Assembly: GCF_006345805.1 (NCBI RefSeq)
Contig: NC_043026.1
Coordinates: forward strand, 10,292,001-10,356,000
DNA length: 64,000 nucleotides
Reading direction: 5' to 3'
Origin: Octopus sinensis
Lineage: Eukaryota
The position numbers and the translations under genes are program-made. Shown here one piece after another: positions 1-64,000 of this stretch. The notes beneath the pieces were generated by a model, which searched no databases, was not told the origin of the DNA, and saw only the letters and a program-made list of their open reading frames with translations. How positions within the stretch are numbered: position 1 is the stretch's first letter; each line of letters opens with the position of its first letter.

Positions 1-109
1 AAAAAAGTAAATGATTCATTTCTATAGAGATAATCTGAAGAGATAAACATTTGTCTTAACTGAGCTGGATGCTGACAGCACCATAAAGAAGTGCTAACCT
101 CTAAAAGCA

Positions 110-500
110 GATGGAACATGTGGGTCACCCAGAAAGACAGGCTATGAAGTGCTGAAGAACTTTTCAGGTGAGATGACAAAGGACCAACATTCCTGGGGCC
201 TTGTTGTACTCAAGAAGATCCACACTTCATAACAGATGTGTTAAGACTCATCCCTCTTCTAGTTAAAAGCACTTACGGCCATTCCTCATAAAAGTAGCCA
301 TGCAATGCCATGTAAAAATGCTGATACATTCAAATGTCCATGTGGTGCCACAGAAAAGCACCCTATGGCACAATATAGAGTGGTTGGCACTTGGAAAGGC
401 ATCCAGTAGAAACCATGACGATTCAGACTGAAGGCTGCTACAGCTCCCCATCCAACCATGCCAGCATGGACAATGGATAATGAAAAGACGATGATCAAAT
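110..500 (+). mobile_element. Degenerate RTE-LINE 3' end plus RTE-type tail in the inferred ZNF intron (also ~8130, ~13700, ~20045, ~26445, ~35110, ~42520, ~55210)
   Basis: Best-preserved copy (35110-35230) translates DGTCGSVTLRKTWDEGLK..EMTKERDPWR, matching the GTCGRGRPRKTWDEV motif of RTE remnants elsewhere in the window; followed by GGCATCCAG..CCAACCCATG..GATGATG tail. Confidence 0.65.
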
Positions 501-789
501 GAACATCCTAATTTATCAAAATTTACTCCACAGAATCTTGTGTGAAGCTGACATATTTGTAAACTACACTGACCCCTCCACATTGTGTAACAGTTTGAAA
601 AGAAAACCACAGAATAGGGGACACTAACATTAGTCCTTCTGTAGAAATAGAACTTGATACTGTTCTTTAGATCCAGGTCACTTCTGACAGAGCAGACATG
701 TGTTTAATGACATTCCATCCATGACAATCCTGTCTGTTTGTATCGTGTTGTATATCTATGACTACATCATCCCCTCAAACCTTTTCTAA

Positions 790-1225
790 ACCTTTTTTAT
801 ACACCCCTTCCCCTTTCGGCTAAGGGGAATGCGAATCAGCAAAAATTGACATTTCTAAATTACACCGACTCCTCCCCCATTTCCTTGATTTTAAACTTTT
901 TTCTCCTTAAAATATGCGGGAAAATACGGAGATTATGACTAGGAAAAAAAATTCCAGAAATCTTTGTAAAATGTTTTTTTAAAGAATTTTTTTCTTTTCT
1001 AAAAATGCGGAAAAATACGGAGACATCAGGATACGGACAAAAATTTCAAAGCATCTCTGTACTTACGGTTAGGGTTTTAGGGTTAGTGTTACGGAAAAAA
1101 GTCAAAATTGAAGAAGTTAGTCGGGGAATTTTCACAATGCCGATTTTTTGCAACTTTCCGGAATCTCCGTATTCGAAAACGGGGATTTTTTAGGGAAAAA
1201 AAAAATTTAATAAACAAATTTGGGA
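790..1225. repeat. Unclassified AT-rich interspersed repeat (fuller copy at ~27990-28775; also in U1-U3)
   Basis: Recurs in every unit. Has inverted AAATACGGAGATT/AATCTCCGTATT motifs similar to sub-terminal motifs of the 1234-3217 element; probably an old DNA-transposon remnant. Confidence 0.35.
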
Positions 1226-1233
1226 GAAAATAG

Positions 1234-3217
1234 GGTTAATATAGGGCGTAACAAATATCAGAAAATCAAAAAAAAAATGTGTGTAATAGGTGTAAAACAA
1301 CTTCCTATGAACGAATATGAAAAAAAAAATTCGCGCACGCGAAAGGGGGGGTGGGGGAGAATCCTCGGAAAATTCACATCGGGAAGTTCCGAACGCGTCT
1401 GAGGAGCTGACCCGGGCACCAAAACAAAAAAAAATAGTGTAATATGTGTAAAACAACTTGCTCTAAACGAATATGACAAAAAAAAAATGCGCTCTCGAGA
1501 AAGAGGGTTGGGGGAGAGGCCTCGGAATATTTATATCGGGAATTTCCGAAAGCGTCTGAACCGGGCACAAAAACGAAAACAAAAACAGCGTAATAGGTGT
1601 AAAACAACTTGCTCTAAACGACTATCATGAAAAAAATGCGCGCTCGCGAAAGGGGGGTGGGGGAGAGGCTTCGGAAATTTCACATCTTCAGTCCACGGCC
1701 TTTAAACTAAGAAAAAATAGTGTAATTGGTGTAAAACTACTTGTTCTAAACGAGTATCAAGAACACACACTCACACATGAATCATAAACTCCGTATTTCG
1801 CAAAAAAAAAATAATAAAGAGAAGAAATTCTGGAAAAAGTGAAGAAATGTTGGATCTCCGCCATGTGAATCAAAATACGTGTCAGAAACATCTTGAAATA
1901 CTACAGAAATTACGTTACGAAAATGATAATGTATACATACCTCTTTGAGTGGTCTATCGATAATGATGATAAAGAAATGAGTTAGATTTGAACTCAGAAT
2001 ATTGACTAACACAACTACATACTACAAGACTCAAAATATTCAGCCAAGTCACCACCCTTTAACTAGCAATAATAATAACATCAATAACATAACAGCCAAA
2101 AGATTTATTTGTTCTGAAAATAACAATCATAGTAAATAAATATGTTCTTTAATATTCACATTCATGTGCACAGTTAAACACACTTACATACAAACAGTCA
2201 CGCATGCATAATACAGAACGGAACACATAAATGAAGGATGCATTACTTAGTATATATTACATCTAGAGAATTTTGATTAATAAGTCAAATATGCAAATTA
2301 TAAAGATAATTAATTGCTTTACTAAACAGTGTTGTAAAGGTGAAAAATAAATTTGGGAAAAAACTACACGCCAAAACTAATTAATAAAGGATAATTAGGG
2401 AAGGATTGACACAAAATAATAATTTTTTCTGTCTCTTTTTTTCTGATAAATGCATCTTAATAAGTGAGAAGAATTGCATATATCTGAACTATTTCAAAGA
2501 AAAGCATAAATTTAATGTTTAAAATAGCTTTAACCAAGGAATGAGATCCAACATTTCTTCCCTTTTTCCAGAACTTCTTCTCTTTATTATTTTTTTTTTT
2601 GCGAAATACGGAGTTTATGATTCATGTGTGAGTGTGTGTTCTTGATACTCGTTTAGAACAAGTAGTTTTACACCAATTAAACTATTTTTTCTTAGTTTAA
2701 AGGCCGTGGACTGAAGATGTGAAATTTCCAAAGCCTCTCCCCCACCCCCCTTTCGCGAGCGCGCATTTTTTTCATGATAGTCGTTTAGAGCAAGTTGTTT
2801 TACACCTATTACGCTGTTTTTGTTTTCGTTTTTGTGCCCGGTTCAGACGCTTTCGGAAATTCCCGATGTGAATTTTCCGATGCCTCTCCCCCAACCCCCT
2901 TTCGTGTGCGGTGAGCTTGGCAGAAACGTTAGCGCGCCGGGCGAAATGCGTAGCCGTATTTCGTCTGTCGTTACGTTCCGAGTTCAAATTCCGCCGAGGT
3001 CGACTTTGCCTTTCATCCTTTCGGGGTCGATAAATTAAGTACCAGTTACGCACTGAGGTCGATGTAATCGACTTAATCCCTTTGTCTGTCCTTATTTGTC
3101 CCCTCTATGTTTAGCCCCTTTTTTTTTTTTCATATTCGTTCATAGGAAGCTGTTTTACACCTATTACACACATTTTTTTTTTTGATTTTCTGATATTTGT
3201 TACGCCCTATATTAACC
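1234..3217. mobile_element. Non-autonomous foldback DNA transposon, Merlin-like
   Basis: TIRs start GGTTAATATAGGGCGTAACAAATATCAG and extend ~625 bp (1234-1858 vs 2543-3217) with internal tandem subrepeats. 8-bp TSD GAAAATAG at 1226-1233 and 3218-3225. Empty single-copy site in the other units (~8577, ~14825, ~21173, ~28775). Confidence 0.9.
2908..3120 (+). mobile_element. tRNA-derived SINE family B, 3'-truncated, nested in the right TIR
   Basis: GCGGTGAGCTTGGCAG head, B-box-like GAGTTCAAATTCC, body GCCTTTCATCCTTTCGGGGTCGATAAATTAAGTACCAG shared with several other copies in the window. Confidence 0.85.
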
Positions 3218-3225
3218 GAAAATAG

Positions 3226-3800
3226 GGGTGGGCTTTGGTGGAAGTCTTTTATTAATTTATTTTATTTCGCTTCCAAGTAATGTTGTAAACATTAAGCAAA
3301 TAAGGTTTTGGCTTCTAAACATTTCAGTGGTCAGGGTGTCTTTCAGTACATTTCTCAAACTAAAACACGCAACAAACGGGGCAACGATGGAGAGTGCAGA
3401 CGGTAGCTTCCAAAGCTAGAAATAGCAGCTAAATCACACACGTAGCTAGAAATAACAGCCAAATCTCGCACAAACGAAGGACATCTCTCATTCATAAAAC
3501 ATAGAAGAGAAACAAAGAAATGAGGCGCCAAAAACCGAAACGTCTACAGAATTAAAAACATTGAATATTTTCATTGTTTAATACTTACGGAACTGTTTCA
3601 TAAAGGACAGTGTTGTTATGTATGTGTGTGTCTGGTAGTTGAGGAATACATTAGAACTATTATAAATGTATTATTAGCTGATTAAGAGAAATCCACGCAC
3701 CTGCACATTTAACCAGATATCAACGTCAAGCAGGAAGGACGTTTAAACGCGCATGTGTCGGTAGAAAATAGCGAAGGGAGCTAAGTCTCCTTAAATCAAT
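3226..3800 (-). promoter_or_regulatory. Putative ZNF promoter/first-exon module E (U0); equivalents at 8575-9150, 14830-15410, 21178-21755, 28780-29360
   Basis: On - strand: CACATGCGCG (3757-3748), TTTATAAT, then ATGAAACAGTTCC|GTAAGT donor (3588-3583). Donors of the other copies at 8938, 15194, 21542, 29144. Same orientation as the adjacent ZNF exon. Confidence 0.6.
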
Positions 3801-3814
3801 TGGGTTTAATATCT

Positions 3815-4274
3815 TGTTTATTTCTTTATTATTATTTTATCCAGTTTCAGCACACGAGCTGTGGCCAGGCTGGGGCACCGCCATTTGGTGTTGCTACATG
3901 ATTTTACTTGACGAATGCTTTTTAGCACCTGCCATTTGGTGCATGAGAGAGTTCGATGCAGCTGCCCTTATTTGCACCTCCTGCCGTGAAGTTGGTTCAT
4001 CTGGGACACCTGACAGGAAGAGACCCAGTTTTATTTTAAAGATATCTGCATCCACCCCATGCAGGTCTCTCAGGTTCTTCGGGAGGATATTGAAGAGATG
4101 TGGGCCCCTGAAGCCCAAGCTATCACAGAATCTTTTCCTACATCTTGATGGCAAATTTGGAGTCCTTGGCACCACGCAGTGGCACACAGTTCTGGCATTT
4201 GTGTAACTCTCGATGCCAAAGTCTGGGACAAGTCCTTCTAGGATCTTCCGGGTGTATATTATTGCATATCTCTC
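3815..4274 (-). mobile_element. CR1-clade LINE 3' fragment (copies 9165-9625, 15420-15879, 21768-22227)
   Basis: Translates ERYAIIYTRKILEGLVP..SLGFRGPHLFNILP..LFLSGVPDEPT (RT C-terminal region), with (AAT)n-like tail at the left end. Confidence 0.85.
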
Positions 4275-4605
4275 GTCGATAGCTGGAAATAGTAGCTAAA
4301 TCTTGCACAAATTATAGACATCTCTCATCGATTGCTAGAAATAGCAGCCAAATCACGCAAAATTCAAGGAAATCATTCGTTCATAAAACACAGAGGAGAA
4401 ACAAAGAATCGATGCGCCAAAAAACCGAAAGTCTACAGAATTAAAAGCATGGAAGATCTTCATTGTGTAATACTTAGGGAAATGTTTCATAAGGGATAGT
4501 GTTGGTATATGTGTGTGTGTATCTGGTAGCTGAGGAATGCGTTAGAGTTATTATAAATGAATTATCAGCTGATTAAAAGGAATTCGTTCACAGGACATTT
4601 AAGCC
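4275..4605 (-). promoter_or_regulatory. Second, truncated copy of module E (E'); copies 9626-9958, 15880-16212, 22228-22560
   Basis: Homologous to E. Donor mutated to CTAAGT in U1/U2 (4477, 9829), intact GTAAGT in U3/U4 (16082, 22430). Upstream GCGCATG part is replaced by an LTR-like sequence. Confidence 0.5.
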
Positions 4606-4608
4606 ATG

Positions 4609-5115
4609 TGTAACAAGAAAATTTGTAGGATAGATGTCCCTACATCACGTGTGAGAAAAAGGGCAGGGAACTGGGGAAGACGATTAAAAATGTAAATAAA
4701 TACCTGTCGCACAGGCTCCAACAGGCAGCCCCAGCAAGTTGTTAAGGTGAGACAGTGTCACACGACAACTTGCTGGGGGTGCCTGCTGGAGCCTTTGCGG
4801 CCGGTATTTAAAGAGAAGAATTTGATGAGACACTCAGTCACCGGCTGACACTCGCTGACGATACATCGAAGAGGCCTGGGAACAGAAGAAAGAAGGCATG
4901 CACCCAACACCAGAGCTGAAGACACCTCCGAAAGGGGGGGCCCCGTCACGTCAAGACAGTAGAAGAGTAGGGGCCGAAACCGGGCGTGGTTCCTCCTGAT
5001 GATGTCTTCAGATAACTGGATCCTATAAAGGATCTGTTGTGGTAGCAGACCACGAAACACAGTTGTAATTCCTCAAATAATATAATTGCAGATTCACGAA
5101 ATAAATTAAATAACA
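4609..5115 (+). mobile_element. Candidate solo LTR (copies 9961-10467, 16214-16720, 22562-23068)
   Basis: Starts TGTAAC, ends AATAAATTAAATAACA, internal TATTTAAA followed ~25 nt later by TCAGTC. No TSD found. Confidence 0.4.
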
Positions 5116-5169
5116 AAACAAGATATTATTAAAGAATTATTTAACGAGAACTTTAGTCTTGAAACATTT

Positions 5170-5588
5170 TCACGATGATACTCCTACACACATCATTGGT
5201 CATAACTTCCTGGACAACTTTATAAATTATACGGTGTGGGTCTTCACAGTCACGGCATATCTCCAGAGGCCTGTGTCTCTTATCATTGCCTCTGTGAAGC
5301 CCACCATTTGAAGTCGTGCCTAACCACCTCATCTTATGTCTTCCTGGGTCTCCCTCTTCCGCAAGTTCCTTCCATTGTTAGGGAGTGACACTTCTTCACA
5401 AAGCTCTCCTCATCCATATGCAGCACAGGAACATACAAACACAGTCGTCTCTCTTGCACACATCTGATGCTTCTTATATCCAACATTTCTCTAAGGGCAC
5501 TTATACTCTGTCGTGCATGGACACTGACATTACACATCCAGCAGATCATACTAGCTTCATTTCTTTCAAGCCTACATATGTCCTCAAC
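5170..5588 (-). mobile_element. RTE-clade LINE RT C-terminal fragment (internally deleted in U1)
   Basis: ASMICWMCNVSV..IRCVQERRL..VKKCHSLTMEGTCGRGRPRKT. Confidence 0.85.
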
Positions 5589-6288
5589 CGTAGCCTATAC
5601 CAGTGTTGCATAACCAGCCCATTTCAGAAGTACCTTTGAATCGTTGGGTGACACACTGTGCTTAAGGGGACCTACTGAGTCAAGTAAAATCAAAAATGGA
5701 AACTGTAGTTGTGGCCGATGCCAGCGCCACCTGACTGGCCCCCTGTGCCAGTGGAATGTAAAAAGCATCATCAAAAAGTAACATTTTTCTTTTACGGCAA
5801 AGCATGCCCCTTATTCAATCAAATTACAAAGGTTACCCTGATTACTACCCATGACATGCAAAATGTCTTATTTATTTGTAGATTAAGGAGCCATAATTCG
5901 CCCCTGCCCCTCAATTCCAGTGTTAAAACTACATATAGTACAGCTGTAGTACATGTGCTGTGTACACTCCTATAACAACGTTTTCTTTACATGCTAAAGA
6001 TACAAGTAATTCTGCCTCCAACTCAGTCGCATGCCTGTGTTTCACTATGCAAACGTCACCGATGCCCTACCCTGGGTAATTACTGATGGCACATGCCTGA
6101 TGTGTAGGGTTGTCAGGAGGAGGGGTTTTGGTACGTTACGGAAAGGAATCTGTAAAAGCAGTTGTGGAAGAAGGAGAGGCGAAAAATACAAAAGAAAACA
6201 AAGAATATAAAAATTTATGAAATATTTTTACTCATATTTTCCATTACATGAAACACAAGAATATTAAAAATATATAGCGAACAAGGAA

Positions 6289-7505
<1,217 letters not shown>

Positions 7506-10500
7506 AATTAGTTTACTTTCTTTTAAAAAAAGACATCTATAAAGATATCACAGTCACATGATCTAATCACTTCTCTCATGTGTTCAGAAGAAATGAATCA
7601 TACAATTTTTTCTCTCTTCCAATATTTTGCCTCTCAAATCCCAGCTTATATTTTTCTTCTTTTTCTTTTTATACTTTATTTCTTGCAAACAGTTCTTCTG
7701 CTGTATTTATGTCCAGTGTTACTTATGTTTAGCAACACTTCAATTAATTTATCCAACTTCAATCAGCACACAGGCTTCTCTTCTTCACACTCCAGTTGGT
7801 GATGTCCAGAAATTTGGCTAATAACATTTCTTCAGAACAAATGTTTCACAGGAATTCTTCTACAGTTTTGTAAAAGCAATCTGATACATCTGTTTCATAG
7901 AATATTTTCTTTTAGTCTTTAAAACAGGATAGAGTTGAGGGTTCGTCTTCCGTTACACCACTGTCATCTGATGCTCTGAAATTAAAGACAAAGAACAGTG
8001 TCAGATGTAGAGGCTATTTAAAAAAATAAATGATTCATTTCTATAGAGATAATCTGAAGAGATAAACATTTGCCTTAACTGAGCTGGATGCTGACAGCAC
8101 CATAAAGAAGTGCTAACCTCTAAAAGCAGATGGAACATGTGGGTCACCCAGAAAGACAGGCTATGAAGTGCTGAAGAACTTTTCAGGTGAGATGACAAAG
8201 GACCAACATTCCTGGGGCCTTGTTCTACTCAAGAAGATCCACACTTCATAACAGATTTGTTAAGACTCATCCCACTTCTACTTAAAAGCACTTGCGGCCA
8301 TTCCTCATAAAAGTAGCCATGCAATGCCATGTAAAAACGCTGCTACATTCAAATGTCCATGTGGTGCCACATAAAAGCACCCTATGGCACAATATAGCGT
8401 GGTTGGCACTTGGAAAGGCATCCAGTAGAAACCGTGACAATTCAGACTGAAGAAGTTAGTCGGGGAATTTTCACAATGCCGATTTTTGAAATTTTCCGGA
8501 ATCTCCGTATCCGAAAACGGGGATTTTTGGCAAAAAAAAAATTAATTTTCAATAAACAAATTTGGGAGAAAATAGGGGTGGGCATTGTTGGAAGTCTTTT
8601 ATTAATATATTTTATTTCGTTTCCAAGTAGTGTTGTAAACATTAACCAAATAAGGTTTTGGCTTCTAAACATTTCAGTGGTCAGGGTGTCTTTCAGTACA
8701 TTTCTCAAACTAAAACACGCAACAAACGGGGCAACGATGGAGAGTGCAGACGGTAGCTTCCAAAGCTAGAAATAGCAGCTAAATCACACACGTAGCTAGA
8801 AATAACAGCCAAATCTCGCACAAACGAAGGACATCTCTCATTCATAAAACATAGAAGAGAAACAAAGAATTGACGCGCCAAAAACCGAAACGTCTACAGA
8901 ATTAAAAACATTGAATATTTTCATTGTTTAATACTTACGGAACTGTTTCATAAAGGACAGTGTTGTTATGTATGTGTGTGTCTGGTAGTTGAGGAATACA
9001 TTAGAACTATTATAAATGTATTATTAGCTGATTAAGAGAAATTCACGCACCTGTACATTTAACCAGATATCAACGTCAAGCAGGAAGGACGTTTAAACGC
9101 GCATGTGTCGGTAGAAAATAGCGAAGGGAGCTAAGTCTCCTTAAATCAATTGGGTTTAATATCTTGTTTATTTATTTATTATTATTTAATCCAGTTTCAG
9201 CTCACGAGCTGTGGCCATGCTGGGGCACCGCCATTTGGTGTTGCTACAGGATTTTACTTCACGAATGCTTTTTAGCACCTGCCATTTGGTGCATGAGAGA
9301 GTTCGATGCAGCTGCCCTTATTTGCACCTCCTGCCGTGAAGTTGGTTCATCTGGGATACCTGACAGGAAGAGACCCAGTTTTATTTTAAAGATATCTGCA
9401 TCCACCCCATGCAGGTCTCTCAGGTTCTTCAGGAGGATATTGAAGAGATGTGGGCCTCTGAAGCCCAGGCTATCACAGTATCTTGTCCTACATCTTGATG
9501 GCAAATTTGGAGTCCTTGGCACCACGCAGTGGCACACAGTTCTGGCATTTGTGTAACTCTCGATGCCAAAGTCTGGGACAAGTCCTTCTAGGATCTTCCG
9601 GGTGTATATTATTGCATACTCTCTCGTCGATAGCTGGAAATAGTAGCTAAATCTTGCACAAATTATAGACATCTCTCATCGATTGCTAGAAATAGCAGCC
9701 AAATCACGCAAAATTCAAGGAAATCATTCGTTCATAAAACACAGAGGAGAAACAAAGAATCGATGCGCCACAAAAACCGAAAGTCTACAGAATTAAAAGC
9801 ATGGAAGATCTTCGTTGTTTAATACTTAGGGAAATGTTTCATAAGGGATAGTGTTGTTATATGTGTGTGTGTATCTGGTAGCTGAGGAATGCGTTAGAGT
9901 TATTATAAATGAATTATCAGCTGATTAAAAGGAATTCGTTCACAGGACATTTAAGCCATGTGTAACATGAAAATTTGTAGGATAGATGTCCCTACATCAT
10001 GTGTGAGAAAAAGGGCAGGGAACTGGGGAAGGGGATTAAAAATGTAAATAAATACCTGTTGCACAGCCGCCAGCAGGCAGCCCCAGCAAGTTGTTAAGGT
10101 GAGACAGTGTCACACGACAACTTGCTGGGGGTGCCTGCTGGAGCCTTTGCGGCAGGTATTTAAAGAGAAAAATTTGATGAGACGGTCAGTCACCGGCTGA
10201 CACTCGCTGACGATACATCGAAGAAGCCAGGGAAGAGAAGGAAGAAGACATGCACCCAACACCAGAGCTGAAGACACCTCCGAAAGTGGGGGACCCGTCA
10301 CGTCAAGACAGTAGAGGAGTAGGGGCCGAAACCGGGCGTGGTTCCTCCTGATGATGTCTTTAGCTAACTGGAACCTATAAAGGATCTGTTATGGTAGCAA
10401 ACCACGAAACACGGTTGTAATTCCTCAAATAATATAATTGCAGGTTCACGAAATAAATTAAATAACAAAACAAGATATTATTAAAGAATTATTTAACGAG

Positions 10501-10519
10501 AACTTTAGTCTTGAAACAT

Positions 10520-11175
10520 TTTCACGATGATACTCCTACACACATCATTGGTCATAACTTCCTGGACAACCTTATAAATTATACGGTGTGGGTCTTCACA
10601 GTTACGGCATATCTCCAGAGGCCTGTGTCTCTTGTCGTTGCCTCTGTGAAGCCCACCATTTGAAGTCGTGCCTAACCACCTCATCTTATGTCTTCCTGGG
10701 TCTCCCTCTTCCGCAAGTTCCTTCCACTGTTAGGGAGTGACACTAATTCACAAAGCTCTCCTCATCCATATGCAGCACATGAACATATAAACACAGTTGT
10801 CTCTCTTGCACACCACATCTGACGCTTCTTATATCCAACATTTCTCTAAGGGCACTTATACTCTGTCGTGCATGGACACTGACATTACACATCCAGCAGA
10901 TCATACTAGCTTCATTTCTTTCAAGCCTACATATGTCCTCAACAGTCATGGCCCATGTTACTCTGCCGTGTAGCATGGCAGTACACACACATGCATCATA
11001 CAGTCTATATTTCACTCTGAAAGAGTGGTCCTTTGACACCAGTAGCGGCCGGAAATTTCTGAAATTTGCACAGGCTATTCTTATTCTAGTGACAACGGTC
11101 TCCGAGCATCCACACCAACTACAGACATAGTCACATAGGTAACAGAAGTTATCAACTATTTCTAGTTTCTCCCTC
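10520..11175 (-). mobile_element. RTE-clade LINE RT fragment (copies ~16770-17420, ~23120-23780)
   Basis: FRVKYRLYDACVCTAMLHG..TWAMTVEDICRLERNEASMICWMCNVSV..GTCGRGRPRKT. Confidence 0.85.
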
Positions 11176-11948
11176 TAGCATGTGATGGAATCTGTTTGCT
11201 GAGCATCTTCGGTGTTTATTGCTCCTGTGCATCTGCCACACAAAAAAGCTGTCAGCCGTAGCCTATACCAGTGTTGCATAACCAGCCCATTTCAGAAGTA
11301 CCTTTGAATCGTTGGGTGACACACTGTGCTTAAGGGGACCTACTATGTCAAGTAAAATCAAAAATGGAAACTGTAGTTGTGGCCGATGCCAGCGACACCT
11401 GACTGGCCCCCTGTGCCAGTGGAATGTAAAAAGCATCATCAAAAAGTAACATTTTTCTTTTACGGCAAAGCATGCCCCTAATTCAATCAAATTACAAAGG
11501 TTACCCTGATTACTACCCATGACATGCAAAATGTCTTATTTTTTTGTAGATTAAGGAGCCATAATTCGCCCCTGCCCCTCAATTACAGTGTTAAAACTAC
11601 ATATAGTACAGCTGTAGTACATGTGCTGTGTACACTCCTATAACAACGTTTTCTTTACATGCTAAAGATACAAGTAATTCTGCCTCCAACTCAGTCGCAT
11701 GCCTGTGTTTCACTATGCAAACGTCACCGATGCCCTACCCTGGGTAATTACTGATGGCACATGCCTGATGTGTAGGGTTGTCAGGAGGAGGGGTTTTGGT
11801 ACATTATGGAAGGAATCTGTAAAAGCAGTTGTGGAAGGAGAGGCGAAAAAAAAAAAAAAAAAAGGAAATATAAAATTTTTGAAATATTTTTACTCATATT
11901 TCCATTACATGAAACACAAGAATATTAAAATATATAGCGAACAAGGAA

Positions 11949-13112
11949 CTACCCTTTTCCTGTCTTCCCTGTATGAATATGTCTGTGTCTTGTTAAGATA
12001 GAATTTTGAGAAAATGCTTTACCACAGATATCACAGTGATATGGTTTCTCTCCTGTATGAATACGTTTGTGTTTCATTAAGTTTCTATTGTTAGAGAATG
12101 ATTTACCACAGACATCACAATGATATGGTTTCTCTCCTGTATGAATCAGTTTGTGATTCATTAAGTTTCTATTGTCAGAGAATGATTTACCACAGATATT
12201 GCAGTGAAATGGTTTCTCCCCTGTATGAACACGTTTGTGTATAGTTAAATAATCATTTTTAGAGAATGATTTACCACAGATTTCACAATGATATGGTTTC
12301 TCTCCTGTATGAATACGTTTATGTGCAGTTAAGACACAATTATAAGAGAATGATTTACCACAGATATCGCAGTGAAATGGTTTCTCTCCTGTGTGAATAC
12401 GTTTGTGTATAGTTAAATTAGAGTTTTTAGAGAATGATTTACCACAGATTTCACAATGATATGGTTTCTCTCCTGTATGAATACGTTTGTGATTCATTAA
12501 GTTTCTATCGTCAGAGAATGATTTACCACAGATTTCACAATGATGTGGTTTCTCTCCTGTATGAAAACGTTTGTGTCTAGTTAAGACATTATTATGAGAG
12601 AATGATTTACCACAAATATCACAATGATATGGTTTCTCTCCAGTGTGAATACGTCTATGTGCAGTTAAGACACAATTATAAGAGAATGATTTACCACAGA
12701 TATCACAGTGATATGGTTTCTCACCTGTATGAATACGTTTGTGGGAAGTTAAGATTCTATTTTCAGAGAATGATTTACCACAGATGTCACAGTGATATGG
12801 TTTCTCACCTGTATGAGTACGTCTGTGTATAGTTACATGACTAATGTTAGTAAATGATTTACCACAGATATCACAATTATATGGTTTCTCTCCTGTATGA
12901 GTACGTTTGTGAGCAGTAACATCACCACTCTGAGAGAATGATTTACCACAGATATCACATGGATATAATTTCTCTCCAGTGTGAATACGTTTGTGTCTAG
13001 ATAAGTAACTACTGTGAGAGAAGGAATTACCACAGACGTCAAAATGATAGGGTTTCTCCCCTGTATGAATACGTTTGTGCATAATTAGTTTAATTTCTTT
13101 TAAAAAAGACAT
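11949..13112 (-). CDS. C2H2 ZNF protein U2, 387 aa, 13 fingers (finger 1 has Cys->Phe), no effector domain
   Basis: Uninterrupted ORF of CxxC-x12-HxxxH repeats with TGEKPY linkers; acceptor TTTCAG at 13556-13551. Confidence 0.95.
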
Positions 13113-16100
13113 CTATAAAGATATCACAGTCACATGATCTAATCACTTCTCTCATGTGTTCAGAAGAAATGAATCATACAATTTTTTCACTCTCTTCCAA
13201 TAGTTTGCCTCTCAAATCCCAGGTTATATTTTTTCTTTTTTTTTTTATACTTTATTTCTTGCAAACAGTTCTTCTGCTGTATTTATGTCCAGTGTTACTT
13301 ATGTTTAGCAACACTTCAATTAATTTATCCAACTTCAATCAGCACACAGGCTTCTCTTCTTCACACTCCAGTTGGTGATGTCCAGAAATTTGGCTAATAA
13401 CATTTTTTCAGAACAAATGTTTCACAGGAATTCTTCTACAGTTTTGTAAAACCAATCTGATACATCTGTTTCGGAGAATATTTTCTTTAGTCTTTAAAAC
13501 AGGATAGAGTTGAGGGTTCGTCTTCCGTTACACCACTGTCATCTGATGCTCTGAAATTAAAGACAAAGAACAGTGTCAGATGTAGAGGCTATTTAAAAAA
13601 ATAAATGATTCATTTCATAGAGATAATCTGAAGAGATAAACATTTGCCTTAACTGACCTGGATGCTGACAGCACCATAAAGAAGTGCTAACCTCTAAAAG
13701 CAGATGGAACATGTGGGTCACCCAGAAAGACAGGCTATGAAGTGCTGAAGAACTTTTCAGGTGAGATGACAAAGGACCAACATTCCTGGGGCCTTGTTGT
13801 ACTCAAGAAGATCCACACTTCATAACAGATGTGTTAAGACTCATCCCACTTCTAGTTAAAAGCACTTACGGCCATTCCTCATAAAAGTAGCCATGCAATG
13901 CCATGTAAAAATGCTGCTACATTCAAATGTCCATGTGGTGCCACATAAAAGCACCCTATGGCACAATATGTAGTGGTTGGCACTTGGAAAGGCATCCAGT
14001 AGAAACCATGACAATTCAGACTGAAGGCTGCTGCAGCTCCCCATCCAACCATGCCAGCATGGACAATGGATAATGAAAAGACGATGATCAAATGAACATC
14101 CTAATTTATCAAAATTTACTCCACAGAATCTTGTGTGAAGCTGACATATTTGTAAACTACACTGACCCCTCCACATTGTGTAACAGTTTGAAAAGAAAAC
14201 CACAGAATAGGGGACACTAACATTAGTCCTTCTGTAGAAATAGAACTTGATACTGTTCTTTAGATCCAGGTCACTTCTGACAGAGCAGACATGTGATTAA
14301 TGACATTCCATCCATGACAATCCTGTCTGTTTGTATAGTGTTGTATATCTATGACTACATCATCCCTCAAACCACACACCCTTTTCTAAACCTTTTTTAT
14401 ACACCCCTTCCCTTTCGGCTACGGGGAATGCGAATCAGCAAAAATTGACATTTCTAAACTACACCAACTCCTCCCCCATTTCCATGATTTTAAACTTTTT
14501 TCTCCTTAAAATATGCGGGAAAATACGGAGATTATGACAAGGAAAAAAAATTCCAGAAATCTTTGTAAAATGTTTTTTTAAAGAATTTTTTTCTTTTCTA
14601 AAAATGCGGAAAAATACGGAGACATCAGGATACGGACAAAAATTTCAAAGCATCTCTGTACTTACGGTTAGGGTTTTTGGGTTAGTGTTACGGAAAAAAG
14701 TCATAATTGAAGAAGTTAGTCGGGGAATTTTCACAATGCCGATTTTTAGCAACTTTCCGGAATCTCCGTATTCGAAAACGGGGATTTTTTAGGGAAAAAA
14801 AAAAATTTAATAAACAAATTGGGAGAAAATAGGGGTGGGCTTTGGTGGAAGTCTTTATTAATTTATTTTATTTCGTTTCCAAGTAATGTTGTAAACATTA
14901 ACCAAATAAGGTTTTGGCTTCTAAACATTTCAGTGGTCAGGGTGTCTTTCAGTACATTTCTCAAACTAAAACACGCAACAAACGGGGCAACGATGGAGAG
15001 TGCAGACGGTAGCTTCCAAAGCTAGAAATAGCAGCTAAATCACACACGTAGCTAGAAATAACAGCCAAATCTCGCACAAACGAAGGACATCTCTCATTCA
15101 TAAAACATAGAAGAGAAACAAAGAAATGACGCGCCAAAAACCGAAACGTCTACAGAATTAAAAACATTGAATATTTTCATTGTTTAATACTTACGGAACT
15201 GTTTCATAAAGGACAGTGTTGTTATGTATGTGTGTGTCTGGTAGTTGAGGAATACATTAGAACTATTATAAATGTATTATTAGCTGATTAAGAGAAATTC
15301 ACGCACCTGTACATTTAACCAGATATCAACGTCAAGCAGGAAGGACGTTTAAACGCGCATGTGTCGGTAGAAAATAGCGAAGGGAGCTAAGTCTCCTTAA
15401 ATCAATTGGGTTTAATATCTTATTTATTTCTTTATTATTATTTTATCCAGTTTCAGCTCACGAGCTGTGGCCATGCTGGGGCACCGCCATTTGGTGTTGC
15501 TACATGATTTTACTTGACGAATGCTTTTTAGCACCTGCCATTTGGTGCATGAGAGAGTTCGATGCAGCTGCCCTTATTTGCACCTCCTGCCGTGAAGTTG
15601 GTTCATCTGGGACACCTGACAGGAAGAGACCCAGTTTTATTTTAAAGACATCTGCATTCACCCCATGCAGGTCTCTCAGGTTCTTCGGGACGATATTGAA
15701 GAGATGTGGGCCTCTGAAGCCCAGGCTATCCCAATATCTTGTCCTACATCTTGATTGCAAATTTGGAGTCCTTGGCACCACGCAGTGGCACACAGCTCTG
15801 GCATTTGTGTAACTCTCGATGCCAAAGTTTGGGACAAGTCCTTCTAGGATCTTCCGGTGTATATTATGGCATATCTCTCATCGATAGATGGAAATAGTAG
15901 CTAAATCTTGCACAAATTATAGACATCTTTCATCGATTGCTAGAAATAGCAGCCAAATCCCGCAAAAGTCAAGGACATCATTCGTTCATAAAACACAGAA
16001 GAGAAACAAAGAATCGATGCGCCAAAAAACCGAAAGTCTACAGAATTAAAAGCATGGAAGATCTTCATTGTTTAATACTTACGGAAATGTTTCATAAGGG

Positions 16101-18203
16101 ATAGTGTCGTTATATGTGTGTGTGTATCTGGTAGCTGAGGAATGCGTTAGAGTTATTATAAATGAATTATCAGCTGATTAAAAGGAATTCATTCACAGGA
16201 CATTTAAGCCATGTGTAACATGAAAATTTGTAGGATAGATGTCCCTACATCATGTGTGAGAAAAAGGGCAGGGAACTGGGGAAGGGGATTAAAAATGTAT
16301 ATAAATACCTGTTGCACAGCCGCCAGCAGGCAGCCCAGCAAGTTGTTAAGGTGAGACAGTGTCACACGACAACTTGCTGGGGGTGCCTGCTGGAGCCTTT
16401 GCGGCAGGTATTTAAAGAAAAATTTGATGAGACGGTCAGTCACCGGCTGACACTCGCTGACGATACATCGAAGAGGCCAGGGAACAGAAGAAGAAAGAAG
16501 GCATGCACCCAACACCAGAGCTTAAGACACCTCCGAAAGTGGGGGCCCCGTCACGTCAAGACAGTAGAAGAGTAGGGGCCGAAACCGGGCGTGGTTACTC
16601 CTGATGATGTCTTCAGCTAACTGGATCCTATAAAGGATCTGTTGTGGTAGCAGACCACGAAACACAGTTGTAATTCCTCAAATAATATAATTGCAGGTTC
16701 ACGAAATAAATTAAATAACAAAAGAAGATATTAAAGAATTATTTAACGAGAACTTTAGTCTTGAAACATTTTCACGATGATACTCCTACACACATCATTG
16801 GTCATAACTTCCTGGACAACCTTATAAATTATACGGTGTGGGTCTTCACAGTTACGGCATATCTCCAGAGGCCTGTGTCTCTTGTCATTGCCTCTGTGAA
16901 GCCCACCATTTGAAGTCGTGCCTAACCACCTCATCTTATGTCTTCCTGGGTCTCCCTCTTCCGCAAGTTCCTTCCACTGTTAGGGAGTGACACTAATTCA
17001 CAAAGCTCTCCTCATCCATATGCAGCACATGAACATACAAACACAGTTGTCTCTCTTGCACACCACATCTGATGCTTCTTATATCCAACATTTCTTTAAG
17101 GGCACTTATACTCTGTCGTGCATGGACACTGACATTACACATCCAGCAGATCATACTAGCTTCATTTCTTTCAAGCCTACATATGTCCTCAACAGTCATG
17201 GCCCATGTTACTCTGCCGTGTAGCATGGCAGTACACACACATGCATCATACAGTCTATATTTCACTCTGAAAGAGTGGTCCTTCGACACCAGTAGCGGCC
17301 GGAAATTTCTGAAATTTGCACAGGCTATTCTTATTCTAGTGACAACGGTCTCCGAGCATCCACACCAACTACAGACATAGTCACATAGGTAACAGAAGTT
17401 ATCAACTATTTCTAGTTTCTCCCTCTAGCATGTGATGGAATCTGTTTGCTGAGCATCTTCGGTGTTTAGTGCTCCTGTGCATCTGCCACACAAAAAAGCT
17501 GTCAGCCGTAGCCTATACCAGTGTTGCATAACCAGCTCATTTCAGAAGTACCTTTGAATCGTTGGGTGACACACTGTGCTTAAGGGGACCTACTGAGTCA
17601 AGTAAAATCAAAAATGGAAACTGTAGTTGTGGCCGATGCCAGCGACACCTGACTGGCCCCCTGTGCCAGTGGAATGTAAAAAGCATCATCAAAAGTAACA
17701 TTTTTCTTTTATGGCAAAGCATGCCCCTAATTCAATCAAATTACAAAGGTTACCCTGATTACTACCCATGACATGCAAAATGTCTTATTTTTTGTAGATT
17801 AAGGAGCCATAATTCGCCCCTGCCCCTCAATTACAGTGTTAAAACTACATATAGTACAGCTGTAGTACATGTGCTGTGTACACTCCTATAACAACGTTTT
17901 CTTTACATGCTAAAGATACAAGTAATTCTGCCTCCAACTCAGTCGCATGCCTGTGTTTCACTATGCAAACGTCACCGATGCCCTACCCTGGGTAATTACT
18001 GATGGCACATGCCTGATGTGTAGGGTTGTCAGGAGGAGGGGTTTTGGTACATTATGGAAAGGAATCTGTAAAAGCAGTTGTGGAAGGAGAGGCGAAAATT
18101 ACAAAAAAAAAAACAAGGAAATATAAAATTTTTGAAATATTTTTACTCATATTTTCCATTACATGAAACACAAGAATATTAAAAATATATAGCGAACAAG
18201 GAA

Positions 18204-19451
18204 CTACCCTTTTCCTGTCTTCCCTGTATGAATATGTCTGTGTCTTGTTAAGATAGAATTTTGAGAAAATGCTTTACCACAGATATCACAATTATATGGT
18301 TTCTCTCCTGTATGAATACGTTTATGTGCAATTAAGTTTCTATTGTCAGTGAATGATTTACCACAGATATCACAGTGATATGGTTTCTCTCCTGTATGAA
18401 TACGTTTGTGTTTCATTAAGTTTCTATTGTTAGAGAATGATTTACCACAGACATCACAATGATATGGTTTCTCTCCTGTATGAATCAGTTTGTGATTCAT
18501 TAAGTTTCTATTGTCAGAGAATGATTTACCACAGATATTGCAGTGAAATGGTTTCTCCCCTGTATGAACACGTTTGTGTATAGTTAAATAATCATTTTTA
18601 GAGAATGATTTACCACAGATTTCGCAATGATATGGTTTCTCTCCTGTATGAATACGTTTATGTGCAGTTAAGACACAATTATAAGAGAATGATTTACCAC
18701 AGATATCGCAGTGAAATGGTTTCTCTCCTGTGTGAATACGTTTGTGTATAGTTAAATTAGAGTTTTTAGAGAATGATTTACCACAGATTTCACAATGATA
18801 TGGTTTCTCTCCTGTATGAATACGTTTGTGATTCATTAAGTTTCTATCGTCAGAGAATGATTTACCACAGATTTCACAATGATGTGGTTTCTCTCCTGTA
18901 TGAAAACGTTTGTGTCTAGTTAAGACATTATTATGAGAGAATGATTTACCACAAATATCACAATGATATGGTTTCTCTCCAGTGTGAATACGTCTATGTG
19001 CAGTTAAGACACAATTATAAGAGAATGATTTACCACAGATATCACAGTGATATGGTTTCTCACCTGTATGAATACGTTTGTGGGAAGTTAAGATTCTATT
19101 TTCAGAGAATGATTTACCACAGATGTCACAGTGATATGGTTTCTCACCTGTATGAGTACGTCTGTGTATAGTTACATGACTAATGTTAGTAAATGATTTA
19201 CCACAGATATCACAATTATATGGTTTCTCTCCTGTATGAGTACGTTTGTGAGCAGTAACATCACCACTCTGAGAGAATGATTTACCACAGATATCACATG
19301 GATATAATTTCTCTCCAGTGTGAATACGTTTGTGTCTAGATAAGTAACTACTGTGAGAGAAGGAATTACCACAGACGTCACAATGATAGGGTTTCTCCCC
19401 TGTATGAATACGTTTGTGCATAATTAGTTTAATTTCTTTTAAAAAAGACAT
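18204..19451 (-). CDS. C2H2 ZNF protein U3, 415 aa, 14 fingers
   Basis: Uninterrupted ORF, all fingers canonical; acceptor at ~19894. Confidence 0.95.
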
Positions 19452-22400
19452 CTATAAAGATATCACAGTCACATGATCTAATCACTTCTCTCATGTGTTC
19501 AGAAGAAATGAATCATACAATTTTTTCACTCTCTTCCAATATTTTGCCTCTCAAATCCCAGCTTATATTTTTTCTTCTTTTTCTTTTTATACTTTATTTC
19601 TTGCAAACAGTTCTTCTGCTGTATTTATGTCCAGTGTTACTTATGTTTAGCAACACTTCAATTAATTTATCCAACTTCAATCAGCACACAGGCTTCTCTT
19701 CTTCACACTCCAGTTGGTGATGTCCAGAAATTTGGCTAATAACATTTTTTCAGAACAAATGTTTCACAGGAATTCTTCTACAGTTTTGTAAAACCAATCT
19801 GATACATCTGTTTCGGAGAATATTTTCTTTTAGTCTTTAAAACAGGATAGAGTTGAGGGTTCGTCTTCCGTTACACCACTGTCATCTGATGCTCTGAAAT
19901 TAAAGACAAAGAACAGTGTCAGATGTAGAGGCTATTTAAAAAAATAAATGATTCATTTCTATAGAGATAATCTGAAGAGATAAACATTTGCCTTAACTGA
20001 GCTGGATGCTGACAGCACCATAAAGAAGTGCTAACCTCTAAAAGCAGATGGAACATGTGGGTCACCCAGAAAGACAGGCTATGAAGTGCTGAAGAACTTT
20101 TCAGGTGAGATGACAAAGGACCAACATTCCTGGGGCCTTGTTGTACTCAAGAAGATCCACACTTCATAACAGATGTGTTAAGACTCATCCCTCTTCTAGT
20201 TAAAAGCACTTACGGCCATTCCTCATAAAAGTAGCCATGCAATGCCACGTAAAAATGCTGCTACATTCAAATGTCCATGTGGTGCCACATAAAAGCACCC
20301 AATGGCACAATATAGAGTGTTTGGCACTTGGAAAGGCATCCAGTAGAAACCATGACAATTCAGACTGAAGGCTGCTGCAGCTCCCCATCCAACCATGCCA
20401 GGATGGACAATGGATAATGAAAAGACGATGATCAAATGAACATCCTAATTTATCAAAATTTACTCCACAGAATCTTGTGTGAAGCTGACATATTTGTAAA
20501 CTACACTGACCCCTCCACATTGTGTAACAGTTTGAAAAGAAAACCACAGAATAGGGGACGCTAACATTAGTCCTTCTGTAGAAATAGAACTTGATACTGT
20601 TCTTTAGATCCAGGTCACTTCTGACAGAGCAGACATGTGATTAATGACATTCCATCCATGACAATCCTGTCTGTTTGTATAGTGTTGTATATCTATGACT
20701 ACATCATCCCCTCAAACCCACACACCCTTTTCTAAACCTTTTTTATACACCCCTTCCCCTTTCGGCTACGGGGAATGCGAATCAGCAAAAATTGACATTT
20801 CTAAACTACACCAACTCCTCCCCCATTTCCATGATTTTAAACTTTTTTCTCCTTAAAATATGCGGGAAAATACGGAGATTATGACAAGGAAAAAAAATTC
20901 CAGAAATCTTTGTAAAATGTTTTTTTAAAGAATTTTTTTCTTTTCTAAAAATGCGGAAAAATACGGAGACATCAGGATACGGACAAAAATTTCAAAGCAT
21001 CTCTGTACTTACGGTTAGGGTTTTTGGGTTAGTGTTACGGAAAAAAGTCAAAATTGAAGAAGTTAGTCGGGGAATTTTCACAATGCCGATTTTTAGCAAC
21101 TTTCCGGAATCTCCGTATTCGAAAACGGGGATTTTTTAGGGAAAAAAAAAATTTAATAAACAAATTTGGGAGAAAATAGGGGTGGGCTTTGGTGGAAGTC
21201 TTTTATTAATTTATTTTATTTCGTTTCCAAGTAATGTTGTAAACATTAACCAAATAAGGTTTTGGCTTCTAAACATTTCAGTGGTCAGGGTGTCTTTCAG
21301 TACATTTCTCAAACTAAAACACGCAACAAACGGGGCAACGATGGAGAGTGCAGACGGTAGCTTCCAAAGCTAGAAATAGCAGCTAAATCACACACGTAGC
21401 TAGAAATAACAGCCAAATCTCGCACAAACGAAGGACATCTCTTATTCATAAAACATAGAAGAGAAACAAAGAAATGACGCGCCAAAAACCGAAACGTCTA
21501 CAGAATTAAAAACATTGAATATTTTCATTGTTTAATACTTACGGAACTGTTTCATAAAGGACAGTGTTGTTATGTATGTGTGTGTCTGGTAGTTGAGGAA
21601 TACATTAGAACTATTATAAATGTATTATTAGCTGATTAAGAGAAATTCACGCACCTGCACATTTAACCAGATATCAACGTCAAGCAGGAAGGACGTTTAA
21701 ACGCGCATGTGTCGGTAGAAAATAGCGAAGGGAGCTAAGTCTCCTTAAATCAATTGGGTTTAATATCTTGTTTATTTATTTATTATTATTTTATCCAGTT
21801 TCAGCACACGAGCTGCGGCCATGCTGGGGCACCGCCATTTGGTGTTGCTACATGATTTTACTTCACAAATGCTTTTTAGCAACTGCCATTTGGTGCATGA
21901 GAGAGTTCGATGCAGCTGCCCTTATTTGCACCTCCTGCCGTGAAGTTGGTTCATCTGGGATACCTGAGAGGAAGAGACCCAGTTTTATTTTAAAGATATC
22001 TGCATCCACCCCATGCAGGTCTCTCAGGTTCTTCGGGAGGATATTGAAGAGATGTGGGCCTTGGAAGCCCAGGCTATCACAATATCTTGTCCTACATCTT
22101 GATGTCAAATTTGAGTCCTTGGCACCACGCAGTGGCACACAGTTCTGGCATTTGTGTAACTCTCGATGCCAAAGTTTGGGACAAGTCCTTCTAGGATCTT
22201 CCGGGTGTATATTATTGCATATCTCTCGTCGATAGCTGGAAATAGTAGCTAAATCTTGCACAAATTATAGACATCTCTCATCGATTGCTAGAAATAGCAG
22301 CCAAATCACGCAAAATTCAAGGAAATCATTCGTTCATAAAACACAGAGGAGAAACAAAGAATCGATGCGCCAAAAAACCGAACGTCTACAGAATTAAAAG

Positions 22401-24546
22401 CATGGAAGATCTTCGTTGTTTAATACTTACGAAAATGTTTCATAAGGGATAGTGTTGGTATATGTGTGTCTGTATCTGGTAGCTGAGGAATGCGTTAGAG
22501 TTATTATAAATGAATTATCAGCTGATTAAAAGGAATTCGTTCACAGGACATTTAAGCCATGTGTAACATGAAAATTTGTAGGATAGATGTCCCTACATCA
22601 TGTGTGAGAAAAAGGGCAGGGAACTGTAGAAGGGGATTAAAAATGTAAATAAATACCTGTTGCACAGCCGCCAGCAGGCAGCCCCAGCAAGTTGTTAAGG
22701 TGAGACAGTGTCACACAACAACTTGCTGGGGGTGCCTGCTGGAGCCTTTGCGGCAGGTATTTAAAGAGAAGAATTTGACGAAACACTCAGTCACCGGCTG
22801 ACACTCGCTGACGATACATCGAAGAGGCCAGGGAACAGAAGAAAGAAGGCATGCACCCAACACCAGAGCTGAAGACACCTCCGAAAGTGGGGGCCCCGTC
22901 ACGTCAAGACAGTAGAGGAGTAGGGGCCGAAACCGGGCGTGGTTCCTCCTGATGATGTCTTTAGCTAACTGGATCCTATAAAGGATCTGTTGTGGTAGCA
23001 AACCACGAAATACGGTTGTAATTTCTCAAATAATATAATTGCAGGTTCACGAAATAATTTAAATAACAAAACAAGATATTATTAAAGAATTATTTAACGA
23101 GAACTTTAGTCTTGAAACATTTTCACGATGATACTCCTACACACATCATTGGTCATAACTTCCTGGACAACCTTATAATTTATACGGTGTGGGTCTTCAC
23201 AGTCACGGCATATCTCCAAAGGCCTGTGTCTCTTGTCATTGCCTCTGTGAAGCCCACCATTTGAAGTCATCCCTAACCACCTCATCTTATTGTCTTCCTG
23301 GGTCTCCCTCTTCCGCAAGTTCCTTCCATTGTTAGGGAGTGACACTTCTTCACAAAGCTCTCCTCATCCATATGCAGCAAAGGAACATACAAACACAGTC
23401 GTCTCTCTTGCACACCACATCTGATGCTTCTTATATTCAACATTTCTCTAAGGGCACTTATACTCTGTCGTGCATGGACACTGACATTACACATCCAGCA
23501 GATCATACTAGCTTCATTTCTTTCAAGCCTACATATGTCCTCAACAGTCATGGCCATGTTACTCTGTCGTGTAGCATGGCAGTACACACACATGCATCAT
23601 ACAGTCTACATTTCACTCTGAACGAGTGGTCCTTTGACACCAGTAGAGGCCGGATATTTCAGAACTTTGCACAGGCTATTCTTATTCTAGTGACAACGGT
23701 CTCCGAGCATCCACACCAACTACAGACATATTCACCTAGGTAACAGAAGTTATCAATTATTTCTAGTTTCTCCCTCTAGCATGTGATGGAATCTGTTTGC
23801 TGAGCATCTTCGGTGTTTAATTCTCCTGTGCATCTGCCACACAAAAAAGCTGTCAGCCGTAGCCTATACCAGTGTCGCATAACCAGCTCATTTCAGAAGT
23901 ACCTTTGAATCGTTGGGTGACACACTGTGCTTAAGGGGACCTACTAAGTCAAGTAAAATCAAAAATGGAAACTGTAGTTGTGGCCGATGCCAGCGTCACC
24001 TGACTGGCCCCCTGTGCCAGTGGAATGTTAAAAGCATCATCAAAAAGTAACATTTTTCTTTTACTGCAAAGCAAGCCCCTAATTCAATAAAATTACAAAG
24101 GTTACCCTGATAACCACCCATAACATGCAAAATGTCTTATTATTTTGTAGATTAAGGAGCCATAATTCGCCCCTGCCCCTCAATTCCAGTGTTAAAACTA
24201 CATATAGTACAGCTGTAGTACATGTGCTGTGTACACTCCTATAACAACGTTTTCTTTACATGCTAAAGACACAAGTAATTCTGCCTCCAACTCAGTCGCA
24301 TGCCTGTGTTTCACTATGCAAAGATCACCGATGCCCTACCCTGAATAATTATGCCTGATATGTAGGGTTGTCAGGAGGAGGCGTTTTTGTACATTATGGA
24401 AAGGAATCTGTACAAGCAGTTGTGGAAGAAGGAGAGGCAAATATTACAAAAACAAAACAAAGAAATATAAAATTTTTGAAATATTTTACTCATATTTTCC
24501 ATTACATGAACCACAAGAATATTAAAAATATATAGTGAACAAGGAA

Positions 24547-25864
<1,318 letters not shown>

Positions 25865-27689
25865 TTACAGTCACATGATCTAATCACTTCTCTCATGTGT
25901 TCAGAAGAAATGAATCATACAATTTTTTCACTCTCTTCCAATATTTTGCCTCTCAAATCCCAGTTTATATCTTTTCTTCTTTTTCTTTTTATACTTTATT
26001 TCTTGCAAACAGTTCTTCTGCTGTATTTATGTCCAGTGTTACTTATGTTTAGCAACACTTCAATTAATTTATCCAACTTCAATCAGCACACAGGCTTCTC
26101 TTCTTCACACTCCAGTTGGTGATGTCCAGAAATTTGGCTAATAACATTTTTTCAGAACAAATGTTTCACAGGAATCCTTCTACAGTTTTGTAAAACCAAT
26201 CTGATACATCTGTTTCATAGAATATTTTCTTTTAGTCTTTAAAACAGGATAGAGTTGAGGGTTCGTCTTCCGTTACACCACTGTCATCTGATGCTCTGAA
26301 ATTAAAGACAAAGAACAGTGTCAGATGTAGAGGCTATTTAAAAAAATAAATGATTCATTTCTATAGAGATAACCTGAAGAGATAAACATTTGCCTTAACT
26401 GAGCTGGATGCTGACAGCACCACAAAGAAGTGCTAACCTCTAAAAGCAGATGGAACATGTGGGTCACCCAGAAAGACAGGCTATGAAGTGCTGAAGAACT
26501 TTTCAGGTGAGATGACAAAGGACCAACATTCCTGGTGCCTTGTTGTACTCAAGAAGATCCACACTTCATAACAGATGTGTTAAGACTCATCCCTCTTCTA
26601 GTTAAAAGCACTTGCGGCCATTCCTCATAAAAGTAGCCATGCAATGCCATGTGAAAATGCTCCATGTGGTGCCACAAAAAGCACCCTATGGCACAATTTG
26701 TAGTGGTTGGCACTTGGAAAGGCATCCAGTAGAAACCATGACAATTCAGACTGAAGGCTGCTGCAGCTCCCCATCCAACCATGCCAGCATGGACAATGGA
26801 TAATGAAAAGACGATGATCAAATGAACATCCTAATTTATCAAAATTTATTCCACAGAATCTTGTGTGAAGCTGACATATTTGTAAACTACACTGACCCCT
26901 CCACATTGTGTAACAGTTTGAAAAGAAAACCACAGAATAGGGGACACTAACATTAGTCCTTCTCCAGAAATAGAACTTGATACTGTTCTTTAGATCCAGG
27001 TCATTTCTGACCGAGCCGACATGTGTTTAATGACATTCCATCCATGACAATCCTGTCTGTTTGTATAGTGTTGTATATCTATGACTACATCATCCAATAC
27101 AGTCCTCAATATTCACGACTGGAAGGTGAAACTAAAGGGAGATGAGCAGACACATGACCAGATGGAGAGTTTTAAGACCTACAGTCTTTAATACAGATCA
27201 AACAAGAATGGTGAGTGACGAAAAGTCAACAGAATTAGAAAAGAGAAGAAAAAATACCAACTGATTTCCAACCATGTATTTTGAAGTTCAGTTGCACAGA
27301 GCAGCACCTTGAGCAAGTGTGTTCTTTAATAGCAGCAGTGTGTCTGAAGCCAGATGAGTGGATTGGATAGAAACTGAAAGAAGTTTGTTGTGTGTGACTG
27401 TGTGTTTTCTTGTCTTTATTTTCATATCAAGTTTTATTCTGATTCTGAACTTCACATCCCACTGATGCAATGCCGAGACAAGTCACCGAAGTTGTCTGTA
27501 TACAGGAACACAAATCCACCCTCAACTGTAAATCCGGATGGGGAAACACCCAGATTCCACCCAGGAGTACCCATCTATTATTTCTCTCATTTACACGTAC
27601 AAATCCATACAGACATGTTGAGATGCATGATATTGAAATATATATATGTAGTTATATATAATCAGAAGAGTGTATGTAGATTAATATGT

Positions 27690-27870
27690 ATGTACACACA
27701 TGTAGATGTATGTGTCATTTTGCATGCGTATGTGTTGTTTGAGTATATGTGTGTGTATGAGTGTGTACGTGCATGCACGTATGAACATGTGTGTAGATAT
27801 ATGTATGCACATATATATACCGTCGTCTGCAAAAATACTGACATATATGTGTAGATAGATAAGCGTGTAT
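27690..27870. repeat. TG/TA-rich low-complexity microsatellite tract
   Basis: Degenerate (TG)n/(TA)n/(TATG)n. Confidence 0.7.
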
Positions 27871-29369
27871 ATGTGTATACAAATGTTGAAGTGAATCCAA
27901 CGGTTTTTCTATGTTTTTCAATGGCTTATAAACACCTTCTTTGCAGCAATTGTTTTTATTTCAGCACACGATCGCAGATCAGGTCACTTGCTATGCAAGT
28001 ACATCTCGGTAAATTTTCCTTATATTTACGAGGGACAAAATCGGATCTTGTTAATTTTCTGAAATCCTCTCCTCACCCCATCGGAAAAGATTTTACCCAC
28101 AAATTTCTTTCTAATCGTAACCTCAGCCGTTTGAAATATATTTATATAAAATTTCACTTAAGAAATCCTTTTTCCCAAAAGTTATGAGGGAAAAACTCGG
28201 ATCTTTTGAATTTTCCAAAGTAATCCCCCACCCCTCGTTGTTTTCCGCGCATTTTTGCTTTGATATTCGTTTCCTTCCCTTTCTTTAACACCCGTTGCAC
28301 AAACCCACACACCCTTTTTTAAACCTTTTTTTTACGGGGAATGCGAATCGGTAAAAAAAATTGACAAAAATTGACATTTCTAAATTACACCGACTCCTCC
28401 CCCATTGACAAAAACTTTTTTCTCCTTAAACTTTTTTCTCCTTTAAACTTTTTTCTCCTTAAAATATGCGGGAAAATACGGAGATTATGATTATGAAAAA
28501 AAATTCCAAAAATCTTCGTAAAATGTTTTTTTAAAGAATTTTTTTTTCTAAAAATGCGGAAAAATACGGAGACATCAGGATACGGACAAAAATTTCAAAG
28601 CACCTCTGTACTTACGGTTAGGGTTTTAGGGTTCGTGTTACGGAAAAAAGTCAAAATTGAAGAAGCTAGTCGGGGAATTTTCACAATGCCGATTTTTGGC
28701 AATTTTCCGGAATCTCCGTATTCGAAAACGGGGATTATAATGGGAAAAAAAAATTTAATAAACAAATCTGGGAGAAAATAGGGGTGGGCTTTGGTGGAAG
28801 TCTTTTATTAATTTATTTTATTTCGTTTCCAGGTAATGTTGTAAACATTAACCAAATAAGGTTTTGGCTTCTAAACATTTCAGTGGTCAGGGTGTCTTTC
28901 AGTACATTTCTCAAACTAAAACACGCAACAAACGGGGCAACGATGGAGAGTGCAGACGGTAGCTTCCAAAGCTAGAAATAGCAGCTAAATCACACACGTA
29001 GCTAGAAATAACAGCCAAATCTCGCACAAACGAAGGACATCTCTTATTCATAAAACATAGAAGAGAAACAAAGAAATGACCCGCCAAAAACCGAAACGTC
29101 TACAGAATTAAAAACATTGAATATTTTCATTGTTTAATACTTACGGAAGTGTTTCATAAAGGACAGTGTTGTTATATACGTGTGTGTCTGGTAGTTGAGG
29201 AATACATTAGAACTATTATAAATGTATTATTAGCTGATTAAGAGAAATCCACGCACCTGCACATTTAACCAGATATCAACGTCAAGCAGGAAGGACGTTT
29301 AAACGCGCATGTGTCGGTAGAAAATAGCGAAGGGAGCTAAGTCTCCTTAAATCAATTGGATTTAATATC

Positions 29370-30335
29370 TTATTTATTTATTTATTATTATTTTAACCAG
29401 TTTCAGCACACGAGCCGTGGTCATGCTGGGGCACCGCCATTTGGTGTTGCTACATGATTTTACTTGACGAATGCTTTTTTGCAAATGCCATTTGGTGCAT
29501 GAGAGAGTTCGATGCGGCTGCCTCATCTACTCCTCCTGCCATGAAGTTGACTCATCAGGGACACTTGAAATTAAGAGGTCCAGTTATTCTGAAGACACTT
29601 ACATCCACCCCATGCAGATCTCTCTGGTTCCTCGGGAGGATATTGTACAGCTGTGGTCCTATGAAGCCCAGGCTATCACAGTATCTTTTCCTACATCTTG
29701 ATGGCAAATTTGGAGTCCTTGGCACCACGCAGTGGCTCCCAGTTCTGGCATTTGTGTAACTCTCAATGCCAAAGTTTGGGACAAGTCCTTCCAGGATCTT
29801 CCAGATGTATATTATGGCATATCTTTCTCGCCTACGCTCTAACGAATAGAGTCTTAATCTCTTGAGTCTTTCCCAGTAGCTTATATGCTGCACAGAGGCT
29901 ATCTTCTTCGTGTAGATTCGTTGGATCGCCTCAAGTTCCGTGATTAACTTGACACTGGATGGTGACCATAGCTGAGAGCAATAGTCAAAGTGGCTTAGGA
30001 CAAGTGTTCTCTAGAGGACCATCGTGGTTTCCTGGTCTCTTGTTCTGAAGGTTCTAAGAATGCATCCGGTCAGCCGCCTACATTTCATTGCAAATTTAGC
30101 AACATGCACATGAAAGGTTGTATCATCACTCATGTAAATACCCAGGTCACGCACTAATTGTGCCTCTGGGATTGCAATCCCTCCAGGTCCAGTGTATTCA
30201 TTGGGTATTGCACTTAGTTTTGCATGCTGATAGCATAAAGCTTGAAGCTTTTCAGCATTGAACTGCATGCTATTCTTTTCAGCCCACTTGTATATATTGC
30301 AGTTAATTATATTTCTTTTTGTCACACCCATCCCA
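29370..30335 (-). mobile_element. CR1-clade LINE, ~1 kb 5'-truncated remnant
   Basis: NIYKWAEKNSMQFNAEK..VRDLGIYMS..ILRTFRTRD.. and QHISYWERLKRLRLYSLERRRERYAIIYIWKILEGLVPNFG. Confidence 0.9.
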
Positions 30336-30488
30336 TACAGACTTAAACTAATACTACAATAGCTGCTAGAAACCCAATGCTACTTCAGAAATTAAGAGAC
30401 ATTCAATACACCCACAACATTACACGGAAGTTAGAGAAGAGGATCCTTAAAGACGTTTTAATATTTGCTATAACAACTAATTACGTTT

Positions 30489-31113
30489 CGATCTTTTCCT
30501 TTTCAACGGCAGATGTCAACACAATTTCTAGTTAACTAGACACTTTTAAACTTCGTATACTGGTAGAATGTGTTTATAAAACATCATTTTCTCTTGGCTT
30601 TATTGAGAAAATTCTATAGTTTCTAAGATATTTCGTCTGAAAATCCGAGCATTTCGGCAATTTTAACCAATCGATTACCTCCATTCAACTAACATCATTT
30701 GCTGCACCTAAAACTGAGACAACATCCTGTAACTAACCCTAAACCTCCCCCTAACCCTGATTTTTTTTCGTAATTGTCAAATTAACTTAATTCCATTGCT
30801 TTAGTTTTTTTTACATGCGTAACAATTAAATTAATGTAACAATTAAGAAAAAAAAAATTTAGGGTTAGGGGCCAGGTTTAGGGTTAGTGACATGATGTTG
30901 TCTCAGTTTTAGACGCAGCAAATGATTTTAGCTCAAAAGTGATCATAGGATTGGTTAAAATTCGAAAAATCAAACTACGCTAAACAAACAAATTAATTTT
31001 CTCAAGAAAGCCAAGAGAAAAAAATGTTTTATTTTGACACATTCTACCAGTATACGAAGTTTTAAAGTGTTTAGTTAACTAGAAATTGTCTGCTGTTCAA
31101 AAGGAAAAGATCC
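30489..31113. mobile_element. Near-palindromic MITE (Merlin-like family GGATCTTTTC..)
   Basis: Left (~30489-30800) and right (~30830-31113) arms are inverted copies; ends GATCTTTTCC/GGAAAAGATCC; degenerate 8-bp flanks TTACGTTT vs GTACATTT (6/8). Confidence 0.75.
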
Positions 31114-31257
31114 GTACATTTTATTTAAGAGTTCGACAAAGATATGGAAACTTTGAGGAACGATTTTCTCTACCAAATTTATCAGGGCCTCACCGACAGT
31201 ACCCTGAAAGCCCCGGAAGGGGTGAGTATTTGAATTTCTTTCTACGGACATTCTTAA

Positions 31258-31730
31258 TTTTGGGTGTTTAAATGTTCACGGCCTGAGGACAACTTGGAAA
31301 CAAGACCGTCTCCTACATGACCTCAGGTCCCACCGTCTGGATGGTATAGTTGCGACAGAGTCCAGGGTGAGCAGACGGAGGGATCTCTCTCCCCTCCTAA
31401 ATGGCTACAAGAAATTTATTTCTCCATGCCACCTGGAGTAGGGAGCTATCCTTGTGCTGTTCAGGAGGGCAAGCTGGTCATTGTGGATGTGACGTACAGC
31501 AGTAAGTCTTTCAGGTTGATATGTGTTTACGCCCCTGCAAAAGGGGCAGATAAAGCTGAGTTTCTTCGGAGCATTGAGAAATTTCTTACTTTGTCTCATT
31601 CTATAGTTATGTTAGGAAACTTTAACGCAATCTGTGATGCACGCGCTGATTGCGTTGGCTCGAATATTACTAGAAGAGATCAGGGTTTCTTAAATCTGCT
31701 TGGCCGTTTTCAGCTAGCAAATAGAGAGGC
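31258..31730 (+). mobile_element. L1/Tx1-clade LINE apurinic endonuclease fragment
   Basis: LGCLNVHGLR..DGIVATES.. then (frameshift) FRLICVYAP..KAEFL..IVMLGNFNA, the APE motifs NVxGL, VYAP, GDFN. Confidence 0.75.
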
Positions 31731-31984
31731 CTTTTTTTGTTGCCGTAAGGTTTTGGACTTTCAAAAGTAACAGAAAAAGTACAGAGTTCGTAGATTGATG
31801 AACATTTTCACACCAAATCTGAGATTGAAATTTATTTATTCACCGTAAACTTTATAAAAATGTTATAGAGGTTTAAAGTTTGATTATTTTACACAATCAG
31901 AAAACAGGATTTGTAGATGATAGTTGTGATAAAATAAAAGCAAACATTAGAAGATGAAGTTTTACCCAATGCATGAGAGCTTTT

Positions 31985-32036
31985 ATATACACATATATAT
32001 ATATATATGAGAATATACATATATATATATATGAGA

Positions 32037-32065
<29 letters not shown>
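31985..32065. repeat. Compound (AT)n/(GA)n microsatellite
   Basis: Seen directly. Confidence 0.85.
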
Positions 32066-32067
<2 letters not shown>

Positions 32068-32787
32068 TTGTAACTAGCAAAAAAAGGTAGATTGACAGCG
32101 ATAGATAGAGAGTAGATGTAAGTGTTGAGTTATTTCTCATAGAGAATTTTATTTCTTTTTATTCCTATTTATGGACGATACTCTCTTTGATCGGCAGATT
32201 TTGTAAGTGAAATTCATTATTCGTGAAAATGAAATGTTTCAGTGCTTTAGGGGTGTAAACACACAAGAGACTGAAAAACAAAGGGAGTCAACAAGTGTAA
32301 TTTATGTAAAAGATACATTTATATGATGCCTTTATAAAACACTGGATGCATCTGCAGTTTTGTGAGTATATACATTGGTACATAAGGGTATTCAGGCTAA
32401 ATTTCAAAATATTTTATACGCCCTCCTTTCAGACAAAACTTGATGTATTCGTGAATAGTCAATGTTGTCGGGGAGAATAAAGATTAAAGTTGTAGTTCAA
32501 AAACAGTTAACTAACATAGAGGTCTGGAAGCTATCTGAATATTGGAAGAGAGTTACCTGCATCATGATGACTCAAGCTGAGTATCAAAAATGCTGCTCAA
32601 TGTTTGCTGAGGAAGGGACCTGCCAGAAGGTCATGGGTGGCAGCAGAAGAAGGACCTTTGCCTGCACCAGCAATTCTGAGCCGGTAGTTAAGACCAAAGA
32701 GGTGTTCAAAGGTTTTCCCAGAGACAAAGCGAGCAACGTATATGCCAGGTTCTTCCAGAGACTTCTTGAAGCTGTGGTGGCCACCTT

Positions 32788-32977
32788 CATCATCATCATC
32801 ATCATCATCATTTAGCGTCCGCTTTCCATACTAGCATGGGTTGGACGGGTCAACTGGGGTCTGTGAAGCTGGAAGGCTTCGTCAGGACCAGTCAGATCTG
32901 GCAGTGTTTCTACGGCTGGATGCCCTTCCTAACGCCAACCACTCCGCGAGTGTAGTGGGTGTTTTTTACGTGCCACC
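32788..32977 (-). mobile_element. RTE-tailed repeat family C, 3' fragment
   Basis: (CAT)n tail plus GGATGCCCTTCCTAACGCCAAC motif shared with at least 7 other copies. Confidence 0.8.
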
Positions 32978-33445
32978 TTGAGTAAACTATTATCTCCTAA
33001 TATCTGAAAACCAGAATACTTCCTATTTTGGGTCCCCAGTCTGTAAAATATTGGCATAACTTTTTATTCCTTGTTAAACAGACTTGTCCCAAGCTTTTCT
33101 TCCAAATCTTCCAATTGTCTTCTATGCTATATACCTCTAAGCTGCAAGAACTTCCTCTTCCAGACAGAGCAAAGTCTGAGAGATTTTAACCGAAGTCGAA
33201 AGTCTGTATTTACAGGATGCAATATTCAATAATGAATAATGTATAGGGCTGTCAGGTGGAGAAGAGCTTTGGTACAAAAGGTCCTTACATTAAAGAAAGG
33301 AACCCGTGCAAGCAGTTATGGAACAAGGAGAGGTGATGATTGCAAAATCAAAACATAAAATTTTGAACTTCTGAAATATTTTAAAGTCATTTTTTTCCAT
33401 TGCACGAAACACGGTAATATCAGAAAACATATAGCAAACAAGAAA

Positions 33446-34546
33446 CTACCCTTTGCCTTTCTTCCCTGTATGAATATGTCTGTGTCTTGTTAAGTCACAA
33501 TTTTGAGAGAATGATTTACCACAGACATCACAATGATATGGTTTCACTCCTGAATGAACATGTTTGTGTCTAGATAAGTGACTACAGTTAGAGAATGATT
33601 TACCACAGATATCGCAGTGATATGGTCTCTCTCCAGTATGTATATATTTGTGTTCTGTTAAGTTACTATTTTGAGAGAATGATTTACCACAGATATCACA
33701 ATGATATGGTTTCTCTCCTGTATGAATATGTGTGTGTCTAGTTAATGTGCTACTTTCAGAGAATGATTTACCACAGATGTCACAGTGATACGGTTTCTCT
33801 CCCGTATGAATACGTATATGTGTAGTTAAGATACTAAGATGAGTGAATGATTTGTCACAGATATCACACTGATACGGTTTCTCTCCTGTATGAAGATGTT
33901 TGTGATTCCTTAAGTTACAATTTTGAGAGAATGATTTACCACAAATATCACAATGATATGGTTTCTCTCCTGTATGAATAGAGTTGTGTCTAGTTAAGTG
34001 ACTACTTTCAGAGAATGATTTACCACAGATATCACAATGATATGGTTTCTCTCCTGAATGAATACGTTTATGTGCAATTAAGACACAATTATGAGTGAAT
34101 GATTTATCGCAGATATCACACTGATACGGTTTCTCTCCTGTATGAAGACGACTGTGTTTTGTTAAGGCAGTATTTTCAGAGAAAGAGTTACCACAAATAT
34201 CACAACGATATGGTTTCTCTCCTGTATGGGTACGCTTGTGTGCAGTAACGTGAATACTTCTTGAAAATGATTTACCACAGATATCACACTGATATGGTTT
34301 CTCTCCTGTATGAGTACGCTTGTGAGCAGTAACATAACCACTGCTAGAGAATGATTTACCACAGATATCACAAGGATATGGTTTCTCTCCTGTGTGAATA
34401 TGCTTGTGTCTAGATAAATAACTACTGTAAGAGAAGGATTTACCACAGACATCACACTGATATGGTTTCTCTCCTGTATGAATACGTTTGTGCATAATTA
34501 GTTTACTTTCTTTAAAAGAAGGACTTTGTACAGACATCATAGCCAT
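33446..34546 (-). CDS. C2H2 ZNF protein ZNF5, 366 aa, 12 fingers
   Basis: Intact ORF; ends HTGKKGKG*; acceptor TTTCAG at ~34970. Confidence 0.95.
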
Positions 34547-36374
34547 ATGATCGCATCTTTTTCATCATGTGCTCAGAGGTAATCAATCATACAATTTTTT
34601 CACTCTCTTCCAATATTTTGCCTCTCAAATCCCAGTTTATATATTTTTCTTGCATTTGTTCTTTTACTTAATTTCTTACAAACAGTTTTTCTGCTCTATT
34701 TCTGTCCAGTGTTACTTATGTTTAGCAACACTTCAATTAATTTATCCAACTTCAATCAACACACAGGCACCTCTTCTTCACACTCCAGTCAGGGTTGTTC
34801 ACAAACTTGACTATTAATATTATTTCAAAGCAAATGTTTCACAGGATTTCTACCGCAGATTTGTAGAAACAATCTGATACATGTGTTTCATATAATAGTT
34901 TCCTTCAGTCTTTAAAACATGGTAGATATTGAGGATGTTTCTTCCGTTCTTTCAATGCTGTGTGATGTTCTGAAATTATAAAGAAACAACAGTGTAAGAC
35001 GCAGAGGCTACTTAAAATATAGAGATTTATTTCTATTGAGATAATCTGTAGATTACCTTAACAACTGAGCTAGAAGCAGTCAGCTCCATAAAGAAGTGCT
35101 GATCTTCAAAAGCAGATGGAACGTGTGGAAGTGTGACACTCAGAAAGACATGGGACGAAGGGCTCAAAAACCTTGCAGGTGAGATGACAAAGGAACGAGA
35201 TCCCTGGCGACTTACTCTACTCCTTAATAGAAGTCTTCAGACTCATCACTCTGCTGGTGCAAAGCATTTGTGGCAATTCTTTATAAAAGTGGTCATGCAG
35301 TGCCACATAAAAGCAATATGAAGAGGTCGGTACCACAAAGGGCATCCAGCAGAAACCACGAAGAATCAGACTGGAGTCTGCTTCAGCTTCTCCAGCCTTG
35401 CCCAATCCATCCAACCCATGGACAGTGAACTTTAAATGATGATGATGAACTTAACATTTTAATTTATTTAAATTCACATCAAAGAATCTCGTGCGGGGCT
35501 GACATATTTGTAAACTACACTGACCCCTCCACATTGTGTAATAGTTTGAAAAGAAAACCACAGAATAGGGGACACTAACTTTAGTCCTTCTCCAGAAATA
35601 GAACTTGATACTGTTCTTTAGATCCAGGTCATTTCTGACAGAGCAGACATGTGTTTAATGACATTCCATCCATGACAATCCTGTCTGTTTGTATAGTGTT
35701 GTATATCTATGACTACATCATCCAATACAGTCCTCAATATTCACGACTGGAAGGTGAAACTAAAGGGAGATGAGCAGACACATGGCCACATGGAGAGTTG
35801 TAAGACCTACAATCTTTATTGCAGATCAAACAAGAATGGTGAGTGACGAAAAGTCAACAGAATTAGAAAAAGAAAGTAACTGATTTCCATCCATGTGATT
35901 TGAAGTTCAGCCGCACAGAGCAGCACCTTGAGCAAGTATCTTGTTTCATAGCACCGGTGCATCTAAAGCCATCTGAGCAAATTTGAAAGACAGAAACTGA
36001 AAGAAGTCTGTCTTGTGTGTGTGTGTCTTCACATCATGTAACGCATATGAATGCACATCAACATGAAAATATGTGCAGACATGGGGGTGGGGTGGAAATA
36101 TTACCTTGCTTTGAAATTGGTGACGGTTGATAACAGGAAGTACATCAATTGTTTTTAGATTCATTTTTTTCTTTGTGTCAAATGTAAAAAGCTTGAAAAA
36201 AGTCTCATTTCATTTGCAAATGAAAAGGGGAAAGAGAATTGAGTTAACATGTAGTTTAGTCTTATAAAATAGTGAAAGTAAATTGCCCCTAAAAACGTGA
36301 AAGTATACTGTGATAGAAATCTGGAGTTACCAACAGGCGATATCCTGGAATTTCATGAAAACAATGTATGTAAT

Positions 36375-36700
36375 AGTTAAGTTAAGTTAATTTTTTGGCT
36401 CAAAAAGCAAAAAGGAAGGCCATGTAGGGGGACATGGAGTTATGTACAGGGAGGGTGTTCATGCAAAGAGTTCAGGCCACTTATGGTCAAGAGAGACTTA
36501 GAACCGAGCAGTCGTCAGCATCTTCACTATCTTGACCTGGACAGAGAAAGCCCCCTCTCCTTCGATTGAGATGAAATCGTTGCAGATAGAGCTTTTCAGA
36601 GTGACCCCGCAGCCGACGCTCTGGAGCAGGAGTGAAGAACAGCTCTTTCGAGAGGTTACACTTTCTGCTTATGATGTTGTGAGCGAGAATGAGATCACCA
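36375..36700 (-). mobile_element. CR1-clade LINE 3' end
   Basis: GDLILAHNII..FFTPAPERRLRGHSEKLY..RR motif and (TTAAC)n tail. Confidence 0.7.
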
Positions 36701-37449
36701 TATAACTGATAGAGCCAATACAAAAATGTGTATATATTTAATATAACATGAAAACTGTACATGTAATTTATATAAGACTAGCCTAAGTACCTGGTGTTAC
36801 TCGTAAGTTTAAAGAATGTTATATATACTTATTCTGATAAAAAATCAAATTTGGTACAGAATGCTCCAGCGGTTTGGCTATGCACATAGAAGAAACACAC
36901 ATGCATGCATGCACACACACACACAGTGAATTTTACAGACACTGAGCTTATGCAGAGCAGATAGCAAATGAGGTATACCACTCTAACAAGGGATCAATTA
37001 ATGCAGGCCACTCGTTATCCATTTCAACTTTTCATGGCATAGAAAAGATTAAGAGTGAAGGGGAGAACACATAAATCCGCTTTAGTCCTTGACAGAACAA
37101 TAGGCCGTATGGCTAGTGGGGAAAATGTAGATTCAATCTTGGATCTGAGGTAGGTCCAATACCCAAGTAGACATTGTCACTTCGAATTTAGATATGAAAT
37201 ATCGAGCTAATTTTATTAGGTCCATTCCGTGAACAACTTGAATAACTCATGTTGATATCTCTAACTTATGTCATGGGAATATTGAACTTTAAAATTTATA
37301 CAGTTTATCGTATAAATTGAAAGATATCCTACTGTATGAACACATTTCTTGATTTAGAAACCTGTTTCTTTTCCTTTAAAACCGTCCTATCAAAATTGTT
37401 TACCTTTAAAGCAAAAAAAAAAAACAAAACGAAACCGATGGATATGACA

Positions 37450-37749
37450 GGTACATAAAACGAGACCGGTGCCAGTGCCACCAGACTGGCTCCTGTGCAG
37501 GTGGCACATAAAAAGCACCATTTGAGTGTGGCCATTGCCAGTACCACTAAACTGGCCCTCATGTTGATGGCACGTAAAAGCACCCACTACACTCTCGGAG
37601 TGGTTGGCGTTAGGAAAGGCATCCAGCTGTAGAAACTCTGCCAGATCAGATTGGAGCCTGGTGCAGCCATCTGGTTTGCCAGACCTCAGTCAAATCGTCC
37701 AACCCATGCTAGCATGGGAAGCAGACATTAAACGACGATGATGATGATG
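37450..37749 (+). mobile_element. RTE-tailed repeat family C (further + copies 37988-38138 and 49590-49888)
   Basis: GTTGGCGTTAGGAAAGGCATCCAGC..CCAACCCATGC..(GAT)n. Confidence 0.8.
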
Positions 37750-38293
37750 CAACAATATTATACAGCTGAACAAAAAAAAACAAAAAAACTAAGTCAAAAG
37801 TGAAACGATTCTAGCGTTATCAAAAGTGAAAGAGTAGTAACACTGGAAAAAACCCCCCAAAAAACAGAAGGGTCGTATGGGGGCGGGGTGTAGATTGATC
37901 CAGCAGTTTAGGTGTGCATAGAAGAAACACACACACAGTGAATTTTATAGATATAGATGAAAACAATCACATCTGCAGTTATTGATGTTATTGGCGTTAG
38001 GAAGGGCATCCAGCCGTAGAAACACTGCCAGATCAGACTGGGCCTGGTGCAGCCTTCTGGCTTCCCAGACCCCAGTTGAACCATCCAACCCATGCCAGCA
38101 TGGAAAGCGGACGCTAAACGATGATGATGATGATGATGAAATGAGATTTGTGAATAGTTATTCAAAATCTCTTAATTTGTGTCATTATGGATGTTGATCA
38201 AGATATGATGTAAATAAATCACCAAGAATCCCACATTGTCATCTTTCTTTTTCTCCTTGATCAACATCCATCGCCCTTCTATAGTCTTTGTGT

Positions 38294-38680
38294 GGAGGTG
38301 CAATGGCCCAGTGGTTAGGGCAGCGGACTCGCAGTCGTAGGATCGCGGTTTCGATTCCCAGACCGGGCGTTGTGAGTGTTTATTGAGCGAAAACACCTAA
38401 AAGCTCCACGAGGCTCCGGCAGGGGATGGTGGTGATCCCTGCTGTACTATTTCATCACAACTTTCTCTCACTCTTACTTCCTGTTTCTGTTGTACCTGTA
38501 TTTCAAAGGGGCCGGCCTTGTCACTCTCTGTGTCACGCTGAATATCCCCCGAGAACTACGTTAAGGGTACACGTGTCTGTGGAGTGCTCAGCCACTTACA
38601 CGTGAATTTCACGAGCAGGCTGTTCCGTTGATTCGGATCAACCGGAACCCTCGTCGTCGTAACCGACGGAGTGCTTCCCA
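38294..38680 (+). mobile_element. tRNA-derived SINE family A, apparently full length
   Basis: A-box TGGCCCAGTGG, B-box GGTTTCGATTCC, ~300-bp non-tRNA body; second copy at 44296-44577. Confidence 0.85.
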
Positions 38681-38899
38681 TCCATAGTCTTTGCATGGAT
38701 GCTGGTCATCATTTGGATAAACAAAAATTTCATGAATCGTTAACAATTCAACAGGTATACAAATTACCAAGATCCACATAAAAAAGGCCCCCGACTGAAT
38801 ATCAAATGTATTTTTGGAAATTTTGTTACATTATTGTCGTCGTTACAGGTTTCTATTGGAAAATCCACTTTTTTTTAAAAGACAATTTACTTTCACAGA

Positions 38900-39180
38900 A
38901 TCATCATCATCATCATCATTTAACGTCTGCTTTCCATGCTAGCATGGGTTGGACGGTTCAACTGGGGTCTGAGGAGCCCGAAGGCTACACCAGGCCAGTC
39001 AGATCTGGCAGTGTTTCTACAGCTGGATGCCCTTCCTAACGCCAACCACTCCGAGAGTGTAGTGGGTGATTTTATGTGCCACCGACACAGGTGCCAGACA
39101 AGGCTGGCAGACGGCCACACTCGGATGGTGTTTTTATGTGCCACCGACACAGGTGCCAGATGAGGCTGGCGAACGGCCAC
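38900..39180 (-). mobile_element. RTE-tailed repeat family C with 2-3 internal ~60-bp repeats
   Basis: (CAT)n tail and TTTTATGTGCCACCGACACAGGTGCCAGA repeats. Confidence 0.8.
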
Positions 39181-40007
39181 ATAGATTTTTATTTAGCAAC
39201 AGATTTCTACAGGAAGAAAAAATTACAACAAAAGCATAAAAGATCAAAAGCCCCTCCCCACCCATCTTCTACCGCTTAACCCCACCCAACTTTTCTCTTT
39301 TTCTTTTTGTTTCATTGGTGAAGCAATTGCGTTTTAATCTCTTGGTAATTGTTTTTTTTATCGTTTATACTTTAACCCTTTAGCATTTAAACTGGCCATA
39401 TCCGGCCCAAAATATTCTACCTGTTTTATGTTCAAATTAGCCATATCTGGTCTCTCACACCAACCCTACAATATTGTTTTAAAAATTAACAGTTACCTCA
39501 TCAAAATCTCATAGCTACAAGATAATGCATGATTAGTTCAAAACAATGTGGATGAAAAAGAATTAATTTTGGCAGAATAATGCGAACACTAAAGGGTTAA
39601 ATGTTTTATCTTTCAGGTCTCTCTGAAAATATATTATCCTATTTTACGAACAAAAACCAAATTATCCATTTACGACAATATTCTACGTGTTAGTCAAGAA
39701 TTGCAATGGTGTTCGGTGTCGTAAGAGTAGGAGGAAATCAGATCTTTTACTATACAGCAATAAATATACTGTAATTACAGGATACAATATTCAATAATAT
39801 ATAATGCATAGGGTTGTCAGGAGGAAGAGTTTTGGTACAGAAGTCCTAACATTAAAGAAAGGAATCCGCACCAGCGGCTGTGGAACAAGGAGAGGTGAAA
39901 ATTTGCGAAAACAAAACACAAAAATTTTTTTTTAATTTTTGAAATACTTCAGTCATATTTTCCATTGCACAAAACAGAAATATTAAAAATATATAATAAA
40001 CAAGAAA

Positions 40008-41947
40008 TTACCCTTTTCCTTTCTCTCTTGTATGAATAGGTCTGTGCTTCATTAAGTTTCTATTGTCAGAGAATGATTTACCACAGATATCACACTGATA
40101 TGGTTTCTCTCCTGTATGAATACATTTATGTCTAGTTACGTCATAATTGCGGATGAAAGATTTACCACAGATATCACAATGATATGGTTTATCTCCTGTA
40201 TGTATATATTTGTGTTCTGTTAAATCACAATTTTGAGAGAATGATTTACCACAGACATCACAATGATATGGTTTCACTCCTGAATGAACATGTTTGTGTC
40301 TAGATAAGTGACTACCGTGAGAGAATGATCTACCACAGATATCACAATGATATGGTTTCTCCCCTGTATGAATATTTTTGTGTACAGTTAAGTTGCCATT
40401 TAGAGTGAATGATTTGCCACAGATATCACAATGATATGGTTTCTCTCCTGTATGAATATGTGTGTGTCTAGTTAATGCACTACTTTCAGAGAATGATTTA
40501 CCACAGATATCACAAGGATATGGTTTCTCTCCTGAATGAATACGTTTATGTGCAATTAAGACACAATTATGAGTGAATGATTTATCGCAGATATCACACT
40601 GATACGGTTTCTCTCCTGTATGAAGACGACTGTGTTTTGTTAAGGCAGTATTTTCAGAGAAAGAGTTACCACAAATATCACAACGATATGGTTTCTCTCC
40701 TGTATGAGTACGCTTGTGTGCAATAACATGACTACTTCTAGAGAATGATTTACCACAGATATCACATTGATATGGTTTCTCTCCTGTATGAGAACGTTTG
40801 TGCACAGTAACATTACCACGGCTAGAGAATGATTTACCACAGATATCACAATGATATAGTTTCTCTCTGTATGAATATGTGTGTGTCTAGTTAATGCATT
40901 ACTTTCAGAGAATGATTTACCGCAGATATCACAATGATATGGTTTCTCTCTTGAATGAATACGTTTATGTGCAATTAAGACACAATTATAAGTGAATGAT
41001 TTATCACAGATATCACACTGATACGGTTTCTCTCCTGTATGAAGACGACTGTGTTCCATTAAGCTAATATTTTGAGAGAATGATTTACCACAGATCTCAC
41101 AGTGATATGGTTTCTCTCCTGTATGAGTACGCTTGTGTGCAGTAACATTACTACGGCAAGCGAATGACTTACCACAGATATCACATTGATATGGTTTCTC
41201 TCCTGTATGAGAACGTTTGTGCACAGTAACATAACCACGGCAAGAGAATGATTTACCACAGATATCACAATGATATAGTTTCTCTTCTGTATGAATATGT
41301 GTGTGTCTAGTTAATGCATTACTTTCAGAGAATGATTTACCGCAGATATCACAAGGATATGGTTTCTCTCCTGAATGAATACGTTTATGTGCAATTAAGA
41401 CACAATTATATGTGAATGATTTATCACAGATATCGCAGTGAAATGGTTTCTCTCCTGTGTGAATACGTTTGTGTTCCATTAAGGTACTATTTTGAGAGAA
41501 TGATTTACCACAGACATCACACTGATATGGTTTCTCTCCTGTATGAATACGTATGTGTGTAGATAAGTGAATTCTTTGAGAGAATGATTTACCACAGATA
41601 TCACACTGATATGGTTTCTCTCCTGTGTGAATACGTTCATGTGCAGTTAAGACACAATTATAAGAGAATGATTTACCACAGATATCACAGTGATATGGTT
41701 TCTCACCTGTATGAGTACGTTTGTGGGCAGTTAAGATTCTATTTTCAGAGAATGATTTACCACAGATATTACAAGGATATGGGTTCTCTCCTGTGTGAAT
41801 ATGTTTGTGTCTAGATAAGTAACTACTGTTAGAGAATGACTTACCACAGATATCACACTGATATGGTTTCTCCCCCATATGAATACGTTTGTGCATAATT
41901 AGGTTACTTTCTTTAAAAGAAGGACTTTGTACAGACATCATAGCCAT
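40008..41947 (-). pseudogene. C2H2 ZNF6, 22 fingers if one 1-bp frameshift (~40866) is corrected
   Basis: ORFs 40640-41947 and 40008-40805 join by restoring TTCTCTTCTG as in the internal duplicate at ~41280. Ends HTREKGKG*. Acceptor at ~42372. The frameshift may be a sequencing error. Confidence 0.85.
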
Positions 41948-42580
41948 ATGATCTCACCTCATCTACCATGTGTTCAGGGAAAATCAATCATACAATTTTC
42001 CCACGCTTTTCTATTATTGTTCCCCTCAAATCTAAGTTTGTATATTTTTCTTGCATTTGTTCTTTTACTTAATTTCTTACAAACAGTTCTTCTGCTCTAT
42101 TTCTGTTCAGTGTTACTTATGTTTAGCAACACTTCAATTAATTTATCCAACTTCAATCAACACACAGGCTCTTCTTCTTCACACTCCAGTCAGGGATGTT
42201 CACAAATTTGGCTAATAATATTTCATATGAGAGCAAATGTTTCAAAGGAATTCTATCACAGATCTGTAGAAACAGTGTTATGCAGGTTTCATATAATATT
42301 TTCCTTTAGTTCTGGAAACATGGTAGGTATTGAGGATGCTTCGTTCTGTTAAGTCAATGTCATCTGATGTTCTGAAATTACATAGAAAGAACAGTGTAAG
42401 ATGTAGAGGCTATTGAAAAAATACAGATTCATTTCTATTGAGAAAATCTGTTGGAATAAACATCTACCTTAAGAACTGAGCTGGATGCCAGCAATTCACA
42501 AAGTGCTAATCTCTAAGAGAAAATGGAATGTGTGGGAGTGGGACACCCAGAAACACATGGGATGAAGTGCTCTTAAGTAG

Positions 42581-43410
42581 TACCTATTTCTTTACTACCC
42601 ACAAGGGGCTAAACACAGAGAGGACAAACAAGGACAGACAAACGGATTAAGTCGATTATATCGACCCCAGTGCGTAACTGGTACTTATTTATCGACCCCC
42701 CGAAAGGATGAAAGGCAAAGTCGACCTCGGCGGAATTTGAACTCAGAACGTAACGGCAGACGAAATACCTATTTCTTTACTACCCACAAGGGGCTAAACA
42801 TAGAGAGGACAAACAAGGACAGACAAACGGATTAAGTCGATTATATCGACCCCAGTGCGTAACTGGTACTTATTTAATCGACCCCCGAAAGGATGAAAGG
42901 CAAAGTCGACCTCGGCGGAATTTGAACTCAGAACGTAACGGCAGACGAAATACCTATTTCTTTACTACCCACAAGGGGCTAAACACAGAGAGAACAAACA
43001 AGGACAGACAAACGGATTAAGTCGATTATATTGACCCCAGTGCGTAACTGGTACTTTATTTAATCGACCCCGAAAGGATGAAAGGCAAAGTCGACCTCGG
43101 CGGAATTTGAACTCAGAACGTAACGGCAGACGAAATACCTATTTCTTTACTACCCACAAGGGGCTAAACACAGAGAGAACAAACAAGGACAGACAAACGG
43201 ATTAAGTCGATTATATCGACCCCAGTGCGTAACTGGTACTTTATTTAATCGACCCCGAAAGGATGAAAGGCAAAGTCGACCTCGGCGGAATTTGAACTCA
43301 GAACGTAACGGCAGACCAAATACTTATTTCTTTACTACCCACAAGGGGCTAAACACAGAGAGAACAAACAAGGACAGACATAGGTATTAAGTCGATTACA
43401 TCGACCCCAG
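42581..43410 (-). repeat. Head-to-tail array of 5'-truncated SINE B, 185-bp monomer, 4 full plus 1 partial
   Basis: Monomer starts TAC(C/T)TATTTC at 42581, 42766, 42951, 43136, 43321. Confidence 0.95.
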
Positions 43411-43801
43411 TTATCTCTCTCTTTCACACACACTAACAGAAGCACTTCACTTACACAACATACTGTCTGTCTCCCACACCCCATCAAACACACACACACA
43501 TGTACATCAATGCTTCCCATGCACGGTAACTTCAAAAGAACTTCCCTCGTCATACAATCGCTTTCTCTTAGTCTCTTTCGCTCTCATTACTTCAAAAGTT
43601 CCCGCAAGCCCATATGTAAAAAAAAAAAAAATTTTTACGGAAATCGACGGAAAGGTCTACTAGAGACGAAAGATCGCCCGAACGAACGCGTCTTCCAGTA
43701 AAAGGCGTTCGAAAATATTTTTGTTTTGGGATTTCTCTTCCCACGTCCAGTCGGAAGCATGGAAAAAGTAATAATGTCACTGTAGCAGGTTTCCAGTGGT
43801 G

Positions 43802-43853
<52 letters not shown>
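43802..43853. repeat. (TA)n microsatellite
   Basis: Seen directly. Confidence 0.95.
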
Positions 43854-43854
<1 letters not shown>

Positions 43855-43904
43855 CAGGGCACCTCTTACTTCCAGCGCCAGTACTTTCGCTAAGGTCCTC
43901 CTTG

Positions 43905-44230
43905 GCTAGAAATAGCAGCAAAATCTCGCACAAACGAAGGACATCTCTCATTCATAAAACATGGAAGAGAAACAAAGAATCGACGCACCAAAGACAGAAA
44001 CGTCTACAGAATTGGAAACATTAAATGGTTTCCTTGCTAAATACTTACGGAAATGTTTCATAAAGGATCGCTGGATAGTGTTATATGTGTGTGTGTGTGT
44101 CTGGTAGTTGATAAATGGGCGTAACTTCGGTATAGGTACAAGTATTATAAATTAACCGATTAAGAGAAATCCCTTCCCAAGACATTTAATCGGGAGGAAG
44201 AATTGTCAATGCGCATGCGTATCTCATTGA
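43905..44230 (-). promoter_or_regulatory. Module E, proximal copy upstream of ZNF6
   Basis: TGCGCATGCG at 44210-44219; ATGAAACATTTCC|GTAAGT donor at 44048-44043. Confidence 0.6.
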
Positions 44231-44295
44231 AATACTTAAGCCACCTACCTCTAATTATCTTCCTTTCTCTCTTATCATATTTCTGTTGCGGCTGT

Positions 44296-44577
44296 GGAGG
44301 CGCAATGGCCCAGTGGCTAGGGCAGCGGACTCGCGGTCATACGATCGCGGTTTCGATTCCCAGACCGGGCGTTGTGAGTGTTTATTGAGCGAAAACACCT
44401 AAAAGCTCCACGAGGCTCCCGGCAGGGGATGGTGGTGATCCCTGCTGTACTCTTTCACCACAACTTTCTCTCACTCTTACTTCCTGTTTCCTGTTGTACC
44501 CGTATTTCAAAGGGGCCGGCCTTGTCACTCTCTGTGTCACGCTGAATGTCCCCGAGAACTACGTTAAGGGTGCACGT
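44296..44577 (+). mobile_element. SINE family A, truncated at a hairpin element
   Basis: Near-identical to 38294-38570. Confidence 0.85.
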
Positions 44578-44579
44578 TT

Positions 44580-44713
44580 CCGGTGCGCGTAGTCGCGCAA
44601 GCTAGTCGTGACTAGTCGATCCTACGACGACCACCTAGCAAAGTAAATAAAACACAAAAACACAAAGTAAGGATCGACTAGTCACGACTAGCTGACGCGA
44701 GTGCGCGCACCGG
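44580..44713. other. CpG-rich inverted repeat (44-bp arms, ~46-nt spacer)
   Basis: CCGGTGCGCGTAGTCGCGCAAGCTAGTCGTGACTAGTCGATCCT ... AGGATCGACTAGTCACGACTAGCTGACGCGAGTGCGCGCACCGG. Confidence 0.85.
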
Positions 44714-44899
44714 GACCACTGTTCGCTAGTAGTACCTAAAACCCATTGAATTGTACTTTGCTTTACACAACAAATTCATGCATAATATTTATATAGAAGT
44801 TTCTGTTAGATATTATCCATTTTGTAGAAAGTTATGAGGAAACAAATTCCTTCTTGGCTGGACACATATCGGTAGTTATACCGAGAAACAATCGAAGAA

Positions 44900-46370
44900 T
44901 TAAAATAAAATATGGGCTTCTAAACATTTCAGAATATTTCTCTAACTAAAACACACTGATGGCGTCATCAGAAGGTAGCTTCTACAGCTAGAAATAACAG
45001 CCAACACTCAAAAACAAATCATGGGCATCTGAATTCCATAGCAAGAAATAGCAGCTAAATTTCGCACAAATCAGGGACATCTGTATACCATAGCAAGAAA
45101 TAGCAGCTAAATTCCGCACAAATCAGGGACATCTGTATTCCATAGCAAGAAATAGCAGCTAAATTTCGCAAAAATCATGGGCATCTGTATTCCATAGCAA
45201 GAAATAGCAGCTAAATTTCGCACAAATCATGGGCATCTGTATTCCATAGCAAGAAATAGCAGCTAAATTTCGCACAAATCAGGGGCATCTGTATTCCATA
45301 GCAAGAAATAGCAGCTAAATTTCGCACAAATCAGGGTCATCTGTACCCCATAGCAAGAAATAGCAGCCAAATTTCGCACAAATCATGGGCATCTGTATTC
45401 CATAGCAAGAAATAGCAGCTAAATTCCGCACAAATCAGGGACATCTGTATTCAATAGCAAGAAATAGCAGCTAAATTTCGCACAAATCAGGGACATCTGT
45501 ATTCCATAGCAAGAAATAGCAGCCAAATTTCGCACAAATCAGGGACATCTGTACTCCATAGCAAGAAATAGCAGCCAAATTTCGCACAAATCATGGGCAT
45601 CTGTATTCCATAGCAAGAAATAGCAGCTAAATTTCGCATAAATCATGGGCATCTGTATTCCATAGCAAGAAATAGCAGCTAAATTCCGCATAAGTCAGGG
45701 ACATATGTATTCCATAGCAAGAAATAGCAGCCAAATTTCGCACAAATCAGGGGCATCTGTATTCCATAGCAAGAAATAGCAGCCAAATTTCGCACAAATC
45801 ATGGGCATCTGTATTCCATAGCAAGAAATAGCAGCTAAATTTCGCATAAATCATGGGCATCTGTATTCCATAGCAAGAAATAGCAGCCAAATTTCGCACA
45901 AATCAGGGACATCTGTACTCCATAGCAAGAAATAGCAGCCAAATTCGCACAAATCATGGGCATCTGTATTCCATAGCAAGAAATAGCAGCTAAATTCCGC
46001 ATAAATCAGGGACATATGTATTCCATAGCAAGAAATAGCAGCTAAATTCCGCACAAATCAAGGACATCTGTATTCAATAGCAAGAAATAGCAGCTAAATT
46101 CCGCACAAATCAAGGACATCTCTCGTTCATAAAACATAGAAGAGACACAAAAAAACCGACGAGCTAAAAAAAAAAAGACGAACGTCTTCAGAATTAAAAA
46201 CATTGAATATTTTCATTGCTTCATACTTACGGAAATGTTTCATAAAGGACAGTGTTGTTATGTATGTGTGTGTCTGGTAGTTGAGGAATAAATTATAATG
46301 ACAGGACATTTAATCGGATATCGACATCGACATCAATTAAGAAGTACGCTCGATGCGCATGCGTATCCCC
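44900..46370 (-). promoter_or_regulatory. Module E, distal copy upstream of ZNF6, containing the minisatellite
   Basis: TGCGCATGCG at 46354-46363; donor GTAAGT at 46230-46225. Confidence 0.55.
45015..46120. repeat. 52-bp minisatellite, ~21 copies
   Basis: CATAGCAAGAAATAGCAGCTAAATTTCGCACAAATCAGGGACATCTGTATTC at 45037, 45089 ... 45661 ... 46024, ~46075; no spacers. Confidence 0.95.
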
Positions 46371-46636
46371 TGTGCTATATATTTAATGCAGCGAAGTCCA
46401 ATTATCTCTCTTTATGTATTGGCCTTGTAATGTCCCTCTCTATGTAAGATCGTTTTTGATCATAATAAAGATTCCTCTATGTATTGGCCTCATAGGCTGC
46501 CGGATTCGATCTTTTTGAACTCTAATTCGTTTTCTTTCTTTGTTTTCGTTTAAAAAGTACGGCTGCAGTACTGAAAGAGTGTGTTTGGAGGACTAGAATG
46601 GAAGGTTCTGTGAAAGAGTCCTTCATCTCTGGCCCC

Positions 46637-46850
46637 GAGATGGCAGAAACGTTAGCACGCCGGGCGAAATGCGTAGTAGTATTTCGTCTGCCGCTACGTT
46701 CTGAGTTCAAATTCCGCCGAGGTCGACTTTGCCTTTCATCCTTTCGGGGTCGATAAATTAAGTACGAGTTACACACTGGGGTCGATGTAATCGACTTAAT
46801 CCGTTTGTCCTCTCTGTGTTTAACCCCTTGTGGGTAGTAAAGAAATAGGT
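46637..46850 (+). mobile_element. SINE family B
   Basis: Head to 3' end GTAAAGAAATAGGT. Confidence 0.85.
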
Positions 46851-47115
46851 TTGCTGTCTTACTTCGGATACCATCTGAAGAGCAAGATGGGGTTGGAGAG
46901 CAGGACCCCCTGCCACAGAGAGAATACGACAAACGATGGAAGGATGTGATGAGCAAGGTGGGTGCTAGTAGCCCAGCTTAATCATTGATCGAAGGAAAAG
47001 ATAGTTGCTGGGCCTTGTAGGCTGCCGGGTTCGATCTCGTGAACTTTTATTCGTTTTCTTTATTTATTTTCTTTTATTTAAAAAAAAAAGTTCTACTCTA
47101 AGGTTAAATTAATAG

Positions 47116-47410
47116 GGATCTTTTCGGTTTGAATAGCAGTTTTAAACATAATTTCTAGGTAACTAAAAAATTTTAAACTTCGTATACTGGTAGAATGTGT
47201 TTATAAAACATCTTTTTCTCTTGGCTCTATTGAGAAAATTCTATAGTTTGTAAGATATTTGTTGCTTTTTTCTTCAATTTCTGCAATTTCAACCAATCAG
47301 TGACGTCTATTGAGGTAAAAAAAAAACATTCTGTGCCGTATGAATATGTCCCTCGTTTAAGAAACAGATTGGGTTTATTTACATTTGTGAAGAAAAAATA
47401 GATACCTTAC
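47116..47410 (+). mobile_element. Left half of the GGATCTTTTC MITE family
   Basis: Matches 56650-56940; no right TIR seen. Confidence 0.75.
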
Positions 47411-47808
47411 CCCAGAGAAGAAAATGGAAAATAGTTATTAATTGTGTGTGGTAGCAATTTTTTTTAAAAATCTGGTTTAGACTCACAGTGTAATGATTAC
47501 CAATTGAAAAGTCATTAAAAAAAACAACAACAAAAAAATGAAGAGAGACCAAATTTTGCTTGCACAGTTTATTTCCTTGTGTAGAAAACAATTTTGAAAA
47601 AGTATCTTTAAAACTCTGAAAAATATACAAATTACAAGACCCAAAAGGCACATAGAGAAAAGAAAGAAAGGCAAAAGAGATAAATATAAAATTATATAGA
47701 TTCCCATGAATTTGAGGCTAAATAAACAACAGAATGGATTTTATGAACTTCATGCGCACTTATTACATATACTCACACACATCCTAACACACATGCACGC
47801 GTTTGTAC

Positions 47809-48454
47809 AAAAGCACCATCCGATCGTGGCCGTTTGCCAGCCTCGCCTGGCCCCCGTGCCGGTGGCATGTAAAAAGCACCAACCGATCGTAGCCGTTGCA
47901 AGCCTCGTCTGGCACGTAAAAAGAGCCAACCGATCGTGGCCGTTGCCAGCCTCACCTGGCCCCGTGCTGGTGGCATGTAAAAAGCACCATCCGATCGTAG
48001 CCGTTGCCAGCCTTGCATGGCCCCCATGCCGGTGGCACGTAAAAAGCACCAACCGATCGTGGCCGTTGCCAGCCTCGCCTGGCCCCCGTGCTGGTGGCAT
48101 GTAAAAAGCACCATCCAATCGTGGCCGTCTGCCAGCCTCGTCTGGCCCCCGTGCCAGTGGCACATAAAAAGCACCATCCGATCGTAGCCGTTGCCAGCCT
48201 TGTCTGGCACGTAAAAAGCACCAACCGATCGTGGCCGTTGCCAGCCTTGCCTGGCCCCCATGCCGGTGGCACGTAAAAAGCACCCACTACACTCACGGAG
48301 TGGTTGGCGTTAGGAAGGGCATCCAACCGTAGAAACACTGCCAGATCAGACTGGAGCCTGGTGCAGCCTTCTGACTTCCCAGACCCCAGTTGAACCGTCT
48401 AACCCATGCCAGCATGGAAAGCGGACGCTAAACGACGATGATGATGATGATGAT
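47809..48454 (+). mobile_element. RTE-tailed repeat family C with ~8 internal 47/62-bp tandem repeats
   Basis: AAAAGCACCA(T/A)CCGATCGT(G/A)GCCGTTGCCAGCC repeats followed by the family tail and (GAT)n. Confidence 0.85.
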
Positions 48455-48479
48455 ACAGGATAACCCCATCTAATACATT

Positions 48480-48810
48480 TTATGAAGCTCATAAAAATAT
48501 TGTTGCCAACAAAATTCATGCAAGTACAGACATTCAATGCATCCTCTGATCTGATTTCACTCGACTCCACATCCATTCCACGGTGCTTGTGTGGACTGAA
48601 GCATCTGCGGTATCCACAAGGGTGACGCTGTGGTTGACAGCAGAATGGTGTGGCAAGTTATGGTATGCGATCCAAGAATCTGGGATAATCTTCGTTCCTG
48701 GCAAAACACAGCCGGTGATAATAGGCAACAATGTTGCTGTACCTCTGTTTTCCACAAGAACTAAGATATCTCAGACTGTACCATTCGAGCATTCCAAGAA
48801 CCCAATGCCT
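48480..48810 (-). pseudogene. Merlin (IS1016/IS1595-like DDE) transposase fossil
   Basis: HWVLG..[fs]..VENRGTATLLPII..LPGTKIIPDSWIAY..VNHS..VHTSTVEWMWSRVK..[fs]..YLHEFCWQ, corresponding to the family motifs WVFG, SDxWxAY, VNHS, HTxxIE, YLxEFxWR. Confidence 0.8.
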
Positions 48811-49181
48811 TTACTCTTTTACGCGTTTCAGTCACTTGACTGCGGCCATGCTGGAGCACCGCCTTTGGTCAAGCAAATCGACCCCGGAACCTATTCTTCA
48901 TAAGCCCAGTACTTATTCTATCGGTCTCTTTCGCCGAACCACTAAGTGACGGGGACGTAAACACACCAGCATCGGTTGTCAAGCAATGCTAGGGGGACAA
49001 ACACATACATATATATACGACAGGCTTCTTTCAGTTTCCGTCTACCAAATACACTCACAAGGCATTGGTCGGCCCAGGGCTATAGCAGAAGACACTTGCC
49101 CAAGATGCCACGCGGTGGGACTGAACCCGGAACGATGTGGTTGGTTAGCAAGCTACGTACCACACAGCCACTCCTGCGCCT
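48811..49181 (-). mobile_element. tRNA-derived SINE family D
   Basis: Reverse strand AGGCGCAGGAGTGGCTGTGTGG..CCGGGTTCAGTCCC (A/B boxes), CTTGGGCAAG core-like motif, TA/CA microsatellite. Confidence 0.8.
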
Positions 49182-49254
49182 TTGTCGATAACCGTGATGA
49201 TATTTTCTGTGCATGAACTTGGATTCGTCAATCTCTACAACATCTCATCCTCCA

Positions 49255-49456
49255 ACTTGCTCAGGGTGGTTAAAGCACCAAAGAACACAAACATGGAATA
49301 AACTGCCTGCGTCAGTTGTTGACTGCAATGACACTGCATCTTTTAAGGCCCTCATGCTTTCCGAAATCCGCCAAAACTACACCTGATTATATATACACTT
49401 TAGATGAGTTGTAGTGCACCTGAGCACTGTACACAATTATTATTATTATTATTATT
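49255..49456 (+). mobile_element. CR1 LINE 3' end with (ATT)n tail (related remnant 57270-57445)
   Basis: WNKLPASVV..; near-identical to the 3' end of the 60066-60782 copy. Confidence 0.8.
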
Positions 49457-50032
49457 CCGGAAGTAATTTCACCCGGTTAACAACTGCTTCTGATGCAATT
49501 CCAACTTCACACCTCACAACACTGTTTGCATTCTATTTTGGCCCAGAAGACTCACCAAGCCGAGTGAAATCTTAGCCATGGCTTATGTTGGTGTCATGTA
49601 ACTGGTACCCATCCATGCTGGGGGCACACAGAAAGCACCTTTTGATTGTGTTGGGCCTCATGGAGGCAATGACAAATGACAGAGACATTATGCTGTGCTT
49701 GAGAAGAAAACCCATCAAGCCAAGTGAAATTGTAGTCATGGCAGATTCTGGTGTTAGGAAGGGGATCCAACCATAAAAACGAAGCTAAAGCAGACTGGAA
49801 CCTGGTGCAGCTCTCCAGCCTTGCCAGCCCTGGTCGAACTGTCCAGCCCATGCCAGTATGGACAACAGACGCTAAATGATGATGATGGTCCTTTAGCATT
49901 CTGCTTACTCTGTTAAATGCAATGTTTAGTTGTTTATATAGTCCTGAATTAAACATGTATTATCTTGTAGCTTTGAGAATTTGACTATATGATAGTTTAT
50001 TGTTAGGATGATTTTGTGGGGCAGGTATAAGA

Positions 50033-50552
50033 GGCGGTGAGCTGGCAGAACCGTTAGCACGCCGGGCGAAATGCATAGCCGTATTTCGTCTGCCGTTACG
50101 TTGAGTCCAAATTTCGTCGAAGTTGACTTTGCCTTTCATCCTTTCGGGGTCGATAAATTAAGTACCAGTTATGCACTGGGGTCGATGTAATCGACTTAAT
50201 CCGGGTCTGTCCTTGTTTAGCCCCTTGTGGGTAGTAAAGAAATAGATAAATTAAGTACCAGTTACGCACTGGGGTCAATATAATCGACTTAATCCGTGTC
50301 TGTCCCCTCTGTGTTTAGCCCCTTGTGGGTAGTAAAGAAATAGATAAATTAAGTACCAGTTACGCACTGGGGTCAATGTAATCGACTTAATACCTATGTC
50401 TGTCCATGTTTGTACCCCCTTGTGGGTAGTAAAGAAATAGATAAATTAAGTACCAGTTACGCACTGGGGTCAATGTAATCGACTTAATACCTATGTCTGT
50501 CCATGTTTGTCCCCTCTATGTTTAGCCCCTTGTGGTTAATAAAGAAATAGGT
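50033..50552 (+). mobile_element. SINE B followed by three extra tandem copies of its 3' half (~95 bp)
   Basis: Re-entry ATAAATTAAGTACC at 50246, 50344, 50441 directly after GTAAAGAAATAG. Confidence 0.9.
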
Positions 50553-51019
50553 ATAGGAGGCCACATCTTGTCAGTTTGAACATAAAACAGGTAAAATATT
50601 TGGGCCAGTAATACATCAACAATCCTATAACGTCCAGCCATAGTGGGATCTAATGGAAGGGTACATGATGTGGGTGTCTTAACAGGAATCGTGAGAAAAT
50701 GTATGCGTGCTTGTGTGTATGTGCGTGTATGTGTGCAAAATGAAAGATTTAAAGTTCCAAAAGCTCTCTGTATCCAAGGGGCTTTCCTAATTCATACCAA
50801 CAAGAATTGAATTAGGTGCCCGTATTTATTTAATACATTTCAAAACAAATAATATAAAAGAAAAAAAAAATTAAAATAAAAACATACCTATGAATATGAT
50901 CATAGAATTACCCACAAAAATAAAACAAACAAACTGACAGAAAGAAAAAGTTAGCAGCAGGAACAAAATTATAGCACAGAGATTTGGAACTCAAATTATT
51001 TCACTTCATTTTCATTTTC

Positions 51020-51605
51020 CACACACATAATCATCATCATCATCATTTAGCATCCGTTTTCCATGCTGGCATGGGTTGGACAGTTCAACTGGGGTGTGTG
51101 AAACCAGAAGGCTGCACCAGGCTCCAGTCTGATCTGGCAGTGTTTCTACGGCTGGATGCCCTTCCTAACACCAACCACTCCGTGAGTGTAGTGGATGCTT
51201 TTTACGTGCCACCCGCACAGGTGCCAGACGGAGCTGGCAAACGGGCACGGACGGATGGTGCTTTTTACATGCTACCGGCACGGGGGCCAGGCGGAGCTGG
51301 CAAACGGGCACGGACAGATGGTGCTTTTTACATGCTACCGGCACGGGGGCCAGGCGGAGCTGGCAAACGGGCACGGACGGATGGTGCTTTTTACATGCTA
51401 CCGGCACGGGGGCCAGGCGGAGCTGGCAAACGGGCACGGACGGATGGTGCTTTTTACATGCTACCGGCACGGGGGGCCAGGCGGGGCTGGCAAACGGCCA
51501 CGAACAGATGGTGCTTTTTACGTGCCACCGGCACGGAGTCCAGTCGGGGCGGCGCTGGCAACGGCCACGATCGGATGGTTCGCTTACTTGTCACCGGCAC
51601 TGGTA
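51020..51605 (-). mobile_element. RTE-tailed repeat family C with ~6 internal 60-bp repeats
   Basis: GATGGTGCTTTTTACATGCTACCGGCACGGGGGCCAGGCGGAGCTGGCAAACGGGCACGG repeats. Confidence 0.85.
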
Positions 51606-51717
51606 CCACAGCTGCAGTTTCCATTGATGTTGATCTGATTTGATTTGGTTTGATTTTGATTTTGATTTTAATTTGATTATTCAGAGTCTGATATAATATT
51701 TTGGATGATAAAGATTC

Positions 51718-52753
51718 CTTTACTCTTTCTCTTTTACTCGTTTCAGTCATTTTGACTGCGGCCATGCTGGAGCACCGCCATTAGTCGAGCAAATCGACCC
51801 CCGGGACTTATTCTTTGTAAGCCCAGGACTTATTCTCTCGGTCTCTTTTGCCGAACCGCTAAGTGACGGGGACGTAAACACACCAGCATCGGTTGTCAAG
51901 CAATGCTAGAGGGACAAACACAGACACACAAACATACACATACATATATATACATATACATATAAATGTTTCAAGGGTAAAAGAGATGCCTTAGACAGAA
52001 GTAAAAGCAGAGATTTCAGATTATTGGACCAGGATATGGAAGCCATTGAAAGAGTCAGTCCGGTTAATTAAAGAGAGACTGAACCTTGATGAGATGCAAT
52101 TTAGTTTCATGCTGTAGAGAAGCACTATTGACACTGTTATAAACGCACTCAGCAGTTGTTTACTCTCTTACTTGTTTCAGCCATTTGACTGCGGCCATGC
52201 TGGAGCACCGCCTTTAGTCGAGCAAATCGACCCCGGGACTTATTCTTTGTAAGCCCAGTACTTATTCTATCGGTCTCTTTTGCCGAACCGCTAAGTGACG
52301 GGGACGTAAACACACCAGCATCGGTTGTCAAGCAATGCTAGAGGGACAAACACAGACACACAAACATATATACACATATATATATACATACATATATACG
52401 ACAGGCTTCTTTCAGTTTCCGTCTACCAAATCCACTCCCAAGGCATTGGTCGGCCCGGGGCAATAGCAGAAGACACTTGCCCAAGATGCCACGCAGTGGG
52501 ACTGAACCCGGAACCATGTGGTTGGTAAACAAGCTACTTACCACACAGCCACTCCTGCACCTATGCATACATATATATATATATATACATATATATACGA
52601 CAGGCTTCTTTCAGTTTCCGTCTACCAAATCCACTCACAAGGCATTGGTCGGCCCGGGGCTATAGCAGAAGACACTTGCCCAAGATGCCACGCAGTGGGA
52701 CTGAACCCGGAACCATGTGGTTGGTTAGCAAGCTACTTACCACACAGCCACTC
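51718..52753 (-). mobile_element. Cluster of SINE D copies (51718-51962 partial; 52160-52570 full; 52575-52753 duplicated head)
   Basis: Near-identical to 48811-49181. Confidence 0.85.
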
Positions 52754-52867
52754 TTCAGATATTGCTAGGAATTTATGGAATCATTGTTTTCATTGGTTTT
52801 CCAACAGTTATTGAAATTTGTCAGCTTCCCTGCAGTGGTCTCATGTTATTTTATGAAAATAACCTTA

Positions 52868-53269
52868 ATCTGGACCCTTGAAAACCTGTGTCGGTGGCAC
52901 ATAAAAACACCATCCGAGCGTGGTCGTCTGCCAGCCTTGTCTGGCACCTGTGTCGGTGGCACATAAAAACACCATCCGAGCGCGGCCGTTCGCCAGCTTC
53001 ATCTGGCACCTGTGTCGGTGGCACATAAAAACACCATCCGAGCGTGGCCGTTCGCCAGCCTCGTCTGGCACCTGTGTCGGTGGCACATAAAATCACCCAC
53101 TACACTCTCGGAGTGGTTGGCGTTAGGAAGGGCATCCAGCTGTAGAAACACTGCCAGATCTGACTGGCCTGGTGCAGCCTTCGGGCTCCCCAGACCCCAG
53201 TTGAACCGTCCAAACCCATGCTAGCATGGAAAGCGGACGTTAAATGATGATGATGATGATGATGATGAT
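52868..53269 (+). mobile_element. RTE-tailed repeat family C with ~4 internal 60-bp repeats
   Basis: CCTGTGTCGGTGGCACATAAAA repeats, family tail, (GAT)n. Confidence 0.85.
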
Positions 53270-53700
53270 TAATTATAACAAACTATTCTTCAGGAACAAA
53301 CAAGAAATCAGTCTGGTGTGGGGCACTAAACTATACATACACCTCATGTTCTTCCTTTGGGACCTCTTGTGTTTTTGCACTGCAAGGGTCATTATTGATG
53401 TCCATATTTGGTAGCGTTACAATATTAAATATGTTATTGTATAACATTTTATGAGTGAAATATTCAAGATGAGAAACAATGAATATACAGTAATTACAGG
53501 ATGTGATATTCAAGAATAACGTGTAGGATTATCAGGAGTTTTGATATAGAAGTCCCTACATCATAGACAGGAATCTGTTGTGGACCAAGGAGGTGAAAAT
53601 TGCAAAAAAAAAAATAAATAATAATAAAATTTTTGAAGTGCTTTAGTCATATTTCCATTGCACAAAACACAGGAATGTTAAAAACATACCAAACAAGAAA

Positions 53701-54582
53701 CTACCCTTTTCCTTTCTCTCCTGTATGAATATATTTGTGTCTTGTAAAGTTACTACTGTGAGAGAATGATTTACCACAAATTTGGCAATGATACGGTTTC
53801 TCTTCAGTATGAATATGTTTGTGTTCCGTTAAGTTACTACTTTGAGAGAATGATTTACCACAGATATCACAAGGATATGGTTTCTCTCCAGTATGAACGT
53901 GTTTGTGCCTAGATACGTGATTACTCCTGGTGAATGATTTACCACAGATATCACAATGATACGGCTTCTCTCCTGTATGAATATATTTGTGTTTCGTTAA
54001 GTTACTATTTTGCGAGAATGATTTACCACAGATATCACAATGATATGGTTTTTCTCCTGTATGAACATCTTTGTGTTTTGATAAGTTACTAGTCTGAGAG
54101 AATGATGAACCACAGATATCACAACGATATGGTTTCTCTCCAGTATGTATACGTCTGTGCGTAGTTAATGTACTACTGTCAGAGAATGATGTACCACAGA
54201 TATCACAGTGAAATGGTTTCTCTCCTGTGTGAGTACGTATGTGTGTAGATAAGTGAATACTTTGAGAGAATGATTTACCACAGATATCACAATGATATGG
54301 TTTCTCTCCTGTATGAAGACGACTGTGTTTTGTTAAGGCAGTATGTCCAGAAAAAGAGCAACCACAAATATCACAATAATATGGTTTCTCTCCTGTATGA
54401 GTACGTTTGTGAGCAGTAACATAACCACTGTTAGAGAATGATTTACCACAGATATCACATTGATATGGTTTCTCTCCTGTATGAACACGTTTGTGCACAG
54501 TTACATGACCACTGTTAGAGAATGATTTACCACATATATCACACTGATATGATTTCTCTCCTGTCTGAGTACATTTGTGCAT
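53701..54582 (-). CDS. C2H2 ZNF protein ZNF7, 293 aa, 10 fingers
   Basis: Intact ORF; ends HTGEKGKG*; acceptor at ~55055. Confidence 0.95.
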
Positions 54583-55829
54583 AATTAGGTTATATTCTTT
54601 ATAAGAAGAACTTTGTACAGATGTCAGTCATATGATCCTATGTGTTTTACCATGTGTTGAGAGGAAATCAATTCTATAATTTTCTCACTCTTTTCCATTA
54701 CTTTTCCTCTCAAATCCAAGTTTATACATTTTCCTTCCTTTCTTCTTGTACTTTATTTCTTACAAACACTTCTTCTGCTGTATTTCTGTCCAGTTGCTAC
54801 TCTTCTTTAGCAACACTTTCATTAATTAAATCCAACTTTAATTAGTACACAGGCTCCTCTTCTTGACACTCCAGTCGGTGATGTTCACAAATTTGTCTAA
54901 TAATATTAATTCAGAGCAAATATTTCACAGGAATCCTACCAGAGATTCATAGAAACAATCTGATACATCTGTTTCGTATAATAGTGCCTTTAGATTTTAA
55001 AACATGGTAGATATTGAGGATGTGTCATTCGTTACGTCAGAGTTATTTGATGTTCTGAAATTATAGAGAAACAACAATGTAAGATGTAGAGGCTATTTAA
55101 AAAATACAGATTCGTTTCTATTGAGATAAACTGTAGAAATAAACATTTACCTCAACAACTGAGCTGTACGTCTCACAGCTATATAAAGTGCTAATCCCTA
55201 AAAAGTAAACTGAACGTGTGGGAGTGGAACTCCCAGAAAGACAGGTTATAAAGTTCAGAAGATGACAAAGGAAAAAGTTTCCTGGCAACTTGCTCTACTC
55301 AAGATCTGCAGTCCATAACAAAAGTGTTAAGACATATTCCTCTAGAGGCAAAAAGCACTTGTGGCCATGACGTGCTCATGTAGTGCCATAGAAAAGCACC
55401 CTGCGCAATATGAAGTGGTTGGCACTACAAAGAGCATCCTGTGGAAATCGCGACAAATGAGAACGGAGTCTGCCACAGCTCCCTAGCTAGCCTGCTCTGG
55501 TCAAACCATCCAACTGATGCCAGCATGTACAATGGATGTGACCAATGTCACCAGGTATTGGTCAGTTCTGGTGACCAAGTCCTCTTCTTTAGCATGAAGT
55601 CACATGACCTCGTGGTTTGCAAGTTATTAGGAAGTTGCAACTTCCCAAAGCGGGAAAAACGTAGATACGTTTGAGCCATCCTGTGCTTATATAAACAACA
55701 GTTTTCAGCCTTTCTTTCTTTGTAAATTCTAGGAACAGCCCCTACACGCCTGTGTTAGATTTCAGAATGGAATGTCGATGTCAGTTTCTTGATTCAGTCA
55801 TTAAGGCACAGCTAATAGCAAGACATAAA

Positions 55830-56345
55830 ATCTCTCTTCCATTGTTAGAAATAGCAACAAAATTAAGGCCATCTTCCATCCTTAGCTAGAAATAGCAGCC
55901 AAATCTTGCACAACTCGTAAAATCTCACTTCCATTATTAGAATTAGCAACAAAATTGAGGCCATCTCTCATCCTTAGCTAGAAATAGCAGCCAAATCGCG
56001 TACAAATCAAAGACATCTCTCATTCATAAAAGATGCACGAAAGAGCGCCAAAAGTCTACAAAGTTAGAAACATTGAATGTTTTCATTGTTAAATACTTAC
56101 GGGAATTTTTCATAGAGGATGTTTTATATGTGTATATCTGGTGGTTGAAAGAGAAAGGTTCTTCGTATTTGTTTGTCTTGTTATGTCCAAATCTATGTAA
56201 GATCCTATGATTATAATAAAGATTTTATCTGGTGGTTGAAAAATGCGTTATAAGTATTATTATATTAGCTGATTAAAAGAAATTGACAGCACATTTAATT
56301 GGATTCCAACATGAAGTAGGAAGTATTTTCAATGCGCATGCGTAG
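55830..56345 (-). promoter_or_regulatory. Module E upstream of ZNF7
   Basis: TGCGCATGCG at 56333-56342; ATGAAAAATTCCC|GTAAGT donor at 56100-56095. Confidence 0.6.
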
Positions 56346-56390
56346 CCACTTAATTGAAAATATAATTGCGCTCAAATTTTGATATGTGGA

Positions 56391-56563
56391 TACCTATTTC
56401 TTTACTACCCACGAGGGGCTAAACACAGAGAGGACGAACAAGGACAGACAAACGGATTAAGTCGATTATATCGACCCCAGTGCGTAACTGGTACTTATTT
56501 AATCGACCCCCGAAAGGATGAAAGGCAAAGTCGACCTCGGCGGAATTTGAACTCAGAACGTAA
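56391..56563 (-). mobile_element. SINE B fragment
   Basis: Same sequence as the 42581 monomer. Confidence 0.85.
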
Positions 56564-56649
56564 AGGTACCAGGGCGTGTATACGTCTTGAAATAATTACA
56601 AAAATCGATTCCGGGTGTGAATGCGATCGATAAAGCCGTGGGAACGTGC

Positions 56650-57067
56650 GGATCTTTTTGGTTTGAATGGCAGTTTTTAACATAATTTCCAGGTAACTAA
56701 AAAATTTTTTAACTTTGTATACTGGTAGAATGTATCAAAATAAAACATCTTTGTCTCTTGGTTTTATTGAGGAAATTCTATGGTTTGTAAGATATTTGTT
56801 CTTGTTTTTTTCTTCAATTTCTGCAATTTCAATCAATCACTGACGTCTATTGAGGTAAAAATCAATCTGTGCCGTATGAATATGTTCCTCGTTTAAGAAA
56901 CAGATTGGGTTTATTTATATTTGTGAAGAGAAAAAAGATACCCTTCACCCCACTCCTAACCCTAAAACAGATTGAAATGCAATAGATCGATACTAGGGTC
57001 ATAATTATGGGTGACAATTTCATATGACACCGCTAGAAAAAAACTGCCGTTCAAACCGAAAAGATCC
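56650..57067. mobile_element. Merlin-like MITE, 418 bp
   Basis: TIR GGATCTTTT(T/C)GGTTTGAA(T/C)GGCAGTTTTT; perfect 8-bp TSD GAACGTGC at 56642-56649 and 57068-57075. Confidence 0.9.
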
Positions 57068-57499
57068 GAACGTGCATTTGCAAGTACATCAGCTGTTGCG
57101 ATCGATACTACATATACTACGCGAGAAAAATGCACGGTGTCTCAAATTTAGGTTAAATCAGTGTTTCTCAAAGGGGAGGCCTATGGGACGGTCGGACAAG
57201 TTGTTTTGAGAAAACTTAGTTTAAATTGGACGGTCGGCGTTTTGCTCGTACAAAACTTCCATGCTTCCTGAGATTCGCCAACACTACACCTGATTTTCTC
57301 CCCTCCATACACATGCAAGTACATGTATCTGATTCAAACACTGTTCACTTCTCAGACATTTGTACACTACTGCATATGCTTTATACGCACTTTATGACAA
57401 GTTGTGGTGCACCAGAGCACTGTATATAATAATTTCATTATTATTAAAACAATTAGCTGCAAAATATTAAACATGAAAAGCATTTAAAGAAGACTTAGT

Positions 57500-57960
57500 G
57501 ACCTTAGATAATTCGGAGAAACACATGCGCTTTGAACGTGCTTCCTGCTTCGTAGTAACGTGTGATTAAATATCCTTAATCAGCTAATACGTTTATAATA
57601 CTTGTGATCGGTGCTCATAATGAATTTCTCAACTACCTGATACTCACATATATCACAACATTATCCTCTATGAAACATATCCGTAAGTATTAAGCAATGA
57701 AAATTTTCAATGTTTTAAATTCTGTAGACGTTCGGTTTTTGGCGCGTAGGTTATTTATGTATTACGTTCTATGAACAATTTGTGCGGATTTAGCTGCTAT
57801 TTCTATTCATGGAAGATAGATGTCCATGATTTATTCGAGATTTTGGCTACTCTTTCTAGCTACGGAAGCCACCTTCTGCTTTCTCCATCGTTGCCCCGTT
57901 TGTTTGTTTTAGTTTGAGAAATGTTCTGAAGTGTTTAGTAGCCAATACTTTATTTTAATT
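57500..57960 (+). promoter_or_regulatory. Module E upstream of ZNF8 (inverted relative to the - strand copies)
   Basis: CACATGCGC at 57522-57530; ATG at 57670; GTAAGT at 57683; acceptor TTTCAG ends 58095, predicting a 413-bp intron. Confidence 0.65.
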
Positions 57961-58512
57961 TATCGATTTGTGTCCAACCAAGTAGTAATTTGTTTGCTCA
58001 TATCTTTCTACAAAATGGATAATATTAAATAGAAATAGCTGAAAATACATCTCACGCGGTGAAAATCTTACACTGTTGTTTCTATATAATTTCAGAACAT
58101 CTGACAACATGTAACAGAATGAACATCCTCAATATCTACCACGTTTTAAAAGCTGAAGGAAACTATTATACGAGACAGATGTATCAGATTGTTCCTGTGA
58201 TTCTCTGGTAGGATTCCTGTGAAACATTTACTCTGAAATAATATTATTAGACAAATTTGTGAACATCACCGACTGGAGTGTCAAGAAGAGGAGCCTGTGT
58301 ACTGATTAAAGTTGGTTTTAATTAATGAAAGTGTTGCTAAGGAAGAGTAACAACTGGACAGAAATACAGCAGAAGAACTGTTCGTAAGAAATAAAGTACA
58401 AGAAGAAAAGGAAGGAAAATGTATAAACTTGGATTTGAGAGGAAAAGTAATGGAAAAGAGTGAGAAAATTATACAATTGATTTCCTCTCAACACATAGGA
58501 TCATATGACTGA

Positions 58513-59559
<1,047 letters not shown>

Positions 59560-59809
59560 CCATATCATTGACATAACTGTGGTAAATTATTGTCTCAGAA
59601 TTGTAACTTATGAAAACACAAATATATTCATAAAGGTGAGAAATGAGAAGACTCGTTTCTTGTTTGGTATGAATTTTTAATATTCCAGGTGCCGAGTGGA
59701 ATGGTCCATCTATCTATCTCTATCTGTTCTGCTCTGAATAGCTTACAACTGTTGCTAAATAAAAACCTATATTCTATGAAAGTAAATTGTTTTTCTGTCT
59801 ATCGCTCCA

Positions 59810-60065
59810 TTCAGCCATCTATCTATCTGCCTATCTATCTATATGTCTATCTATCTATCTGCCTATCTATATATCTATCTATCTATCTGCCTATCTATCT
59901 ATATGTCTATCTATCTATCTGCCTGTCTATCTATCTATCTGCCCATCTATCTATATGTCTATCTGTCTGTCTATATATCTATCTATATGTCTATTTATCT
60001 ATCTATCTGCCTGTCTATCTATCTATCTGCCTATCTATCTATCTATCTATCTATCTGCCCGTCTA
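59810..60065. repeat. (TCTA)n-type microsatellite, resuming at 60785-60835
   Basis: Seen directly. Confidence 0.95.
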
Positions 60066-60782
60066 TAATAATAATAATAATAATTGTGTACAGTGCTCAG
60101 GTGCACTACGACTCATCTAAAGTGTATATATAATCAGGTGTAGTTTCGGCGGATTTCGGAAAGCATGAGGGCCTTAAAGGATGCAGTGTCATGGCAGTCA
60201 ACAACTGACGCAGGCAGTTTATTCCATGCTTCAGCAACTCTGAGCGTGAAAAAATGTTTCCGAAAGTCATGGGAGCTGTGTTGTTTTCTGACTTTGTAGG
60301 CATGTCCACGTGTGTTGGACACATGGAGATCAAAAAGGTGTTCAGTGTTGTTGTTGGTGAGGTGGTTGATAACTTTGTGAGTGTTTACCAATTCCGTCGT
60401 CAGACGCCGGAGCTTCAGTGAATCCATGCCCAGGGAAACAAGGCGCTCAGAATATGGTAGGTGTCTGATGGAGGGTATGCGTTTGGTTGCACGTCTCTGG
60501 ACAGATTCCAGGAGGTCAATGTTCTGAGCAAGATAGGGGTTCCAAACTGATGATGTGAATTCCAAGTGTGGTCGTACCATAGCTGTATACAGTTTTAAAT
60601 AGATGGCTGGAGAGCGGCTAACAAAAGTCTTGCTGAGTGATGCCAAGACACCCTCGGCCTTCTTGACAATTTTAGAGATATGCTTTGTCCAACGCAAATC
60701 ACTGCTGACAGTGATGCCTAAGTCACGCTCGCAAGAGGATTTCTTGATATCAGTGTTGTGGAGGGAGTATGTGGACGCAGGG
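60066..60782 (-). mobile_element. CR1-clade LINE, 5'-truncated
   Basis: 187-aa ORF LYTAMVRPHLEFTSSVWNPY..LESVQRRATK..YSERL..LRRL..WNKLP; (ATT)n tail. Confidence 0.92.
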
Positions 60783-61419
60783 TTCTATCTATCTATCTAT
60801 CTATCTGCCTAGCTATCTATCTATCTGTCTATCAATAAAGACGTGAAAACTTGAAAATTTCTGTATCACTCTTGGTGGGAATCCTCCAAATAATTTTTCT
60901 ACTTTCTATAAAAAGGGAAAAAATTCTGGAAAAAAACCCCCAAAAATATAAAACAAAATTGGAGGAATTTTTAACGGTTTTTAAGAAATCTCGCTATGGT
61001 TCGTCAATCTACCAAAACCTCTCCCTCTCACAGGCTGCCTCAGCTTCTCATCCGTTTTTCAATAATTGTGTGTTCTATTCTTCCATCATTTTCCAATTTT
61101 GCCACTTTTCAGTCTCAGCCTCCCGTTTCGCCGTCGCTAATTGCTAATTTCTTAATTATCTCTATAACATAAGGGGGGGATCAGCCATCTGAATGTGGCT
61201 AGGGTCAGGGCGGGGTAGTGGGGGGGGTGTTACTGATGCATTTAGCCCCAGGCGACCATCATCGTCACCAGAAGAGCTGACACCATCTCGGTGTCCTTGC
61301 CAGCCTGCAAAGGGAGATCAGCCTCTTTCTTTTATCAATTCATTCCTCCTATGAGATACATAAAGGGAGATAATTACACACACACACACACACACAGCTA
61401 CCACAAATATTTCAAAAGG

Positions 61420-61980
61420 GCAGGAGCCACGCACGCGCATTCAGCGAACTTCATCCTTTGTTCTGTTACAAGGTTAAATACCCAGGTGCGTGAATTACTC
61501 GGAATCTTCTTCTAATACATTTATAATTCTTATAATGTGTTTCCCTACTACCAGATACACACATACATAACAACACTATCCTTTATGAAGCATTTCCGTA
61601 AGTATTCAACTGTGAAATTATTTCGTGTTTTTAATTCTGTAGAGATTCAATGAATTATGTGAGATTTGGCTGCTATTTCTAGCTATGGAAGGTGCATTGC
61701 CAGGTTAATTCCTTCGTCTTTAAGTTCGGTCTTTGGTGCGTCGATTCTTTCTCTTTTATTTCTTATGGATGAGAGATGGCCTTCATTTGGCTGCTATTTC
61801 TAGCTATGGAAGGTGCATTGCCAGGTTAATTCCTTCGTCTTTAAGTTCGGTCTTTGGTGCGTCGATGAATGTTATTCCTTGTAAAAGAATGGACTCCGCA
61901 ACTGTTGTGGGATATTAGCGCATCGATTCTTTCTTTTATTTCCTATGGATGAGAGATGGCCTTCATTTGGCTGCTATTGC
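61420..61980 (+). promoter_or_regulatory. Orphan module E (+) with a 121-bp internal duplication
   Basis: ATG at 61585, GTAAGT at 61598, then ATTTGGCTGCTATTTCTAGC motifs at 61664 and 61785. Confidence 0.55.
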
Positions 61981-62529
61981 AGGAAATTTTGTATGCATAA
62001 CACTTGGAACTTCAGAAGTGTCTGCACATAACCATCTGTCATTTCTTCTGTTAAGTTTTTGATCTACCAATGTGATCGTTTTCATCTACATCTATAAAGT
62101 TCACTGTGTTTGTTTCCTCTATGCGTGGTCAAACTGCATAAAAGGTTAAAGGAAATAAATATATTTATTCTGATTAAAAAAACAATTTTTTGTTACTGTA
62201 TTTATTTGGAGATGCTCTGTCTTCCTTTCAAAGAATTTAGTAAAATAACTTATTTATCATTAAGCTGGTGTTATAAACATAAATTGTAACTGTGGTTTGA
62301 GCCAGGTTGGTGTTGAAAGGGTTAACATTCTTTAAACTTCCGAGTAACGCCAGGTACTTAGGCTAGACTTACATAAAATACATGTACAGTTTTCATGTTA
62401 TATTAAATGTATTTAGGTTTATGTATTGGACACATTGGTTATATGAAATGGCAGGATGTGACTTAAGCTATGGACACATAAGAGGTGCAGCAGTATCAAA
62501 GGAAGGCTAACTGGAGGATATTTTTTGTA

Positions 62530-63500
62530 TGTGGCAGTTGCTCAGGAGCAATAAATAAAATTGAAAATGTGCAGAGAACAACTTCCTCCACATTCGAAGG
62601 AGAAAAACTATAAGTAGTTGATAGCTTCCATTACCTAGGTGACCAAGTCAGGAGCGTGCACTGAAAGTGTAGCTGCTAGAATAAGAATAGCCTGGGCTAA
62701 GTTCAGAGAGCTCTTACCCCTGCTGGTGACAAAGGGCCTCTTGCTCAGAGTAAAAGGTAGACTGTGCGACGCATGTGTATAAACAGCCATGCTACATGGC
62801 AGTGAAACATGGGCTGTGACTGCTGAGGACATGCGTAAGCTCACAAGGAAGAAGCCAGCATGCTCTGATGGATGTGTAATGTCAGTGTGCATACTCGACA
62901 GAGTGTAAGTACCTTGAGAGAAAAGTTGGACCTCAGAAGCATCAGATGTGGTGTACAAGAGAGACGACTGCGCTGGTATGGTCATGTAGCGAGAATGGCT
63001 GAGGATAGCTGTGTGAAAAAGTGCCACACCCTAGCAGTTGAGGGAACCTGTGGAAGAGGTAGACCCAGGAAGACCTGGGACGAGGTGGTGAAGCATGACC
63101 TTCAAACACTGGGCCTCACCAAGGTTAATGACTAGTGAACGGGACCTCTGGAAATATGCTGTGCTTGATAAGACTCGGCAAGCGCAGGTGAGACCATAAC
63201 CCTGTGGACTATGCCAAAGGTGTAACCAGTCCACTTATACGTGCCTTTCCTTCATTGGACACTAAACTCTGCTTGTGAAGACTTGTTGAGGCAAGTGAAA
63301 TCGAAATCAAATTCGATTACTGGCATCCGTACTAGAGGAGCACTAAGAGTACCATACGAGTGAGATCGTGGCCAGAGCAACAAGCTGGCCACCATGCCGA
63401 TGGCACATTAAAGACACCATTCGAGTGTGATCGTTACCTGCGTCGCCTTACAAGCACTTGTCCTGATGGTACATGAAAAAACATTTGAGAGAGGTCGTTG
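62530..63500 (+). mobile_element. RTE-clade LINE 3' portion
   Basis: SFHYLGDQV..ARIRIAWAKFRELLPLL..LRWYGHVARM..GTCGRGRPRKTWDEVVKHDL, then 3' UTR-like sequence. Confidence 0.9.
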
Positions 63501-63550
63501 CCCACAAGGGGCTACACACAGAGGGGACAAACAAGGGCAGACAAATGGAT

Positions 63551-63720
63551 CACAGACGTATTCATACAGGAGAGAAAGGAAAAGGGTAGTTTTTTGTTTG
63601 GTGTGTCTTTTTAATATTCTTGTGTTTTGTACAAAGGAAAATAGGAGTAAAGTGTTTCAAAAATTTCTTTGTCTTTTTTTGTTTTTGCAATTTTCGCCTC
63701 TCCTTAATCCACCACTTCTT
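63551..63720 (+). pseudogene. 3' stub of a deleted ZNF gene ([12 protein letters not shown] at 63551-63589 plus 3' UTR)
   Basis: CAC AGA CGT ATT CAT ACA GGA GAG AAA GGA AAA GGG TAG followed by sequence homologous to the 3' flank of the other ZNF genes. Confidence 0.85.
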
Positions 63721-63740
63721 GTGCAGTCAATTATATCAAA

Positions 63741-63975
63741 CCCGAAAGGATGACAGGCAGAGTTAACCTCAGAGGAATTTGAACTCAGAACATTGCGGCA
63801 GACGAAATACCGCTAAGCATTTCGCCCGGCGTGCTAACGTTTCTGCCAGCTCACCACCTTTTTTCAGTTCTTTCAGTTTCTGTCTACCAAGTCCACTTTG
63901 GTGGTTTTAGATGCACTGGTGCTATGAAAGAAAACACTTGCTCAAGGTGCTGCTCTGTGATACTGAACTTGAAAT
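63741..63975 (-). mobile_element. Degenerate SINE B (63741-63858) and SINE D (63865-63975) fragments
   Basis: Homology to the intact copies in the window. Confidence 0.7.
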
Positions 63976-64000
63976 CAAAATTGATTTTCTTTTTTTCTTA

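Follow-up and report, generated by a model that had tools for sequence, protein, structure and literature searches.

Short tracts of identical sequence shared by separate zinc-finger arrays in the window (the whole 64,000-nucleotide stretch of DNA analysed here) are most probably the marks left by short-tract interlocus (non-allelic) gene conversion among tandem C2H2 paralogues of what is probably an octopod genome. The exact runs exceed chance by far, the history of the tracts is discordant with that of the flanks, and one finger is chimeric. The evidence supports a more recent origin for the tracts than for the genes in which they lie, and sequence has thus been exchanged between paralogous arrays, as the first-pass annotation had proposed; its further suggestion, that fingers are shuffled across the cluster as cassettes, was not borne out.

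The zinc-finger cluster and the relationships of its arrays

The window holds eight tandem C2H2 zinc-finger arrays, U1 to U4 and Z5 to Z8, whose genes stand side by side and whose 28-residue fingers and TGEKP-type linkers are those of a tandem C2H2 poly-zinc-finger cluster. Over the eight arrays 112 finger tiles were counted, 106 fingers being complete by regular expression, and TRF found a period of 84 in the window. U1 (6298-7472, minus strand; ORF list and finger tiling) has 14 fingers, of which U1.11 has lost 1 bp near 6575. U2 (11958-13049, minus strand; 13 fingers) and U3 (18213-19388, minus strand; 14 fingers) were delimited by finger tiling and correspond to ORFs at 11949-13112 and 18204-19451. 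The degenerate U4 (24556-25789, minus strand; 15 finger tiles) shows an in-frame stop at 25292-25294, one truncated finger of 58 bp and the loss of Cys/His residues. Z5 (33455-34462, minus strand) has 12 C2H2 fingers in an intact ORF (33446-34546), as read from the ORF list, finger regular expression, tiling and Pfam, with PF00096 and PF13465 each matching 12 stretches; a homology search with its protein gave matches 50-60% identical from many animals, dominated by long vertebrate ZNFs (best about 60%), and gave no pointer to origin or orthologues. The 22 fingers of Z6 (40017-41863, minus strand) were read by three-frame translation from two ORFs, 40640-41947 and 40008-40805, the frame being broken by the loss of 1 bp near 40866, in Z6.12 (as aligned with Z6.7 and Z6.17). 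Z6 also contains internal 5-finger (420-bp) duplications, seen in the identity matrix and in a self-BLAST match of 40020-41519 to 40440-41940 at 85%. Z7 (53710-54549, minus strand; 10 fingers by tiling, ORF 53701-54582) lies head-to-head with Z8 (58555-59562, plus strand; 12 fingers by ORF list and tiling).

For five arrays the 900 nt immediately upstream contain stops in all frames and yielded no coding exon or N-terminal domain; neither KRAB nor SCAN nor any other N-terminal domain was detected beside the arrays, and an Rfam scan of the whole window returned 0 matches. Taxonomic evidence comes solely from a non-LTR retrotransposon fragment at 60134-60697; its best matches are to proteins of Octopus sinensis and O. 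vulgaris (74-82% identity), and the locus is probably octopod.

Gene relationships were taken from segment-wise flank alignments, which replaced a MAFFT table of 800-bp flanks whose distal parts were non-homologous and in which the kinship of Z7-Z8 and of Z5-Z6 was understated. The flanks of U1, U2 and U3 are 98.4-99.5% identical, yet the arrays depart from one another in finger order, by whole fingers (U1, ECCLIAJBFAFBQH; U2, ECLIAJBFAFBBH; U3, ECLIAJBFAFBBQH). U4 flanks are 96-99% identical to those of U1-U3 (5' 98-99%, 3' 93-96%), and its core fingers, U4.3-U4.9, are unrelated to U1-U3 fingers. Z7 and Z8 form an inverted pair with 5' flanks 93-95% identical. Z5 and Z6, initially described as distant paralogues, are adjacent sister genes, 6.5 kb apart on the same strand and mutual closest relatives by their flanks (5' 80-91% identical, 3' 68-83%); they differ by a 3-finger indel and are collinear in their C-terminal halves.

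When the tree of individual fingers was compared with that of the flanks the two were incongruent: for 39 of 85 fingers the nearest relative lies in the sister array by the flank tree, for 30 it lies elsewhere, and 16 lack any relative at 88% identity or above. Discordant nearest neighbours can also arise from differential finger loss. Two protein motifs singled out by the first-pass annotation do recur as described, [10 protein letters not shown] in Z5.4, Z6.15 and Z7.3 and NSGHVTV in Z7.1, Z8.1 and Z8.2. Descent at collinear positions accounts for the former (Z7.3 is 90% identical to the other two), and the young inverted Z7/Z8 pair together with in-array duplication in Z8 accounts for the latter, both Z8.1 and Z8.2 being 98-99% identical to Z7.1.

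Identical tracts between Z5 and Z6

Tract 1 joins 34039-34228 in Z5 to 40517-40706 in Z6 (both minus strand), a maximal exact run of 190 bp with 0 mismatches, as first reported. It runs from the last 18 nt of Z5.3 through the whole of Z5.4 and Z5.5 to nt 4 of Z5.6, and takes in, in Z6, the tail of Z6.14, Z6.15, Z6.16 and the head of Z6.17. A second match, originally given as 33510-33585 against 40241-40316, is one base off (61 of 76 positions mismatch); when corrected it becomes tract 2, a maximal run of 91 bp between 33495-33585 and 40225-40315 (minus strand, offset 6730), which comprises the final 47 nt of Z5.11 together with nt 1-44 of Z5.12 and terminates at nt 44 of finger Z6.20 (40185-40268). 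On the same diagonal lies the 61-bp tract 3, in which 33687-33747 (3' part of Z5.9 and head of Z5.10) equals 40417-40477 (3' part of Z6.17 and head of Z6.18), again on the minus strand.

Each tract is more similar than both its sides, the older divergence being back within 1-40 bp on either hand. The 420-bp collinear block around tract 1 holds 22 differences, every one of them outside the tract, and the collinear fingers adjoining it are 90-92% identical between Z5 and Z6. As had been claimed, silent sites are homogenised too: tract 1 shows no difference at its roughly 34 synonymous sites, against a pS of 0.15-0.17 in the neighbouring collinear fingers, and dS between Z5 and Z6 is 0 inside the tract and 0.17-0.19 outside it. 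Selection on the protein therefore does not account for the identity. The 91-bp tract, and the 121-bp tract described below, present the same contrast of identical tract and diverged sides. Tract and flank genealogies are discordant, for Z5-Z6 in age and not in topology. Permutation of the 22 differences of the collinear block gave P = 2e-5 for the 190-bp run, and equivalent values were P < 2e-5 for the 91-bp run, P = 1.8e-4 for the 121-bp run and only P = 0.04 for a 76-bp run in U3. With column-specific rates derived from 58 orthologue-like finger pairs, the probability of finding no difference over the 190-bp tract was 4e-8.

Fingers Z5.4-Z5.5 and Z6.15-Z6.16 are collinear, with the finger-family order C/D-M-N-A-K in both arrays. 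Because the 190-bp tract occupies collinear, orthologous positions, it has made the sister genes more alike and has yielded no new combination, and to that extent the view of finger exchange as a combinatorial route to new specificities fails. The 91-bp and 121-bp tracts begin and stop within helix-coding sequence, off the finger boundaries, and are ordinary conversion tracts, not finger cassettes. Finger Z6.20, however, is chimeric. Its nt 1-44 show 0 differences from Z5.12, while nt 45-84 show 12 differences from Z5.12 and only 4 from Z5.10, which places the breakpoint at nt 44; its specificity residues accordingly combine two Z5 fingers, Q-C-D being Z5.12-like and E Z5.10-like. Z6.17 was considered as a second chimeric finger (5' from Z5.6, 3' from Z5.9) and rejected, the differences of 1 versus 3 and 0 versus 4 being too weak. 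Third-party fingers (Z6.11 at 96%, Z7.3 at 90%) favour neither direction of transfer between Z5 and Z6.

A two-finger block shared by U1-U3 and Z6

Tract 4, also correctly reported at the outset, is a maximal exact run of 121 bp with 0 mismatches between 7001-7121 in U1 and 41644-41764 in Z6 (minus strand), 34,643 bp apart. In U1 it runs from the last 69 nt of U1.5 to nt 52 of U1.6. In Z6 it falls in Z6.2-Z6.3, within a 129-bp span (41639-41767, minus strand) over which no fixed difference separates Z6 from all of U1-U3; 41639-41714 is matched exactly (76 bp) by 12657-12732 in U2 and 18996-19071 in U3. Because U1, U2 and U3 are each about 95% identical to Z6 over the two-finger I-A block (93-96%), and U2 and U3 carry two derived substitutions within the 121-bp run, the identity of U1 with Z6 needs no U1-specific event. 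The claim that U1 is closer to Z6 than to U2 holds inside the run (0 versus 2 differences) but is reversed over both fingers (8 differences between U1 and Z6, 5 between U1 and U2).

Only the I-A block has a different neighbour context, the U arrays reading L-I-A-J and Z6 reading E-I-A-G. Z6.2-Z6.3 are nearest to U1-U3, yet the Z6 flanks are nearest to Z5, from which the I finger is absent. Over the whole two-finger block pS between the U arrays and Z6 is 0.086, with 3 synonymous differences where about 6-7 are expected, which is not significant alone. On this count, and with P = 0.04 for the U3 run, the evidence for a U-Z6 exchange is the weaker. Together with Z6.20, the two contexts of the I-A block are the observations that do fit the idea of new combinations.

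Alternative explanations, proposed mechanism and implications

It is unlikely that the tracts are products of assembly or polishing, in which reads of one paralogue corrected the other or repeats partly collapsed, so that the tracts would be absent in the living genome. Tract sizes of 61-190 bp are those of short reads, and mis-mapped short-read polishing could yield false identity of read length. The 1-bp deletions in U1 and Z6 both fall in short A runs, resemble uncorrected long-read errors and could be residual assembly errors. An exact look-up of nine ORF proteins of the window found no independent sequence, and an exact scan of metagenome contigs with a 52-nt piece of tract gave 0 matches. 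Against this, the assembly holds apart 6.3-kb tandem units at 98.4-99.5% identity, including 756-bp exact runs bordered by differences, and the window contains no N (count 0). Moreover, the U-Z6 tract is present independently in three U copies, each with private substitutions, as a polishing error would not produce. Single reciprocal unequal crossovers, which would have made hybrid genes with the identical stretches as junction remnants, also appear improbable, slightly more so. Unequal exchange is evident in the finger indels of U1-U3, the 3-finger indel between Z5 and Z6, the 5-finger duplications of Z6 and Z6.20; however, a single event leaves one whole side young, whereas here the sequence to either side of every tract is again of old divergence and neither the 5' nor the 3' flanks of Z5 and Z6 are young, and a double crossover at the scale of a tract is operationally conversion. 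Plain common descent, with the tracts as the slowest-evolving parts, identical by chance or purifying selection and never exchanged, is very improbable: although fingers evolve under constraint, Z5 and Z6 are collinear sisters and descent is adequate for the two recurring motifs, it is at odds with the silent-site identity of tract 1 beside diverged neighbours and with the mere 90% identity of the orthologous Z7.3, whose sequence is evidently not intrinsically frozen, and a uniform process is rejected by both the permutation and the rate-based tests.

Under gene conversion, we infer that the tracts arose through repair and are present in the living genome. A broken array would pair with a paralogous one because framework and linker, about 54 nt of each 84-bp finger, are highly conserved in every finger; framework columns (1-33, 64-84) differ by a mean of 11-14% between any two fingers, and helix columns by 35%. 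Pairing could keep register or slip by one or more whole fingers; anything from a few tens of bp to about 200 bp would be copied before the repair intermediate is resolved, and the sides of the patch would keep their older divergence. Z5 and Z6 would have undergone at least one very recent event, of 190 bp, with the 91- and 61-bp patches sharing its collinear alignment, and an older event may have placed the I-A block in the ancestor of U1-U3 and in Z6. The repeat structure would also drive unequal exchange within and between arrays, giving finger gain and loss, the 5-finger duplications of Z6 and junction chimeras. The best reading is that unequal exchange within arrays accompanies conversion, with whole-finger gains and losses and the chimeric Z6.20 as its marks.

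Conversion between paralogues is a well-known mode of evolution in tandem gene families and no new mechanism is involved here. In several vertebrates, GENECONV has picked out short conversion tracts between paralogous poly-zinc-finger genes (Emerson & Thomas 2009, PMC2604467). Those KRAB-ZNF and other poly-ZNF genes likewise form tandem C2H2 clusters in which short conversion appears as runs of identity, alongside finger gain and loss and elevated dN at helix positions (PMC2604467), whereas the present host is probably an octopod and neither KRAB nor SCAN nor another N-terminal domain was detected beside its arrays. The PRDM9 array is a coding minisatellite in which the 84-bp repeat duplicates, deletes and converts and whose units defy a simple tree (PMC3890296). 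The whole-finger indels of U1-U3 and the chimeric Z6.20 are products of that type, but PRDM9 turnover is mainly within one locus and between alleles, and the clearest tracts here join separate genes that lie 6.5 and 34.6 kb from each other. Mouse KZFP clusters undergo 'drifting and shifting' of finger-coding sequence (PMC5363842); their tandem paralogues with register shifts, rearranged fingers and similar flanks recall U4 against U1-U3, although they belong to a mammalian KRAB family under KAP1 control and the likeness drawn here is one of sequence. In cephalopods, whole-protein trees have revealed large octopus-specific C2H2 clades co-localised on few chromosomes (PMC12513265). The window looks like one such tandem cluster; exchange between paralogues is not addressed in that work, and gene conversion is not mentioned in the cephalopod or metazoan ZNF expansion literature examined.

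We regard it as a doubtful, though conceivable, extension that out-of-register conversion, with degenerate arrays (U4, perhaps U1 and Z6) as donor reservoirs, is a regular and selectively exploited source of new recognition helices and finger orders in octopus ZNF clusters, with the I-A block in two contexts and the Z6.20 helix as products. If true, this would parallel, in the germline, the pseudogene-templated diversification of immune genes.

Array structure is in any case fast-changing. Units whose flanks differ by no more than 1.6% already differ by whole fingers, and structural change thus proceeds on about the timescale of a handful of point substitutions. Since conversion is patchy and arrays shift register, trees built from whole cephalopod C2H2 proteins mix several histories, which makes tree-based inference unreliable for this family. 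This can distort the age assigned to 'octopus-specific' expansions, the calling of orthologues and codon-model tests for positive selection, a caution already raised for vertebrate ZNFs (PMC2604467).

Organisation of the cluster

Eight arrays of 84-bp C2H2 zinc-finger repeats, in which 112 fingers were tiled, lie in the 64-kb window, which is AT-rich (~39% G+C) and contains no N. Four of them, U1 (6298-7472), U2 (11958-13049), U3 (18213-19388) and U4 (24556-25789), are carried by a ~6.3-kb tandem repeat and, like Z5 (33455-34462, its 12 C2H2 fingers confirmed by Pfam), Z6 (40017-41863) and Z7 (53710-54549), are on the minus strand, Z8 (58555-59562) being the sole plus-strand array of the eight. 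Very large, lineage-specific and chromosomally co-localised C2H2 expansions are known in cephalopods (PMC12513265). Reading is open through the whole array in Z5, U2, U3, Z7 and Z8. Relative to the closest sister finger, U1 and Z6 each lack 1 bp within a short A run, near 6575 (finger U1.11) and near 40866 (finger Z6.12) respectively; in both cases the cause is either a young inactivating mutation or an indel error left over from assembly. U4 is degenerate, with a stop at 25292-25294, a 58-bp truncated finger at 25144-25201 and the loss of Cys/His residues.

Other elements were observed between and beyond the arrays. After U4, the U-unit spacer recurs in part for a fifth time at 28442-29830 (94% identity with 20836-22231), here lacking a fifth finger array, and thus the tandem repeat ends or was truncated there, beside retrotransposon remnants. 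The ORFs at 29555-30331 (minus) and 31426-31770 (plus) resemble such remnants by eye only and gave no Pfam match; the ORF at 60134-60697 (minus) is a non-LTR retrotransposon fragment whose best matches, at 74-82% identity, are to proteins of Octopus sinensis and O. vulgaris, which makes an octopod origin of the locus probable. The Z6-Z7 spacer is dense in non-coding tandem repeats (42581-43411, 45014-46121, 47809-48284, 50152-50506, 51196-51547 and 52884-53097), including a 185-bp unit present 4.5 times (97% matches), a 52-bp unit present 21 times (93%), a 97-bp array that resembles a segment of the 185-bp unit in reverse complement, and several 62-63-bp G+C-rich arrays giving long spurious ORFs.

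Exact tracts and their statistical background

The first-pass annotation had proposed that fingers are exchanged as cassettes between distant paralogues, on the strength of three identities. Two of these were exact, with no mismatches over the 190 bp common to Z5 (34039-34228) and Z6 (40517-40706) or over the 121 bp common to U1 (7001-7121) and Z6 (41644-41764). The third pair, as written, differed at 61 of 76 positions owing to a one-base slip in its coordinates; its identity stood, since an offset of 6730 makes it exact within a maximal run of 91 bp (33495-33585 in Z5, 40225-40315 in Z6). A scan of all exact runs of at least 60 bp between arrays, the young U1-U4 units being set aside, gave runs of 190, 91 and 61 bp for Z5-Z6, 121 bp for U1-Z6, 76 bp for U2/U3-Z6 and 74 bp for Z7-Z8.

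Because the framework is common to all fingers, any two are ~79% identical, and orthologue-like fingers between arrays reach 88-96%. The genealogy of the flanks rests on the stretch of 5' flank that lies 100-450 nt upstream of the arrays, where identities were 98-99% within U1-U4, 95% for Z7-Z8, 88% for Z5-Z6 (rising to 91% within 100 nt of the array and falling to 80% at 450-800 nt) and 81-87% for all other pairs. Given one 3-finger indel, the C-terminal halves of Z5 and Z6 are collinear, with Z5.2-6 (array.finger number) pairing with Z6.13-17 at an offset of 6478 and Z5.9-12 with Z6.17-20 at 6730, and this alignment contains all three exact Z5-Z6 tracts. Apart from the two fingers lying wholly in the 190-bp tract, Z5-Z6 finger pairs showed a pS of 0.15-0.17 (dS 0.17-0.19), in agreement with the divergence of the noncoding flanks; inside the tract none of ~34 synonymous and none of ~134 non-synonymous sites differed.

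A permutation, in which the differences observed in each block were redistributed with weighting by column variability, gave P = 2e-5 for the 190-bp run (22 differences in a 420-bp block), P < 2e-5 for the 91-bp run (Z5.11-12 vs Z6.19-20), P = 1.8e-4 for the 121-bp run (U1 vs Z6) and P = 0.04 for the 76-bp run (U3 vs Z6). The per-column rates of 58 orthologue-like pairs gave a probability of 4e-8 that the 190-bp tract would be free of differences. Both tests argue that the tracts are genuine features of the given sequence and younger than their surroundings. Patches of false identity about as long as a read can arise from polishing artefacts, and the homopolymer frameshifts of U1 and Z6 could be residual errors; however, 6.3-kb units up to 99.5% identical were kept separate in the assembly, and the U-Z6 tract is present in three U copies, each with private substitutions.

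Conversion and unequal exchange

Older divergence returns within 1-40 bp on either side of each tract, a pattern that marks conversion and sets it apart from a single crossover or from recent duplication of a whole gene. The proposed exchange between paralogues was thus upheld, and the tracts are best read as ordinary interlocus gene conversion accompanied by unequal exchange. Framework and linker columns (~54 of 84 nt) differ by a mean of 11-14% between any fingers, as against 35% in helix columns, so that every finger could anchor pairing whatever the register; arrays would pair for repair through the conserved framework and linker, a mechanism which we infer from this anchor and from what is generally known of double-strand-break repair.

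With no differences in 190 bp, the Z5-Z6 event appears very recent (<~1.6% divergence), and the U-Z6 event is probably older. Across a 168-bp block, U1, U2 and U3 each share ~95% identity with Z6.2-3, with no fixed U-vs-Z6 differences between positions 13 and 141 of this block; U1 has private substitutions at positions 15 and 137, and U2 and U3 have common ones at 52 and 65. This pattern places the exchange with Z6 before the split of U1 from U2/U3. The special closeness of U1 to Z6 claimed earlier was therefore overstated, and the exact match of U1 would only reflect the placement of later substitutions.

The main tract joins adjacent sister genes at collinear positions and thus homogenises Z5 and Z6. 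Of the three tracts, two have their ends within helix-coding sequence, which argues that the finger is not the unit of exchange. A ten-residue peptide recurring in Z5, Z6 and Z7 had also been attributed to exchange, yet it lies at collinear positions and finger Z7.3 is 90% identical, as descent predicts; NSGHVTV, common to Z7 and Z8, reflects instead a young head-to-head pair and in-array duplication. Congruence of the finger tree with the gene tree was not seen, as the nearest relative lay in the flank-tree sister for 39 of 85 fingers and elsewhere for 30, the other 16 being without a close relative; differential finger loss also contributes to this discordance. Only the I-A block, two fingers common to U1-U3 and Z6 and missing from U4, Z5, Z7 and Z8, looks like finger relocation. 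Its neighbours differ between U1-3 and Z6, contexts which could alternatively stem from deletion of intervening fingers, and silent sites give modest evidence (pS 0.086).

Clustering at 12% distance gave finger families, lettered here, in the order ECCLIAJBFAFBQH for U1, ECLIAJBFAFBBH for U2, ECLIAJBFAFBBQH for U3, EC.G..G..JABBDH for U4, ECMNAGO.KRSH for Z5, EIAGPAKDMPAKDMNAK.SR.. for Z6, DCNG..O.O. for Z7 and DDD.P.....G. for Z8. Whole-finger gains and losses separate U1, U2 and U3 (14, 13 and 14 fingers) despite flanks that are 98.4-99.5% identical. A 5-finger (420-bp) block is present two to three times in Z6, with copies 88-99% identical, the array having grown by duplication of this block. 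As identity between copies is very uneven (Z6.7/Z6.12 99%, Z6.8/Z6.13 98%, Z6.5/Z6.10 88%), homogenisation within the array is also suggested. Z6.20 is a chimera of which the first 44 nt match Z5.12, the terminal Z5 finger, without difference and the last 40 nt show 12 differences from Z5.12 and only 4 from Z5.10, so that its specificity residues merge those of two Z5 fingers.

Flanks and arrays were also at odds elsewhere. The flanks of U4 are 96-99% identical overall to those of U1-U3 (5' 98-99%, 3' 93-96%), but its central fingers U4.3-U4.9 (core ~24990-25660) have no counterpart there, and their best matches in the window (Z6.4, Z7.4, Z5.1) are only 77-95% identical; thus the core of either U4 or U1-3 was replaced after unit duplication. 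Z7 and Z8 form a head-to-head inverted pair (53710-55085 and 58065-59562) with proximal 5' flanks (54652-55085 vs 58496-58065) 92.7% identical and first fingers 98-99% identical, and the fingers beyond the first are not orthologous (<=88%), another such mismatch.

Relation to known systems

In several vertebrates, finger gain and loss has been described alongside short conversion tracts, detected by GENECONV, between lineage-specific poly-ZF paralogues (PMC2604467). The PRDM9 array is a textbook coding minisatellite subject to duplication, deletion and conversion (PMC3890296), and 'drifting and shifting' of finger sequence has been reported for mouse KZFP paralogues (PMC5363842). Conversion was not mentioned in the literature searched on cephalopod or metazoan ZNF expansions. 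The present tracts thus add a new case of a process already known, here in a less studied lineage, and trees, duplication ages and selection tests of cephalopod ZNF genes need recombination-aware handling.
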